Source of the DNA: Caldisericia bacterium
GTDB lineage: Bacteria > Caldisericota > Caldisericia > JAAYUI01
DNA length: 64,000 bases
Direction: 5' to 3'
NCBI GenBank assembly: GCA_017992555.1
Contig: JAGOOK010000001.1
Span: 36,134 to 100,133, forward strand
The position numbers were made by a program, and so were the translations under genes. How positions within the stretch are numbered: position 1 is the first letter of the stretch; every line of letters starts with the position of its first letter. Shown in pieces: positions 1 to 64,000 of the stretch. The notes under the pieces are model-generated. The model was not told the DNA's origin, did not search any database, and saw only the letters and a list, made by a program, of their open reading frames with translations.

Positions 1-147
1 TCTGTAACTTTTTCTCATTTTCCTCATTCTACTATATACGTAGCGCTTTCAGTTTTTGTTACCCAAAATATATACACACAAACGCCACACGTGTTTATCA
101 ATTTTATTATTGTGCTATTCATGTGTCAAGCGTATTTTTTCCATTAC

Positions 148-175
148 TTGAGTTAAAAAGCGTCCATGCTAGAAT
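148..175 (+). promoter_or_regulatory. putative sigma70-type promoter TTGAGT-16nt-TAGAAT, 8 nt upstream of the ATG at 184 (leaderless or near-leaderless mRNA)
   Basis: Hexamers read at 148-153 and 170-175. No Shine-Dalgarno between the -10 and the ATG. Confidence 0.4.
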
Positions 176-183
176 TGTTTTAA

Positions 184-2352
184 ATGAAAAAAACGATAAA
201 TTATATCATCTTGGTTATCTTTATATTAACTATCTTACCTGTACACAAAGTCTTTTCAGAAGAGCAAAAACCTTGTTTTCTTATCATTTCAAAACACTCA
301 CAGGCACTTTTGGATGAGCTGGTCAAATCCAAAGAGGCGGCAGGGTTTCAAGTTAAGTATATAAATATTGGTGAGATACCACACGATAATGATCTTGGGC
401 CGAAAGATATCAGAATATTCTTGAAGAAAAATAAAGATGCCTGGAACATAAAATATCTGCTTATAGTGGGAACAGAAGATACCGTGCCCATGATGTATTG
501 TTCCCCTGCCTCCGAGGGCGTTGTATCGAGAGACCTTGTTGATACGCCAACAGATTTCTATTATTCGTCGATCTATGATGATTGGGACAAGGATGATGAT
601 GGAAGGATCGGGGAGTACCCGGATGATGGGATAGCAGAACACAAAGCCGATATCTTTGTTGGCAGGATACCGTTTGATGAACCGAAAACAATTTCCGAAA
701 TTTCGAAATCAATGGCTGAATTCGACAGCCTGCCCGATTTCCAGAAAGCAAAGATGCTTTTTGGTGGTGCAATGCTTGGTTTCCAGGGTGAGGTCTGGGA
801 CGATAAGGTAATGGAAAGAACAGACGGCGGGGAATATTGCGAGAAAGTATATTCAGAAATTTTTAGTGGCAAGGGGTTTTCGAGATACAGACTCTATGAA
901 AAAGACGGTTTTCTTCCATCTCCATTTCAATGCGAAGAGCCGCTCAACGCAGAGACTTTCGGCTACCAGATACCAAACAGGTATGGGCTTGTCTTGTGGA
1001 CTGCCCATGGCTCGCCTGAACATATAGTTAGGACGGTATGGAACTCGGGTAGTGCCCAAAAATCCTCTCCTTCCAAGGCTGACCTATCACAGCCAAGACT
1101 CCTCAATTCAACGCAGATGACAGGTGTCAAAACCAGGTGGGGAATTGTTGTTTCAGCGTCCTGCTCAACATCAAACCCTTCGGCAGGGACAGGCCTGGGC
1201 GCTTCAGTAATCAAGGCTGGTGCCTCAGCTTATGTCGGTTCAACCAGAGTCGCGTGGTCGCCATCATACTGGAGGAAGCTGGAAGATGGCGGAATGGACA
1301 CAATTTTATACCTGTTTTGCCAGTATCTTTCTGTTCCGGGCACATCGGTAGGCCAGGCAATCGCACAGGCAAGGGTAGAGTTTGCCAAAAAATATTTCTT
1401 TGGTGATGTTGAAGACCCTATTGAGTCGGCCCAGATGAATATCTACAACTTCAACCTCTATGGCGATCCATCGGTTTGCCTGATAAAAGGTGATGCTGGA
1501 GGAAGCGTCGAAATCCTTGAACCAAGCATCAGCGCCTCTCCTGGAGAAGTGGCAAAATGGGAGGCAAATATTTCCGGCAGCGATTTGACTGGCAATATCT
1601 TTCAGGTGATCCCGGACAAGCAGGACATGAGTTGGGCCGTCCCGGAAGTCGTGGTTACTGGAAACAAGCTTGTTTTGACAGCAGAGATCCCATCATCAGT
1701 TCCTAACGGCAAGAGGTTTTGGATACTCCACCAGAAGAGGGGCGACCTGTCGTTGCAAATACCGATAGTTCTCAATATTGTGCCAAAACCGGAGGCCAGC
1801 TTTGAGTTTTCATCAGGGGATGATGTAATAATTCCGTTCTCAAGGGTCAAGTCCAACCTTAATTTGACACAGAAAACAAAATACCTTGAGGTCACACTGA
1901 AATATGATCCTGACAAAATCAAGTTTGTTTCCATAGATCAGCCATCAAAAAAATCAGATGTTTTCTCGTTTTTTGATAACCATTTTGGTCTTGCATACAT
2001 CAGGGTTTCAGGAGTTTCCGAGGTACTACCGCTGATAAACTTCAGGGTGATGAAATTCACGGGAAAAACATCAATCGATGTATCAAAAATTGTTGCAATG
2101 ACAGACAGACCGGAGGCTTTAGCCATTCAGGCCAAATCGTTTGAAATAACAATTGGGGAGAAAGAACTCTGGATTTCTAGGGCCGATTTTGACAAATCCG
2201 GTAAAGTCGATTCTTTTGATCTAGCGCTTCTTTTGTCGCGAATCGGGTGCACAAAACAGGACCCAAAATATGATCCAGTTTATGATCTGGATGGCAACGG
2301 CCTGATAGATTTTGTCGATTACAACCTTGCTTTCAAAAGAATCAGTGGTTGA
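184..2352 (+). CDS. secreted peptidase C25 (gingipain-like) family protein with C-terminal cohesin-like and dockerin-like modules
   Basis: N-terminal signal peptide (MKKTINYIILVIFILTILPV). C25-like motifs: YLLIVGTEDTVP, TDFYYS, DIFVGRIPFDE, candidate catalytic His (WTAHGSPEH) and Cys (VVSASCSTSN). The C-terminus has two Ca-binding dockerin-type repeats (DFDKSGKVDSFD, DLDGNGLIDFVD). Confidence 0.7.
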   Translation: MKKTINYIILVIFILTILPVHKVFSEEQKPCFLIISKHSQALLDELVKSKEAAGFQVKYINIGEIPHDNDLGPKDIRIFLKKNKDAWNIKYLLIVGTEDTVPMMYCSPASEGVVSRDLVDTPTDFYYSSIYDDWDKDDDGRIGEYPDDGIAEHKADIFVGRIPFDEPKTISEISKSMAEFDSLPDFQKAKMLFGGAMLGFQGEVWDDKVMERTDGGEYCEKVYSEIFSGKGFSRYRLYEKDGFLPSPFQCEEPLNAETFGYQIPNRYGLVLWTAHGSPEHIVRTVWNSGSAQKSSPSKADLSQPRLLNSTQMTGVKTRWGIVVSASCSTSNPSAGTGLGASVIKAGASAYVGSTRVAWSPSYWRKLEDGGMDTILYLFCQYLSVPGTSVGQAIAQARVEFAKKYFFGDVEDPIESAQMNIYNFNLYGDPSVCLIKGDAGGSVEILEPSISASPGEVAKWEANISGSDLTGNIFQVIPDKQDMSWAVPEVVVTGNKLVLTAEIPSSVPNGKRFWILHQKRGDLSLQIPIVLNIVPKPEASFEFSSGDDVIIPFSRVKSNLNLTQKTKYLEVTLKYDPDKIKFVSIDQPSKKSDVFSFFDNHFGLAYIRVSGVSEVLPLINFRVMKFTGKTSIDVSKIVAMTDRPEALAIQAKSFEITIGEKELWISRADFDKSGKVDSFDLALLLSRIGCTKQDPKYDPVYDLDGNGLIDFVDYNLAFKRISG

Positions 2353-3850
2353 AGTGTCTCTGCCCTGAAAATACCAACCCAATCCCAAGTTTGTTTGCTG
2401 CAGCGATCACTTCATTGTCCCTGATAGAGCCACCTGGTTCAATGATTGCTTTTACACCAAAGCTTGCCGCATGTTCGATAGAATCTGCAAATGGGAAGTA
2501 TGCATCAGAGGCAAGATAGGAGCCCTTGGCTTTTTCACCGGCCTGTGATGAGGCGATTTTCACGGAACCAACCCTGTTTGGTTGCCCAGCACCAACACCT
2601 ATTGTTGCAAAATATTTTGCCAAAACTATTGCATTGGATTTCACATGCTTGGCCACTGCCATGGCAAAGGTGAGTTGTTCAAGGTCATGCTCGGACACCG
2701 GGGTTTCGCCAACAATCTTGAATGAGTCGGCCAAACTGAGGTCTGGTTGCTGGAGAAGAGTTCCAAACATTGTTGATCTGATGGCAAATTTTGCCCTGGG
2801 AAGATCTTTGTTGTATGTCACCAGTCTTGTATTTTTTTTCTTTGCAAAGATGGAGAGTGCCTCTTTGCTGAAATCTTTTGCGATAATCACTTCGACAAAT
2901 AGTTTTCCAACCTCGATTGCTGCTTCCTCATCAATTATGCCGTTTATAGCAACGATACCACCATACGCGGAAACCGGGTCACATTCCAGTGCCCTCAGAT
3001 AGGCCTCTTTCATGCTTGCGCCTATCGCTACCCCGCATGGAGTGAGGTGTTTGACAATTACAGCACATGTTGGACCAAACTCCAGCAGTGTCGAGAGCGC
3101 AGCATCAATGTCGAGGATGTTGTTGTAGGATAGCTCTTTTCCTTGCAATGATGCAATCGGCCATTCGTTGTTGCCGACAGAATAAAGCCCGGCCTGCTGG
3201 TGAGGGTTTTCACCGTATCTAAGCGGCATTATTTGCCTTGTGTGGATTATTTCGGGAACACCAAACTGGTCCTTTGGAAGACCTTCAAGGTATTCTGATA
3301 TTGCACCATCATAGGCATTAGTCGTTCTGAAAGCCCTGATTGCAAGCGATTTCTTGTACTCAATGTCAAACCTGCCAAGCGAAAGCCTCTCGATGAACTC
3401 ACTATACTGTGAAGGATCACTAAGGATTGTGACGTGCTGGAAATTCTTTGCGCTTGCACGGAGGAGCGTAACGCCACCGATGTCAATCTCTTCGATGGCT
3501 TTCTCGAGGGTGCAGTCCTGTGATGCGATAGTTTTTTCAAAAGGATATAGGTTACAAACCACTATGTCTATTGACTCTGCAGTCATTTTACCAAGCTCTT
3601 CCATGTCTTTGGGATTATCTCTCCTGCAAAGTATTCCGGCATGGATTTTGGGATGGAGCGTCTTGACTCTGCCGCCAAGGACCTCGGGTGAGCCTGTATA
3701 GTTGGCAACCTCAGTAATCTGGAAACCAAGCTTTCTAAGATGTTCTGCTGTTCCACCTGTTGAAAGGATTTTATAGCCTGTCTGTGTTATTGCCCTGGCG
3801 AGTGGCTCAAGTCCTGTTTTATCGTGCACTGAGATGAGAACGTAGCTCAT
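2342..3850 (-). CDS. purH: bifunctional AICAR transformylase / IMP cyclohydrolase
   Basis: Full-length match by eye to PurH: MGS-like N-terminus (LISVHDKTGL) and the typical C-terminal RHFNH end. Confidence 0.95.
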   Translation of the reverse strand: MSYVLISVHDKTGLEPLARAITQTGYKILSTGGTAEHLRKLGFQITEVANYTGSPEVLGGRVKTLHPKIHAGILCRRDNPKDMEELGKMTAESIDIVVCNLYPFEKTIASQDCTLEKAIEEIDIGGVTLLRASAKNFQHVTILSDPSQYSEFIERLSLGRFDIEYKKSLAIRAFRTTNAYDGAISEYLEGLPKDQFGVPEIIHTRQIMPLRYGENPHQQAGLYSVGNNEWPIASLQGKELSYNNILDIDAALSTLLEFGPTCAVIVKHLTPCGVAIGASMKEAYLRALECDPVSAYGGIVAINGIIDEEAAIEVGKLFVEVIIAKDFSKEALSIFAKKKNTRLVTYNKDLPRAKFAIRSTMFGTLLQQPDLSLADSFKIVGETPVSEHDLEQLTFAMAVAKHVKSNAIVLAKYFATIGVGAGQPNRVGSVKIASSQAGEKAKGSYLASDAYFPFADSIEHAASFGVKAIIEPGGSIRDNEVIAAANKLGIGLVFSGQRHFNH

Positions 3851-4458
3851 TGCTCCTCCTTTATTGATGCCCTTCTTCCAGAAACGCTTACTCTTCCCTC
3901 AAGCATGATTTTGCACGCCCTCCAGAGTGTGTCGTGTTCTACTGAAAGTATCCTATCGGCAAGCGTTTCTTCGGTGTCTGTTTCAAGAACTTCTACAGTC
4001 CTCTGGATGAGTATGGGGCCTGTGTCGCAACCTTCATCAACTATGAATACTGTGCACCCGGAGACCTTCACTCCATAATCAAATGCCTGTTTTTGTGCAT
4101 CAAGGCCCGGAAAAGACGGCAAAAGCGAAGGATGGATATTAATGACCCTGTTTGGGAAGTGTCTGATGAAATTGGGTGTTACAAGCATCATGAATCCGGC
4201 AAGTACTATCAAATTGGCACCTGACAGAGCAATGATGTCTGCCAGATGATCAAAAAAGGTTTCCCTTGATGCAAATTCTTTTAACTTGCAAATTTGGTAT
4301 GGGATGTTTTTCTCTCTGCAAAATTCGAGCGCAGGCGCTTTTGATTTGTTTGAAACCACAAGGCAAATTTCTGCTTCTAGCTTGCCCTGTTCTATTGCGC
4401 TGTAGAGCGCCCTGAGATTGGAGCCCCTGCCAGATACTAGAACTGCAATCTTTTTCAT
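3847..4458 (-). CDS. purN: phosphoribosylglycinamide formyltransferase
   Basis: VLVSGRGSNL and INIHPSLLP motifs. 4-nt overlap with purH. Confidence 0.93.
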   Translation of the reverse strand: MKKIAVLVSGRGSNLRALYSAIEQGKLEAEICLVVSNKSKAPALEFCREKNIPYQICKLKEFASRETFFDHLADIIALSGANLIVLAGFMMLVTPNFIRHFPNRVINIHPSLLPSFPGLDAQKQAFDYGVKVSGCTVFIVDEGCDTGPILIQRTVEVLETDTEETLADRILSVEHDTLWRACKIMLEGRVSVSGRRASIKEEQ

Positions 4459-5459
4459 CAGACAAGCCCGAAAGAAGGCTCCCCGTCACCCTCAACTGTC
4501 CCTATGGCCGCAGAACCAGGATAAAGTGACATTGTTTTTGGGACTTCTTCTTCGGACACAAACAGTGCCATGCCGATTCCCATGTTGAAGGTCCTGAATG
4601 CGTCTTCGTCTGAAAGTTTGGCTTCCTTTACCAGGAACTCGATTATCGGGATTTTTGGGAGGCTGTTTCTTTTTACGACTGCTTTTCCGGAACCCATGAT
4701 TCTTGGAAGATTGTCAGAGAGGCCGCCACCTGTTATGTGGGAGATACCGTGGAGATCAACGGCTTGTGCTATCTTGACGATGTACTGGGAATATATTTTT
4801 GTTGGCTCGAGAAGTGCTAGACCGAGGTGGTCAATCCCGTCAAATCTGGAGTCCAGGGGATACTTCGATGCGATTTTTCTGGCAAGCGAATATCCGTTTG
4901 AATGGAGCCCTGAGGATGGCAGTCCAACTATCACATCACCTTTTTTTATCTTTGACCCGTCGATTATTTTTGATTTTTCTACTATTCCAACTGCAAAACC
5001 GGCAAGATCATATTCGTTGGGCTGGTAGATGTCGCCCATCTGGGCAGTTTCACCGCCTATGAGGGCACAACCAGCCTGAACGCAACCCTCAGCCACACCT
5101 TTTATTATCTGGTATGATACTTCTTCATCGAGCCTGTTTACAGCAAGGTAATCAAGGAAGTACAGTGGTTTTGCGCCTGAACACACTATGTCGTCAACGT
5201 TCATGGCAACGCAATCAATGCCAACCGTGTCGTGTTTGCCAAGTGCCTGGGCGATCTTCACCTTTGTCCCGACACCATCGGCACCTGAGACCATGACCGG
5301 ATTTGAGTATCCGCCTGGGACCTCAAAAAAACCGCCAAAGAAACCTATTCCACCCAAGACACCGGGAATAATCGTCCTTTTTGCGGCCTCTTTTATTTTT
5401 TCGACGAACCTGTCTGAGGCGTCAATAGAAACTCCTGTTGACTCATAGGCCTTGCTCAT
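4458..5459 (-). CDS. purM: phosphoribosylformylglycinamidine cyclo-ligase (AIR synthetase)
   Basis: DGVGTK motif and AIRS N/C domain pattern. Sits in the pur operon. Confidence 0.95.
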   Translation of the reverse strand: MSKAYESTGVSIDASDRFVEKIKEAAKRTIIPGVLGGIGFFGGFFEVPGGYSNPVMVSGADGVGTKVKIAQALGKHDTVGIDCVAMNVDDIVCSGAKPLYFLDYLAVNRLDEEVSYQIIKGVAEGCVQAGCALIGGETAQMGDIYQPNEYDLAGFAVGIVEKSKIIDGSKIKKGDVIVGLPSSGLHSNGYSLARKIASKYPLDSRFDGIDHLGLALLEPTKIYSQYIVKIAQAVDLHGISHITGGGLSDNLPRIMGSGKAVVKRNSLPKIPIIEFLVKEAKLSDEDAFRTFNMGIGMALFVSEEEVPKTMSLYPGSAAIGTVEGDGEPSFGLV

Positions 5460-7647
5460 CCATCACCTTCCTCAGGGAATTCTCATAGAGCTCCTTTAGC
5501 TCCTGCACTGGGATATCAAATGAACCTGTCACCGATAGCGTTTTCCCACCAACAACGCCTAGGATTTTAATTTGTGTTTCATTCTGGGCGCATATCTCGG
5601 TGAGCCTTGAGACACAATCTGGTGAAACAGTCACCAGCGCCCTTGCATTGCTCTCGGAGAAAAGCTGTTCTGTTATATGGATGCCGGTTGCCTTCAGGGC
5701 GATTTGTGCGCCAAGGCCAGAGTTGCACACACATTCAACGAGTGCCTGTGCGAGGCCGCCTTCCGAGAGGTCGGTTGCTGAACGGATAATTCCTTCACCG
5801 GTTGCCGCGATAAGTGTTTTTGAAAGTGAAACCTCTGCATTAATTCTGATCATTGGTGGTGTGCCAAAAGTCTCTCCGGTGAGCATTTCAAAGAGTGCTG
5901 ATCCACCGAGTTCCGATAATGTTTCACCAAGTAGCACGATGACGTCCCCGGTGTTTTGGAAGTCTGGCTTGTTTATCTTTCCCGCCCTTGCCTTGCCAAC
6001 CATCACTACGACAGGGGTCGGTTTTATGGCTCCACTCGGGCTTTCGTTGTAGAAGCTGACGTTTCCGGAAATAACCGGGATGTTGAGGGCCCTCAGGGCA
6101 TCGCACATTCCAAGGACACTCTGCTCGAATTCGTAGTAGATTTCAGGATTGGTTGGATTACCAAAATTCAGGCAGTCAGAAACGGCAAGCGGGGTGAATC
6201 CTGCCGCCCACAAATTTCTTGCCGCCTCGCAGATTGTTGCCTGGCCCCCGCCAAATGGATTCAGGTAGCAATGCCTCGGCTTTGCGTCGGATTTGATGGC
6301 AAGCAGCGTGTCAGTGCCCTTGACCCTTACGATTCCAGGGCCAAGCGATGGTGGTATTACTGTGTTTGTGAGGAGTGTTGTGTCGTACTGGTGCCACACC
6401 CATTCCCTTGAACAGCCGTTGAAGGATGAGGCCATCTTTTTTACAAGATTGGCATAGTCCCATGACGGAACCTGGAAACCATGCGGCTCCCTGCGCCTCT
6501 CTTCAAGGTTTGGCCTTGACGTGTCCATCTTGTAGCACGGAGCGCCCTTGGTGAGGTGTGGTATCGGGATTGTTGCGACGACATCACCATTTTCAATGAC
6601 TGTTAGTAATCCATCGGCCGTTACTTCGCCAACAACCGCAGATTCCAGTTCCCATTTTGTGAGTATCTGGCTGACAGATTCGACCATATCAGGTTTGCAG
6701 ATGACCAGCATTCTTTCCTGGCTCTCTGAGAGCATGACCTCGTAGGCCGTCATATTTTCTGCGCGCTTTGGGACTGCATCGATGTTCAGGACGAGGCCCA
6801 TGTCGCCCCTTCCGGCCATTTCGACCGAGGAGGATGTTAGTCCGGCGGCACCAAGGTCCTGAACTCCCTCGACAAGGTCCTTCTCGATGAGCTCAAGGGT
6901 TGCCTCTATCAGGAGTTTCTCCAGGAACGGGTCGCCAACCTGTACTGCGGAGCGTTTCTCTTCAGACTCCTTTGAAAGGACGTCCGAGGCGAATGTTGCA
7001 CCGTGGATTCCGTCTCTTCCAGTCCTGGCACCTATGAGCATGACGATGTCACCTGGCTCGGAAGCTCTTGCGTAGCGGATTTCCTCTTTTTTGGCAATAC
7101 CAAGACAGAACACGTTCACCAGAGGATTTATAGTGTAAGATTTGTCAAAATGGAGTTCCCCGCCAGCATTTGGGACACCGACGCAATTGCCGTATCCGCT
7201 TATTCCAGCAACAACTCCCTCAAGGAGGTGTCTGTTGTGGGGGTCACTTGGATGGCCAAAAAACAGGGGATCAAGGGACAGGATGGGCCTGGCGCCCATT
7301 GTGAAAACGTCCCTTATGATGCCGCCAACACCTGTTGCGGCACCCTGGTATGGTTCTATGGCTGATGGGTGGTTGTGACTCTCGACCTTGAAGATTGCAG
7401 TGTATCCATCGCCAATATCCACTACGCCGGCGTTTTCACCGGGCCCCTGGATAACGGCAGGGCCCTGTGTTGGGAAATTCTTGAGCACCATTCTCGATGA
7501 TTTGTAGGAGCAATGCTCCGACCACATCACTGAGAATACGGCCAACTCAAGAAAATTTGGCATCTTACCGAGTCGTGTTTTTATGTCTTCAAACTCGACT
7601 TTTGTTAAACCAAAATTTTGCGCGTCCTGAAGTGTTCCTTCTCTCAT
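5443..7647 (-). CDS. purL: phosphoribosylformylglycinamidine synthase subunit PurL
   Basis: 734 aa with SEHCSYK, ESHNHPS and duplicated AIRS-like domains. Confidence 0.95.
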   Translation of the reverse strand: MREGTLQDAQNFGLTKVEFEDIKTRLGKMPNFLELAVFSVMWSEHCSYKSSRMVLKNFPTQGPAVIQGPGENAGVVDIGDGYTAIFKVESHNHPSAIEPYQGAATGVGGIIRDVFTMGARPILSLDPLFFGHPSDPHNRHLLEGVVAGISGYGNCVGVPNAGGELHFDKSYTINPLVNVFCLGIAKKEEIRYARASEPGDIVMLIGARTGRDGIHGATFASDVLSKESEEKRSAVQVGDPFLEKLLIEATLELIEKDLVEGVQDLGAAGLTSSSVEMAGRGDMGLVLNIDAVPKRAENMTAYEVMLSESQERMLVICKPDMVESVSQILTKWELESAVVGEVTADGLLTVIENGDVVATIPIPHLTKGAPCYKMDTSRPNLEERRREPHGFQVPSWDYANLVKKMASSFNGCSREWVWHQYDTTLLTNTVIPPSLGPGIVRVKGTDTLLAIKSDAKPRHCYLNPFGGGQATICEAARNLWAAGFTPLAVSDCLNFGNPTNPEIYYEFEQSVLGMCDALRALNIPVISGNVSFYNESPSGAIKPTPVVVMVGKARAGKINKPDFQNTGDVIVLLGETLSELGGSALFEMLTGETFGTPPMIRINAEVSLSKTLIAATGEGIIRSATDLSEGGLAQALVECVCNSGLGAQIALKATGIHITEQLFSESNARALVTVSPDCVSRLTEICAQNETQIKILGVVGGKTLSVTGSFDIPVQELKELYENSLRKVMDEQGL

Positions 7648-8840
7648 GGCCTCGATACTATCAATTTCGTGTCTCTGGCGATCACAAGCTCTTCGTTGGT
7701 CGGGATGACAAGGACTTTGATCTTCGAATCTGCCGTGCTTATGTCGCGCGCTTCCTTTGACCTTGCGGCGTTTTTCTCCTGATCAAGATTGATTCCAAGG
7801 AATTCAAGTCCTGCAAGCGAGTCCCTTCTTGTCAGGTCGGAATTTTCGCCTATTCCTGCTGTGAAAACGACCGCATCCAGTCCACTCATTGCGGCGGCGT
7901 ATGCGCCGATGTATTTCTTTATTCTTCTGCAGAACATTATGTGCGCAAGTGTGCACATTTCATCGCCTTTAAGGTACCCTTCCTCAACGTCTCTTGAGTC
8001 ATTGTAGCCAGAAATCCCAAGCAGGCCTGATTTTTTGTTTAGGATATTGTCAACACCCTTTGGGTCAAGTTTTTCTTTCTCCATTATGAAGAAGGGCAAG
8101 GCTGGATCGAGATCGCCACACCTTGTTCCCATGATGAGGCCTTCAAGCGGCGTCATGCCCATTGTTGTGTCTACTGATTTTCCACCATCAACAGCACATA
8201 TCGAACTGCCATTGCCGAGGTGGCATGTTATTATTTTCAGCTGGCTTGCGGGTTTGCCAAGGAATTTTGCAGCCTCTTGTGAGACAAAGAGGTGTGATGT
8301 GCCGTGGAATCCATACCTTCTGAAATGATGCTTCTTGTAGAGCTCGTATGGTATTGCGTAGAGGTATGACTCCCTTGGCATTGTCTGATGGAATGCCGTA
8401 TCAAAAACACCGACCTGTGGGGTGTCTGGAAGAAGTTTCTTGAAAGCACCTATACCGGCAAGGTTTGGTGGGTTATGAAGTGGGGCAAGGGGTATGCACT
8501 CTTCCATCTTTTTTATTACCTCTTCGGTCAGCAGCTGCGAACCGGAAAAAGTTTCTGCACCATGAACAACTCTGTGACCCACTGCCTTTATTTCGTGCAC
8601 ATCCTTTAGTGCCCCTCTATCCGGATCGGTTATGTTCTGGAGTATCCTTTTGATGCCGGTTTCATAGTCCGGCAGGGGCATTGTTTCTTTGTATTTTGTG
8701 TTCCCTTTTTTGTGGTTTACAATGCTTTCCTGGGTGCCGACCTTTTCAAGAAGCCCTGAACAGAGTTCCTGTTCGTTTTCCATGTTGTAGAGTTTGTACT
8801 TGATGGATGATGAACCGCAGTTGATGACCAGTACCTTCAC
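7644..8840 (-). CDS. ackA: acetate kinase
   Basis: MKVLVINCGSSSIKY N-terminus and GFHGTSH motif. GTG start with GGAGG 7 nt upstream. Confidence 0.95.
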   Translation of the reverse strand: MKVLVINCGSSSIKYKLYNMENEQELCSGLLEKVGTQESIVNHKKGNTKYKETMPLPDYETGIKRILQNITDPDRGALKDVHEIKAVGHRVVHGAETFSGSQLLTEEVIKKMEECIPLAPLHNPPNLAGIGAFKKLLPDTPQVGVFDTAFHQTMPRESYLYAIPYELYKKHHFRRYGFHGTSHLFVSQEAAKFLGKPASQLKIITCHLGNGSSICAVDGGKSVDTTMGMTPLEGLIMGTRCGDLDPALPFFIMEKEKLDPKGVDNILNKKSGLLGISGYNDSRDVEEGYLKGDEMCTLAHIMFCRRIKKYIGAYAAAMSGLDAVVFTAGIGENSDLTRRDSLAGLEFLGINLDQEKNAARSKEARDISTADSKIKVLVIPTNEELVIARDTKLIVSRP

Positions 8841-8891
8841 TTGGAATCCTCCTTAAGGGATTGTGTAAAGCATCACGCAAGGTATTACAAC

Positions 8892-8920
8892 AATAAATGA
8901 TTACAATTACCTTTTGTCAA
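8892..8920 (-). promoter_or_regulatory. possible promoter for ackA-pur operon (TTGACA-17nt-TTTATT)
   Basis: Perfect -35 on the minus strand (plus tgtcaa 8915-8920) but a weak -10. Intergenic, between bioY and ackA. Confidence 0.3.
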
Positions 8921-8974
8921 CTACAGAGCAAAAATTGTACACCCTATTCCTGCCCTTTCAAGATACTCTTGGGC

Positions 8975-9508
8975 TTATTGCCTGTTCTTTCCATAGTATG
9001 GAGAGAGCACAGATCCGATGATGTATATAATATAACCGAGGACAATATCTTTTGCAAAAAGCACAAGCAGGGTGATACTCAATATATCTGCGATGGCTTT
9101 TTGATTGCCAAGGAAGAAATAAGTGCAAATGTATGTGTATGCAATTCCAATTGCAAAAGCAGCGACAACTCCTGCTGCCACGGAAGTTATCTTCTTCCAG
9201 CCCTGCTTGTCCCATAACCACCCTGTAAGGAACGAGGAGAGCGGGAGTGCCAGAAGGTAGCCAAAAGACGGTTGCAGGACATACATTGGCCCGCCACCTT
9301 TTGCAAAGACCGGAAGGCCTATCAAACCTAGGACAAGATATATCCCCTGGGATGCCGGACCAAGCGCTTTGCCGAGGAAAATTCCGGATGCAATTGCTGT
9401 TGCAAGCTGGAATGTGAGCGGCAACCCCGGAAGCGGGATTTTCAGAAAAGCCGAAATAACAGAAAGGCTGACAAAAATAGCGACAAGGACCAAGTCTCTG
9501 GTTTTCAT
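8975..9508 (-). CDS. bioY: biotin transporter S component BioY
   Basis: BioY pattern: PLTFQ, GLPVFAKGGGP, PSFGYLL. Start set at the ATG at 9508 (MKTRDL). A GTG at 9565 overlapping the hemW stop is an alternative. Confidence 0.85.
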   Translation of the reverse strand: MKTRDLVLVAIFVSLSVISAFLKIPLPGLPLTFQLATAIASGIFLGKALGPASQGIYLVLGLIGLPVFAKGGGPMYVLQPSFGYLLALPLSSFLTGWLWDKQGWKKITSVAAGVVAAFAIGIAYTYICTYFFLGNQKAIADILSITLLVLFAKDIVLGYIIYIIGSVLSPYYGKNRQ

Positions 9509-9557
9509 GCTGGAAATACTATTATTGTTTTGATCTTTGGCAACCAACAATTGCCAG

Positions 9558-10661
9558 TCATCCACTCAGGATTTTTGAGAAAACCGGATTGGAAACCAGA
9601 ACAAACGATGGATTTATTGTGTAAATATTGCCATTTTTATCGAGTTTGCCGTTTTGAGCAAGCTCGTCCAGTCTGTCCTGGAGCCTTGAGATGTTTTCGG
9701 GTTTGTATTTTTGCGATAGCAAATCCAGGTTTGTTCCTGTCTCCAGGAGCCTGAGGTTTAGCATCGCCTCTTCAAATATTTTGTCTTCAGGCCCCAGCTT
9801 CTCTTCGATAAACTTGCATGAAATAGGATTGTTTATGTATTTGTCGAGATTTTCCTCGTTTTTGAACCTGATGCCATCCAGGTGTGATGATGCTCCCGGG
9901 CCAAGGCCAAGGTACTCACCACATTTCCAGTAATTGATGTTATGGAGTGATTCCTCCCCGGAAGTGGCAAAATTTGAAATCTCGTAGTGATAGAAATTTT
10001 TGGAAACCAGGAAGTCCCTGCATTGCTCAAAAAGAGTTGCCTGCTCGTCATCTGATGGCAGGTTGCCAGGTATGTTCTTGTAGAGTTTTGTCCCTTCCTC
10101 AACCGAAAGACAATAGGCGGAGATGTGCTTCAATCCGAGCTCAATAAATTTTGATAATGTCGATAGCAAGGAGCTTTTTGTCTGGCCAGGCAATCCAATT
10201 ATTGCGTCAACCGAAGCCCTTTTGAAATATTTAACCGCAATGCCAATCGCATCTATGGCTTTTTTTGAATTGTGTATTCTTCCAACTGACTGGAGTTCGC
10301 CATCATTTAACGACTGGATTCCGATTGAAACCCTGTCAAATCCGTAATTTCTGGCCGAGAGCGCAAATTCCTCCGTCAGGCTTTCTGGATTGGCTTCTAT
10401 TGTGGCTTCAAGGATTTTTTCAAATCCGAATATCTTTTTTAGCCCTAGATACAGCTTTTCGAGATTTTTTGAGCCAAGGAGGCTTGGAGTGCCACCGCCA
10501 AGGTATATAGTTCCAAAATGCAGCCCCTGATATTGTTTTGCTTCTTCAAGGACAGCTTCGACATAATCATGGATTTGCCCTTCAGATTTTGCAAGGCTGT
10601 AAAAATCACAATAATCGCACTTCCTGACGCAAAAAGGAATGTGGACGTAAAGCCCGGTCAC
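9558..10661 (-). CDS. hemW: radical SAM family heme chaperone HemW (HemN-like)
   Basis: CxxxCxxC radical SAM motif (CVRKCDYCDF) near the N-terminus. Classic position downstream of lepA. Confidence 0.85.
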   Translation of the reverse strand: MTGLYVHIPFCVRKCDYCDFYSLAKSEGQIHDYVEAVLEEAKQYQGLHFGTIYLGGGTPSLLGSKNLEKLYLGLKKIFGFEKILEATIEANPESLTEEFALSARNYGFDRVSIGIQSLNDGELQSVGRIHNSKKAIDAIGIAVKYFKRASVDAIIGLPGQTKSSLLSTLSKFIELGLKHISAYCLSVEEGTKLYKNIPGNLPSDDEQATLFEQCRDFLVSKNFYHYEISNFATSGEESLHNINYWKCGEYLGLGPGASSHLDGIRFKNEENLDKYINNPISCKFIEEKLGPEDKIFEEAMLNLRLLETGTNLDLLSQKYKPENISRLQDRLDELAQNGKLDKNGNIYTINPSFVLVSNPVFSKILSG

Positions 10662-12454
10662 TCTTCTTCTTCGACCTTTAACAGGGACAGGAAGGCCTCC
10701 TGCGGGATTTCGACTGCGCCGACCATCTTCATGCGCTTTTTGCCTTCCTTCTGTTTCTCGAGCAGTTTTTTCTTTCTTGTCACATCACCGCCGTAGCATT
10801 TTGCCAGAACATCTTTCCTGTAAGCCGCTATGTCTTCCCTGGCGATGATCTTTCCGCCTATTGCGGCCTGGAGCGGGATTTTGAACTGCTGTCTTGGGAT
10901 GAGCTTCCTGAGCTTGTTGATCAGCGACCTTCCCTTTTGAACGGCAAAGTCTCTGTGCGAGATATACGAAAGTGCGTCTACCTGGTCACCGTTGACCAAT
11001 ACGTCCACCTTGACAAGGTCATCCTGGCGATACCCTGTGAAGTCGTAATCAAGGCTGCCATATCCATGGGTAATACTTTTCAGTTTGTCGTAATAGTCTG
11101 TTATTATCTCGGCGAGAGGGAATTCATAATGGATGATGGTTCTCTTCTGGTCGGGGTACTCCATGCCAGTCATGGTGCCTCTCCTTGCTTGCGAGAGCTC
11201 CATTACCGGACCAATAGTATCATTTTGCGTGATTACCTGGGCTTTTACAATTGGTTCCTCGATTGATTCAATTTCGTTTGGATCAGGGAACTTGGAAGGG
11301 TTGTCGATGTAGGTCTCCTGGCCTTTTGTCCCGATGATTTTGTAAACAACGGTGGGCATCGTTGCAATTATTTCCTGCTCAAACTCCCTCTTTAGCCTTT
11401 CAATAACAATTTCCATGTGTAGCATCCCGAGGAAGCCGACCCTGAAACCGTGACCAAGCGCCGCAGAGCTTTCTTTTTCATAAACAATTGAGCTGTCGTT
11501 TAGCTGGTACTTTTCAATAGCGGTGCGGAGCTTGTCGTAGTCGTTGGTTGATATGGGATACACACCGCAGAAGACCATCGGCTGCATCCTTCTAAAGCCA
11601 GGGATGGCCATAGTGTCTGGAAACTCTGGAGAAATTATTGTGTCTCCGACATGTATATCGTTCGTATCTCTTATGATTGCGGCAAAATATCCGACTTCGC
11701 CAGCTTTCAGCTCGTCGCACCGGATAAGTCTCAACCCAAAATAGCCGACCTCTTCGACCTCAAAAATTTTGCTGTTGGATTTGAGCATTATCTTGTCGCC
11801 TGGCTTTATTGAGCCGTCAAAAATTCTAATGTGGCTGATAGCACCTTTATAAGAATCGTAGTGGCTGTCGAATATCAAGCACCTGAGTGGCGCTGATTCG
11901 CTTATTCTTGGTGGTGGTATCTTGCGGACGATTTCTTCAAGCAGCTCTGGCACTCCGGTGCCATCTTTTGCAGAGACGAGCATTGCATCATCAGAAGGCA
12001 GGCCAAGCATGTCTTCCATCTGTATCTTGCACTCGTCTATCATCGCATTTGGGAGGTCGATTTTGTTTATGACCGGGATTATGTGGAGGTCAGCATCCAT
12101 TGCCAGATATGCGTTGGCGATTGTCTGGGCCTCAACTCCCTGCGTGGCATCGACGAGGAGAAGCGCTCCCTCACAAGCTTTAAGACTCCTTGAAACTTCA
12201 TAGTTGAAATCCACATGGCCTGGGGTGTCTATCAGGTTCAGGATGTACTCCTGGCCGTTTTTTGCCTTATACGGGATTCTGACTGGAGAGGCCTTGATTG
12301 TTATTCCTCTCTCCTTTTCCAGGTCCATGCTGTCCAAAATCTGGGCATTGCCTGTTGTGTGGACAACGTCGGTCAGCTCCAGTATCCTGTCGGCCAGCGT
12401 CGATTTGCCATGGTCGATATGGGCTATTATGCAAAAATTGCGAATATTGTTCAT
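10658..12454 (-). CDS. lepA: translation elongation factor 4 (LepA)
   Basis: IRNFCIIAHIDHGKSTLADR G1 motif and LepA C-terminal domain. Start moved to the ATG at 12454 (MNNIRNF). The upstream 29 codons of the tracked ORF overlap the promoter. Confidence 0.95.
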   Translation of the reverse strand: MNNIRNFCIIAHIDHGKSTLADRILELTDVVHTTGNAQILDSMDLEKERGITIKASPVRIPYKAKNGQEYILNLIDTPGHVDFNYEVSRSLKACEGALLLVDATQGVEAQTIANAYLAMDADLHIIPVINKIDLPNAMIDECKIQMEDMLGLPSDDAMLVSAKDGTGVPELLEEIVRKIPPPRISESAPLRCLIFDSHYDSYKGAISHIRIFDGSIKPGDKIMLKSNSKIFEVEEVGYFGLRLIRCDELKAGEVGYFAAIIRDTNDIHVGDTIISPEFPDTMAIPGFRRMQPMVFCGVYPISTNDYDKLRTAIEKYQLNDSSIVYEKESSAALGHGFRVGFLGMLHMEIVIERLKREFEQEIIATMPTVVYKIIGTKGQETYIDNPSKFPDPNEIESIEEPIVKAQVITQNDTIGPVMELSQARRGTMTGMEYPDQKRTIIHYEFPLAEIITDYYDKLKSITHGYGSLDYDFTGYRQDDLVKVDVLVNGDQVDALSYISHRDFAVQKGRSLINKLRKLIPRQQFKIPLQAAIGGKIIAREDIAAYRKDVLAKCYGGDVTRKKKLLEKQKEGKKRMKMVGAVEIPQEAFLSLLKVEEEE

Positions 12455-12465
12455 ACCAAGTAACC

Positions 12466-12493
12466 ATTTTACTGCCAGTCGCAATTTGTTCAA
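12466..12493 (-). promoter_or_regulatory. putative lepA promoter TTGAAC-16nt-TAAAAT, 11 nt upstream of the ATG
   Basis: Hexamers read on the minus strand at 12493-12488 and 12471-12466. No Shine-Dalgarno. Confidence 0.4.
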
Positions 12494-12511
12494 GGTTTGA
12501 CACTCATTTCC

Positions 12512-12540
12512 TTGACAGCCATGAGGCCCATAACTATACA
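12512..12540 (+). promoter_or_regulatory. putative topB promoter TTGACA-17nt-TATACA, 13 nt upstream of the ATG
   Basis: Hexamers at 12512-12517 and 12535-12540. No Shine-Dalgarno before the ATG at 12554. Confidence 0.4.
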
Positions 12541-12553
12541 CGGCACGTAAACT

Positions 12554-15208
12554 ATGGAAAAAACATTGATATTGACCGAGAAGCCTTCAGTTGCCGCCGA
12601 TATAGCACACGCACTAGGCGGTTTCGACAAAAAAGAGGATTTTTACGAGAGTGATGACACCTATATAACATGGGCAGTCGGTCACCTTGTAACACTGGCC
12701 GAGCCTGAGGATTATGACAAGGGCTATAAGTATTGGACCTTACAGTCCCTTCCGATAATCCCCAATAAATTCGAGCTCAAGCCAATCCCAAAATCTGAAA
12801 GCAGGCTGAAAAAGATAGCTTCGCTGGCAAAAAAATCCTCAACACTTGTAAATGCCTGTGATGCTGGCCGTGAAGGTGAACTGATATTCAGGTATATCTA
12901 TGAATACCTTGGACTTGAAGCACCGACAAAAAGGTTGTGGCTCCAGTCCATGACCAAATCGGCAATTGCTGACGGTTTTGAAAGACTCAGGCCGTCAAAA
13001 GAGCTGGACAACCTTGGAGAGTCGGCAAAGTGTAGGTCGGAGGCGGACTGGCTCATTGGAATCAATGCGACAAGGGCATTTACGAGGAGACTTGGCAATC
13101 TTCTCTCGATTGGAAGGGTACAGACACCGACACTCTCGATAATCATCTCGAGGGAAAAAGAGATAAATGCTTTTGTCCCAAGAACATACTTTGATATTTT
13201 CGCAGAGTTTGAAGCCAAATCTGGCGTTTACAGGGGGAAATGGTTTATCGATGTTCCCAAAATCTCAAAAGAAAAAAACGCCCCAATAACCGATGAGATT
13301 CTGGCCTCGCTAGTAAAAAAATATGGCCAGATAGCAACATCTGCCCTTAAGGCCAATGATGGTGCCGTCCAGGGTGATACCGTCGAATCTGTTGGGGATA
13401 AAAAAGCTGCTGATGAGATAGTTAGCAGGATCAAGGGAAAAGAAGGCAAAGTTGTTGTTGAGGACCATAAGCTCCAGAGACAGAGTCCGCCGCTCCTTTT
13501 TGATCTCAATGAACTCCAGAGAGAGGCCAATAGAAGATTTTCCTTTTCTGCTGCCAGAACCTTACAGCTTGCCCAGCAACTTTACGAAGAGAAAAAACTG
13601 GTCACCTACCCAAGGTCTGACAGTAAACATCTTCCCGAGGACTACACGGATGTTGTTCCGAGAATTTTTGGTGTGCTTTCCCACACAAAATATGACAAGG
13701 TGGCCCTGCCGCTTGTTGGCCAGAAGGTCGCAAAAAACAAGAGAATATTTGATAACAAAAAGATCTCTGACCACTTTGCAATAATCCCCACAGAAAAATC
13801 GCTTGAGGAAGTATCTCTTACTCCAGAACAGGCAAAAATTTATGACCTGATAGTAAAAAAATTCCTTGCAGCGTTCTACCCGGATGCAGTCTGGGAGGTC
13901 GTGCACAGGGTGACCCAGGTTGACGGGCTTGATTTCAAATCTGATGCTAAGAGTCTTAAAGAAAAAGGTTTCTATGCTGTTTATGGAAGGGAAGAGCAAG
14001 AGGAATCTTCTCTTCCGGTGGTCGCAGAAGGCGAAACAGTGGATACTGTTGCACAGGAATTGCAGGAAAAACAAACCACACCACCGCCAAGATACAACGA
14101 GGCAACCCTCCTTGGAGCGATGGAAATGGCTGGCAAGTTTATTGATGACGAAGAACTCAGAGATGCCATGAAGGAAAAAGGCCTGGGAACTCCGGCTACG
14201 AGGGCTTCTATCATCGAAAGGATACTGGAAGTTGGCTACATCGAGCGTGTTGGTAGGGACCTTGTTCCAACAACAAAAGGAATAGCACTGTACGATCTTC
14301 TGATTGGTTTCCCTCTTCCAGAGCTATATTCACCAGAAATGACCGGGAACTGGGAATACAAGCTTGCCTGCATTGAAAAGGGCGAGATGAGTCCCGAGGA
14401 TTTCCTTGGCGAAATAGTTAACTTTACAAAACAGCTTGTAAACAAGGTGAAGGACAGGAGCCTCGATGCTCCAATTGCCAACCAGGATGGCAACGGAGAG
14501 GCGAGAGCCATTGGAACTTGCCCTCTTTGTGGAGAAGATGTTGTTGATTCTTTCATGTCCTTCAGGTGCGCCAACTACAAATCCACAAAAACCAAAAAAG
14601 GCGCAAAGAAAACGAAAGCCAAGGAAGAAGATGAGGAGAATGGATGCAGTTTTGCGATCTGGAAAACGATTGCCGGAAAAATCATTACCGAGGATGTCGC
14701 AAAAGAACTCATCGAAAAGAAGAGAGTGGGTCCTCTTTCCGGTTTCAGATCAAAATCTGGCAGGCCATTTTTTGCCACTCTTCTGCTTGGTGATGACGGT
14801 AAAATAACCTTCGAATTCTCCAAAAGCCAGAGCGAGGGTGGACAGGAAAAAACAAAAACAGAAGAAGTTTTCCTTGAGGACCCTGTTGCAAAGTGTCCGG
14901 TCTGCAAGGCCGATATCCTCGAGGGTACTTCGGTATATCGTTGCCAAAACTTTGGCAAGTCTTGCAAAATGTCCCTTAGTAAAGTAATTTTAGGGAAGAC
15001 CATAGCTCGCGAAACGGCCGCCAGGCTTTTTGAAGAAGGCAAGACAGAAAAGATTTCAGGCTTCATAAGTCGCAAAGGCAGGCCGTTCTCTGCGTATCTG
15101 GTCTTAAAAGATGACGGGAAGGTAGGGTTCGAATTTGACAATGCAACAGGAAGGACAGCAAAAGGCGCATCCAAAGTTTCAAAGCCAAAAACTAAAAAAA
15201 GCAAATAG
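12554..15208 (+). CDS. topB: DNA topoisomerase III (type IA) with duplicated C-terminal Zn-ribbon / topoisomerase C-terminal repeat modules
   Basis: TOPRIM N-terminus (LILTEKPSVA...WAVGHL) and type IA core. Two C-terminal modules each have a Cys cluster plus G(F)xSKxGRPF...L..DGK..FEF. Confidence 0.9.
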   Translation: MEKTLILTEKPSVAADIAHALGGFDKKEDFYESDDTYITWAVGHLVTLAEPEDYDKGYKYWTLQSLPIIPNKFELKPIPKSESRLKKIASLAKKSSTLVNACDAGREGELIFRYIYEYLGLEAPTKRLWLQSMTKSAIADGFERLRPSKELDNLGESAKCRSEADWLIGINATRAFTRRLGNLLSIGRVQTPTLSIIISREKEINAFVPRTYFDIFAEFEAKSGVYRGKWFIDVPKISKEKNAPITDEILASLVKKYGQIATSALKANDGAVQGDTVESVGDKKAADEIVSRIKGKEGKVVVEDHKLQRQSPPLLFDLNELQREANRRFSFSAARTLQLAQQLYEEKKLVTYPRSDSKHLPEDYTDVVPRIFGVLSHTKYDKVALPLVGQKVAKNKRIFDNKKISDHFAIIPTEKSLEEVSLTPEQAKIYDLIVKKFLAAFYPDAVWEVVHRVTQVDGLDFKSDAKSLKEKGFYAVYGREEQEESSLPVVAEGETVDTVAQELQEKQTTPPPRYNEATLLGAMEMAGKFIDDEELRDAMKEKGLGTPATRASIIERILEVGYIERVGRDLVPTTKGIALYDLLIGFPLPELYSPEMTGNWEYKLACIEKGEMSPEDFLGEIVNFTKQLVNKVKDRSLDAPIANQDGNGEARAIGTCPLCGEDVVDSFMSFRCANYKSTKTKKGAKKTKAKEEDEENGCSFAIWKTIAGKIITEDVAKELIEKKRVGPLSGFRSKSGRPFFATLLLGDDGKITFEFSKSQSEGGQEKTKTEEVFLEDPVAKCPVCKADILEGTSVYRCQNFGKSCKMSLSKVILGKTIARETAARLFEEGKTEKISGFISRKGRPFSAYLVLKDDGKVGFEFDNATGRTAKGASKVSKPKTKKSK

Positions 15209-17696
15209 GCTTTTCTGGACAGTTTTAAGGTTCGGCCTTGCCGTCGGTTTTGTAGTGGCCATTGCCCTTGCTCTTTTCATATACAGGGTTGGATCGGATG
15301 TTGTTGCGACCTTGCCAAATCTTGATGAACAGAAGAGGCCGCCAGTGGCGTCCCAGATATTTGATTACGACAACCAGCTAATAGGCTCCGTCTTCTTTGA
15401 GGACAGGATACCTGTAAAGATAAATGAAGTTTCAAAGGATTTTCTCAATACGATAGTGACCTCTGAGGATGAAAGGTTTTACCAACACAAAGGTTTTGAT
15501 CTTCGTTCAATCTTCAGGGCATTTTTTGTCAACATAAAGACAGGTTCCATGAGTCAGGGTGGTTCTACGCTAACCCAACAGGTTGCCCGTTCGGAGCTTT
15601 TTATAGACAGCAAAGAAACTTCGGTCACAAGGAAGATCAAGGAAATAATACTGGCATTCAAGCTTGAGCAGCGTTACACAAAAGAAGAGATTCTGGAAGC
15701 CTATGTGAACCAGATATTTTTCGGGTTTGGTTCCTATGGTGTGGAATCTGCAGCTAGAAACTATTTTGGGAAACATGCAAAGGACCTCAACTATGCAGAG
15801 AGCTCTCTTCTCGTGGCGATCCTTCCTGCTCCTTCGGTTGACAACCCCATAATCAACCTTGCTGGCACAAAAGAGCGCCAGAAAAACGTTTTGCGAAAAC
15901 TTGTTGTAAACGGGGTAATAACTGAAGATGAATCAAAAAAATATTTTGAGGTGCCGTACCAGCGAAAATCTTTCAGGGAAGTCGGGGACAACGATTCCGT
16001 AAACTACTTCATCGACTACGTCAAAGCCGAGATGGAGAAGCGCTACGATCCGAAAGACCTGAAAGAGGGTGGCCTCAGGATCAAGACAACGCTTATCAGA
16101 TCCTACCAAAAATATGCCGAGAACGCCATGAGAAATGTGTTTGCAAAAGCAGAAAAAAGTGGCGAATTCTCCTCAAAGGTTTTTGACGAATTTGGTGTAA
16201 AACAGCCCCAGGCTTGTTTTGTGGCAATGAACCCCCGCAATGGGTATGTTCTCGCAATGGTCGGCGGAAGAGACTACAAAAACACAAAGTGGAATCGCAC
16301 AACAGCAGAAAGGCACCCCGGCTCGTCATTCAAGATTTTCGATTATTCGGCCGCACTTGAGAACAGGTCTGTCACCCCTGCCTCTATTCTCAAATCCGAT
16401 TACAGCTTTAATGTAAATGGCTGGAACCCGGGAGAATGGAGCCACAGCGTTACCAACAAGCTTTATACTGTAAGAGGCGCACTTTTGACCTCTTCGAATG
16501 TCTGTGCATTGAGAGCGGGCCTTAGGGTTGGACTAGATAGGGTCGCTTACTATGCAGCCAAAATGGGCCTCAAGACCCCAATAATGCCTTATCCATCAAT
16601 TACTGTAGGTTCAGTTGAAGTCAGACCTGTTGATATGTGCACTGCCTATGCCTCTCTCGCTTCAGGTGGAATACGCCATGATCCAGTTGCTATTCTGGAA
16701 GTACAAAACAGGGACGGGATAATAATCGAGCGCTATCAGGGCACAGGTTTTAGAGTGCTTTCTGAAGAAACAGCCTGGACACTCGGAAACATTTTTCAAG
16801 ACGTCCTCCATTCAATCCTTGGTTCAACAATAAAAACGCCGGCGGCTGGAAAAACTGGAACTTCTACAGGTTCTCTTAATGCTTGGTATTGTTGCTTTAC
16901 ACCAGAAATAACCGTTACCTGCTATGTTGGTAAAGACTCTAAGAAGGTCATGAGCGCTGTCAACACAATCATCTGGGGTTCTTCAATGGCAGCCCCAATG
17001 GCAAGAGATTTTGTGAATGCCTGCCTTACTGATAAAAAACATCCTCTGCCAAAAACCCCATTCCCGCCAGCCCCAAAAGGCATGACAGGAAGTATTTTTT
17101 GTAAAACATCTGGTGAGCTCGTCAATGGCTTTTGCCCAAAGGACCAGATTAGCAGCGATTATTTCTTTGCCGGGACCACACCTGACACTCCATGCCAATA
17201 TCACAAACAGGGCGTTTTCCCATACAATGTTGTTGAAGAAACTGTTGACGGGAAAAAATATTACTATAAACCAGGAAATTCCTGGTGTGTGACAAAAGAA
17301 GTTCTTCTTTCAAAAGATGTTTACGAAAAGCTACCGGCAAAATCTGATTGCCCGGCACTGATTAACTTTACGATCTCTGACCAGTCGGGACAGTTGCTCC
17401 AAGAACCCTACTCATTCTCCAAGGGCGGCATTTATAATCTGGATGTTGTGATACCCCAGGATGTTCTTGGGAAATTCAACGAAGTGGACGTTTATTTTGG
17501 TGACATGCGGGTAAAAAAATGGCAAGAGGGTGATCTTGATTCCGATACAGGTCAAAAAGTGGAATTCAGTTCACCGCTCAACGCCATGTTTGCTGTGTCT
17601 CCGGATGATGCAAACAAAACAAAAAAACTGATTTTTGAGATAAGAGGCCCGGGTGGCTTTTATCTCAAAAAGACTTTTGATGTGGGGATAAGCTAG
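15135..17696 (+). CDS. class A penicillin-binding protein (glycosyltransferase + transpeptidase), copy 1
   Basis: TM anchor, GT51 motifs (EDERFYQHKGFD, GGSTLTQQ), transpeptidase SxxK (GSSFK) and KTGT. TTG at 15135 or ATG at 15141; either overlaps the topB 3' end by about 70 nt. Confidence 0.9.
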   Translation: MTMQQEGQQKAHPKFQSQKLKKANRLFWTVLRFGLAVGFVVAIALALFIYRVGSDVVATLPNLDEQKRPPVASQIFDYDNQLIGSVFFEDRIPVKINEVSKDFLNTIVTSEDERFYQHKGFDLRSIFRAFFVNIKTGSMSQGGSTLTQQVARSELFIDSKETSVTRKIKEIILAFKLEQRYTKEEILEAYVNQIFFGFGSYGVESAARNYFGKHAKDLNYAESSLLVAILPAPSVDNPIINLAGTKERQKNVLRKLVVNGVITEDESKKYFEVPYQRKSFREVGDNDSVNYFIDYVKAEMEKRYDPKDLKEGGLRIKTTLIRSYQKYAENAMRNVFAKAEKSGEFSSKVFDEFGVKQPQACFVAMNPRNGYVLAMVGGRDYKNTKWNRTTAERHPGSSFKIFDYSAALENRSVTPASILKSDYSFNVNGWNPGEWSHSVTNKLYTVRGALLTSSNVCALRAGLRVGLDRVAYYAAKMGLKTPIMPYPSITVGSVEVRPVDMCTAYASLASGGIRHDPVAILEVQNRDGIIIERYQGTGFRVLSEETAWTLGNIFQDVLHSILGSTIKTPAAGKTGTSTGSLNAWYCCFTPEITVTCYVGKDSKKVMSAVNTIIWGSSMAAPMARDFVNACLTDKKHPLPKTPFPPAPKGMTGSIFCKTSGELVNGFCPKDQISSDYFFAGTTPDTPCQYHKQGVFPYNVVEETVDGKKYYYKPGNSWCVTKEVLLSKDVYEKLPAKSDCPALINFTISDQSGQLLQEPYSFSKGGIYNLDVVIPQDVLGKFNEVDVYFGDMRVKKWQEGDLDSDTGQKVEFSSPLNAMFAVSPDDANKTKKLIFEIRGPGGFYLKKTFDVGIS

Positions 17697-17703
17697 GCTG
17701 GCG

Positions 17704-20406
17704 ATGCTCCCAGTTCCACTACCAAGAACAAGTACGAAAAAACCTAGAGGGTTCCCATTTCTGGTTTTTCTTGTGCTTCTTGTTATGGTGGTAGTTTTTT
17801 CTGCGGCTTTCTATCTCGCATTCATTGTTTCGGACTATGATGTCAGGTGGCTACCCACAATCCTTGATCCAAAAAACCACAAGCCGCCAAATCCCCATGA
17901 AACTGTTAATGAAACAAACAGGATCTTTGATGCCGAGGGGAACCTTATCCATGAGTTCCATGGCGATGAGGACAGGATATATGTCCCGCTCGAACAAATT
18001 TCCGAATGGGCCAGAAAAGCAATCATCGCGTCTGAAGATGTAAGGTTTTATTACCACAAGGGTTTTGACATGAGGGCGACCCTGAGGGCGTTTTTTAAGA
18101 ACGTTCAAACACGCGAGGCCTCTGAGGGCGGCTCAACCATCACCCAGCAGCTTGCCAGAAACATGTACCTTGGAACCGGAAAAACCCTTTCAAATGAAAG
18201 AACTTTCACTAGAAAGCTGAAGGAGTTGCTGCTGGCCCGGAAAATAGAGCAAGCTTACTCTAAAAATGAAATCCTGGAATTCTACCTGAACCAGGTCTAC
18301 TTTGGCTCAAGGGCCTACGGGATAGAATCTGCGGCAAAGAGATATTTTGGCATTTCAGCCAAAAACCTTACGCTTGCCCAGTCATCCATGCTTGCAGGCG
18401 TCCTGTCTTCGCCTTCATTCAACAACCCCTATGACAACCTTGCAGAGGCCAAAAAAGCCCAGGACATTGTCCTCGAGAAGATGGCCAAAAACGGCTTCAT
18501 AACTGATATCCAGATGGAAAAAGCATCAAAGGAGAAGCTCAATTTTCAGCCATATTCCATCCAGCTCAAAGCTGGCGATTCCCTTGGCTATTTCATAGAT
18601 TATGTCAAAGATGAATTATATGACAAGCTCGGAGAGTTCCCGATCAAAAAAGGTGGTCTGGACATATACACAACCATAAACCAAGACTGCCAGAAGTATG
18701 CCCTCCAGGCAGTTGACAAAGTCCTTGGGGAGGCCATAAGGGCCGGTGACTTTGGCAAGATCCAGAAAGACAAGCTCGGAGTTGAACAGCCACAGGTGGC
18801 CCTTTGTGCCATTGATGCAGATACTGGACAGATACAGGCAATGGTTGGCGGAAGGGACTACAAGAACACCCAGTACAACAGGTGCACGGCACTGAGACAG
18901 CCTGGCTCTTCATTCAAAATACTTGTCTACAGCGCGGCGCTCCAGCATGGCGTCCTTTCACCATCAAGCCTGGTCCGCTCCAGCCCGATTTCGATTGGCG
19001 ACTGGCAGCCAAAGGAATGGTTCAGGGGATATTTTGGGACTGTAACAGTCAAGTATGCACTCCAGGAATCAAGCAACATCTGCGCAATAAGGGCTGCCCT
19101 GAAGGTCGGGCTTGGCAATGTTGTCGCAACAGCGAAAAAAATGGGCATCAGCACATCAAAGCTGCTTGCCGTGCCATCCATTGCCATTGGCTATGTAGAG
19201 GTCAAACCCATTGAGATGGCCTCTGTCGGGCAGACTATTTCAAACTATGGAACCCACATACCACCGATTGCCATCAAGAGGATAGAGAACAGAAAAACGG
19301 GCAAAACCATTGATCCTGCCTATGGGCAACCAACCAGGGCAATCGACGAGCCAACAGCATACGACATGATCTCGATGTTGAAGAACGTTGTTGAGCGCGG
19401 CACAGGAATGTCGGCCAGAGTGCCTGGCGTTCCGTGTGCTGGAAAAACCGGAACGACGGGCTCCTTCAGGGACGGCTGGTTTGTTGGCTTCACCCCTGAA
19501 ATCTCTGCCTCGGTTTATCTTGGCTCTGACTCCAGAGAGGTCGATTTGTCATTTGTTTCCAACTATGGATCAAAATATTCAGCACGCATCTGGAAAGAGT
19601 TCATTTCGATGTATTCAAAGGGCAGGACGATCAAGGACTGGGTGGACAAGAACCCTGATGATTACGTCAGAGTGAAAGTCTGTGAGGAAACCGGACTCAT
19701 GGCAAATGACACGTGCCCGGGTTATTACATGCTCGTAAGAAAGAGCAAGATGCCAAGTGAAAAATGCGAAATAAACCATCCAAAGAAGATTTTTGTAACA
19801 ATATGCAAAGAAACCAAACTCCTGGCCAACCAATATTGTCCCGAGAAAGAAAAGGTCGAATTCGAGCTTGGCAAGGAACCAAAAAAATTCTGCGAAGTCC
19901 ACAAAAAGCCTGAAGACAAGAAACCCGAAGATCAAAACAAACAAATCGACGAAGAAAAGCAGCCTTCGGGGAAAGACACTCAGAAGCCGCCCACAAAGAA
20001 ACCTTCCACCGAGAAGCCTGGCAATGGAGGGAAAGATACAACTCCCGGCACAAAACCGCCAATTGATAAACCAAATCCGGAGCCACAACCCCAACCTGAA
20101 CCGGAGCCACAGCCAGAGCCTGAACCCCAACCCGAACCGGAGCCGAGGTACTTTTTTGTCTCCCCAAGCCAGGCTTCAGCCTCGGTTGGGGAGTTTGTCA
20201 GGTTTGACTACGTTTTCAATTACGAAGGGGTCAGCTGGGTAACGATGTATGTGGACGGTGTCCAGGTAGACACGGCAACGAGCTTCCCCTGGTCAATTGT
20301 CTGGGCGCCGAGATCGGCCAAAACTTACAATCTCCTTTTTATTCTCTACAATGATGCGGGCGGAAGGGTGGCTGAGTATTCAAGGTCATACACGGTGTAC
20401 CCATGA
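17704..20406 (+). CDS. class A penicillin-binding protein, copy 2, with Pro/Glu/Gln-rich linker and C-terminal Ig-like domain
   Basis: Same motif set as copy 1 (EDVRFYYHKGFD, GGSTITQQ, GSSFK, KTGTT). 900 aa. Confidence 0.9.
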   Translation: MLPVPLPRTSTKKPRGFPFLVFLVLLVMVVVFSAAFYLAFIVSDYDVRWLPTILDPKNHKPPNPHETVNETNRIFDAEGNLIHEFHGDEDRIYVPLEQISEWARKAIIASEDVRFYYHKGFDMRATLRAFFKNVQTREASEGGSTITQQLARNMYLGTGKTLSNERTFTRKLKELLLARKIEQAYSKNEILEFYLNQVYFGSRAYGIESAAKRYFGISAKNLTLAQSSMLAGVLSSPSFNNPYDNLAEAKKAQDIVLEKMAKNGFITDIQMEKASKEKLNFQPYSIQLKAGDSLGYFIDYVKDELYDKLGEFPIKKGGLDIYTTINQDCQKYALQAVDKVLGEAIRAGDFGKIQKDKLGVEQPQVALCAIDADTGQIQAMVGGRDYKNTQYNRCTALRQPGSSFKILVYSAALQHGVLSPSSLVRSSPISIGDWQPKEWFRGYFGTVTVKYALQESSNICAIRAALKVGLGNVVATAKKMGISTSKLLAVPSIAIGYVEVKPIEMASVGQTISNYGTHIPPIAIKRIENRKTGKTIDPAYGQPTRAIDEPTAYDMISMLKNVVERGTGMSARVPGVPCAGKTGTTGSFRDGWFVGFTPEISASVYLGSDSREVDLSFVSNYGSKYSARIWKEFISMYSKGRTIKDWVDKNPDDYVRVKVCEETGLMANDTCPGYYMLVRKSKMPSEKCEINHPKKIFVTICKETKLLANQYCPEKEKVEFELGKEPKKFCEVHKKPEDKKPEDQNKQIDEEKQPSGKDTQKPPTKKPSTEKPGNGGKDTTPGTKPPIDKPNPEPQPQPEPEPQPEPEPQPEPEPRYFFVSPSQASASVGEFVRFDYVFNYEGVSWVTMYVDGVQVDTATSFPWSIVWAPRSAKTYNLLFILYNDAGGRVAEYSRSYTVYP
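20077..20145 (+). repeat. coding low-complexity tandem repeat (PE/PQ dipeptide units) inside PBP copy 2
   Basis: 23 codons reading PEPQPQPEPEPQPEPEPQPEPEP, from repeated CCN-GAR/CAR hexanucleotides. Confidence 0.8.
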
Positions 20407-21005
20407 GTGGTAAATTCATTGTTTTTGAGGGTGTTGACGGCGCAGGAAAAACAACCCAAATAAAACTCCTTCACAAAAAACTCACAGACATAGGTCATGA
20501 TGCAATCATGACCTATGAGCCTGGCGATAATTCGGTTGGTGCGAGTGTCAGAAAGTTTCTGATAGAAAAGGACCTTGACGCTGTTTCAGAGGCGCTCCTT
20601 TTTGCTTTTGACAGGGCTGTCCATATCAGAGAGGTTGTGCGTCCTGCCATAAACGAAGGTAAAATAGTCCTTTGTGACAGATTTTTGATGTCCTCGCTGG
20701 TTTACCAGGGGATTGCCAGGGGACTTGGTGAAGAATGGATAAACGAAATAAACAGCAAAGGGCTGGGAGGAGTTGCCCCAGACGTCACTTTGGTATTTGA
20801 TATCGCAGTTGACACAGCCCTCAAAAGAGTCCAAAATGCTAATAGGTTTGAGAACACTTCCCTGCAGGAAAAGGTAAGGGAAGGATTTATAAAAAAATCA
20901 GGAGAGACCCCAAACACTTTCCTAATTGAAGCTGGCAGGAGCGAAAAAGAAGTGTTCCTCTCGGTGTGGGAAAAGATTTTGTGGTTGCTCAAGGAGGAAA
21001 AATGA
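20403..21005 (+). CDS. tmk: thymidylate kinase
   Basis: FIVFEGVDGAGKTTQ P-loop. ATGA overlap with the upstream PBP gene. Confidence 0.93.
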   Translation: MSGKFIVFEGVDGAGKTTQIKLLHKKLTDIGHDAIMTYEPGDNSVGASVRKFLIEKDLDAVSEALLFAFDRAVHIREVVRPAINEGKIVLCDRFLMSSLVYQGIARGLGEEWINEINSKGLGGVAPDVTLVFDIAVDTALKRVQNANRFENTSLQEKVREGFIKKSGETPNTFLIEAGRSEKEVFLSVWEKILWLLKEEK

Positions 21006-21331
21006 AACTTATTGCCGCAATAATTCAGCAGGAAGACGCAAATGAAGCGACTGCAGAACTTCTTCAGAACGGCTACAAAATAACAAAGCTAAGAGGTATT
21101 GGCGGTTTTCTTGAAGAGGGCAACCTTGTCCTTTTGATTGGCGTCGAAGACGCCCATGTACCAAAGGTTCTCCAGATTTTCCAGAAAACATGTGTTGCAA
21201 GAGACAGATACATCAACGCCCTGCCGTTTGTCCCAATGGAGGGAATGCCACCACTTTCGTTCCCGGTGAAAGTGACCGTTGGTGGCGCAAAAATTTTCGT
21301 ACTTCCTGTTGAAGAATTCCACATGCTGTGA
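21002..21331 (+). CDS. darA: PII-like cyclic-di-AMP receptor DarA (YaaQ family)
   Basis: 109 aa from MKLIAAII. Alignable by eye along its length with B. subtilis YaaQ/DarA (TKL..GGFL..GN...IGVED...VGGA.IFVLPVEEFH). ATGA overlap with tmk. Confidence 0.8.
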   Translation: MKLIAAIIQQEDANEATAELLQNGYKITKLRGIGGFLEEGNLVLLIGVEDAHVPKVLQIFQKTCVARDRYINALPFVPMEGMPPLSFPVKVTVGGAKIFVLPVEEFHML

Positions 21332-22281
21332 TGGGTCTTTCGGATTTACCCATACAACCGTTTTTTACCAAGCGTTTCAAAAACCACATAGCTTCGCGGA
21401 GGGTTTCTGCAAGCTATATATTTGTCGGGACAGAGTCAAGGGGTGCCTCCATTTTGGCGAGGGCCTTTGCAAAAACGCTAAACTGTGAGAAGCAGAATTC
21501 CGATTTTTGCGGTGTTTGCCACTCCTGCAGAATGATTGAAGCGCAAACGCACCCTGACGTGAAGGTTTATGATCCCGGCGATGCAAGGTTTGGAATAGGT
21601 CTCGCAAGGCAGGTCCAGCAGGAGTCGATGGAATCCAATTATGGTGCCAGGTACAGGGTGAACATCCTCAAGAATGCACACTCCATGACGACTGAAGCCC
21701 AAAACGCCCTACTCAAGCTCCTCGAGGACGGAAAGCCAAATTGCACAAATGTTCTCCTTTCGGAGGGCCTTGACGAGATATTGCCAACGATACAGTCAAG
21801 ATCAATCATTTTGAGGTTGCCACCTCTCCCTGCCGGTCCTTCTGCCGCCCTGCTTGTTGAAAAAGGTCTAGTAGAAGAAACTGCACAGAAGGAATCTGAA
21901 GGTTTTATGGGTGATGTATCGCTCAGTATATGGATGGCTGAGAATACTGAGAAAACTGAACAGCTGCTTCAAATCATGACAAGTTTTGGCGAAGGTACTG
22001 TTCTTCCTTTGCTTACTGTTCTTGAAGATGATGAAAATCTCGAATATATTTTGCACTTGGTGCGAGAAGTTCTCCATAGGGCGGTCCTTCTGAAACACGG
22101 AATCCACATTGATGGTGCATTCCTTGAGAAGGTTGTTCCAAAAATTGCCAATATGCCTCAAGAGAGGCTGCAAACAATTGAGAGGGCCCTCGCAGAAACG
22201 GAAAGGTTATGGAAGACACAATCGAAAAAAACGACGTTGGCTCAGGCGATGTTCCTGAGAGCATGGACGTCGTTGGCATAA
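21328..22281 (+). CDS. holB: DNA polymerase III delta-prime subunit
   Basis: Clamp-loader AAA+-like N-terminus with Zn module CGVCHSC. Conserved tmk-yaaQ-holB-yaaT synteny. Confidence 0.85.
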   Translation: MMGLSDLPIQPFFTKRFKNHIASRRVSASYIFVGTESRGASILARAFAKTLNCEKQNSDFCGVCHSCRMIEAQTHPDVKVYDPGDARFGIGLARQVQQESMESNYGARYRVNILKNAHSMTTEAQNALLKLLEDGKPNCTNVLLSEGLDEILPTIQSRSIILRLPPLPAGPSAALLVEKGLVEETAQKESEGFMGDVSLSIWMAENTEKTEQLLQIMTSFGEGTVLPLLTVLEDDENLEYILHLVREVLHRAVLLKHGIHIDGAFLEKVVPKIANMPQERLQTIERALAETERLWKTQSKKTTLAQAMFLRAWTSLA

Positions 22282-23321
22282 AATTCAGGGGAAGCAACAA
22301 GGTATACCACTTTCTTACAGACGAGATCGGACTAAGGCCTGGTGATGCCGTGGTTGCCCTCACTGAAAAGGGTATTGATATCGGTCATGTGACCTACACA
22401 ACCCAAAAAGTGGAAAACACAGCAGGACTCAAAAATCTGCTCCGCAGGGCAACTGCGCTTGACCTTATAAGGTTTCATGAAAACATGGCCCTGGAAAATG
22501 TTGCCAGAGTTGAGGCTCAAAAGCTTGCTGACTCAATGAACCTCCAGATGCAGTTCGTTGTTGCCTGCTACAACCTCGACAGGTCAAAGGTGACCTTATA
22601 TTTCATGGCTGAAAAGAGGATCGACTTCAGGGAGTTTGTCAGGGAACTCTCCAAAAAACTCCACATTAAAGTTGAACTGTGGCAGATCGGGCAAAGGGAC
22701 GAGACTCGGCTATTCGGCGGGATTGGCCCATGCAACAAGGTTTTTTGTTGTGCAACCTTCCTGAATTCAAAGGAGTCGGTCACCATAAAGGACGCGAAGT
22801 GTCAGAGGCTCGACATCAACCCGCAGAAGATAACAGGAATGTGCGGAAAACTGATGTGTTGCCTGAAATATGAAGTGGACACATACAAAGAAGCATTACA
22901 GGATTTTCCTGAAGATGGAGAAACGGTGCTTTATTCAGGTCAGGAGTGCAAGGTCCAAAGCGTAAACCCGTTTGCCAGGACTGTAACAGTGACAGGCCCA
23001 GAAGTGTCTATCGTAACGGTCAAGATAGAGGAAATATCAAGAAACTACCATGGCGAGTGGATCCCTGCAATCGACTCGTATGAGAAGATGTCAGAGCAAA
23101 AAGCCGAAAGGGCAAAAATCAGCTTTGAAAATGCAGAGCTGGCAAAAACCAGGAAGAAAAAAAAGAAAGATAAACCGGGTGTCAGGCCCCCGCACCATGG
23201 CCAGTCTGGTGACCAACCCTCGCAAGGACAGTTTCAGCACCAGTCACATGAAGTCCTGGACGAACAAGAACATCATAATCATCCCCCCACAGAACAAGAT
23301 CAACCTGAGAGCCCCTTTTGA
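22209..23321 (+). CDS. ricT: PSP1-domain regulatory protein RicT (YaaT), with Lys-rich and His/Gln/Pro-rich C-terminal tail
   Basis: YaaT-like N-terminus (VGIKFRGSNKVYHF) and PSP1 Cys cluster (CCATFL...MCGKLMCCLKYE). The ATG at 22263 is an alternative start. Confidence 0.85.
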   Translation: MEDTIEKNDVGSGDVPESMDVVGIKFRGSNKVYHFLTDEIGLRPGDAVVALTEKGIDIGHVTYTTQKVENTAGLKNLLRRATALDLIRFHENMALENVARVEAQKLADSMNLQMQFVVACYNLDRSKVTLYFMAEKRIDFREFVRELSKKLHIKVELWQIGQRDETRLFGGIGPCNKVFCCATFLNSKESVTIKDAKCQRLDINPQKITGMCGKLMCCLKYEVDTYKEALQDFPEDGETVLYSGQECKVQSVNPFARTVTVTGPEVSIVTVKIEEISRNYHGEWIPAIDSYEKMSEQKAERAKISFENAELAKTRKKKKKDKPGVRPPHHGQSGDQPSQGQFQHQSHEVLDEQEHHNHPPTEQDQPESPF

Positions 23322-23904
23322 TAAAGCTTACTTTTTGCCCCTGATTGATGTAATCGTTCTCTGATACGAAACAGTCTATCTTGTTGACTACCTTGTCGGC
23401 AATTTCAACCATGGCCACCTTTATAGAGCCTTCAATAAATATGGTGTTTCTTTCATTTACAAGCTGATATTTTGCCCCAAGAAGGTTTACTGCCCTGCGG
23501 AGCCAACAAAACTGTATGTACTCCCAGAGGTCGACCATTGGCAGGTTTAATTTTGCCTGCGCATGGACAACTTTTGTTATTTTCCCTGATATTGGCGCGT
23601 AGTTGAAATGGACGTCAAAGGGAGACATGTATATTCCAAAAAGGAGCCCTTTCTGGGGTTTGTCATCAGATTTGGAAATTTCTTCTACCTTTATTTTTGT
23701 GCCAAGTTTTTCGCACTCAACTTGCCCGTTTTCGATCTTTTTTACATACATGAGCATGCCGTCGCACGGCGAAACAATGACAGATGAGTCCCCAAGAGAA
23801 GTCCTTGGTGGGTCCCTGAAGAACCAGACGTTTCTTTTCCAGTGCTGGTAAAGAAAGTTTAGGCCAATCAGCGCCACAATAATACCCAAAATCCAGTAAA
23901 TCAC
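23182..23904 (-). CDS. psd: phosphatidylserine decarboxylase family proenzyme
   Basis: SPCDG, MSPFDVHFNYAPISGKI and a GS self-cleavage-type motif (RGSQVDL). Start set at the GTG at 23904, 5 nt downstream of GGAGG. Confidence 0.85.
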   Translation of the reverse strand: MIYWILGIIVALIGLNFLYQHWKRNVWFFRDPPRTSLGDSSVIVSPCDGMLMYVKKIENGQVECEKLGTKIKVEEISKSDDKPQKGLLFGIYMSPFDVHFNYAPISGKITKVVHAQAKLNLPMVDLWEYIQFCWLRRAVNLLGAKYQLVNERNTIFIEGSIKVAMVEIADKVVNKIDCFVSENDYINQGQKVSFIKRGSQVDLVLWGDDYDVLVRPGLHVTGAETVLARVGHQTGHGAGA

Positions 23905-23935
23905 TTGTACCTCCAGCAAAAACAGAATCCTTGGG

Positions 23936-23944
23936 ATTATAGCA
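23936..23944 (-). promoter_or_regulatory. extended -10 promoter element TGCTATAAT upstream of psd
   Basis: Read on the minus strand (plus attatagca). About 30 nt upstream of the psd start. No good -35. Confidence 0.35.
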
Positions 23945-24068
23945 ACAATTGGCCTAGTCGTCCAGAAGCTGTGCTTTTCTGTGGTTACTTAATCCTGATA
24001 AAATCAATATCTCGTTGACATGTGGGTATTTGAAAATTAGATAAATTATTGATAAATAAAAAAATTGC

Positions 24069-24227
24069 TTATTGTTGTTTTCTACCAGTGGTGAGCCAGT
24101 AGATTCCAATGATTACCAATCCAAAAACGAAGTAGAGCATCCACCCAAGCAAATCAAAAACAAATCCAATAACCAAAACCACCGAAACAGAGAGTATTCC
24201 CAGGATTATCCAAAAGACGTTTTTCAT
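24069..24227 (-). CDS. unlisted 52-aa small membrane protein (two predicted TM helices)
   Basis: Hand translation: MKNVFWIILGILSVSVVLVIGFVFDLLGWMLYFVFGLVIIGIYWLTTGRKQQ*. Its ATG shares one base with the TAA stop of the upstream ligase gene (TAATG). It is below the 60-aa cutoff of the ORF track. Confidence 0.55.
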   Translation of the reverse strand: MKNVFWIILGILSVSVVLVIGFVFDLLGWMLYFVFGLVIIGIYWLTTGRKQQ

Positions 24228-25207
24228 TACTTTTCCTTCAACCATTTATATGTGACATATGGAAATTTTGGTGCATAGTAACCCAAAAAACCTGCGGCCG
24301 GCTGAAGAAATTTTCCAACAAACGAAGACGGTTTTTTATAGAAGATACCGTCCATTCTGTAGAGTGAATCGATGTGCCTGTAAGTTTCTTCTAGCCCATA
24401 TTTCTCGTACATCTTGGCAGTGGTGTCCGATTGCGTGTGCTGGATCAGCTCAACCGGGAAGTTGGAGTATTTGTTCAAATCGCGAGCAAGTTGGACAATC
24501 TCTGGGCTTGCGCCATTTGTTATCGCCTGTTCCCTGAGCTTCTTGTACCTCTTGAGGTCCAGTGGGTAATGGTCTTTTGTTTGCGCAAGCGCATAAACAG
24601 CGTCCAGAACATATTTTATCCTGCTTGTACATGTGACCGGATCAAGCGCCCTGACCTCAATTGTTCCAAGCCTCTTGCTGATGATCAGGTCCTGAAAACG
24701 GTAAAACCTGTCGCCGGTAAGTGGCCCTGTTGCATAACCGACAGCCAGTCTGTATGACTGCCCGAACCTCTCCCCCATCCTGAATGGTGCGTTTGCGGTC
24801 ATGAGCATGATGGTTGGCAGGAAGTGCGCGATATTGTCATAGGTGCGCTCTATGTCCTCTGACCCACCGATATGGATTTGAAGGGCGCAAACGTTCGTTG
24901 GGGCATCAATTTGGATCAGATGCCCCAACGGAACGATGTACCCCATTGCGATTTTTGACAGTTCGGCCCTCAGCCCTCGAAGCTGGGTTATGACTTCCAG
25001 TGGCGAATGGCAGATGTCGGTGGCTACCTCAAGGCCGCTCATCATGCCATACTTGAGATCTTTCCCCCTTGCAAAGTTTGATGCGGTGAGGTGATAGTTT
25101 CTGGAGGGTTTTTTCCACAGAAGCTTTGCCAGGTAATATAGGGAGCGTGTTGTTGGAAGTAGAGGTTCTGTTACAAAAACCTCTTCCTCAAGGCCGAGTG
25201 TAATCAA
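24227..25207 (-). CDS. glutamate-cysteine ligase family 2 (GCS2/YbdK-like) carboxylate-amine ligase
   Basis: GCS2-like motifs in order: GLEEEVFV, SGLEVATD, LQIHIGG, FLPTIMLMTANAPF, GTIEVRALD. TTG start. Confidence 0.7.
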   Translation of the reverse strand: MITLGLEEEVFVTEPLLPTTRSLYYLAKLLWKKPSRNYHLTASNFARGKDLKYGMMSGLEVATDICHSPLEVITQLRGLRAELSKIAMGYIVPLGHLIQIDAPTNVCALQIHIGGSEDIERTYDNIAHFLPTIMLMTANAPFRMGERFGQSYRLAVGYATGPLTGDRFYRFQDLIISKRLGTIEVRALDPVTCTSRIKYVLDAVYALAQTKDHYPLDLKRYKKLREQAITNGASPEIVQLARDLNKYSNFPVELIQHTQSDTTAKMYEKYGLEETYRHIDSLYRMDGIFYKKPSSFVGKFLQPAAGFLGYYAPKFPYVTYKWLKEK

Positions 25208-25213
25208 TTGCTG

Positions 25214-25756
25214 CTATTCCTCCTTGGCTACGATATAGTTCCTGTAGAAAGCAAACAAAGGAACTGTGATTATCGATGACATTGTTCCAAGAATCAAGTT
25301 GAATATCGGTGCAATGAAATAAACAAACTGGCTCATTCCCTTAAGATCCAGGCCGTAGAATTTTATTGAGATCATGTTTGTTGGAATCATAATTAATGTT
25401 CTGGCAACAACTCCAACGAGCAATGCAACACCAAGCCAGATCAAATAATTCTTGTTTTTTGAGAATGGCTTGAAGACTGCGTAGGAAACAAGGCAGAATG
25501 TTGACATTGCGATAAAGTTTGCCACATGCCCGATTGGTTCAGGTGCTATAAGGAAATGGTGCAACAAATCCTTGATTGCAATAATCAAGACACCGGCAAC
25601 TGGCCCAAACGCGAATGTTCCAAGGAGACAAAAAGCTTCCGAGAAATCAAACTTGAGGTTTGGGTCCATCCAGGATGGAACCTGGAAAATCATTCCAACA
25701 AATGCAAGACAGGCTAAAACTCCGATAATTGCGATGGTTTTTACAGACATTTTCAT
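25214..25756 (-). CDS. ribU: ECF-type riboflavin transporter S component
   Basis: 180-aa, roughly six-TM ECF S-component-like protein immediately downstream of an FMN riboswitch. Confidence 0.8.
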   Translation of the reverse strand: MKMSVKTIAIIGVLACLAFVGMIFQVPSWMDPNLKFDFSEAFCLLGTFAFGPVAGVLIIAIKDLLHHFLIAPEPIGHVANFIAMSTFCLVSYAVFKPFSKNKNYLIWLGVALLVGVVARTLIMIPTNMISIKFYGLDLKGMSQFVYFIAPIFNLILGTMSSIITVPLFAFYRNYIVAKEE

Positions 25757-25762
25757 GTAGTA

Positions 25763-25918
25763 CTCCTTTCCGCCAAGTCGGGGAAAATATACGGAAAGAA
25801 GAGACCTTCTTTCATCCGGACTTTACCGTCGGCCCCGGAATTTCACCGGATCTGCAAGGCTTTGCCTTGCTTGCGGGCTTTACCGCCGATAGGGAATTTC
25901 ACCCATCCCCGAAGGCAT
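25763..25918 (-). promoter_or_regulatory. FMN riboswitch (RFN element) with Shine-Dalgarno-sequestering expression platform
   Basis: Minus-strand RNA reads CCUUCGGGGAUGGGUGAAAUUCCCUAUCGGCGGUAAAGCCCGCAAG...GAUCCGGUGAAAUUCCGGGGCCGACGGUAAAGUCCGGAUGAAAGAAGG. This matches the RFN consensus blocks and the P1 stem (CCUUC/GAAGG). Confidence 0.9.
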
Positions 25919-25926
25919 TCTGGATT

Positions 25927-26625
25927 CTATAAAAGAATTTGATTATCTTCAAGGTCATAAAGCGACCTCAACAGCTCCTGGGTTATATTTTTTGGCTCAC
26001 CCTGCCAGAAAATCCTGCCATCTTTTAAGAAGACTGTCCAGTCACAAAAAGCCCTTGCCAATGATGTGTCATGCACAACGGCAACAGCGCAGTTTTGCGG
26101 CCCAAGCCTTTTCTTTATCTCTGCAAAGGTCTTGACCTTGTACTTCAGGTCGAGGTGGGCTGTAGGTTCGTCCAGAAGGTAAACCTTGGGGTCCCTGATG
26201 ACAGTTTGGGCAAGCGATGCCCTTTGCAGTGTACCATCAGAAAGATCTGAAATAGGGGTATTTCTGAACGCCACAAGGTCAAAGTCTTGCAAAACATTAT
26301 CCAGCTTGTTTTCGTCGGCAACAGTCAATCCGAGCGACACGTAGGTGGAGAGCGGAAGTTTGATCGTTCCTGATTTTACTGGCCTTTGGACTGCGACGGT
26401 TTTTGACAGTTCGTCGAGTGTATAGCTTTTTGTGTTTTTGCCAAGCACCGATATGCTGCCTGCGAAAGTTTTTGCGATGCCAAAGAATGCCTTTATTATG
26501 GTTGATTTGCCTGAGCCATTGGGCCCCATGAGGCCGACAAGTTTTGAACTTTCGACATCAAACGAAACATTATCAATGACAACTTTGTTTCCGTATCCGG
26601 CCCTCAGGTTTTTGATTATTACCAT
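25927..26625 (-). CDS. btuD: ABC transporter ATP-binding protein (iron-siderophore/cobalamin type)
   Basis: Walker A (GPNGSGKST), signature (LSDGTLQR), Walker B (LLDEP). Start moved to the ATG at 26625 (MVIIKNL). The operon is led by a B12 riboswitch. Confidence 0.85.
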   Translation of the reverse strand: MVIIKNLRAGYGNKVVIDNVSFDVESSKLVGLMGPNGSGKSTIIKAFFGIAKTFAGSISVLGKNTKSYTLDELSKTVAVQRPVKSGTIKLPLSTYVSLGLTVADENKLDNVLQDFDLVAFRNTPISDLSDGTLQRASLAQTVIRDPKVYLLDEPTAHLDLKYKVKTFAEIKKRLGPQNCAVAVVHDTSLARAFCDWTVFLKDGRIFWQGEPKNITQELLRSLYDLEDNQILL

Positions 26626-27620
26626 GACGGCTTCCTTGATACCAGATAGAAGAAGAACAGACCGCCAACAATGTTCATGATGACCGAAGCCGGGACCTCC
26701 TGGAACGGCATTATCGATCTCCCCACCGCATCGGCAAGACCCAGTGTTATTCCACCCAGCAAAATACTGCATGGAACAACATATCTGGACTCCCCACCAA
26801 CGATCCTTCTGGAGATGTGTGGTGTTATGAGGCCAACAAAACCCATCAGGCCAGCAGTTGTGACCGCCATACCTGTCAGGAGCGAGACAATCACAAACAT
26901 CAATGATCTGAGCTTGACGGGGTTTACGCCAAGGTAAGTGGCCTGTTCGTCGCCAAGCAGGTAAGCATCCATCTTTCTTGGAAGCCCTGTGAGCATGGCA
27001 ATCGATATGGTGACTGCGATGGCGAGGAAAATGACCCCGGTATAGGATGAGCTAGAAAGACCGTTGTAGCTCCAGAAAAATGTTTTCTGGAGGATGTCCC
27101 TGCCCAGCACCACAATGATGTAATTTAGCCCTGCAAACACAAACGAGAGCGCAACGCCGGCGAGCACGAGACTGGTGCCTGTGCTGCCGGTCCTTCCGGA
27201 AAGCAGCCATATTATCAGGCAGGCGAGAACCGCACCAGCAAACGCGAAAATAGAGACTGCGGAAAATCCCAGGATGGACAGGCTGGCGCCTGAGAGCAGC
27301 GCTATATTGACCCCAAATATTGCGCCTGAACCGATGCCTGCGATGTACGGATCTGCAAGATCATTCCTGAAGAGTGTTTGTGAGAGTGCTCCGGCAAGCC
27401 CCAGAGCCATGCCGGAGAGAACAGACACAAGCATTCTTGGCAATCTCATGAGAAGGATTATCCTCGTGTGGGTTTCTGGGGAATCACCAAAACCAAGAAT
27501 GCTTGCTATCGCTTTTATTGCATCAATCGGGCCGATGCCTGAAGAGCCAAAGAGGAGCCCGACAAACATCACAATAAACAGAGCAAAAACAAGCAGTACG
27601 ATTATTCTGGTTTGTTTCAC
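26619..27620 (-). CDS. btuC: FecCD-family ABC transporter permease (cobalamin/iron-siderophore type)
   Basis: 333-aa polytopic membrane protein of the FecCD/BtuC family by overall similarity; sits between the binding-protein gene and the ATPase gene of this operon. Confidence 0.88.
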   Translation of the reverse strand: MKQTRIIVLLVFALFIVMFVGLLFGSSGIGPIDAIKAIASILGFGDSPETHTRIILLMRLPRMLVSVLSGMALGLAGALSQTLFRNDLADPYIAGIGSGAIFGVNIALLSGASLSILGFSAVSIFAFAGAVLACLIIWLLSGRTGSTGTSLVLAGVALSFVFAGLNYIIVVLGRDILQKTFFWSYNGLSSSSYTGVIFLAIAVTISIAMLTGLPRKMDAYLLGDEQATYLGVNPVKLRSLMFVIVSLLTGMAVTTAGLMGFVGLITPHISRRIVGGESRYVVPCSILLGGITLGLADAVGRSIMPFQEVPASVIMNIVGGLFFFYLVSRKPSW

Positions 27621-28438
27621 TTGCCAACAATCTGCGAGATTATCTTCAGTGCGTCCAGCACCCTTGGGCTTGGCCTCATCAAAAGATCATCATTCATTAT
27701 GTATATGGAACCATTTTTGGCGGCCCTGGTTTTGGCAATACCTTGCCTCTTCTCGATTTCGACGACTGTCTTTTTGTATGATTCCGGAACGATAATTACT
27801 TCTGGATCAAGGCCGGCGATTGCTTCTTCTGAGAATGTCGGGAAATCGCCCTCAAGCCTGTCGCCAACATTCTCGGCTCCAACCCACCTTATCATGTCGG
27901 CACCAAGCGAGCTCTTGCCAAATGTTGTTGGCGGATTGTCCCATATTTCGAGATAAACCAATTTTTTGCTGCTTTTGATGGTCTCTTTGCGGAGCGAGTC
28001 AATCTCTGGCCTGAGCTCCTGGGACTTGGCCGGCAGACCACAGATGTCTGCAACTTTGTCTATTGTGCCCAGAACATCATTTATGGTTTGCGGATCAAAG
28101 GTCTCGACCCTTATCCCGGAAGATTTTATCTTGTTTATGACATCAAGCGGAATGAGCCTGTTCACAAGAACGACGTCTGGTGAAAGCTCAACTATGCGCT
28201 CTGTTTTCAGCGTGTATGGGTCCCCAAGGCTTTCCACTTTAGCGACTTCCGGAGGATAGTTGCACCATGAGGTCCTCCCAATGAGCCTGTCGCCTGCACC
28301 AACAAAATATACTATCTCCGTGATGTTTGGTGAAAGGGAGACAATCTTCTCCGGGGCATTGGCAGAAGGCTGGGCTGGCTGGACTCCGCAAGAGCAGAGC
28401 ATGAACGCCAGCAATAAAACAGACAATATCTTTTTCAT
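27617..28438 (-). CDS. btuF: periplasmic-binding-protein family lipoprotein (BtuF-like cobalamin binding protein)
   Basis: Start set at the ATG at 28438 (MKKILSVLLLAFMLCSCG, lipobox) with GGAGG upstream. PBP type 2 fold pattern (IVSLSPNITEI). The upstream part of the tracked ORF is riboswitch RNA. Confidence 0.85.
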   Translation of the reverse strand: MKKILSVLLLAFMLCSCGVQPAQPSANAPEKIVSLSPNITEIVYFVGAGDRLIGRTSWCNYPPEVAKVESLGDPYTLKTERIVELSPDVVLVNRLIPLDVINKIKSSGIRVETFDPQTINDVLGTIDKVADICGLPAKSQELRPEIDSLRKETIKSSKKLVYLEIWDNPPTTFGKSSLGADMIRWVGAENVGDRLEGDFPTFSEEAIAGLDPEVIIVPESYKKTVVEIEKRQGIAKTRAAKNGSIYIMNDDLLMRPSPRVLDALKIISQIVGK

Positions 28439-28444
28439 ATTTAC

Positions 28445-28592
28445 CTCCTCGGGTTTTCGCAAAGACGGTCTCCTGGCTTGCGACTTGGCGTCTTGCGGGG
28501 TTTCCTTCCCGGTTGCCCAGTGGATTCCCCAGACTTGCCGCTTACAGTGGCGGGACCGCGCCGGATTCTCACCGGCTTCCGCTGCCTTTGCA
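28445..28592 (-). promoter_or_regulatory. cobalamin (B12) riboswitch
   Basis: Minus-strand RNA reads GGAAGCCGGUGAGAAUCCGGCGCGGUCCCGCCACUGUAAGCGG...CCACUGGGCAACCGGGAAGG...GCCAGGAGACC. The B12 box GCCACUG and flanking conserved blocks are present. Confidence 0.88.
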
Positions 28593-28598
28593 TGGTCG

Positions 28599-28626
28599 AG
28601 TCTAGCCTTGCGTTGGTCCTTGTCAA
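28599..28626 (-). promoter_or_regulatory. putative promoter of the B12-riboswitch/btuFCD transcript (TTGACA-16nt-TAGACT)
   Basis: Minus-strand hexamers at 28626-28621 and 28604-28599. Confidence 0.4.
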
Positions 28627-28647
28627 GATTGAATGCCAACATACAAT
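28620..28647 (+). promoter_or_regulatory. putative radA promoter (TTGTCA-16nt-TACAAT), 7 nt upstream of the GTG at 28655
   Basis: Plus-strand hexamers at 28620-28625 and 28642-28647. The -35 overlaps the -35 of the divergent btuF promoter. Confidence 0.4.
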
Positions 28648-28654
28648 CCAGAAT

Positions 28655-29986
28655 GTGGCCAAAAAAGTGATAAGCTATGCCTGTTCGAACTGTGGATATT
28701 CAAGCACAAAACCGCTTGGAAAATGCCCTGAATGTGGCGCATGGGGAACATTTGAAGAGAAAGAGGTGTTCCCGCAGGATTCCCCCAAATGCAAAGACAT
28801 TGAGGTGGAGGGCATTTCTCTTGCCGAAGAAAACAGGGTTGAAACCGGCATAACAGAATTTGACAGGGTCATGGGTGGTGGTGTTGTCCAGGGGTCGGTT
28901 GTTCTCATTGGAGGAGAACCGGGTGTTGGCAAATCCACACTCATGCTCGCAGTGGCAAACAGCTACGCAAAAACTTTCTTTAGCACCCTCTACTGTTCTG
29001 GTGAAGAGTCCCCAAGGCAGATATCCATGAGGGCAAAGCGCATTGGAGCAGCAGATTCTGGCATATCACTGGTTTTTGAGACGGACCTTGATGCAATCCT
29101 GAACGAGGCCACAGAGAGCCTTCCAAAAGCGCTATTCATCGACTCGGTCCAGACGATAATGCTCGAGGATGCAGGCACCCCAGGCGGGCCAAACATGCTG
29201 AGGGAAGCGACCAGAAAGATAGTCGAGTTCTCAAAAAAGCACTCGGTGACAACTTTCCTCATTGGCCATGTCACAAAAGAAGGCAATATTGCAGGGCCAA
29301 AGACCCTTGAGCATCTTGTTGATGTGGTTTGCTACCTTGAGGGCGAAAGATATTCAACACTAAGGATATTGCATGGTGTAAAAAACCGCTTTGGTGCGAC
29401 AGATGAAGTTGGGTTGATGGAAATGACCGAGGGCGGTTTCAGGGCGGCAGACAGGCAGTCGCTTGTCAGGAATGAGAATGTTCCTGGGGTGGCAATAACT
29501 GCCGTTTCGAAGGGGAACAGGCCGATAGCGCTTGAAGTCCAGGCGCTTGTGGCGCCGACATACTATCCTTCCCCAAGGAGAGTGGTGACTGGTTGCAACA
29601 TGAACAGGGCGCTGATGCTTCTGGCTGTCCTTGAAAAAAGGGCTTCCATTCCGCTAGGGAAATTGGATTGCTATGTAAATCTTGTTGGCGGCCTGGATTC
29701 TGACGAGCCGTCACTTGATCTGCCAATATCTTTTGCGCTTGTGTCTTCGTTTATGGACAGGAAGATACCTGAGGGCGTGGCTTTTGTGGGCGAGGTGGGG
29801 CTTACTGGCGAGATACGCCCTGTCAGCCAGCTGGGAACAAAACTAAAAGAACTCAATGCTTTGGGGCTTAAAACTGTGTTGGTGCCAAACCAGGACAAGC
29901 CTGATATTGAAGGGCTGGAAGTTATCTCGGCAGGGACGTTGAGGGAGGCACTGAAGTTGGTATGGCCTGGTCAAGGTTTACCTTGA
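28655..29986 (+). CDS. radA: DNA repair protein RadA (Sms)
   Basis: N-terminal Zn ribbon (CSNCGY...CPECGAWG), RecA-like Walker A (GEPGVGKST), KNRFG motif and Lon-like C-terminal domain. Start set at the in-frame GTG at 28655 (M-AKKVISYAC), matching the usual RadA N-terminal length. Confidence 0.92.
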   Translation: MAKKVISYACSNCGYSSTKPLGKCPECGAWGTFEEKEVFPQDSPKCKDIEVEGISLAEENRVETGITEFDRVMGGGVVQGSVVLIGGEPGVGKSTLMLAVANSYAKTFFSTLYCSGEESPRQISMRAKRIGAADSGISLVFETDLDAILNEATESLPKALFIDSVQTIMLEDAGTPGGPNMLREATRKIVEFSKKHSVTTFLIGHVTKEGNIAGPKTLEHLVDVVCYLEGERYSTLRILHGVKNRFGATDEVGLMEMTEGGFRAADRQSLVRNENVPGVAITAVSKGNRPIALEVQALVAPTYYPSPRRVVTGCNMNRALMLLAVLEKRASIPLGKLDCYVNLVGGLDSDEPSLDLPISFALVSSFMDRKIPEGVAFVGEVGLTGEIRPVSQLGTKLKELNALGLKTVLVPNQDKPDIEGLEVISAGTLREALKLVWPGQGLP

Positions 29987-30704
29987 GCTGGAAGGTGTAG
30001 TACAGAAGAACATCTTTTGGCCAGACAGTGAATTCAAACGTGGCTACTCCAGTCAAAGTCTTCAAAGGAAGCCTTACCCAACCTGATCTTTCAGCACCCG
30101 ATGGTATGTCACTTGAGAAAATTGGATCCCAGTCCGAGGCCTGGAGCTTTTCCTGACCGACAATCATTTTTGTGAGCGAAGCCGGGAACCTGACCTTTGT
30201 CTCAAGCTTGTTGTAGATCTTGATATCGAGCCTGAGGTTGTTTTTTTCCTTGACGATTGCGACAAGTGTAAAATCAACGCCATTTTTGGAGAATTTTATT
30301 GGCGGGACAAGATTTTCAGTTGAACCGCCGCCCTCTTCAGCATTTTTGATGCAATCGGCAAGGGCCTGCTTGAGTTTGCGGTTTTCATCTTGGAGGGAGA
30401 GGTTTTCTGCCTTGAGGACCGAGATGTCCGGGATTGTAATTGTTATTTTCTTTTCCTTTGTGTCGTAGTCGACAGAGGAACCATCTTTTGGGAAAACGTT
30501 GTCGATAAGGAAACGGAGCGGAACAACGGTCCTCTCCTCAATTATTGTTGGTGCTGGCTGTAGAGTGACTGATTTGTCATCCACAGTCGCGGTTTTTTCA
30601 CCGATCTTCATTACAATTGTGCGCGATTGCTCCTGGGTTGTAGCAACCGTTATCGACAAGAGTAAGAAAACTAGCGCCAAACTGTAAATTGTATACTTCT
30701 TCAT
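29922..30704 (-). CDS. exported protein with copper-amine-oxidase-N-like (stalk) domain, coiled coil and Ig-like (DUF4352-like) C-terminal domain
   Basis: Signal peptide from MKKYTIYSLALVFLLLSI. The segment TVVPLRFLIDNVF is typical of the Cu-amine-oxidase N-terminal-like domain. Start chosen at 30704 because the ATG at 30725 lies upstream of the predicted TSS. Confidence 0.65.
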   Translation of the reverse strand: MKKYTIYSLALVFLLLSITVATTQEQSRTIVMKIGEKTATVDDKSVTLQPAPTIIEERTVVPLRFLIDNVFPKDGSSVDYDTKEKKITITIPDISVLKAENLSLQDENRKLKQALADCIKNAEEGGGSTENLVPPIKFSKNGVDFTLVAIVKEKNNLRLDIKIYNKLETKVRFPASLTKMIVGQEKLQASDWDPIFSSDIPSGAERSGWVRLPLKTLTGVATFEFTVWPKDVLLYYTFQLKVNLDQAIPTSVPPSTSLPR

Positions 30705-30714
30705 GGCGGAACGT

Positions 30715-30742
30715 ATTATAGCCATTATGTTTGCTGTGTCAA
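30715..30742 (-). promoter_or_regulatory. consensus promoter TTGACA-16nt-TATAAT, 10 nt upstream of the ATG at 30704
   Basis: Both hexamers are perfect on the minus strand (30742-30737 and 30720-30715). No Shine-Dalgarno. Confidence 0.55.
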
Positions 30743-30746
30743 TACT

Positions 30747-31502
30747 CTACCAGCCTATCCTCAGCCTGTCGGCGAGGAAAAGTGGAAGTCCGGCCTCCAT
30801 TACTTTTGCAATGGTTGCCTCAATATCGTAGTCCACGCGTTTTATTGTGACTTTTCTCATGTCTGTGTCATAAACAGCATAGCTTGCCTGGGGATTTCTG
30901 TCTCTTGGCTGGCCAACAGAGCCAACGTTTATTATATATTTGATGCCAGGCTCAAGCGATATTTCCAGGCCATAAGAGCCTCTCTGGTATTCAATATCAT
31001 CATGGCCTTTTATCGAAAAAACACCGGATATGTGGGAATGCCCGATAAAACATATATTCGAGCTCATTATCTCCGAGAGCCTGACGGCTTCCATTGGCGA
31101 AGCTATGTATTCGAAGGGTGCGGATGAATCCAGACTGCCATGGGCGACCTGGAAACCATCATGTGAGTTTGGCCCTGGTATTTTCAGCTTCATTGGCAAG
31201 TTGCTTATGAATTTCTGGTGTGAGGGAGTTACCTGTGTTCTCTGCCACCTGATTGCAGAGAGGCCGTATTGATTGAAGTACCTTTCCTCGGAAGGTTCTA
31301 TGAGCGCCTTGTCATGGTTGCCCATTATTGCCCTCACCCCGAGGTTTATTATCTTCGCAACACACTCATCGGGATTTGCATTGTACCCGACGATGTCCCC
31401 ACAACAGATTATCTCGTCAACGTTTTCTTTCTCCAGTGAGGCGAGCACAACGTTTAATGCTTCGATGTTTGCGTGTATATCAGAAATTATGCCGTATCTC
31501 AT
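30747..31502 (-). CDS. metallophosphoesterase family protein
   Basis: Calcineurin-like motifs: ISDIHAN, CCGDIVGY, GNHD, GHSH. Confidence 0.85.
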   Translation of the reverse strand: MRYGIISDIHANIEALNVVLASLEKENVDEIICCGDIVGYNANPDECVAKIINLGVRAIMGNHDKALIEPSEERYFNQYGLSAIRWQRTQVTPSHQKFISNLPMKLKIPGPNSHDGFQVAHGSLDSSAPFEYIASPMEAVRLSEIMSSNICFIGHSHISGVFSIKGHDDIEYQRGSYGLEISLEPGIKYIINVGSVGQPRDRNPQASYAVYDTDMRKVTIKRVDYDIEATIAKVMEAGLPLFLADRLRIGW

Positions 31503-31510
31503 TTCGTTTT

Positions 31511-31538
31511 ATTCTACCCGTAGAGGTCATTTAGTCAA
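31511..31538 (-). promoter_or_regulatory. putative promoter TTGACT-16nt-TAGAAT, 8 nt upstream of the ATG at 31502
   Basis: Minus-strand hexamers at 31538-31533 and 31516-31511. No Shine-Dalgarno. Confidence 0.5.
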
Positions 31539-31544
31539 CACAGG

Positions 31545-32456
31545 TTAAAAAACCAGTCCCTGCCTTATTAAACCTGATGCCAGGAAGTCCCGGGCATCGA
31601 GCAATTTCCCACCCTCTTTCTGGCATTTTGCAAACTCCAGCGCACCTTCCTTGCAGGCGATTATTAACGTTTTTTTCGAGACGAGGACTTCCCCTGGCCC
31701 TCCATTGCCTTCGATCACTTTGGGACCAAACAGTTTTATTCTTTTGCCATCAAGCATTGTGTAACAGCCTGGATCAGGTGACATTGACCTTATGTGGCAA
31801 GACAGTTCAAAAGCCGTCTTGTTCCAGTCGATGATCTCATCGTTTGGTTTAAGCCTTCTTGCATAGAAGGTTTTTTCCTGGGATTGTGGCTTTCCTTCAA
31901 AACCCTGCCCGAGCTTTTCAATCGCTTTTGACAACATTGAAACGGAAAGCCTGGCCAGCTTTTCTGAAAGAGAACCAAAATCGTCCGTGTCTTCTATTGC
32001 AATTGCCTCTGAAGCAATGATGTTTCCCCTGTCGAGCCTGCTTGAAATGAGCATCAGGCTTACACCAGTTTCCTTCTCACATTTCCTGATGGCCCACCTT
32101 ATCGGTTCTGCGCCCCTGTATTTTGGAAGCAGTGATGGATGAATGTTGAGTATCCCTTTTGGGAAAACATCGATGAGTGGAGGTGACAGTATTTCTGAGT
32201 AAGAAGCCAGGACAGCAATGTCGGCTGAAGTTTTCTTCAGAGTATCTATACTTTCATCAGAGTTGATGGATTCCGGGGAGTAGCAAGGGATGTTTTTGCT
32301 TGCGCAGAATTCTGATATGACCGAGGAGACCACTTTCTGGCCCCTGCCCTTTTTTGCGTCAGGCCTTGTGACCACAAAGCGGACATCATAATTTTCCGAG
32401 AGAAACTCGAGTATGGTTTTTGCAAAATTGCCCGAGCCAATGAAAACTGTTTTCAT
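31545..32456 (-). CDS. fmt: methionyl-tRNA formyltransferase
   Basis: Formyl-transferase N domain (NIHPSLLPKYRG) plus C-terminal domain. ATGA overlap with comM. Confidence 0.93.
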   Translation of the reverse strand: MKTVFIGSGNFAKTILEFLSENYDVRFVVTRPDAKKGRGQKVVSSVISEFCASKNIPCYSPESINSDESIDTLKKTSADIAVLASYSEILSPPLIDVFPKGILNIHPSLLPKYRGAEPIRWAIRKCEKETGVSLMLISSRLDRGNIIASEAIAIEDTDDFGSLSEKLARLSVSMLSKAIEKLGQGFEGKPQSQEKTFYARRLKPNDEIIDWNKTAFELSCHIRSMSPDPGCYTMLDGKRIKLFGPKVIEGNGGPGEVLVSKKTLIIACKEGALEFAKCQKEGGKLLDARDFLASGLIRQGLVF

Positions 32457-33973
32457 ACCATAAGATTTTCCCTGTACTGGACGGCTTCTGCAATATGGGG
32501 AGTTTTAATCTCCTTTGAACCGGCCAGATCAGCGATGGTCCTGGAAACCCTGAGTATCCTGTCGTACCCCCTTGCAGTCAGGTTCATCCTTTCACAAGCG
32601 AGCCTCAGGAAAGACTCCTCGTCTGCCCCAAGCCTGCAAAATTCTTTTATCTGTTTTGATGAGAGTTGCGCATTGCAGTATATTCCAAGATTTTTATAGC
32701 GCTCGGTTTGCATTTTTCTGCCATTTGTAACCCGCTGTCTTATTGTTGCGCTCTTTTCACCAGGCTGTGTGCCTGAAAGTTCATCTGGGAGAAGCCTTGA
32801 GAGCGAAAGGTATATGTCAAACCTGTCAAGGAGCGGGCCAGAGATCCTCGACTGATATTTTCTGATAGATGAAATGCCGCAGGTGCATGGTTTTGTTCTG
32901 TCGCCATAGTATCCGCACGGGCAAGGGTTCATTGCCGACACGAGCAGAAACCTTGAAGGATAGGTGACGGTTTGCCTTACTCTGGCGACAGTCACCTCGC
33001 CGTCCTCCATTGGTTGCCTGAGCACCTCAAGAACGTCCCTTTTAAATTCTGGTAATTCGTCCAGAAACAGGACGCCGCCATGTGAAAGGCTTATCTCGCC
33101 AGGCATCGGATTTGAGCCACCACCGATGATTGCAGCAGGTGATGCTGTGTGGTGCGGTGACCTGTAGGGCCTTTTTGTTATGAGGCCTTCTTTTGGCGGG
33201 AGGAGTCCTGCAATCGAGTATATCTGGCTGATTTCGACCGCCTCGTCAAAGGTGAGCGGCGGCAGGATTGATGGTAATCTTTTTGCCAGCATTGTTTTTC
33301 CGGAGCCAGGTGCTCCCATCATCAGCACGTTGTGGCTCCCGCATGCTGCGATTTCCAGCGCCCTCTTGGCCATTGCATTGCCTTTCACTTCAGACATGTC
33401 AACCGGATATTCGAGGAAGGAATCGGTGAAATCAACCTTCCTCATTTTTATTGACTGCAACGGTTTTTCTCCAGAAAGATGCAATGCTATGTCTTGCAGG
33501 TTGTCAGCCCCGACGACTTCAACATTGAAAATGGAGGCTTCGGCGATGTTGTCTTTTGGGACCATAAGTGTTTCTTCAGTTCCGGAGAGTGCTATGGCTA
33601 TCGGCAAGACCCCTGGAACGGAGCGCAGTGCGCCATCAAGCGACAGCTCTCCCAGGAATGTCTTGCCATCAAGGGACTCGACAGGTATCTGGTTTGACGC
33701 GGCAAGTATGCCAAGGGCTATTGGCAGGTCAAACCCTGAACCCTCTTTCTTAAGATCGGCTGGGGCGAGGTTGACCGTTATCCTTTTGATCGGGAAGGCA
33801 AAACCGGAGTTTTTTATTGCAGAGCGCACCCTCTCCCTTGCCTCGGAAACCGCGGCATCGGGTAGCCCAACTATATTGAAAGAAGGCAAAGCCTGCCCCG
33901 TAATGTCTACCTCAACGCGGAGCTTGAGCGGTCTGAGTCCCTCCAATGTTACGCTTTGCACAGACGAGAACAC
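32453..33973 (-). CDS. comM: Mg-chelatase-like AAA+ protein ComM/YifB
   Basis: Lon-like N domain, AAA+ Walker A (GAPGSGKTMLA), Walker B (LFLDELPEF), Zn-binding Cys cluster and C-terminal ChlI-like domain. Confidence 0.92.
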   Translation of the reverse strand: MFSSVQSVTLEGLRPLKLRVEVDITGQALPSFNIVGLPDAAVSEARERVRSAIKNSGFAFPIKRITVNLAPADLKKEGSGFDLPIALGILAASNQIPVESLDGKTFLGELSLDGALRSVPGVLPIAIALSGTEETLMVPKDNIAEASIFNVEVVGADNLQDIALHLSGEKPLQSIKMRKVDFTDSFLEYPVDMSEVKGNAMAKRALEIAACGSHNVLMMGAPGSGKTMLAKRLPSILPPLTFDEAVEISQIYSIAGLLPPKEGLITKRPYRSPHHTASPAAIIGGGSNPMPGEISLSHGGVLFLDELPEFKRDVLEVLRQPMEDGEVTVARVRQTVTYPSRFLLVSAMNPCPCGYYGDRTKPCTCGISSIRKYQSRISGPLLDRFDIYLSLSRLLPDELSGTQPGEKSATIRQRVTNGRKMQTERYKNLGIYCNAQLSSKQIKEFCRLGADEESFLRLACERMNLTARGYDRILRVSRTIADLAGSKEIKTPHIAEAVQYRENLMV

Positions 33974-33988
33974 AAAAATGATTTTATG

Positions 33989-34528
33989 TTATTGTGACTG
34001 ATCGTCAAGAAGCCTGAAAGCTTCCAGAAACTCAGAGATAATTTCAAATTCAAAATTGTTTTGTCTTTCAAAAAAGCGGGACATGTCGCCACGGCCCATT
34101 CTCTTGTATCTTGAAGCACGGCAGAGCATCTGGAGTCTGTCACATTCTTTTACGAATCTTGCCTCCAGCGACTCACACTTAATGTATTCCTCAAACAGCG
34201 CCTGCAATTTTTGGGAGCTCCCAAAAATTTTGCCGGACACTTTTTTCTCTGCGCTTTCCTTGTCAATGAATTCTTTTGCGCAAAGAGGCAAATCGGTTAG
34301 TAGGGCCTCCGGGATGTCGTGGACAAGCGCTAGCTCAAGGGCTTTTTCTTTTGAAATGCCCGGTACATGGTCAGAGAGCAAAAGAACAAGCATAGAGACA
34401 TTGTATGAGTGGGCAGAAACTGGCTCCGGGGAAGTGACTCCGGAGAGAAGATACCCAAACCTCGGTATATCTGTGAGGGTCTCGCAGTGGAGATATATCC
34501 CGGCAAGTTTTTTTATGTCATCTCTCAC
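33989..34528 (-). CDS. HD-domain phosphohydrolase (YfbR-like)
   Basis: H...HD motif (AHSYNV...LVHDIPE). 179 aa. Confidence 0.75.
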   Translation of the reverse strand: MRDDIKKLAGIYLHCETLTDIPRFGYLLSGVTSPEPVSAHSYNVSMLVLLLSDHVPGISKEKALELALVHDIPEALLTDLPLCAKEFIDKESAEKKVSGKIFGSSQKLQALFEEYIKCESLEARFVKECDRLQMLCRASRYKRMGRGDMSRFFERQNNFEFEIISEFLEAFRLLDDQSQ

Positions 34529-35405
34529 TGAGCATGCTCCTTATGTTTTCCAGTTCTCTGGTTGCCCTCTGCTTGTTTTCATCATTTGTATATCCGGCGC
34601 TGTCCTTGAGTAATGGCTCAACAATTGACATTGGATCCTTGTGCCCGTGGGTTTTTAGCGATTGCGCCAGGCTGATGCAAAATTGTGTCCTGAAATCATC
34701 TTTCGACTCGGAGACTGTTTTTGCCAGTGCATCGTCCCACTGTTTTGTGACCTCCGGATAATCACTTGTCGAATCAACAAATTTCCCGTTCTTCATGGAA
34801 TAAACAACCAGCGCGGATGGAACATAACTGGTATCATACTTGCCTGCCCACGACCTGTCGGCGCAAACCAGCTCGTAGGTCCCACTCTTGTCCAGGTCGT
34901 CAATGATCCACGGTGTTGTATGCTCTGGCAAAGAAAGAATGTTGACCATCATTTTGTCTTTGATATCCAGCATCATGATGGTCCTGTCAAAGGGCGACAT
35001 GGAGCGAAGAATTGAGACGGGGCCGGGTTTGCTCCCTTTCTCAAACCACTCTTTCCTGGAATCATTTGTGGAGGCAAACCAGAGCCAGTGAAAATTTATC
35101 CTTCGCGTTTGAGCAATTTCTCCGACAGGTTCTGCTGTCTCGTGGAACATCCAGTAGCAGACGAGTTTTTGCTCCTCCACCCCAGTGAGTCTGCTGTATA
35201 CCTGGATGTAATACTGGTTTCTGGAATCATCCTCCACTATCCTCATCTCGGTGTTGAACCAGCCATCTTTTAGCTCGTTGTCAATATGAAAAGACCACAA
35301 GAGGCCCTGTGGCCTGTCGTGGTCTTTTGTGTTGATGTCTAAAGCAAAAACCGGATGCCAGATTGAGATGGCAATCAAAAGGCCGGCAATGATGGCCTTT
35401 CTCAT
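34518..35405 (-). CDS. exported hypothetical protein
   Basis: Signal peptide MRKAIIAGLLIAISIWHPVFA. I recognise no family motif. Start overlaps the atpC stop (ATGA). Confidence 0.6.
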   Translation of the reverse strand: MRKAIIAGLLIAISIWHPVFALDINTKDHDRPQGLLWSFHIDNELKDGWFNTEMRIVEDDSRNQYYIQVYSRLTGVEEQKLVCYWMFHETAEPVGEIAQTRRINFHWLWFASTNDSRKEWFEKGSKPGPVSILRSMSPFDRTIMMLDIKDKMMVNILSLPEHTTPWIIDDLDKSGTYELVCADRSWAGKYDTSYVPSALVVYSMKNGKFVDSTSDYPEVTKQWDDALAKTVSESKDDFRTQFCISLAQSLKTHGHKDPMSIVEPLLKDSAGYTNDENKQRATRELENIRSMLSER

Positions 35406-35662
35406 TGCACCTTCTTGAAGTCGGTGGTCAGTATGATGATTTTGTCGTGGAACACCTCAATCCATCCATCAGAAACATTGTAAACCGAATCACCCTTTGC
35501 AGTTTTTGCTGTTATTTTGCCGGATTTCAGGGTCGCAACCATATTGATGTGTTTTGGGAGGATGCCCCAATAGCCATCTTCAAGAGGGACGATGAGCGAG
35601 GTTGCAACAAGTTTTTCCTCCCTTGATTCCGGTGTTATGATGGTGATGTTTAGCTGGTCCAC
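35402..35662 (-). CDS. atpC: F-type ATP synthase epsilon subunit, short form (beta-sandwich only)
   Basis: 86 aa; ITPE...VP..DG..GILP.H pattern. GTG start directly after the atpD TAA stop. Confidence 0.85.
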   Translation of the reverse strand: MDQLNITIITPESREEKLVATSLIVPLEDGYWGILPKHINMVATLKSGKITAKTAKGDSVYNVSDGWIEVFHDKIIILTTDFKKVQ

Positions 35663-37976
<2,314 letters not shown>

Positions 37977-37978
37977 GC

Positions 37979-39487
37979 TCAGCTCCCAAAGGTGGATGAT
38001 ACAGACTGCACAAGCTTGGAAATCCCTTCCTTGTGCGCATCGGTCAGTTTTGGTGCCATTGAGAGCTCCTTGAGGAGATCAGGCCTGAATCTTTTTGCTT
38101 CTTCGACAAGGATGCGCTCAAACTCTTGGACCTTGTCTTTTTTTATGTCATCCAGTGCACCGAGCGAATAGGCACCAAGGATAAGCACCTGCTGGCCAAC
38201 ATGCATTGGACTGTACTGTGGCTGTTTTAGCAGTTCGACGAGTTTTTCGCCCCTCTGGAGCTTCTTTTGGGTGACAGGGTCAAGCTCTGCGCCGAACTGG
38301 GCGAATGCCTTGAGGTCGTTGTACTGTGACAGATCAAGCTTGAGCGAACCGCCGACTTTTTTCATGGTCGGTATCTGGGCATTTCCGCCGACACGGGAAA
38401 CGGAAAGGCCGACGTTTACGGCTGGCCTTATGCCCTCGTGGAAAAGCTCTTTCTCAAGGTATATCTGGCCATCGGTGATGGAAATGAGGTTTGTTGGAAT
38501 ATACTGTGAAACATCGCCAGCCTGGGTTTCGATTATTGGCAGGGCGGTCATTGAACCGCCGCCAAGGTCCTTGTGAAGCTTTGCAGAGCGCTCAAGGAGC
38601 CTTGAATGGAGGTAGAAAATATCTCCAGGGTATGCTTCACGCCCTGGCGGACGCCTCAGAAGCAGTGCAAGTTCCCTGTAGGCATCGGCATGCTTTGAAA
38701 GGTCATCATAGATTATCAAGACGTGCTTGCCGGAACGCATCAGCTCTTCGCCGATTGCACAACCAACATAAGGAGCTATGTACCTGGTTGCTGGCGGCTG
38801 GTCTGCAAGGGTTGTGACGATGAGGGTGTAATCAAGTGCACCATAATCACGCAGTGTTTTGACAATTCCTGCCATGGTAGACGATTTCTGTGCAATTCCA
38901 ACATAGATACAAATTACGTTTTCGTCCTTCTGGTTCAGGATCGTGTCAATGGCGATGGCGGTTTTTCCTGTTTGCCTGTCGCCAATGATGAGCTCACGCT
39001 GTCCCCTGCCGATTGGGAAAAGGGCATCGATGGTTTTGATGCCGGTTTGCATTGGCTGGTGGACTGGCTCCCTCTCGATTACTGATGGGGCCTTTGTTTC
39101 AAGCGGGAGGAATTTTATCGATTTCGGTGCCGGCTTTCCGTCAATCGGATTGCCTAGGGGATCAATAACACGGCCAATCAGGTTTTGGGTGTAAGGAATT
39201 GAGAGAAGTCTCCCAGTTCTTGATACCCTGTCACCTTCCCTGACGTATTTGTCTTCACCGAGCAAAACGACTCCGACATAATCAGGGGCAAGTGAGAGCA
39301 CGAAACCCTCGATGCCACCTTCAAAACTCAACACCTCGCTGATGAAGGCATCAGAAAGCCCCCTTACAAGGGCAACACCATCACCAACTTCACTGACTGA
39401 TCCGGCATTTTCAATTACCGGGATGAAAGGCTTTGCCTCAAAAGAGGCTTGCCAGGTGTTGATTATTTCGTCTAGTATTTCAGGCAT
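37979..39487 (-). CDS. atpA: F-type ATP synthase alpha subunit
   Basis: GDRQTGKT P-loop; 502 aa. Confidence 0.97.
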   Translation of the reverse strand: MPEILDEIINTWQASFEAKPFIPVIENAGSVSEVGDGVALVRGLSDAFISEVLSFEGGIEGFVLSLAPDYVGVVLLGEDKYVREGDRVSRTGRLLSIPYTQNLIGRVIDPLGNPIDGKPAPKSIKFLPLETKAPSVIEREPVHQPMQTGIKTIDALFPIGRGQRELIIGDRQTGKTAIAIDTILNQKDENVICIYVGIAQKSSTMAGIVKTLRDYGALDYTLIVTTLADQPPATRYIAPYVGCAIGEELMRSGKHVLIIYDDLSKHADAYRELALLLRRPPGREAYPGDIFYLHSRLLERSAKLHKDLGGGSMTALPIIETQAGDVSQYIPTNLISITDGQIYLEKELFHEGIRPAVNVGLSVSRVGGNAQIPTMKKVGGSLKLDLSQYNDLKAFAQFGAELDPVTQKKLQRGEKLVELLKQPQYSPMHVGQQVLILGAYSLGALDDIKKDKVQEFERILVEEAKRFRPDLLKELSMAPKLTDAHKEGISKLVQSVSSTFGS

Positions 39488-39491
39488 AGGA

Positions 39492-40319
39492 TCACCTCAA
39501 GTCTTCGATGGTGGTTTCAACCATCCTTGAGATTGAGGAATCAAATATGGTGTCGCCAAAGACTATCCTGAGGCCGGAAATGAGCTCTGGTTTTATGATA
39601 AATTCAACCTTGGCGCCGTTCTTCACAAAACCGAGGACGAAATCTGAGACTGCCTTTTTGTCTGCCTCTGGCATTTCAGTTGCAGACTCGATGATGATTC
39701 TTGAAACCTTGCCTGCCTGGGATAGCGCATCACAAAGGTTCAGTTTATGGGAATGGATGTCACAAACCGTGAGTTTTGGCAGCTCGGAGATGATGTGTTT
39801 TGTATAGGCTTCGATCATGCCATTATCGAAGACCTGCTTCATGACCTGTCTCGAAGCCTGGACAATGATCTTTTTCGAGCGGCTCTTTAAATCTTGCTCG
39901 GTTATTTCACGCTCGCCTTTTGCTTCTTCCTCCGCAATCCTGAGTATAGATTTGGCGTCTTCCCTTGCTTTGCCAATGATCTCTTCCCTTATGGCTTCTG
40001 CGGTTTGGACCGTTTCCGATGTTATCTTTCTCGATTCCTCGGCTGCCACGCTTTTTTGTTTTTTGGCGTCTTCAAGTCCTGCTTTTGCTTCTTCCTGGAG
40101 CTTTTTTGCGTCATCAATTACTGAAGAAGCGGCTTTTTTTCTGTCTTCCATCATCTTCTTTACTGGCTTGTAAAGAAAAGTCCAGAGGACGATGAAAAGG
40201 AGGGAGAGGTTGAGTATGGCAAATAGCAGGGTTCGCCAGTCAATCTGGATAAGAGATGAAGAAGCTTCTTTTGCAACTTCATTTGCCGCTTGGGCGGCAC
40301 TAGCTAGCAGATAGTTCAT
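39492..40319 (-). CDS. atpF: F-type ATP synthase b subunit fused to a delta (OSCP) C-terminal domain
   Basis: N-terminal TM helix plus a long charged coiled coil (b-like). The C-terminal segment PELISGLRIVFGDTIFDSSISRMVETTIEDL matches the conserved delta C-terminus. ATG at 40319 is preceded by AGGTGG. No separate atpH in the operon. Confidence 0.8.
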   Translation of the reverse strand: MNYLLASAAQAANEVAKEASSSLIQIDWRTLLFAILNLSLLFIVLWTFLYKPVKKMMEDRKKAASSVIDDAKKLQEEAKAGLEDAKKQKSVAAEESRKITSETVQTAEAIREEIIGKAREDAKSILRIAEEEAKGEREITEQDLKSRSKKIIVQASRQVMKQVFDNGMIEAYTKHIISELPKLTVCDIHSHKLNLCDALSQAGKVSRIIIESATEMPEADKKAVSDFVLGFVKNGAKVEFIIKPELISGLRIVFGDTIFDSSISRMVETTIEDLR

Positions 40320-40332
40320 TGTGCCCACCTGC

Positions 40333-40596
40333 TTATATAAGCGGGTTTGCGAAGATAAGGACCAACGCTACTGCAAGTGCATAGATTACGAGCGACTCTA
40401 TGAGGGCCAGCGAAAGGATCAGGGTCGTGAATATCCTGTCTCCCGCTTCAGGCTGCCTTGCGATGGCGTCAGCTGCTGCTGCGGCCGCTTTGCCCTGTCC
40501 CTGTGCTCCTCCGAATGCTGCAATAGCGATTGCGAAAGATGCGGAGAAGACCGAAACAACCTTGATCAACCAAACCATGCTTGTGTTTGCGTCCAT
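40333..40596 (-). CDS. atpE: F-type ATP synthase c subunit
   Basis: Hairpin protein with ARQPE loop and the carboxylate in LIESLVIY. Confidence 0.93.
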
Positions 40597-40598
40597 TG

Positions 40599-41435
40599 TT
40601 AGTGACCCCCTTTAGAAGTTACTGCAGGTTGCAGATAGACCAGGAACAACATGGTAAATACCAGTGCCTGGACAGCTCCAGTGAACAATCCGAGTCCCAG
40701 GATGACGATAGGGACAACAAAAGCCACGAGAGAGGAAATTACTTCGAGAACTATGTGCTCACCAGTCAGGTTTCCAAAAAGACGGACAGCCAGTGAAAGC
40801 GGGCGGCTGACTTCTTCAAGGATATTGATTGGCAACATGAATGCGTACGGTTTTACATAATGTTTCAAATATGGACCAATGCCTTTGACCTTCATGTATT
40901 GACCGTGGTAGTAGGAAATTGCTGTGAGGGCGAAACCAGTGGTTACCATAAGATCGGTTGTTGGTGCAATGACCATCTTGAAATTTTGGGAAATGCCATA
41001 GAAAGGAATGAATAGTGAGGAGACGATACCCAAAAGGTTTGAAATGAGGATGTAGCCGAAGAAAGCACAAACTGCCACCTCATAGCCTTTACCCTCATGC
41101 CCAAGGATGCTCTCGGCAAAATTTTGTGTGGTGACAACAACCATTTCTGCGAGAACAGCCCTCTTCGATCCTGGTTTTTTGACCCCGGAGCCAATAACTA
41201 TGATGATCGTGGAGAAAATCACAGTCGCGATGAGTAGTGCAAAAAACGTGTTTGACAGGGGTGATCCAAAAAGTGAGAAGGTTGTCTGCTGTGGGCCAAC
41301 TTCAATCTTGTGAGGGTGTGGAGAAGCTGGAACCAAGAACATTACGCAGGCGTAGGCAGCCACAAAAAATAATGCAATCCAGAAGCTTTTTTTCCTGAGC
41401 AGGGGAGTTTTTTTCTTTTTCACCACTTCAGCCAT
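40599..41435 (-). CDS. atpB: F-type ATP synthase a subunit
   Basis: Conserved [13 protein letters not shown] arginine motif. ATG at 41435 with GGAGG 5 nt upstream. Confidence 0.9.
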
Positions 41436-41706
41436 TTTTGCCTCCGCGTTTAAACTTTGTAAACCATATCCACCATAGGCCAAAACCAAGCGCAAAGCCA
41501 CCAAAAGATGCTAACAAAACATAAAACCCAAGTAAAACTGGGGCAAAAAGTGCCAGCGCGGCAATGAGGAGCCTCAGCGGGTTTGTAATAACCGTCTGGC
41601 CTTTCATGAATGACTTTTGCGTTTGCAGGTAAAGGAGGTGGAACCATGCGAACCCGAGGCCACAACCCCAGATCGCTCCGCCGATTATCTCTATTGCTAT
41701 CTTCAT
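41428..41706 (-). CDS. atpI: small ATP-synthase-associated membrane protein (AtpI / AtpR-like)
   Basis: 92 aa, hydrophobic, Arg within a predicted TM (NPLRLLIAAL). Sits immediately upstream of atpB. ATGA overlap with atpZ. Confidence 0.55.
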   Translation of the reverse strand: MKIAIEIIGGAIWGCGLGFAWFHLLYLQTQKSFMKGQTVITNPLRLLIAALALFAPVLLGFYVLLASFGGFALGFGLWWIWFTKFKRGGKNG

Positions 41707-41912
41707 AGTTTGAATTTAAGGGCCGTTCTGGCAGAAGCAACGAGGCCCATACATATCAGGATCAGGAAGAATATCGGCATTGTTCCCAATGCCTTGTCGA
41801 GAAAGAAGCCGGCCACACCGCCAAGGGCAATGGGCATAATGAGCATGAAGACGATTGTCAGACCAAGGGCCCTCGCTTTTATCATCTCAGCAAATATCTT
41901 TCCTGCCCTCAA
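41703..41912 (-). CDS. atpZ: AtpZ/AtpQ-like small membrane protein (ATPase_gene1 family)
   Basis: Pattern G..GFFLDK.LGT.P.F.L...G typical of the family. Start set at the TTG at 41912, 5 nt downstream of AAGGAGA, which directly follows the nuoN TAA stop. Confidence 0.55.
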   Translation of the reverse strand: MRAGKIFAEMIKARALGLTIVFMLIMPIALGGVAGFFLDKALGTMPIFFLILICMGLVASARTALKFKL

Positions 41913-41922
41913 TGTTCTCTCC

Positions 41923-43377
41923 TTAGAGTGATTCGCTAGCTTTTGCAATGAGCTGGTAAATCCACGGCAAAAGGCCAATCACAAGTGTTAAAACCGAGCA
42001 TACTACTGCCACAAGATAAGCAAAAGAAAACCCTGGTTTGGTTTCTGTTTCCAAGTGCTCCTGATCTGGTGTTTCAAGATACATATTCTTTACAATGCCA
42101 AAATAATAGAATGCCGAGATGGCAGAATTTATGACTGCAAGAACCACAAGCCAGTAGAGGCCTGCCGAGACACCGGCGGTAAAAATAAGCAGTTTGCCAA
42201 AGAACCCTGCGGCAAACGGAATGCCAAGGAGCGAGACAAGCGAGACCGTCATTGCAAGTGCCAGACCGGGGTCCGTTTTGCTCAAGCCCTTGAAGTGATT
42301 CAAGGTTGTTCCACCCCTTCTTGCCTCTACAACTTTGATTACGGAAAACACTGCGATGTTCATGAGTGCATAGGCGGTAACATACATAAGTATGCCTCTG
42401 GCGCCTTCTGACCTGATTACTGCTTCAGGAGAGAATGCTATCACAACAATGCCTATGAGCATGTAGCCTATCTGCGCGATTGAGCTGTAGGCCATGATTC
42501 TTTTTACTTCAGTCTGCCAGATCGCAGTTAGGTTGCCGTATGTCATGGAGAGTGCCGAGATGGCAGCTATTGACCATTTTACCAGATTGGCAAAATTCTC
42601 GCTTGCCGCTGGGTTGATGCCCATTGATATGAACCTTGAAAGGACTATCAAGGCACCAATTTTGGGAGCAACAGAAATAAATGCAGTTGATATTGGCGGT
42701 GAGCCTTCGTAGACATCTGGTGCCCAAAAATGGAATGGAACTGCCGCTATTTTGAAAGAAAGGCCAGCAAGTACAAATATAAACCCAACCATTTCAAGCG
42801 GAGTGCCCTTTATGCTGTTGAAGAGCTCCACAAAGCTGAATGTGCCTGCTGTTGTGTAGATGAGGGATATTCCATAGATCGTCATTGCAGATGCAAAAGC
42901 ACCAAGGAGGAAGTATTTTACAACAGCCTCTTTTGATTTGGGATCATGCGATTTCAGGCCTGACAACATGTATAGGGGTATTGAAGACAGTTCTATTCCC
43001 AAATAAAGCGAGAGCATGTGCGATGACTGGACCAGGAACATCAGGCCAGTGACCGAGATGAGCATGAGGAACACGAATTCTCCTTGACGTTTTGAGGCAT
43101 CATTGAACATGTCAAGCGAAGAGACCAATATTGGCACAGAGATGACCAGAAGCAATCCCCTGGCAAAATTGGAGAAATCATTTTGCACAAAAAGGTTGCC
43201 TGCTGGTTCCCTGATTCCTGGAACAGTCTGCATGACAATAAACGAAATCACGACAGTCAGGATAGCCAACAAGCCAAGCATATACTTCCTTAGCGGGAAC
43301 TTGAACACCGACAGGAGGAGTATTATGCAGGCCCCGACAAGAAGGACCATCTCTGGATAAAATGAAGCAAAGTTCAT
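41923..43377 (-). CDS. nuoN: NADH-quinone oxidoreductase subunit N
   Basis: Antiporter-like 14-TM subunit, 484 aa, operon position. Confidence 0.9.
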   Translation of the reverse strand: MNFASFYPEMVLLVGACIILLLSVFKFPLRKYMLGLLAILTVVISFIVMQTVPGIREPAGNLFVQNDFSNFARGLLLVISVPILVSSLDMFNDASKRQGEFVFLMLISVTGLMFLVQSSHMLSLYLGIELSSIPLYMLSGLKSHDPKSKEAVVKYFLLGAFASAMTIYGISLIYTTAGTFSFVELFNSIKGTPLEMVGFIFVLAGLSFKIAAVPFHFWAPDVYEGSPPISTAFISVAPKIGALIVLSRFISMGINPAASENFANLVKWSIAAISALSMTYGNLTAIWQTEVKRIMAYSSIAQIGYMLIGIVVIAFSPEAVIRSEGARGILMYVTAYALMNIAVFSVIKVVEARRGGTTLNHFKGLSKTDPGLALAMTVSLVSLLGIPFAAGFFGKLLIFTAGVSAGLYWLVVLAVINSAISAFYYFGIVKNMYLETPDQEHLETETKPGFSFAYLVAVVCSVLTLVIGLLPWIYQLIAKASESL

Positions 43378-43386
43378 CTCGTCTCC

Positions 43387-44877
43387 TTAAACTATTGGAA
43401 GCGTTGGCAGTGTGGTGATTGCGTGTTGTATCATATTGAGGAGCGGCATCGGGAATATTCCAATGAAGAATATGAACCCAAGAAGCGGGGTTGCGGCGAA
43501 GAATTCCCTGAAGCTTGCGTCCCTGAGCTCTTTAAAATGCGGGTCTGCAACAGTGCCAAACAATACCCTTTGCATCATCCAGAGCATGACACCACCGTTT
43601 ATGATCATTCCAACAACGGAGACCCAGGCCCACCAGTTGACTGCCTGATATGCTGCAGTCATTGAAAGGAACTCACTGACAAAACCGGCAAGGGCTGGTA
43701 GACCGATTGATGCGAATGACGCGATGATGAGCATTATTGATATGATTGGAATGATTGATGCCATTCCCGGGAGCTTTGCAATTTCCCTTGTGTGGGTCCT
43801 GTCATAGATGTAGCCGACCAAAAGGAAGAGGAGGCCTGTTGTGATGCCGTGGTTGAACATTACAAGCACGGCCCCCTGGAGAGCGACCACGGCACCCGTT
43901 TTGAGGAATGCCGCTACAGCCAGGAGGACAAAACCCATGTGGTTCACCGAAGTATACGCAACAAGTTTTTTGAGGTCTTTCTGGACAAGCGAACAGAAGG
44001 CTCCGTAAACGATGCCTATCACTCCAAGAATACCGATGATGTCTGCCCACCATGTTGCAGCATACGGCATGATACCTACTCCAATACGGATGAGGCCGTA
44101 GCCTCCCATTTTAAGCAGGACGCCAGCAAGGAGGATTGATATTGGGGCCGGCGCTTCGACGTGTGCATCGGGAAGCCAGGTGTGGAACGGGAAAGACGGC
44201 ACCTTGATTGCGAAACCGAGGAAGAGTGCTCCAAACACCGGGAGCCCAAGGGCCCACCCTCTCAGGTTGGCACTTGTCTCGATTAACTGAGGTATCGAGA
44301 AGGTGTTTTGCCCGGAAGCAAAATATATTGCAAGCACACCGACCAGCATGAACAGGGAGCCGACCAAAGTGTAGATGAAGAACTTGATTGATGCGTAGAG
44401 CTTTCTGGGGCCGCCCCAGATGCCGATCAGGAAGTACATCGGCACGAGCACAAGTTCCCAGAACACATAGAAAAGCACCAGGTCAAGCGAAACAAAGACG
44501 CCTATAAGACCGGTCTCAAGGAGCAGGAACAGTGAATAGTACTCCTTGACCCTGTGGTTGATGTTGAACGATGCAAGGCAGGCCACAAAAGAGAGGAGTG
44601 TTGTAAGGAAGAGCATGAGCATTGACATGCCATCTACACCAAAGAAATAGGTAATGCCAACACTTTCAACCCATGGCACTTTGTCGATCAACTGGAAGCC
44701 AGGAACTGAAGTCTTGAACTGTGTCCAGATGAATATCGAAATGATGAGGTTAAGCGCTGTAAAGCCAAGAGCGGTCCATTTGATCCAGCCTGCCCATTTT
44801 TTCGGGAAGAGCAGAAGCAAGAGCGAACCGAGGAGCGGAAGAAACGTTACGATTGTAAGCAATCCATTGAATTCCAT
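43387..44877 (-). CDS. nuoM: NADH-quinone oxidoreductase subunit M
   Basis: Antiporter-like subunit with HTWLPDAHVEAP motif. Confidence 0.92.
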   Translation of the reverse strand: MEFNGLLTIVTFLPLLGSLLLLLFPKKWAGWIKWTALGFTALNLIISIFIWTQFKTSVPGFQLIDKVPWVESVGITYFFGVDGMSMLMLFLTTLLSFVACLASFNINHRVKEYYSLFLLLETGLIGVFVSLDLVLFYVFWELVLVPMYFLIGIWGGPRKLYASIKFFIYTLVGSLFMLVGVLAIYFASGQNTFSIPQLIETSANLRGWALGLPVFGALFLGFAIKVPSFPFHTWLPDAHVEAPAPISILLAGVLLKMGGYGLIRIGVGIMPYAATWWADIIGILGVIGIVYGAFCSLVQKDLKKLVAYTSVNHMGFVLLAVAAFLKTGAVVALQGAVLVMFNHGITTGLLFLLVGYIYDRTHTREIAKLPGMASIIPIISIMLIIASFASIGLPALAGFVSEFLSMTAAYQAVNWWAWVSVVGMIINGGVMLWMMQRVLFGTVADPHFKELRDASFREFFAATPLLGFIFFIGIFPMPLLNMIQHAITTLPTLPIV

Positions 44878-44886
44878 TCATTCCTC

Positions 44887-46950
44887 CTAATTTAGGACGG
44901 CAAACCATGCCACAAGTATCAATACCAGTGCTATTGAGGCAAACATTATTGTCGCGTAGTTTGGAAGGTAGCCAGTTTGCACCTTCCTGACCTTTGAGCC
45001 GATAAATCCAGTCAAGGCAGCAACGCCATTGACGGCACCATCTATGACATTTTCATCAAACCATTTGACAAGCTCTGACACCTTGACGGTCAGGTACCCG
45101 GTCAGGTTGACCAAACCGTCAACTATTCCGGCATCGAACCAATAAACGATGTTTCCGACAATGACGGACAGCCATGCCACTCCATTGACTGCACCGTCAA
45201 TGACTGTCCGATCAAACCAGTGGCAAAATTCACTCACATAGAAAAGCGGCTTCACTGCGATGAAAGTCCAGGCCTCATCAATAAACCACTTATTCTTGAA
45301 AAAGAGGTAAAGTGGCTTGAGGACCCTGATGAGTGTTTCTTTTTTGAACCAGCCCCAGGCGTAGATTGCAAGCCCAAGGAAGATGCCTGCAAGGACAAGC
45401 CCTGTGGAACCAAAAATGAGCGTCCAGTTGACTGCTTCGGATTCGAACTCATGGAAGAATATGAATCTCTGGAAGAGCTCGCCAAAGAACGGTGCCCCGA
45501 CGAAACCTATCACCACGGAAAGCACGGCCAGTATTATTAGTGGAAGGGTTGTCCTCCATGAAGCTTCGTGGGCGTGGTTCTCTTTTCTGGGTTTGCCGAA
45601 GAAGGTCAGCCAGACGCATCTTGTCATGTAGTATGGGGTGAGGAAGGCCGTTATCAATGCAAGGATAAGCGGTATGGTCGAGTGGGTTGCCTCTGCCCCG
45701 ACAAGTATTGCGTCCTTGCTCCAGAACCCGGCAAATGGGAAGAGTCCCGCAAGGGCAAGCGATCCAAGTATGAAAGTCCACGCGGTGATGGGCATCTTTT
45801 TAAATAGTCCGCCCATTTCATGCATGTTTTGGGTATGTGTTGCGTGAATGACCGAGCCCGAGCCAAGGAAGAGTAAACCCTTGAACATTGCGTGGGTCAT
45901 GAGGTGGAAAAGTGCCGCTGTGTAGCCAAATTTGCCAAAACCCAGCGCCATGACCATATACCCTAGCTGGCTGATGGTCGAGTAGGCAAGGACTTTTTTG
46001 ATGTCATCCTGCACCGTGGCTATTGTTGCGGCAAAGATTGCTGTGAAAGAACCAACATAAGTGACAACCTTCAGTGCGGTTCCACTTGGATCGAGCGTGA
46101 ACAATCCCATGCATCTTGCAACAAGATATATTCCAGCCGCAACCATCGTTGCCGCGTGGATAAGTGCGGAGACTGGTGTTGGGCCTTCCATGGCGTTGGG
46201 AAGCCAGACGTGGAGCGGGAACTGGGCAGATTTGCCCATTGCGCCCATAAAAATCAGGAGTGGTATGACTATGAGCAATGCAGGGGCGAGTGATGCAAGT
46301 GCAGATGGCAGGGCCTCAAGGCTGAGCGTGTGCGGATTTGAGAGTATGAAACACATTACTATGCCCGTAAATAGCCCCATATCTCCAACCTTGGTTACAA
46401 AGAAAGCCTTTTTTGCGGCCTGGTATGCAGACCTCTTGTGGAACCAGAAACCTATGAGAAGGTATGAGCAAAGACCGACCAGCTCCCAGAAGGCAAAGAG
46501 TTGGAGAAGATTTGAAGCGGTAACAACGCCGAGCATTGCAGTCGTGAAGAGCTGGAGTTCGGCATAGAACCTGGCAATGCCGGGATCGCCGTGCATGTAG
46601 TCCTGGGAAAACAGGTGCACGAGGAAAGAAACCAATGTGACGACACAAAGCATCATTGCACAGAGCTGGTCAACCCTGAACCCGAAATCAAGCGTCAGGT
46701 TGCCAGACTGGAGCCAGACAAAACTGACTGTTGGCGCTGGCCCATTGGCGATAACAAGTCCAAGCACCACAATCGAGGTTATCAATGAAATAAAGATGCT
46801 TATTGTTGCAAGCTTTGGTCCCCATTCCTTTGCTATTTTCCCGCAGAGGCCAACAATGATGAATCCCAAAAGTGGAAAGACCATTGTCAAAACAGCGAGG
46901 ATCGAGGTAAGGGTCCAGGAACCGGCAAGGGAAGCTACAGTATGTTCCAT
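44887..46950 (-). CDS. nuoL: NADH-quinone oxidoreductase subunit L with triplicated C-terminal motif
   Basis: Antiporter-like core (HVWLPNAMEGPTPVSALIHAATMV) and a long C-terminal extension. ATG at 46950 is preceded by AGGAGG. Confidence 0.92.
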   Translation of the reverse strand: MEHTVASLAGSWTLTSILAVLTMVFPLLGFIIVGLCGKIAKEWGPKLATISIFISLITSIVVLGLVIANGPAPTVSFVWLQSGNLTLDFGFRVDQLCAMMLCVVTLVSFLVHLFSQDYMHGDPGIARFYAELQLFTTAMLGVVTASNLLQLFAFWELVGLCSYLLIGFWFHKRSAYQAAKKAFFVTKVGDMGLFTGIVMCFILSNPHTLSLEALPSALASLAPALLIVIPLLIFMGAMGKSAQFPLHVWLPNAMEGPTPVSALIHAATMVAAGIYLVARCMGLFTLDPSGTALKVVTYVGSFTAIFAATIATVQDDIKKVLAYSTISQLGYMVMALGFGKFGYTAALFHLMTHAMFKGLLFLGSGSVIHATHTQNMHEMGGLFKKMPITAWTFILGSLALAGLFPFAGFWSKDAILVGAEATHSTIPLILALITAFLTPYYMTRCVWLTFFGKPRKENHAHEASWRTTLPLIILAVLSVVIGFVGAPFFGELFQRFIFFHEFESEAVNWTLIFGSTGLVLAGIFLGLAIYAWGWFKKETLIRVLKPLYLFFKNKWFIDEAWTFIAVKPLFYVSEFCHWFDRTVIDGAVNGVAWLSVIVGNIVYWFDAGIVDGLVNLTGYLTVKVSELVKWFDENVIDGAVNGVAALTGFIGSKVRKVQTGYLPNYATIMFASIALVLILVAWFAVLN
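44986..45219 (-). repeat. three tandem 26-codon coding repeats (WFD..V/IDG.VN...) in the nuoL C-terminal region
   Basis: WFDRTVIDGAVNGVAWLSVIVGNIVY / WFDAGIVDGLVNLTGYLTVKVSELVK / WFDENVIDGAVNGVAALTGFIGSKVR. Codon coordinates were checked against the DNA. Confidence 0.85.
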
Positions 46951-46958
46951 TGTCCCTC

Positions 46959-47258
46959 CTACCACTTGAGCAGGCTGAACTGCTCGAGAGTTACCCAGCC
47001 CTTTGCTCTGTACATTGCCACTATTGCGCCGAGTCCGACAATGGTTTCAGCTGCTGCAATTGCTATGGCAAACACGACCATTGACTGCGCCATGCCTGGA
47101 TCAGGGAGCTGGCTTGCCGTGGCTATGAAGGTGAGGTTGGCCCCATTGAGCATCAACTCAATGCACATGAGTATCCTGATGGCATTTCTCAGGGTGAGGG
47201 CGCCAAGGACACCAAAGCTGAATATTGCAGCACCAAGGATAAGCAAGAGGTAGTTCAT
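46959..47258 (-). CDS. nuoK: NADH-quinone oxidoreductase subunit K
   Basis: 99 aa, 3 TM, conserved Glu-containing helices, operon position. Confidence 0.9.
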   Translation of the reverse strand: MNYLLLILGAAIFSFGVLGALTLRNAIRILMCIELMLNGANLTFIATASQLPDPGMAQSMVVFAIAIAAAETIVGLGAIVAMYRAKGWVTLEQFSLLKW

Positions 47259-47800
47259 ACCTCGTCCTCCTTTTTCTTTGCCATTTCTATTCCGCCAACA
47301 ACAGCCGCGAGCAGAAGGAAAGAGGCCATTTCAACAGGCACCATATAAGGTGTGGAAGCATTTTCTGAATAAAGTGCATCACCAACTGCCACCAATGATG
47401 TTTTTGGTGGAAGGGCCATTTGTCCCTGGAAGTTAGTTGTTAACTGGCTTTCCGAGGTATTCATGATGAAGAAGGAGATTGCACCAAAGAGCGCAAGGGC
47501 GACAAAAACACCAAGGACGGCCTGGCGGTTCAGGTGGCTCATCTGCTTGCCAGAGACATCATGCGTGAACATGATCGAGAACAGGATGAGTATGGCTATG
47601 GCACCAACGTAGATGGCTATCTGTGCTGCAGCAATAAAATCGGCGTGCAACCCTACATAGATTGCCGCAATTGACAAGAGGCAACCAATCAGGCATATGG
47701 CCGCATGGACAATATTTTTTACAGTTACAGTTAGGGCCGCGAAGACAAGGGCAGGGAAAGCAAGTGCCATATAAAGAGCCTGTGACATTGTTACATTCAC
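47255..47800 (-). CDS. nuoJ: NADH-quinone oxidoreductase subunit J
   Basis: 181 aa membrane subunit, operon position. Confidence 0.88.
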   Translation of the reverse strand: MNVTMSQALYMALAFPALVFAALTVTVKNIVHAAICLIGCLLSIAAIYVGLHADFIAAAQIAIYVGAIAILILFSIMFTHDVSGKQMSHLNRQAVLGVFVALALFGAISFFIMNTSESQLTTNFQGQMALPPKTSLVAVGDALYSENASTPYMVPVEMASFLLLAAVVGGIEMAKKKEDEV

Positions 47801-48219
47801 TGTGCACCCCCAAACGGAAGAAGGAGCTCCTCTTTCTCGTGTATCATCCCTTCGCTTGTGTATGAGGAAAGTTCATATTTGTGACCAACCTGCAGTGCAC
47901 CAAATGGGCAAACCTCAACGCATATCCCGCAGAACATACACTGCTGAATGTTTACGCTGTACCGCACCGGGAAAGGCGTGTTGTCTTCCCTTTTGCCTTT
48001 TTCAATGGTGATCGCGTGTGTTGGGCAATTGTTTGCGCAAATTCCGCAGGCGGTGCATTTTTCCCTGCCGTTTTCATCACGGACCATTCTCATCAGGGCA
48101 AAAAACCTTGGCACCATCGCCTGCTTTTGCTTTGGGTAGCGGAGCGTTACCTTGACCCTGAATATATTTTTAAAAGTGACCCAGAGAGAGCTTGCTATTC
48201 CTGTTCCGTACATGATCAC
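47797..48219 (-). CDS. nuoI: NADH-quinone oxidoreductase subunit I (2x[4Fe-4S])
   Basis: Two CxxCxxCxxxCP motifs (CTACGICANNCP, CMFCGICVEVCP). Confidence 0.92.
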   Translation of the reverse strand: MIMYGTGIASSLWVTFKNIFRVKVTLRYPKQKQAMVPRFFALMRMVRDENGREKCTACGICANNCPTHAITIEKGKREDNTPFPVRYSVNIQQCMFCGICVEVCPFGALQVGHKYELSSYTSEGMIHEKEELLLPFGGAQ

Positions 48220-48220
48220 C

Positions 48221-49240
48221 TCATTTCACAAAAACCTTGAGCCAGTTTTCATTCAAAACAACATACGCGGTCAAGATTATATTGACGAGAGAGAGCGGTA
48301 GCATGATTTTCCATGCCATGTTCATGAGCTGGTCGGCCCTGACCCTTGGCAGTGACCTGGAGAACCAGAGGATGAAACCAACCATGGCAAAAGACTTCAG
48401 GAGGAACCAGAACAACGAGGATAGACCCCATGGAAGAAATTCCGGGCCTGAACCACCGCCAAGATAAAGCGCGGTAATGACTGCCGAAGTCACAAAGAGA
48501 TACGTGTACTCTGCAAAGAAGAAGAATGCGAACCTGATGCCGGAGAATTCGACGTTATATCCGGCCACAAGCTCTGACTCGCCTTCTGCAAGGTCAAACG
48601 GTATCCTGAATATCTCGGCAAGTGAAGAAACGAAAAACACCAGGAAACCGATGAATTGTGGGGCGATAAACCAGATTCTTTGTGTCGAAGAGATGTGGTA
48701 TACGTTCATACTGCCGGCGAGCATTACCACCGCGATAATCGCCAGTGTTTTTGGGATTTCATAGCTGATTTCCTGGGCGGCGGTCCTGACAGCTCCAAGG
48801 AGCGAGAACTTGTTTCCGGATGACCATCCACCAAGGATTATGCCGATGACAGACAGTGCCATGACGGCCGAGATCATCAGAACTCCGATTTCAGTGTCCG
48901 CGGCAACAAGTTTTATCCCGCCAACAAGCCCAAACGGAATGAAGGCAAAGGTGATAAAAGATGGGGTGAATGCTATGAGGGCAGAGTATGAATAGAAAAA
49001 TTTGTCAGCTGCCTTTGGGATGACATCACCTTTTGCCAAAAGTTTTATCATGTCGGCGAAAGGCTGGAAGAGACCCCACGGCCCAACTTCCATCGGGCCA
49101 AGTCGCTGGTGCATCCAGCCAAGCAGTTTTCTTTCGGCAAGGGTCAGAAGTAGTGCATTTACCATTACGAACCCGAAAATGCCTAGCGATATTGCTACCT
49201 GGATGAGTGCTACAATCAGATATGGGACGAAGTTTTCCAT
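48221..49240 (-). CDS. nuoH: NADH-quinone oxidoreductase subunit H
   Basis: AERKLLGWMHQRLGP motif. Start set at the ATG at 49240, just after the nuoD stop. Confidence 0.92.
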   Translation of the reverse strand: MENFVPYLIVALIQVAISLGIFGFVMVNALLLTLAERKLLGWMHQRLGPMEVGPWGLFQPFADMIKLLAKGDVIPKAADKFFYSYSALIAFTPSFITFAFIPFGLVGGIKLVAADTEIGVLMISAVMALSVIGIILGGWSSGNKFSLLGAVRTAAQEISYEIPKTLAIIAVVMLAGSMNVYHISSTQRIWFIAPQFIGFLVFFVSSLAEIFRIPFDLAEGESELVAGYNVEFSGIRFAFFFFAEYTYLFVTSAVITALYLGGGSGPEFLPWGLSSLFWFLLKSFAMVGFILWFSRSLPRVRADQLMNMAWKIMLPLSLVNIILTAYVVLNENWLKVFVK

Positions 49241-49244
49241 TTTG

Positions 49245-50351
49245 TCACCTGTCCGAATCGCCCATTGTTGGCGCCAGCGATGCAAATGCGGCGACGACAT
49301 CAGGCATGGAGATATTTTGGGCAATATGTGGGAACGACATCAGATTGCTGAAGCTTGGTGAACGAAGTTTTACCCTATATGGCTTTGGAGAGTCATCAGA
49401 GACAACGTAAACGCCAAATTCACCGATTGGAGCTTCAACCCTGCAGTATATTTCACCGGCCGGTGGTTTGATCACCTTTGGCACTTTGGCCATTACAGGT
49501 CCTTCCGGAAGGTTTGGCATTATCTGCTCGATGATCCTGACGGACTGCTCCATCTCCTTGAACCTCACCAGGAAACGTCCGTATGAATCGCATGTATTTT
49601 CGCTTATCACATCAAAATCCAGCGTGGGATATATCTCGTATGGCTCGTCTTTCCTAAGGTCCCTTGCGATGCCACAGCCCCTGAGGGTAGGCCCAGTGCA
49701 GGAGAGCTTGAGGGCAGTTTCCGGTTTCAGAATTCCTATGTTTTTTGTCCTTGCCTGGAATATTTCGTTTTTATGGAGCATCGAGGCGTATTCCGGAAGT
49801 CTGTCCTTGAAGTAGTGAATGAACCTGTCGAGTTTTGAGAGATACCCTTCCGGAAGGTCGAATTTGACGCCACCGAACCTGAAGTAGTTAAAAGTCATCC
49901 TTGATCCAGAAACCTCTGCCATCAGCTCCAGGATGTACTCCCTTTCCCTGAGGCAGTAGACCATCGGGGTCATTGATGCCAGGTCGAGTCCCTGTGCTCC
50001 AACATTTACAAGGTGCGCCGCGATGCGGTTGAGTTCCATCATCAGGACCCTTATGTACTGTGCCCTGATTGGTACCTCGATCCCCATGAGCTTTTCAACG
50101 GCCCTTACATAGGGATACTCATTGAGGAAGCCAGAAACGTAATCGAGTCTGTCTAGATAAGGAATAAACTGTTGATAAGTCAGTCTTTCGGCAATCTTTT
50201 CTATTCCCCTGTGGAGATAACCAAGCACTGGTTTGCACCCGACCACAACTTCACCGTCGAGGGTGAGGACTGCCCTAAAAACACCGTGAGTGGCAGGGTG
50301 CTGAGGGCCAAAGTTTACTTCAAGCAGGTCAGTTCTGATTTTTTCTTCCAT
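49245..50351 (-). CDS. nuoD: NADH-quinone oxidoreductase subunit D
   Basis: NFGPQHPATHGV motif and C-terminal GDSDR. Confidence 0.94.
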   Translation of the reverse strand: MEEKIRTDLLEVNFGPQHPATHGVFRAVLTLDGEVVVGCKPVLGYLHRGIEKIAERLTYQQFIPYLDRLDYVSGFLNEYPYVRAVEKLMGIEVPIRAQYIRVLMMELNRIAAHLVNVGAQGLDLASMTPMVYCLREREYILELMAEVSGSRMTFNYFRFGGVKFDLPEGYLSKLDRFIHYFKDRLPEYASMLHKNEIFQARTKNIGILKPETALKLSCTGPTLRGCGIARDLRKDEPYEIYPTLDFDVISENTCDSYGRFLVRFKEMEQSVRIIEQIMPNLPEGPVMAKVPKVIKPPAGEIYCRVEAPIGEFGVYVVSDDSPKPYRVKLRSPSFSNLMSFPHIAQNISMPDVVAAFASLAPTMGDSDR

Positions 50352-50360
50352 TTTCCCTCC

Positions 50361-50792
50361 TCAGTCCGTGTCCGTAAAATCTTTGCGGAGAGGATGCCCT
50401 GTGAAATTCTCCGGTGTTATTATTCTTTGGAGGTTTGGATGGCCTTCAAAAACTATTCCAAACATGTCATAGACTTCGCGTTCTAGCCAGTCTGCCGCTT
50501 CCCAGTCAGGCGTCAGGCTCTTGATTTTTGGGTCTTGTGCTGGCAGTGGTGCAAAAACAAAAACCCTTTCCTTGGTTCCCCAGTTGTCCAGCATGTATAC
50601 CATTTCAAAGCCACTGTCTTTGCATTTTGCAGTTAACATTGTGAGTATGCTGAAACCAGATTCGCGAAGCTTTAGGCATGTTTCGACTGCTTTTGAGCTG
50701 TCTACATTGATCATCAGGGCCGTTTCTGGAGCAGGCATTGGAGAGAGATCAATACCAAATTTTTGCTTTGCGATATCTTTGGAGGTGCTCAT
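50361..50792 (-). CDS. nuoC: NADH-quinone oxidoreductase subunit C (short form)
   Basis: [16 protein letters not shown] motif. Confidence 0.9.
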
Positions 50793-51292
50793 GGCTGCCT
50801 CCCAAGATTGGCTCTTTCTTTCATGATTTTTTTCTCAAGCTCAAGAATGGCGAACTGGAGGGCCTCTGGCCTCGGCGGACACCCCGGAACATACACATCG
50901 ACAGGAATTATCTTGTCGACACCCTTGACTACGGAATAGCTATCAATGAAAGGCCCGCCAGAACAGGCGCAGGCACCCATTGCGATGACCCATTTCGGGT
51001 TTGGTATCTGTTCATAGAGGAGTCTTGTGGGTTCTGCCATTTTTTTTGTTACGGTCCCTGCAACAATCATGACATCGCACTGTCTTGGGGTTGGCCTGAA
51101 GAAGCATCCATGTCTGTCAAAATCGTATCTTGGCATCCATGCCTGCATCATCTCGAAGGCGCAACAGGCCGTTGCGTAGGTGAGTGGCCAAAGGGAATTC
51201 TTTCTGGCCCAGCCCACCAGCCAATCCAGTGGTGCAAGAAGGATACTTGATTTTTCAAGTTCTGTTGGTACGGGTGTTTGTGTCAATCCCAT
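50789..51292 (-). CDS. nuoB: NADH-quinone oxidoreductase subunit B
   Basis: N2 cluster ligands ([27 protein letters not shown]). ATG at 51292 is preceded by AAGGGGG. Confidence 0.93.
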
Positions 51293-51651
51293 TTCAGCAG
51301 CCCCCTTCCCCAAGCGTAGAAATATCCAACGAGGAGAATTGCTATGAAGAGTGTTACTTCAAAAATGGCATAAGTTCCAAGTTCTTTTACTTTTACGGCC
51401 CATGGGTAGAGAAAAATAGCTTCCACATCAAATGCAACGAATATCAATGCAAAAACGATATACCTGATGTTGAACTTTATTTTTGAATCTGTCTTTGGCG
51501 GTATTCCGCATTCGTAGGACGTTGTTGCAAGATCGCTATCGATTCTCTTTGGTCTTAATGCAAAAGCGAGGAAGAATGCTATAAGACCCATGGCCAGACC
51601 AACCAGGGCGAAGATGCCCACAAACAGGTAACCGAAAGAATAATCGTTCAA
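51283..51651 (-). CDS. nuoA: NADH-quinone oxidoreductase subunit A
   Basis: 122 aa, YECG motif. TTG start 6 nt downstream of GGAGG. Confidence 0.9.
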
Positions 51652-51667
51652 AGCTTACCTCCAAAAG

Positions 51668-51683
51668 TTGCACACTTTTGCAA
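51668..51683. promoter_or_regulatory. 16-bp inverted repeat TTGCA-N6-TGCAA abutting the nuo -10 box (candidate operator)
   Basis: Read directly. The half-sites are exact reverse complements. It spans the predicted TSS. Confidence 0.35.
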
Positions 51684-51711
51684 ATTATATAAACGTAAAC
51701 ACGATAAGCAA
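51684..51711 (-). promoter_or_regulatory. putative nuo operon promoter TTGCTT-16nt-TATAAT
   Basis: Minus-strand hexamers at 51711-51706 and 51689-51684, inside a 268-bp AT-rich intergenic region. Confidence 0.45.
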
Positions 51712-51910
51712 TGTCTTTACAGTGAGCATAGACAACACATTTTATAAAAAAGTTACACCGTAAGAACAAAGAAGAATAAATTAAGGCTGGGCAAAAACTT
51801 GTGTTTTATAAAACCAAAAAATAACCTCAATTTAAAAAGTTAATAAATTCACAAATTGTATTAAAAATGAATTTTCTTCGAAATTGCCTTGAAGATTGGT
51901 TTGTTGGGAC

Positions 51911-51930
51911 AAAACTGCCCTACTGGGCAG
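51911..51930 (-). terminator. weak intrinsic terminator candidate after the ABC-F gene
   Basis: RNA CUGCCC-AGUA-GGGCAG followed by UUUUG. The stem contains the TAG stop codon. Only a 6-bp stem and 4 U. Confidence 0.35.
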
Positions 51931-53821
51931 AAATTGTAGACAATTCTTCAGAAAGCTCGGCCCATGCGTTCTCGGTTTCTGCAAGCTGGATTTTTATCCT
52001 GTCATACTCGTCAAGATCAAGTTTTGTCTGCTCTCCTCGAGAATAAAAATCAGGGTTTGACATTGACTGTTCAATGTCGCTTTTCCTTGATTCCAGCGTA
52101 CTTATTTCATCCTCAAGGTTTTTAAGCTTGTCTTGCATTGATTTTATCTGGTTTTTTGATGGGCCTTGTTCTTTTTTCTTTTGTTTCTGCTGGGTTTTCT
52201 GGTCGCCCTTGTCTGCCTGTTTTTCAGGCTTTCTCTGCAGGTACTCTTCAAGGTTGCCCCTGGTGTCGACAATGGTGTTTCCGTCAAACGCCCATATTGT
52301 GGCGCTGATGTTGTTTATGAAATATCTGTCGTGGGAAACAAGAAGCACACTCCCGGAATAATTTTTTATGGTGTCTTCCAGAGAGGCCCTGGCATTTATG
52401 TCGAGATGGTTTGTGGGCTCGTCAAAGATGATGAAATTGGCGTCAATGAGGGCCAGCTTGGCCAGAATAAGCCTGCTTATCTCCCCGCCGGAGAGCGACT
52501 TGCACGGTTTTGAGACCTCGTCGCCGACAAAGAGGAACGTTGCCAGATGGTCCCTTGCCTCCTGGGGTTTGAGATCAGAATTGTTCATTATCTCTTCGAT
52601 GACTGTTGCCTCTGGATTGAAACTGCCGAGTTCCTGCTCGAGATAGGCCATGGAAACATTGTAGCCAATCCACACTTCACCTGATGAAGGCTCCTCTTCG
52701 CCAATCACTGTCTTCAGGAATGTTGTTTTTCCACAACCATTGGGGCCCATCAGCGCGATCTTCTGCCCTCTCTTCATCTCGAGGTTGAGGTTACCAAAAA
52801 GTTCCCTGTCCCCAAAAGATTTTGACAGGCCCTTTGTCCTGAAAACGATCTCTCCGGTTCTTCCGGACGACTCAAGGTTGAGCTGGACTTTTTTCTCCTT
52901 TGGTAGGGCCTCGACCTGGATGACCCTTTCAAGGCGCCTTTCCATGCTCCTTGCCCTCTTGGCGGCCACTTCCGTTCCGTATCCCTTGAACCTTTTTATG
53001 AAACGGGTTGCCCTCTCGATGAATTCCTGTTGCTCCTGCAATTTTTCGAGCGAGTGCTCTCTCTCGAGGTCATACTGGGTTCTTGCCTGTGTGAAATTGC
53101 CGGTAAAATCAAACGCTTTTCCATCAATTAATATCACTGTGTGGTTGCAAACCTTGTCCAGAAGGTACCTGTCGTGAGAGACAATGAGCACCGAGCCCTT
53201 GAATTCCTGAAGGAAGCCTTCGAGCCAGATGGTTGCCTCGAGGTCGAGGTGGTTTGTAGGCTCGTCAAGAACCAGCGTGTCGGGTTCCGTGGCCAGTATT
53301 GTTGCCAGCTGCAGGCGCGACCTCTCACCACCAGAAAGGGAGACGACAGGCCTTTTCCAATCTTCTTTTGAGAAGCCAAGGCCAGACAGGATTCGTTCTA
53401 TTCTGTGGTCTATGTCATATCCACCAAGCGCCTCATATTGGTGCTGGAGTTTTTCAAACTTTGCCAGGAGCTGTTGGTTGTGGGGGTCTTTTTCAACTTC
53501 CAGGGAGATTTCTTCAAGCTGCCTGCCAGTTTCATAGATGTTTTTGAAAGCTGACCTGACCTGATCAAACAAAATGACGTCCGAGACATCAAGCGACCTG
53601 TCCTGGGCAAAATAACCGATGACCTTGTCGGGTTCCTTGAAGACCTTACCATCATCCGGTTCCATCTGGTCCATGATTATCTTTATCAGTGTGGATTTGC
53701 CGGTGCCATTTGCGCCAACAAGCGCCAGCCTGTCATTGCCGCCAAGCGTGAATGATATGCCATCGAGAACGGCCCTCACGCCAAAATATTTTGTTATGTT
53801 CTGAACCTGGATCTGCCCCAT
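51920..53821 (-). CDS. ABC-F family ATPase (Uup/YdiF-like) with C-terminal coiled coil
   Basis: Two ABC cassettes (GANGTGKST, GPNGCGKTT; LSGGE x2), no TM domain, charged C-terminal extension. Confidence 0.9.
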   Translation of the reverse strand: MGQIQVQNITKYFGVRAVLDGISFTLGGNDRLALVGANGTGKSTLIKIIMDQMEPDDGKVFKEPDKVIGYFAQDRSLDVSDVILFDQVRSAFKNIYETGRQLEEISLEVEKDPHNQQLLAKFEKLQHQYEALGGYDIDHRIERILSGLGFSKEDWKRPVVSLSGGERSRLQLATILATEPDTLVLDEPTNHLDLEATIWLEGFLQEFKGSVLIVSHDRYLLDKVCNHTVILIDGKAFDFTGNFTQARTQYDLEREHSLEKLQEQQEFIERATRFIKRFKGYGTEVAAKRARSMERRLERVIQVEALPKEKKVQLNLESSGRTGEIVFRTKGLSKSFGDRELFGNLNLEMKRGQKIALMGPNGCGKTTFLKTVIGEEEPSSGEVWIGYNVSMAYLEQELGSFNPEATVIEEIMNNSDLKPQEARDHLATFLFVGDEVSKPCKSLSGGEISRLILAKLALIDANFIIFDEPTNHLDINARASLEDTIKNYSGSVLLVSHDRYFINNISATIWAFDGNTIVDTRGNLEEYLQRKPEKQADKGDQKTQQKQKKKEQGPSKNQIKSMQDKLKNLEDEISTLESRKSDIEQSMSNPDFYSRGEQTKLDLDEYDRIKIQLAETENAWAELSEELSTISAQ

Positions 53822-56133
53822 CAGCTCACCCAGGCAAGCCCTACTCTTTGTGCCATTTTTCCTTCAATTCCTGTTCTAAGTTCCCTGTTTTCTTTGAACC
53901 TCAACTCCGGGTCATGCTTAATGATATCCTCTGCGATTTCCCTTGCCAAGGAAAGAAGCGGGAAATTTGAAGGGGTGATGAGTCTGGATGAGGCAAGCAT
54001 CGGCAATCCCGACTGCATTGTTCCGCCAATATCTCCGGGCCCGCGCAGTTTGAGGTCCTCCTCGGCAACCTCCAGGCCGTTTGCTGTCCTTTCCAGGACC
54101 TGCAGCGACACCGTCGGCCTTGAGGGTATGAGGAAACAATAGCTTTTGTGCTCACCCCTTCCAACCCTTCCCCTCAGCTGGTGGAGCTGGGCCAGCCCAA
54201 ACCTTTCAGCGTTTTCAATGATCATGACCGTTGCATTTGGGACGTCTATTCCAACCTCAATGACGGTTGTCGAGACAAGGACTTTTAGTTCTTTGTCCCT
54301 AAACCTGCACATTGTTTCATTCTTCTCTTTTGCCGGCATCCTGCCGTGAAGCAGTCCGCATGGAATGCCCTTGAAATGCGACTCTGTGAGCTCAACAAAC
54401 TGCTTAGTGGCAGCTTTTGCAGAGAGCTTTTCCGATTCCTCGACGAGAGGGCAGACAATGTAGACCTGCCTGCCTTTTTCTATCTCGGCAAGGGCCGTTT
54501 TGTATGCTAGGTTGCCTGTACCTGTGAGCACCTTTGTTTCTATGGTTGCCCTTCCCTTTGGCATTTCATCAACCACAGACACATCCAGGTCGCCGTAGAT
54601 CGTCATGGCGAGCGTCCTCGGGATTGGGGTGGCACTCATGACGAGCACATGCGGGCAGAAGCCCTTTTTTGCCAGCCTAGCCCTCTGCAGGACGCCAAAC
54701 CTGTGCTGTTCGTCAACAACCACAAGACCCAGGTTTTCAAACTTTACCCAGTCCTCAAGGAGCGCGTGTGTTCCAAAAAGGACGCATGGCTCGCCAGAAG
54801 AAAGCAGCTCAAAAACCTTTTCCCTTGCCATTTTTTTTGACGAGCCGGAAAGGTATGCAGTGTTGAACGGCAGAAGTTTTCTGGCGACATTGTAAGTCTG
54901 GCTTGCAAGGATTTCTGTGGGTGCAATCCAGGCAATCTGGTAGCCAAGCTTCGCGGCAGAGTTGCATGCGCTCAGGCCCACAACCGTTTTTCCAGAGCCA
55001 ACATCTCCATGCAGGAGCCTGTTCATTGGCCTTCCCGACTCAAGGTCTTTCGCTATTTCAAGACAGCACCTTTTCTGGGCTATGGTTGGTTCAAACGGAA
55101 GTTTTGAAAGGAAATCCTTTGAAGATTTTTGCGCACCTTTGATGATTGGGGCATCCTGTTGCCTGTACTCTGCCCTGCGGAGCAGGAGCGCTGTTTCCAT
55201 GAGCAAAAATTCGTCCAGCACGAGCCTTTTTTCGCAGAGCTTGAGCTGTTCAAAGTTGTCAGGGAAATGCACTTTCTCGTAGGATTCGCCAAGAGGTGGC
55301 AAAGACATGTCCTTCTTTACGGCATCAGGAAGATAGCCATCGCCAATCTCCGGCATGTTGTCGACGATTTTTTTGATTACGCTTCTTATGACCCACTGTG
55401 GGAGCCCGGCAGTAAGTGGATAGACCGGAATAATCCCCATGTCCTGTATGTCAGTGTCCAAGTCCGGGTTTGTCATGTGCGGGCCACCGTAGTCGCCCAC
55501 TTTTCCGTAAAGTGCCACCGTTTTCCCGATGGCAAGTTTTTTCAGGACGTATGGGTTGTTGAACCATGTGGCCATTATTTTACCGGTTGAGTCGCCAAAA
55601 AGCGCCTGCACAAAATTCCTTCCGGCACGCGGTTCCCTGACATCAAGCACTTTTGCAAAGACAGTTGCTTCCGTTCCAGTGGAGAGCTGTGCGATTGGCA
55701 AGACCTTTGTTCTGTCTATAAACCTGATGGGAAAATGGTTCAGGGCATCAAGGACAGTCACAAGTCCAAGTTTTTTTAAGAGTTTTACTCTTTCAGGGCC
55801 AATACCCGGAATGGAAGCGAGGGGCATATCTGTTTTTAGATATATTTTTTGCTTTGGAACCGGCCTCTGCTGGACATAATGGCCCCTGGCAAGCTTTAAG
55901 AGGTCATTTACGGCCTTTTCCCTTGATGTGGTATCCAGGGAGGTATAACTGGAAAAAACCTCAATAGCTCTTTTTATGCTGGCATTCTGGCCGGGCTCGT
56001 CCTTTGCCCACTGGTCAAGCTTTGCCAGAACAAATTTTGAAAACCCGCCAAACACCGCCCTGTCATCGCAACCCCTCTCAAGCTCGGCCATTGCAGGGCC
56101 AAGAATGAGCGTTCTGACAGGAGAAAGACTCAT
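53821..56133 (-). CDS. recG: ATP-dependent DNA helicase RecG
   Basis: Wedge/OB domain followed by SF2 helicase motifs (GDVGSGKT, DEQHRFGV, TATPIPRT, QLHQLRGRVGRG). Confidence 0.93.
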   Translation of the reverse strand: MSLSPVRTLILGPAMAELERGCDDRAVFGGFSKFVLAKLDQWAKDEPGQNASIKRAIEVFSSYTSLDTTSREKAVNDLLKLARGHYVQQRPVPKQKIYLKTDMPLASIPGIGPERVKLLKKLGLVTVLDALNHFPIRFIDRTKVLPIAQLSTGTEATVFAKVLDVREPRAGRNFVQALFGDSTGKIMATWFNNPYVLKKLAIGKTVALYGKVGDYGGPHMTNPDLDTDIQDMGIIPVYPLTAGLPQWVIRSVIKKIVDNMPEIGDGYLPDAVKKDMSLPPLGESYEKVHFPDNFEQLKLCEKRLVLDEFLLMETALLLRRAEYRQQDAPIIKGAQKSSKDFLSKLPFEPTIAQKRCCLEIAKDLESGRPMNRLLHGDVGSGKTVVGLSACNSAAKLGYQIAWIAPTEILASQTYNVARKLLPFNTAYLSGSSKKMAREKVFELLSSGEPCVLFGTHALLEDWVKFENLGLVVVDEQHRFGVLQRARLAKKGFCPHVLVMSATPIPRTLAMTIYGDLDVSVVDEMPKGRATIETKVLTGTGNLAYKTALAEIEKGRQVYIVCPLVEESEKLSAKAATKQFVELTESHFKGIPCGLLHGRMPAKEKNETMCRFRDKELKVLVSTTVIEVGIDVPNATVMIIENAERFGLAQLHQLRGRVGRGEHKSYCFLIPSRPTVSLQVLERTANGLEVAEEDLKLRGPGDIGGTMQSGLPMLASSRLITPSNFPLLSLAREIAEDIIKHDPELRFKENRELRTGIEGKMAQRVGLAWVS

Positions 56134-56939
56134 AAGAGAATCTGGGCTACAACAAAGAGGGCAACGCAGTAGGCCGCAAAGATGTAGAAATTGAACTTCT
56201 GGATGGCCTTGAAGAACAGGAAAAATGACAGATAGCCAACAACAGCGGCCACCACAAAGCCAACCATGGAAGGCATCCAGTCAATTTGCATTCCTGAACT
56301 GGTCACCATTTTATAGACATCATAGAGTGTTTTTGCCGTTGCAGCGCCGACCGCAGGAATTGCGATCAGGAAGGCCAGTTTGGAAGAGGATTTTTTGCCA
56401 AACCCCAACAGTCTGGCAGCGGTTATTGTGGCGCCTGACCTTGATATGCCAGGGAACATGGCAATTGCCTGGGCACAGCCAACGGTTATTGCATCGACCC
56501 ATGTTGTCTCTTCAAGCTTGCGTTTGCCATTCATCAGAGAAGCGACTATGAGGAAAGCTGCAGTAACAAGCAAGAGGTAAGAGGTGGTTTTTGGATCCTG
56601 GAAAACAGATTCAATCCTGCTTTCAAAGAGCAAGCCAAAGATTATTGCTGGTACAACTGAAAGTATGAGGTTGTATGAAAAAACTGAATCTGGCGGGAGG
56701 CCCCTGCCAATCTTTGGAAGGCCGACAAAAAAAGCCTTTACATATTTGACTACTTCCGGCCAGAAAAAAACGATTATCCCAAGGAGTGTTCCGGCATGGA
56801 GGAACACATCGAACCACATCGGTGGTTTGCTCCACCCCAAAAAAGCGGGAACAAGGACAAGATGGGCAGAAGACGAGACCGGAATAAACTCTGTGAGACC
56901 CTGGACAAGGCCGAGGACCAATGCTTCAAAGATTCCCAC
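56130..56939 (-). CDS. uppP: undecaprenyl-diphosphate phosphatase
   Basis: GLTEFIPVSSSAHL and PGISRSG motifs. Confidence 0.93.
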   Translation of the reverse strand: MGIFEALVLGLVQGLTEFIPVSSSAHLVLVPAFLGWSKPPMWFDVFLHAGTLLGIIVFFWPEVVKYVKAFFVGLPKIGRGLPPDSVFSYNLILSVVPAIIFGLLFESRIESVFQDPKTTSYLLLVTAAFLIVASLMNGKRKLEETTWVDAITVGCAQAIAMFPGISRSGATITAARLLGFGKKSSSKLAFLIAIPAVGAATAKTLYDVYKMVTSSGMQIDWMPSMVGFVVAAVVGYLSFFLFFKAIQKFNFYIFAAYCVALFVVAQILL

Positions 56940-57688
56940 TATTTTGCCTCCAGAATGGACCTGCAGAATTCGAGGTCCTCTATTTTATCAACATCAACGC
57001 CCAGCTCCGGGCACGGCAGCATTGGCGCTTTTATGGCAACGCCAAGCATTTTTGAAATTCTTTTCTCAAGCTCTGGTATCCCAACATTCTTGAACAAAAG
57101 CAATCTCAGAAGGAATGGCACGCCAAGCTGGAGTGCCTGCTTTATGGCTGACTTTCTCCTCTTCGATGTTTCCTCGACTATTGGCTCCACCTTTTTGTAG
57201 GCGGTTTTGCTGATGTAGAAGAGGTTTCCGACTTTGACATTTCCCTCTTTGATGCGAAGAAAAGTGCGCTTTGTTCCGGGGAACATCCTCAGCGTGTCTT
57301 CTTTGGTTATAATTGGCAGCCCCAGGTCACACCCTGTTTTCTGAAGTGCGGAAACCACCATATCGAAGGTTTTTTCAGTTACCAGCGGGATGTCGTTTGT
57401 CGTTATGACGAAATATTCGGTCTCTGATGCATCCACAAGGCGATCTATGTTTGCCTTCTGGCTGTCGCCCTCCTCCAGCATCAGGTCCACCTTGGATTTT
57501 ACTGAATCCGGGTAGCCATCCCCAACAAGGATTATCCTGTTTGTGAAGGAAGACTTGCGAAGCGCATCGATGACGTATTCAATTGATGGCTTGCCTGCAA
57601 ATGAAAGCATGCCCTTGTTGGGCACGCCTTCATTTGCGAACCACGGTTCAACTCCGCCGCCGCCTAATATTGCAAAATCTATTTTCAT
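56939..57688 (-). CDS. MobA-like nucleotidyltransferase family protein (unknown substrate)
   Basis: N-terminal AILGGGG...G.PNKGML.F.GKP nucleotide-binding signature. 249 aa. Confidence 0.6.
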   Translation of the reverse strand: MKIDFAILGGGGVEPWFANEGVPNKGMLSFAGKPSIEYVIDALRKSSFTNRIILVGDGYPDSVKSKVDLMLEEGDSQKANIDRLVDASETEYFVITTNDIPLVTEKTFDMVVSALQKTGCDLGLPIITKEDTLRMFPGTKRTFLRIKEGNVKVGNLFYISKTAYKKVEPIVEETSKRRKSAIKQALQLGVPFLLRLLLFKNVGIPELEKRISKMLGVAIKAPMLPCPELGVDVDKIEDLEFCRSILEAK

Positions 57689-60018
57689 TTTGGATATGTC
57701 AGCGTTATCTTTCTTGTGGCGCCTTCCCAGGCCACACCTGCCCCAAGGGCTTCTCCAACAAACCTTAGCGGCAACATGGTTTTTGCGCTAATGATTGTTG
57801 GATAGAGCTTTTGGGCTTTCGAGTCAATAAAAACCTCTTTGCCGTTTATCTTGGCGGTTTTCTTACCAATCCACAGCTCGACAACATTCTTCCCGTTCCA
57901 GAGCGATTGGGTCAAAGTGACCTTTTTTTCTGCACCATCATACCCGACCTGTGCCCCAAGCGCCTCTGCGACTTCCCTTATTGGCATGTATGTGCTCCCG
58001 CCAAGTTCTTTTGGGAGCGGTGGCGAGGAAGATGTTGGAGCGGTCTTGAGTGTCACTTTAAGGCCGTTTATGGTGATGTCCGTTTTGTCCAGCCAGAGCT
58101 CTATTGTGACGGCATAGATTACATCAACAGTGATTTTCTTGTTCTGGCTGCCCAGTGTTGCCGAGATTTCAAACCTGTTGAGCCCCGGGATAAGCGTTAC
58201 TGAATAGTTCGCCTTTCCGCTCTGATCCACAGTTGCCGGCTTGCCACCAATCGTCACTGTTGCACCCTTTGTTGTGGAGATCGGGATTGTATAGCCTGGG
58301 GAAGTAGTTTTTAATGGGGTACCAGAGAAACCGTTGACCGAGAGATCAAGAAGTGCTGCAGACTCGACCAATACTTTAACAGTAACAACAGTTTTCCCTG
58401 CATTGGAATCAATTGTCACTTCGCCTGTCAGAATACCTTCCGTGTTTGGCTCTACTGTGATGTTTATCTTGCACCTGTCGCACTTGAATGACGACGGATC
58501 GACTTTTATCCATGGGGCACTCGCAGTAATTGTCCCTTCAAGCATTCCGCCTTCGCCAGCCTGCTCGATGATTTCGATCTGGAGAGACTTCTTTGTGTTT
58601 TTTGGTATTTTGCCAAAATCCAGCTCTGATGGCTCAATTTTCAGAATCATTCCGGATTTTTTGTAGGTGAAACCCACTGCAATTTCTGAATTGCCGCCGT
58701 TGCTTTCAATTGACAGTTTCCCTGAATACGGCCCTGGTTCGAGGCCAAGCGGGTCAACAGTCATGATTGTTTCAAAAGAACCATCTGGCTCGATTTCAAA
58801 TTCTGATTGTTCGGTCCTGAGCCATGGCTCTGAGGATTTGATGGTTGCTGAGAGTTTTCCAGTCCCAGTGTTCTTAAAAGTGAGTTTTTTTGTTATGGTT
58901 GTTGAAATCTCACCGAGACCAAACGATTTTTCTGCAACTTCGAGTTTTGGTTCCTCGGCCACCTTTTCACATTCAAACTTCCAGATGATGTTGCCAATCA
59001 ATTTTTCACCTGATTTTGACTTTATGCCGGACTGGCCGCTTTTTGCGTAGAACGTATACTTCTTGCCCTCTTCAAAGGCCTTGTTTGGAGTAAATGTGCA
59101 CTTTGACCCGGAGACAGACGCTTTCCCAGAAACAGCGAGGCCATTCTGGTCAACCAGGAGCACTGTACTCTCGTTGAATGTTGTGGGGTCTATGTCCTTG
59201 TCAAATGATAGCGAAAGGGGCGAGTTTGGCGATACCTTGCCAGGGAGCGGATTGGTGAGGTGAGGTGCTTTGATTTTCCATGCACCATAAGCATAAACCT
59301 CGAATGTATCCTGGTCGAATATCGCTACCGCGGCACCAAGCTCTTCTTTTGTCCAGTCTTCTTTGAGATCAAAACTGGCCGTGAGCTTCTTGGTTTCGCC
59401 ATTTTTGATGCGCATAGTTGAACCCTTTGCAGAGGGTTTGATTGCATGCACGACATGCTGGAAATACTGGTCTTCCCTGTCCACATTGTCCTCAAAGAGG
59501 AAGAAAGTGTACCTGAGCGTTGCCTGGTCGAGAGGACCAAACTGCTCAACCATGGCCTCAAAATCGATCTTTTGCCCTGCGGCCTCTTCCTTCAATTTTG
59601 CATTCAGGGAGACATTAAAGCTAAGGGGTGAGGAGCGGACCTTTGAAACCGTGTCCTCAACTTCCTTCTCGGTCATACCCGACCTCTTTATAAAATTGCC
59701 ATTGAAAGCTATTGTCGGATAAGACTTTCTTTCATACATCTGCCCCCTTTTGTCTACTTCTTCAATATAAAACTCGTCGTTGGGGTTTGAATGCAGCCTT
59801 AGTTTGATGATAGAGTCCGAGCCAAGTTCAGACTCGAGTTTGTCCATACTGCGCACGGCAGTGTGACACTTCGTTCAGTTCGGCTCCACAAAAATTTCGC
59901 AGAATGCTGCACGTTTCGGAGTGAAATCTGAAACGGAGAGCGGCATTGTCCTCGAGTAGACCTGGACGGTCTGTGAAAGCATAAGAGAGAGTAGAACAAT
60001 TACTGACAGTTTTTTCAC
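57685..60018 (-). CDS. exported multidomain protein (signal peptide, thioredoxin-fold domain with UxxC, Ig-like domains, two C-terminal copper-amine-oxidase-N-like repeats) interrupted by one in-frame TGA at codon 48; candidate selenoprotein, otherwise a pseudogene or split gene
   Basis: GTG at 60018 (GTGA overlap with the alr stop, GGAAGGAGG upstream) opens MKKLSVIVLLSLMLSQTVQVYSRTMPLSVSDFTPKRAAFCEIFVEPN-TGA-TKCHTAVRSMDKL... in the same frame as the tracked 723-aa ORF (57685-59856). Confidence 0.6.
59841..59868 (-). promoter_or_regulatory. hairpin 6 nt downstream of the in-frame UGA (candidate bacterial SECIS)
   Basis: RNA UGUC-AC-ACUGC-CGUGC-GCAGU-AUG-GACA: 4-bp lower stem, internal loop, 5-bp upper stem, 5-nt apical loop containing GU. 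The apical loop lies about 18-22 nt after the UGA. Confidence 0.35.
59875..59877 (-). other. in-frame TGA codon (candidate Sec codon, position 48)
   Basis: Hand translation base by base. 60018 and 59856 are in the same frame (both divisible by 3 on the minus strand). Confidence 0.8.
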
Positions 60019-61145
60019 AGCTCGGCCTCCTTCCCTGATTGTTTATAAACAAATTTAGTCCTGCCACCAAGACCAGTCAAGATTTCATATGGGGTGGTTT
60101 TCAGGACCTCAGACAAATCTTTTACAGTAACAGCCTCATCGGCATCTTTCCCAATGAGCGTTACCCTATCTCCAACCTCAACTCCCGGAATGTCTGTCAC
60201 ATCGATCATGAATTGATCCATGCAGATTCTTCCTACTATTTTGGTTTTTTTGCCCTGGACCAGCACGAAGCCACCATTCTTAAGGTTCCATCTCCATCCG
60301 TCGGCATATCCCACAGGCACAGTTGCGATGACCCTTGTAGAATCAGCGATAAAGTCCCTGCCATAGCCGACACTTTCGCCCTTGTGAATGACTTTCATGT
60401 CGCAAACAACGGAGGCCCATGAAAGTATCGGCAGGAGCTCCTGGTCGAACCTCCCGCCAACTGGCACCCCGTAGAGCATCATGCCCGGCCTGACCATGTC
60501 AAAATGGTACTCCGGGTAGTTCATTGTTGCGGCTGAAGCGGAAGCATGGAGTATTGGTGCTGCTCCCATTGCCTTTGCCTCAAGAGCTACTGCAATGAAG
60601 AGATCGGCCTGGTGCTTTGTGAATTCAGGATCGGAATCAGCCGTGGCAAAGTGGGTAAACAGGCCGCTGATCCTGATTTTTGGGAGCTTCATCACGCTTT
60701 TTATGAATGGCACCGAGTCCTTGACCGATATTCCGGCCCAGCACATGCCTGTATCAACCTTTATGTGCACTGGCACAGGAACAGGTGTCAGCCTGTCAAG
60801 CTCTACCGCAAGCTGGTAGTCAAAAATGGTTGGGGTGATTTGGTAATGGAGGATGTCAGAAGCATAAGCGGAATGGGTATAGCCAAGTATGAGTATTGGG
60901 CAGACAACGCCCCCTGCCCTGAGCCTGATCGCCTCCTCCGGGGTCTGGACGGCAAGCCAGTCTGCCCCGTTATGGGCGAGGGCCTGTGCGATTGCAACAT
61001 CGCCATGGCCGTATGCGTTGGCTTTTACAACAGCCATCACCTTTGGCGCCTGAGAGATCCTCCGGACCAGGCCAAGGTTTGATATCAACTTGTCGATGTC
61101 TACCGTTGCCAGTGATGGCAATACTTTCTCTGGTGCGAGACTCAT
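60015..61145 (-). CDS. alr: alanine racemase
   Basis: PLP-lysine motif AVVKANAYGHG. 376 aa. Confidence 0.93.
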   Translation of the reverse strand: MSLAPEKVLPSLATVDIDKLISNLGLVRRISQAPKVMAVVKANAYGHGDVAIAQALAHNGADWLAVQTPEEAIRLRAGGVVCPILILGYTHSAYASDILHYQITPTIFDYQLAVELDRLTPVPVPVHIKVDTGMCWAGISVKDSVPFIKSVMKLPKIRISGLFTHFATADSDPEFTKHQADLFIAVALEAKAMGAAPILHASASAATMNYPEYHFDMVRPGMMLYGVPVGGRFDQELLPILSWASVVCDMKVIHKGESVGYGRDFIADSTRVIATVPVGYADGWRWNLKNGGFVLVQGKKTKIVGRICMDQFMIDVTDIPGVEVGDRVTLIGKDADEAVTVKDLSEVLKTTPYEILTGLGGRTKFVYKQSGKEAEL

Positions 61146-62479
61146 TGGCTTGTTACTTTTATCCCTTCGAATCTGATACTTGGTGTTATTACTGAGATCA
61201 AGTCTTCAACATCGCTTGATATGCCACTTATGTTTTTGATCATCTCGAATACATTTCCAGCAATCATGGTACCCAGTAGAGGTGTTGTTATCTTTCCATT
61301 TTCGATCAGGTAGCCACCCTTTACAACGCCGGAGAAATCACCGGAAGAAGGATCGATGTTTCCAGAATATCTTTTCACAAGAAGGCCAAGCTTTGTGTCT
61401 GCGATGAGCTCTTCGAGTGTGGTTTTGCCAGTTTCTACGATTATGTTGGTTGTTGAAACAGATGGGGTTGAGGAGGGTGATCCTGAGGCATGCCCATTTG
61501 ATATGGTTTTGTCCCTTGCCGCCGTCCTTGCGTTGTGGAAAGGTTCTGTGAAAATGCCGTTTTTTATTGGCCACATGACCTTTGGTGCGATGCCTTCCCT
61601 GTCAAAGTTTGTTGATTCGAACCTGCCAGGGCGCCTTCCATCGTCAAGAATGGACAATTGTTCGGAAGCGACCTGCTTCCCCTGCATTCCTGCAAACCTT
61701 GACTCGCCCATCTGGATGGAATTGGCGTTGCATGACCACAAGACAGTTGAAAGTATAAGCTCGCTTAATGCATCTCCAAAGAGAATTACTGGACCTTCGA
61801 AGCTCTTTCCGCTCTTTGCGCCAAGTGACTCGATGACGTTTTTTGAGAACTTCCTTGCCACCTCTGAAACATTGATTTTTTTTGGGTCGGTTGTGGCACC
61901 AAAGGCCCCATCCATCGACGAAACTGTTTCACCTTCCTTTGCCATGCCGTAGACAAAATAAAATATCCCGGTCCTCTCCTGGGAAAGGTTTATCCCGTTT
62001 GTGTTTGCAAGCGTTGAAACAGTGGAGGCCAGGTTGAATTTGGCCATGTCAACTGAAATCCTGCTGTCGTAGGCCTTGCATTCCAGGAGCATCTGTTTGG
62101 CGTAGCCAACAACCTTATCGAGACCCATTTCAGCAAGGTCCTGGTTATGAAGGTCGCCAATCGAGATCGTTTCCCCGGGGTTCGGAAGGACATTTGAATC
62201 GTCAGGCGGAGACGATTTGGCAATTGCCATTGCCTCTTCGATGGCCATCTGCACTTTTGAGTCTTCGAAAGAATTCACACATGAGAAACCTTGTGAATGT
62301 GAATTGATGACCCTTACGCCAAGCCAGCTGCCTTTGTCCGAAGTCGCGACATGTATCTCGTTGTCCTGTGCGCTGACAGAGATGTTACTGCTGTGGGAAA
62401 TGGCCACCTCGGCATTTTGTGCACCAGCTTTTTTGCACATTCCAAGCGTGCGTTCTGCTATTTCTCTTGTGTCCATCAT
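61142..62479 (-). CDS. pmbA: TldD/PmbA family protein, PmbA (TldE) type (no HExxxH)
   Basis: Family-typical length and C-terminal GG...G..I.NG.. pattern. Paired with tldD through an ATGA overlap. Confidence 0.85.
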   Translation of the reverse strand: MMDTREIAERTLGMCKKAGAQNAEVAISHSSNISVSAQDNEIHVATSDKGSWLGVRVINSHSQGFSCVNSFEDSKVQMAIEEAMAIAKSSPPDDSNVLPNPGETISIGDLHNQDLAEMGLDKVVGYAKQMLLECKAYDSRISVDMAKFNLASTVSTLANTNGINLSQERTGIFYFVYGMAKEGETVSSMDGAFGATTDPKKINVSEVARKFSKNVIESLGAKSGKSFEGPVILFGDALSELILSTVLWSCNANSIQMGESRFAGMQGKQVASEQLSILDDGRRPGRFESTNFDREGIAPKVMWPIKNGIFTEPFHNARTAARDKTISNGHASGSPSSTPSVSTTNIIVETGKTTLEELIADTKLGLLVKRYSGNIDPSSGDFSGVVKGGYLIENGKITTPLLGTMIAGNVFEMIKNISGISSDVEDLISVITPSIRFEGIKVTSQ

Positions 62480-63864
62480 CTGCCTCCAAGCATTGCCTTA
62501 CACTTGATCGAAGGCCCGCCACCATCAACCTTGGCAGGTTGTATTTTCCCGCAGGCCCCGGAACCCATTGCAAACTCGAAATCGTTTCCGACCATGTCCA
62601 CACTTTTCAGGACATCAAAGGCCTGACCGGAGATGGTGACGTTTTTCACCAGCCTGCCGACCTTCCCTTTGGCTATTTCGTAGGCCTCGCCGCACCCGAA
62701 CATGAATTCTGCGTTTGCGTCTGCCTCGCCATTTTCAGGGTTTACCAGGAGGTAACCCTTGTCTATGGAACCAATGATCTCGTCAAGGCTGTTTTTGCCA
62801 GGTTTTATGTAGGTATTTCTCATCCTTATTATCGGGACATCGGTGTAACCCCATGCCCTTGCGTTGCCAGTGGGCTCGACTCCAAACAGCTCTGCGGTTT
62901 CCCTGCTGTGGAGATATGAAGACAAAATGCCATCTTTTATGATGACTGCTTCTCCGGCCTCTACACCCTCATCGTCAACCTCAATGTAACCCGCAGGATT
63001 ACCAATTTTCATCAGATTTGGCCCGTCATCGACCATCGTGATCAAGTCCGAGGCTATCTTCTGGCCAATCTTGCCTGCTGTTATCGACCCTGACAGTACA
63101 AAATCCGCCTCGACCGTGTGTCCTATTGCCTCGTGTGCAAGGATGCCAACCATGCCTGGTTTTAGAACAACATCGTGCATCCCGCCTTCCGCATAGGGTG
63201 CATCCAGCTTGTCGACGGCTATTCTGGCGGCTTTTTCAGCCATCTGCTCCGGGGTCTTGGAATCAAAGAGTTCATCGAAGCCGCCAACAACGCCCCTGGA
63301 TTCAAACGAGCTTTGCATCTGGCCATCCTTTGAGGCAACAGCAATGCAGTAAAAATCTGGCTTGGAAAGCCTGCTGTGGCATTTTGCGCCGTCGTTTGTC
63401 ATGACCCACTTGTTCTCTGTTGTTTCGGAGTAATAAGTCGTAGCGGTAACGATAAATTGGGAGTTTTTCCGGATCAGTGACTCGATTCTTATGGCCAGGG
63501 CTATTTTTTCTTCAAATGGGATGTCCTCGAGGTCTCTTTTTATTTTGTATTTGTAGTCTTTTTTGGCCAGCCTTTTTGGGGGCAGTGCTGGCACTTTCTT
63601 TTGTGACTGTGAACCAATTGCCATGGCTGCTATCTCGGCATCTTTCAGGGCCTTGGTTAGGGAATCCGGGTCAAGGTCAGATGTTGAAGCAAAGCCCCAT
63701 GCGCCGTTCCTGAGCACCCTTATGCCTGCTCCAATACTCCTCCTTGAGCTGGATGTTTCAAGCAAGCCATTTTTTATTGCCACGCCACGGCCTGTCTTGT
63801 CAGAAATCCTTATTTCACAAAAACCATTGCTCAAAGATAATATTTTCCCAATCAAATCAAACAT
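62476..63864 (-). CDS. tldD: metalloprotease TldD
   Basis: HEAIGHTVEAD zinc motif. 462 aa. Confidence 0.9.
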   Translation of the reverse strand: MFDLIGKILSLSNGFCEIRISDKTGRGVAIKNGLLETSSSRRSIGAGIRVLRNGAWGFASTSDLDPDSLTKALKDAEIAAMAIGSQSQKKVPALPPKRLAKKDYKYKIKRDLEDIPFEEKIALAIRIESLIRKNSQFIVTATTYYSETTENKWVMTNDGAKCHSRLSKPDFYCIAVASKDGQMQSSFESRGVVGGFDELFDSKTPEQMAEKAARIAVDKLDAPYAEGGMHDVVLKPGMVGILAHEAIGHTVEADFVLSGSITAGKIGQKIASDLITMVDDGPNLMKIGNPAGYIEVDDEGVEAGEAVIIKDGILSSYLHSRETAELFGVEPTGNARAWGYTDVPIIRMRNTYIKPGKNSLDEIIGSIDKGYLLVNPENGEADANAEFMFGCGEAYEIAKGKVGRLVKNVTISGQAFDVLKSVDMVGNDFEFAMGSGACGKIQPAKVDGGGPSIKCKAMLGGR

Positions 63865-64000
63865 CAGTCCTCCTTTTGTCCAGTGGCTATTTTCCTGATG
63901 ATTATTATCGGTGTCTGGTCGTCCTCATTGCCGGCAGGGTTGTCAGCCATAAACTGCTCAAGCTCTTTTTTGTCTACACCGTCAGAGGCGCCAACCGCCC
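63864..64000 (-). CDS. 3' end of an unidentified upstream CDS (partial, runs off the window)
   Basis: The open frame reads ...AVGASDGVDKKELEQFMADNPAGNEDDQTPIIIIRKIATGQKED* with its TGA sharing one base with the tldD ATG (TGATG). Confidence 0.4.
   Translation of the reverse strand, partial: AVGASDGVDKKELEQFMADNPAGNEDDQTPIIIIRKIATGQKED

Follow-up and report, generated by a model that had tools for sequence, protein, structure and literature searches.

An in-frame UGA in a Caldisericia gene: a candidate UxxC selenoprotein joining a thioredoxin/Omp28-type module to Ig-like and Cu_amine_oxidN1 domains

In the 64-kb stretch of Caldisericia DNA analysed here (the window), one gene on the minus strand very probably encodes a single exported 777-residue protein, in which an in-frame UGA is read as selenocysteine (Sec) by means of a SECIS-like hairpin lying downstream. 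From sequence comparisons, we read the product as a genuine UxxC selenoprotein in which a thioredoxin/Omp28 (HBP35-like) domain would be fused to Ig-like and Cu_amine_oxidN1 domains. The frame from 60018 to 57685 is open throughout save for one TGA. A GTG at 60018-60016, which shares a GTGA with the alr stop, opens 47 codons that run up to this TGA at 59877-59875, and the same frame then enters an ORF of 723 aa. The initial annotation had described this split layout, and its statements about the sequence all hold; the layout also repeats in all orthologs. The gene and the elements around its start and the UGA are as follows.

57685..60018, minus strand: complete selenoprotein gene (proposed), 777 codons, of which codon 48 is UGA as Sec, followed by the stop at 57687-57685
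60026..60034, minus strand: ribosome-binding site GGAAGGAGG, 7 nt 5' of the GTG start
59953..60018, minus strand: signal peptide MKKLSVIVLLSLMLSQTVQVYS that opens the 47 codons, with a basic n-region and a hydrophobic core and without a lipobox Cys, as read from the sequence
59875..59877, minus strand: in-frame UGA at residue 48, the proposed Sec codon, which opens the redox motif U-T-K-C
59866..59868, minus strand: TGT, resolving Cys of UxxC, residue 51, an invariant column (C3 of alignment A1, C28 of A3)

The residues flanking the UGA read AAFCEIFVEPN-[UGA]-TKC-HTAV...SYPTIAFNG. A GGAGG-type site together with a GTGA or ATGA overlap is also found in the orthologs L004, L005 and L006, and all six ortholog lineages having a complete 5' end (6/6) begin with a like N-terminus. 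The GTG at 59856, at which the ORF track starts the gene, is an invariant Val codon within the hairpin loop. Of the 52 genes in the window 32 end in TGA, more than in any other true stop, and the code is therefore not reassigned, as had been supposed from the start.

In six ortholog lineages, with 36-99% protein identity over the thioredoxin-type domain, the UGA occupies the same codon; the five lineages besides that of the window range from 88% down to 36%. It is kept in the window, L001, L002-L004, L005, L006/L007, L008, L010 and L014, and also in L015. The last of these, a distant family member of 255 aa from another metagenome, shares 25% identity. Ortholog sequences were taken from independent assemblies (NCBI MAGs, JGI, ENA and Logan), more than 10 of which carry the identical TGA, with synonymous changes around it and no other disruptions, and the ortholog neighbourhood alr-X-NTP_transf-uppP-recG is conserved. 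A metagenome scan for more orthologs returned only lineages already found, and a word-index protein search for relatives gave one match. The close relatives recovered by exhaustive HMMER searches all begin at Met or Val just 3' of the UGA, so these gene calls are truncated.

Selection on the coding sequence was apparent on both sides of the UGA, with pN/pS below 1 in each case. Over the last 26 codons 5' of it, pN/pS was 0.08-0.58, indicating purifying selection, and both the signal peptide and the strand FCEIF[VT]EP[NH] are kept there. The N-terminal segment, whose conservation in homologs had been named as a check, is thus retained in the orthologs. In the comparisons with L005 and L006, pS was 0.25-0.33 over the 9 codons directly 3' of the UGA versus 0.60-0.97 upstream, and those with L004, L008 and L014 showed no dip in synonymous divergence in these 9 codons. 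Ten distant homologs (20-27% identity) read ...[TS]xxC-x-x-C... or WCxxC at this place, and the first Cys of their CxxC aligns with the U; this is the column in which the initial annotation had looked for Cys. A Cys homolog aligned to a UGA is the classic Sec/Cys pair.

Beyond the redox motif, the following domains were assigned.

59254..59949, minus strand: thioredoxin-like plus Omp28-like (HBP35-like) two-domain module, residues ~24-255
59718-59716, minus strand: Pro codon of the cis-Pro motif YPT, within the thioredoxin-like plus Omp28-like module
58975..59238, minus strand: Big_5 bacterial Ig-like domain, residues 261-348 (Pfam PF13205, E=2e-11)
58375..58950, minus strand: two BACON/HYDIN-type Ig-like domains, residues 357-446 and ~462-548 (Pfam PF19190, PF22544, PF13004; NCBIfam choice-of-anchor D)
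57703..58002, minus strand: C-terminal Cu_amine_oxidN1 domain, residues 673-772 (Pfam PF07833, E=4e-26)

A profile of the family matched the PDB thioredoxins 1fo5 (E=2e-9) and 1nho (E=2e-8), with its CxxC falling on their CPHC site. The motif lies between strand beta-1 and helix alpha-1, as in a thioredoxin fold, and the cis-Pro loop follows ~50 residues on; the P of [YF]PT is invariant in the family alignment. An AF2 model of residues 49-262 of the window protein had HBP35 (5y1a, E=1e-6) and Omp28 (2r2c, E=3e-5) as its best matches. The AF2 model of the Cys homolog P0016 places the CxxC between a strand (44-51) and a helix (57-71), and this model matched the HBP35/Omp28 structures at E=6e-13 with a TMq of 0.65 across 250 columns. 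The window protein gave no match at E<=0.1 to Pfam PF11551 Omp28 (gathering score 34.9 bits), and the Cys homologs pass this model at 35-63 bits and also match Pfam Thioredoxin. As the window protein stays below the cut-off that the Cys homologs pass while its model resembles 2r2c, the relation to PF11551 is one of remote homology and not of membership.

Downstream of the UGA, a short hairpin occupies a fixed position.

59848..59862, minus strand: SECIS-like hairpin, with stem ACUGC (59862-59858), loop CGUGC (59857-59853) and stem GCAGU (59852-59848); its first base lies 12 nt past the UGA

Three unrelated stem sequences (ACUGC/GCAGU, CCGAU/AUCGG and CCUAC/GUAGG) were found at this same position. 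In the stem alignment 91% of cells are paired, and both sides have changed in 4 of the 5 pairs, the compensatory changes coming only from two ortholog lineages plus L015. Covariation reached 0.495, against 0.193 in shuffles (0/500 of which reach 0.495), and controls slid to other positions were 14-43% paired. The hairpin is short and its folding energy is no better than that of shuffled sequence (z=-0.61), so its significance lies in conservation and covariation, not in stability. The loop bases CGU are invariant. The Val codon in the loop (GUN) is invariant only among the UGA forms, the Cys forms having T, D, Y, E or S, and L015 carries the same CGUGC loop in another frame, in which CGU encodes Arg; the constraint is therefore on the RNA. 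Counting from the U of the UGA, the loop G-U stands at nt 22-23 (23-24 in L015), so that a downstream stem-loop with a conserved loop G is present at SECIS distance, as described for bacterial SECIS elements (PMC1794560). Across the two strands of the window, exactly one site combines a UGA, open frames to either side of it and, after a spacer of 10-15 nt, a 5-bp stem whose loop contains GU. No Rfam family matched at its gathering score or at E<=10. DNA of a Cys homolog served as a control in one gene only (L023), which has an imperfect 4/5 stem and a GAGUG loop. The initial annotation had begun the hairpin 6 nt after the UGA; its upper 5-bp stem and 5-nt loop, and the SECIS-like geometry, stand, with the start now at 12 nt. 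A lower stem from 59868 was rejected because it is not conserved in the orthologs.

The mechanism that we infer, from Sec insertion and its dependence on SelB to export, anchoring to the envelope and the substrate, would run as follows. Translation would initiate at GTG 60018, coupled to the alr stop, and the UGA at 59877-59875 would be decoded as selenocysteine, with the stem-loop 12 nt 3' of it and its G-U apical loop acting as a bacterial SECIS that recruits SelB with Sec-tRNA(Sec). Cleavage of the signal peptide would leave a mature protein that opens with the thioredoxin-fold domain, where the Sec of U-T-K-C would stand first in the motif, at the start of helix 1, and may be the nucleophile. 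This domain is predicted to pack on the Omp28-like beta-sandwich, as in Porphyromonas gingivalis HBP35, and would be followed by three to four Ig-like domains. The C-terminal Cu_amine_oxidN1 domain, which we take to be an envelope-association module, probably tethers the protein to the cell envelope. Its likely role is that of an extracytoplasmic selenol/thiol-disulfide oxidoreductase.

The genes for Sec insertion were sought around the UGA-containing loci. Neither the 64 kb of the window nor any of the Caldisericota loci fetched contained selA, selB, selC or selD. In tblastn searches of the window and every locus, the E. coli proteins SelA, SelB and SelD matched LepA alone, and ARAGORN, run on the window and 10 loci, found no tRNA gene. 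For ~40 window genes NCBIfam gave housekeeping functions alone, the sequence past both window ends held no sel genes on look-up, and there was no credible second UGA-interrupted or selenoprotein gene in the window. Within a phylum the Sec trait is distributed patchily, and the lack of it in Caldisericum exile is therefore a poor guide to these Caldisericales MAGs. That species (AZM16c01), the sole Caldisericota entry found in the table, is listed without SelD, SelA and the Sec trait in supplementary file 20 of Mariotti et al. 2015, and Sec utilisation is not one of the core functions that Nobu et al. 2022 give for Caldiserica. Caldiserica are absent from the supplements of Peng 2016. Among the results listed, literature searches gave nothing linking Caldisericota or Caldiserica to Sec use, and no paper in the full-text library searched names Omp28 together with a selenoprotein.

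These results bear on a reading in which the UGA is recoded without selenocysteine, through either a near-cognate Cys or Trp tRNA or some unknown factor, with possible help from the hairpin, in a lineage devoid of Sec machinery. It would fit the C. exile record, the core-function survey and the lack of sel genes and tRNA-Sec in the window and fetched loci, and it supplies the read-through that the data themselves require. We nevertheless consider it unlikely: the UGA stands exactly on the nucleophilic Cys of the CxxC, the position of the hairpin and its G-U loop fit the SelB-binding geometry of E. coli fdhF, the loop recurs in the distant L015, and a plain Cys codon, as used by the other homologs, would be simpler. 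The patchiness of the trait, moreover, takes much of the force from the C. exile record. Quite unlikely, too, is the specific form in which a Caldisericales lineage without selA, selB, selC and selD would have the UGA and hairpin drive SelB-independent recoding (to Cys, to Trp or by a new factor) at a redox-active site. The evidence allows a milder version, in which the whole Sec machinery is kept for very few selenoproteins, perhaps this cell-surface one alone. Were the UGA instead a true stop, the locus would yield a secreted peptide of 47 residues and a separate protein of ~720 residues from GTG 59856 or ATG 59847, through independent initiation or termination-reinitiation. Every gene caller annotates it in this way, and most orthologs do have a GTG 7 and an ATG 10 codons past the UGA. 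In L014, however, ATG, GTG and TTG are absent for 55 codons past the UGA, yet the HSNPxD and FPT motifs lie within that stretch; ribosomes must therefore read through, and the part 3' of the UGA is no gene of its own. L008 likewise has no ATG there, and the codons between the UGA and the GTG or ATG are conserved, including the invariant Cys. Termination would divide one thioredoxin active site and fold over two polypeptides and deprive the large product, whose domains are all of extracytoplasmic types, of a signal peptide, and no ribosome-binding site was noted 5' of the GTG or ATG; a true stop is thus very unlikely. For a reading of the TGA as an error of sequencing or assembly, the mark of a pseudogene or a nonsense mutation, nothing speaks beyond the presence of the stop codon; the initial annotation had listed nonsense mutation and assembly error among its alternatives. 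This reading is refuted by the independent assemblies that carry the same TGA, in lineages down to 36% identity (25% for L015), and the synonymous changes around the TGA in an otherwise intact frame also leave it with next to no probability.

If the selenocysteine reading is true, it provides the first sequence-level evidence found for selenocysteine decoding in Caldisericota, whose sole cultured species is listed without the trait. It would also correct a systematic mis-annotation, since the truncation of every database copy removes the signal peptide along with one half of the active site. The selenoprotein catalogue consists mostly of small cytoplasmic or periplasmic enzymes, and would gain a large, multidomain protein predicted to be envelope-associated. 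The sources consulted assign no function to the Omp28/HBP35-type thioredoxin module, and a Sec form of it speaks for genuine redox catalysis on the cell surface. With its 5-bp stem, CGUGN loop and 12-nt spacer, the very small, well-defined SECIS-like element would offer a compact case for SECIS modelling.

Among known systems, the nearest in kind is NCBIfam NF045500, 'Omp28-related selenoprotein', a curated selenoprotein family with the same thioredoxin-like plus Omp28 module, to be compared with NF033782, an Omp28 family lipoprotein. Both gave weak matches across residues 5-249 of the window protein, to which positions 4-268 of the NF045500 model align. The score of 32.8 bits (E=4.7e-8) falls short of the NF045500 cut-off of 200 bits, so the window protein is not a member but a distant relative; scores with NF045500/NF033782 are 24-86 bits for L015 and the Cys homologs. 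In contrast to the 377 positions of this model, the window protein has 777 residues, with additional Big_5, BACON/Ig and Cu_amine_oxidN1 domains and no lipobox. HBP35 of P. gingivalis (5y1a) and Omp28 (2r2c, PF11551) are alike in having a secreted thioredoxin-like domain on a beta-sandwich, but they belong to Bacteroidota, have Cys or no redox motif rather than Sec, and share 12-20% sequence identity.

An exported Sec-containing thioredoxin fold had at first been thought unusual. It appears less so, as the NF045500 model exists and exported UxxC thioredoxin-fold selenoproteins are catalogued as DsbA-like, DsbG-like, thiol:disulfide interchange and thiol-disulfide isomerase-like proteins (Zhang/Gladyshev families, PMC9312934). 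These families, none of which was reported from Caldisericota in the literature checked, likewise place Sec first in UxxC, and their prediction drew on conservation of the UGA, on homologs with Cys and on a SECIS downstream (PMC9312934). They differ in being single-domain proteins of Pfam Thioredoxin_2, _4, _8 and DSBA, without the Omp28 module or a surface-protein architecture. Compared with the experimentally defined SECIS of E. coli fdhF, the window hairpin, a putative SelB site, has no bulged U, no conserved lower helix and a stem of 4-5 bp, and its loop reads CGUGN as against (A)GGUC(U). The fdhF element is likewise a stem-loop right after the UGA, with an apical loop at nt 21-25 that contains G-U, and the loop G-U of the two elements nearly coincides, being G23 U24 in fdhF, G22 U23 in the window hairpin and G23 U24 in L015.

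The UGA-interrupted gene occupies a single minus-strand frame:

57685-60018, minus strand: UGA-interrupted gene, frame open on both sides of the TGA

Its start GTG at 60018 shares GTGA with the alr stop, has GGAAGGAGG at 60034-60026 on its 5' side, and opens an N-terminus (MKKLSVIVLLSLMLSQTVQVYS...) with signal-peptide features. After 47 codons a TGA is found at 59877-59875, within AAFCEIFVEPN-[UGA]-TKC-HTAV...SYPTIAFNG, and 729 further open codons lead to the stop at 57687-57685, just as the initial annotation had described. TGA is an ordinary stop codon in this genome, as had also been stated, and terminates 32 of the 52 window genes. The listed start of the 723-aa ORF is GTG 59856 (59854-59856, minus strand), but this is an invariant Val codon in the loop of the SECIS-type hairpin.

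When one genome was scanned for each species, the locus turned up in three MAGs, named Caldisericota or Caldisericales bacterium, at 99%, 97% and 88% protein identity. Exhaustive HMMER searching, with the 214 residues that follow the UGA as query, returned few close relatives (P0002, 60% identity; P0001, 56%; P0003, 45%; P0004, 38%; P0005, 30%). The gene calls of P0001-P0004 start at a Met or Val a few codons past the UGA position and that of P0005 at a Met further downstream; in every case the contig carries a signal-peptide ORF of 47-48 codons between alr and the annotated gene, its terminal TGA in frame with that gene. All five public calls are truncated after the UGA and omit the signal peptide along with one half of the active site. 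Gene order is conserved as alr, the UGA gene, NTP_transf_3, uppP, recG, ABC-F and nuo. Additional independent assemblies exist for the window's own lineage, and the one checked (L010) carries the TGA too. Since the in-frame TGA recurs in relatives and in an independent assembly, both a sequencing or assembly artefact and a recent nonsense mutation are excluded. In all Caldisericota loci a PatA_N-domain gene and then a small Ras/Arf-like GTPase gene lie 5' of the TPR-tldD-pmbA-alr block:

L005:3445-4643, PatA_N gene and Ras/Arf-like GTPase gene
L006:6048-7249, the same pair
L009:2285-3477, the same pair

Over the last 26 codons 5' of the UGA, pN/pS was 0.08-0.58 between the window and five other lineages, and the motif FCEIF[VT]EP[NH] is kept; the codons directly 3' (xKCHTAV...) are conserved as well, with one Cys invariant. 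The ortholog at L014 has no ATG, GTG or TTG across the 55 codons after the UGA, a stretch that holds the strongly conserved HSNPxD and [YF]PT motifs, and the ortholog at L008 likewise lacks ATG there. Because of the conserved flanks and these missing start codons, neither a separate downstream gene nor termination followed by reinitiation can explain the family. Sequence comparison thus implies that the ribosome must read through the UGA.

The initial annotation had placed a hairpin after the UGA, of which the upper stem and loop proved conserved and covarying, whereas the lower stem was rejected as not conserved in orthologs. The upper element stays in register, starting 12 nt past the UGA, on three unrelated stem sequences:

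Window: 5' stem ACUGC, loop CGUGC, 3' stem GCAGU
L008: 5' stem CCGAU, loop CGUGA, 3' stem AUCGG
L014: 5' stem CCUAC, loop CGUUG, 3' stem GUAGG

The window hairpin alone is unremarkable (z=-0.61 vs shuffles). Across seven distinct sequences, 91% of stem cells were paired, four of the five stem pairs showed changes on both sides, and the covariation score of 0.495 (0.193 in shuffles) was reached by none of 500 shuffles; a control with slid partner columns gave just 14-43% pairing. Loop positions 1-3 (CGU) are invariant. This constraint acts on the RNA and not on the protein, because the loop Val codon is invariant among UGA forms but replaced by T, D, Y, E or S in Cys forms, because the nine codons after the UGA show reduced synonymous divergence against L005 and L006 (with no reduction against L004, L008 and L014), and because in the distant UGA member L015 the CGUGC loop sits on a CGCU/AGCG stem in another reading frame, where CGU encodes Arg. 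In E. coli fdhF, where the UGA is codon 140, the SECIS loop G-U lies at 23-24 (G23-U24) counted from the U of UGA; the same numbering gives C21 G22 U23 G24 C25 in the window, with G-U at 22-23, and 23-24 in L015, so the geometry fits. On both strands of the window, the pattern of UGA, 10-15 nt, 5-bp stem and GU loop, with frames open on both sides, occurred once, at this gene. Downstream of the first Cys codon of one Cys homolog (P0034, locus L023), a GAGUG loop sits on an imperfect 4/5 stem, perhaps by chance, perhaps as the remnant of a SECIS. L015:297-1094 (Logan SRR20820740), from an unrelated metagenome, encodes a second, far shorter (~255 aa) UGA member of the Trx/Omp28 family, with FVEEFGTVT-U-PSC around the UGA.

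Distant family members with full N-termini (20-27% identity) read ...E[LV]FT[AG]TWC-x-x-C[PH].... When 7 UGA forms were aligned with 10 Cys forms in MAFFT, the UGA column fell on the first Cys of CxxC; the second Cys is invariant, and so is the [YF]PT Pro. Among Pfam families, Omp28 (PF11551) is matched by the Cys forms, and Thioredoxin (PF00085), over the CxxC region, by several of them. Against solved structures, the whole-family profile matched thioredoxins 1fo5 (E=2e-9) and 1nho (E=2e-8), whose CPHC/CPYC site aligns with the family's CxxC, as well as protein disulfide-isomerases, the DUF1223 protein 2axo and HBP35. In the AlphaFold model of Cys homolog P0016 (pLDDT 87.6), strand 44-51 precedes CxxC and helix 57-71 follows it; the top PDB match of this model is P. 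gingivalis HBP35 (E=6e-13, TMq 0.65). HBP35 (E=1e-6) was also matched by the model of window residues 49-262 (pLDDT 77), as was the Omp28 domain 2r2c (E=3e-5). As the Cys-column alignment, profile matches and structure predictions agree, the thioredoxin fold first proposed is right; more precisely, the N-terminal module is a thioredoxin-like domain plus an Omp28-type beta-sandwich. At L023:52-3165 an AhpC-TSA/Redoxin gene and a DUF6029 gene lie directly upstream of P0034, a neighbourhood that hints at a redox operon for Cys forms; the AhpC-TSA/Redoxin gene fits a redox role.

Further domains follow, all of extracytoplasmic types:

Residues 261-348: Big_5
Residues 357-446: BACON_2 / HYDIN-type Ig
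Residues ~462-548: BACON / choice-of-anchor D
Residues 673-772: Cu_amine_oxidN1

The Trx-Omp28-Big_5 beginning is shared by Cys homologs P0011 and P0021. Cu_amine_oxidN1 may recur as a surface module in this organism: just beyond the window, L021:13824-21509, on the 715,601-bp JGI contig Ga0573185_39882 bearing the locus, encodes a 2708-aa protein with Glucodextran_B and a faint Cu_amine_oxidN1. A Peptidase_C25 (gingipain-type) protein is encoded at the left edge of the window (184-2352, plus strand), and 15135-20406 (plus strand) holds a tandem pair of genes for PBP1A-family penicillin-binding proteins (853 and 900 aa). Two riboswitches were also found:

25800-25920, minus strand: FMN riboswitch, 115 bits
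28468-28580, minus strand: cobalamin riboswitch, 75 bits

The former lies upstream of a 180-aa ORF (25214-25756), possibly a riboflavin transporter, for which NCBIfam gave no match at E<=1e-25. The latter precedes a BtuC/BtuD-like ABC transporter operon (25927-28642) and is overlapped by the listed 341-aa ORF 27617-28642, the true start of which must therefore be further downstream.

We consider it very probable that 57685-60018 encodes one exported selenoprotein, in which the SECIS-type hairpin would direct Sec insertion at the UGA (residue 48), giving a U-T-K-C selenylsulfide redox centre within a surface-associated thioredoxin/Omp28 module. As to function, we go no further than extracytoplasmic redox chemistry of the thiol/disulfide type. 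SelB-independent recoding at the UGA, a much more novel outcome if true, is improbable; in its favour, neither selA, selB, selD nor any tRNA gene was found in the window or in any of the Caldisericota loci retrieved, where an E. coli SelB query matched solely LepA, and the literature on the phylum is mildly negative. Because the Sec trait is patchily distributed inside phyla and the MAGs with the locus are of species other than Caldisericum exile, we regard these negatives as a gap and not as a contradiction of the selenoprotein reading. C. exile AZM16c01 is listed without SelD, SelA or the Sec trait (Mariotti et al. 2015, supplementary file 20); the core functions of Caldiserica do not include Sec utilisation (Nobu et al. 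2022).

The mechanism is a standard one, as is the type of motif. UxxC thioredoxin-fold selenoproteins are well catalogued, exported DsbA-like, DsbG-like and thiol:disulfide-interchange types included (table in PMC9312934). A full-text literature search found no paper linking Omp28 with selenoproteins. NCBIfam does hold an "Omp28-related selenoprotein" model, NF045500, to which residues 5-249 of the window protein align. The score of 32.8 bits falls short of the model's cut-off, 200, which makes the protein a distant relative and not a member. What is new is the lineage, Caldisericota, the subfamily, known from about seven lineages and mis-annotated in all of them as truncated ORFs, and the large multidomain surface architecture.
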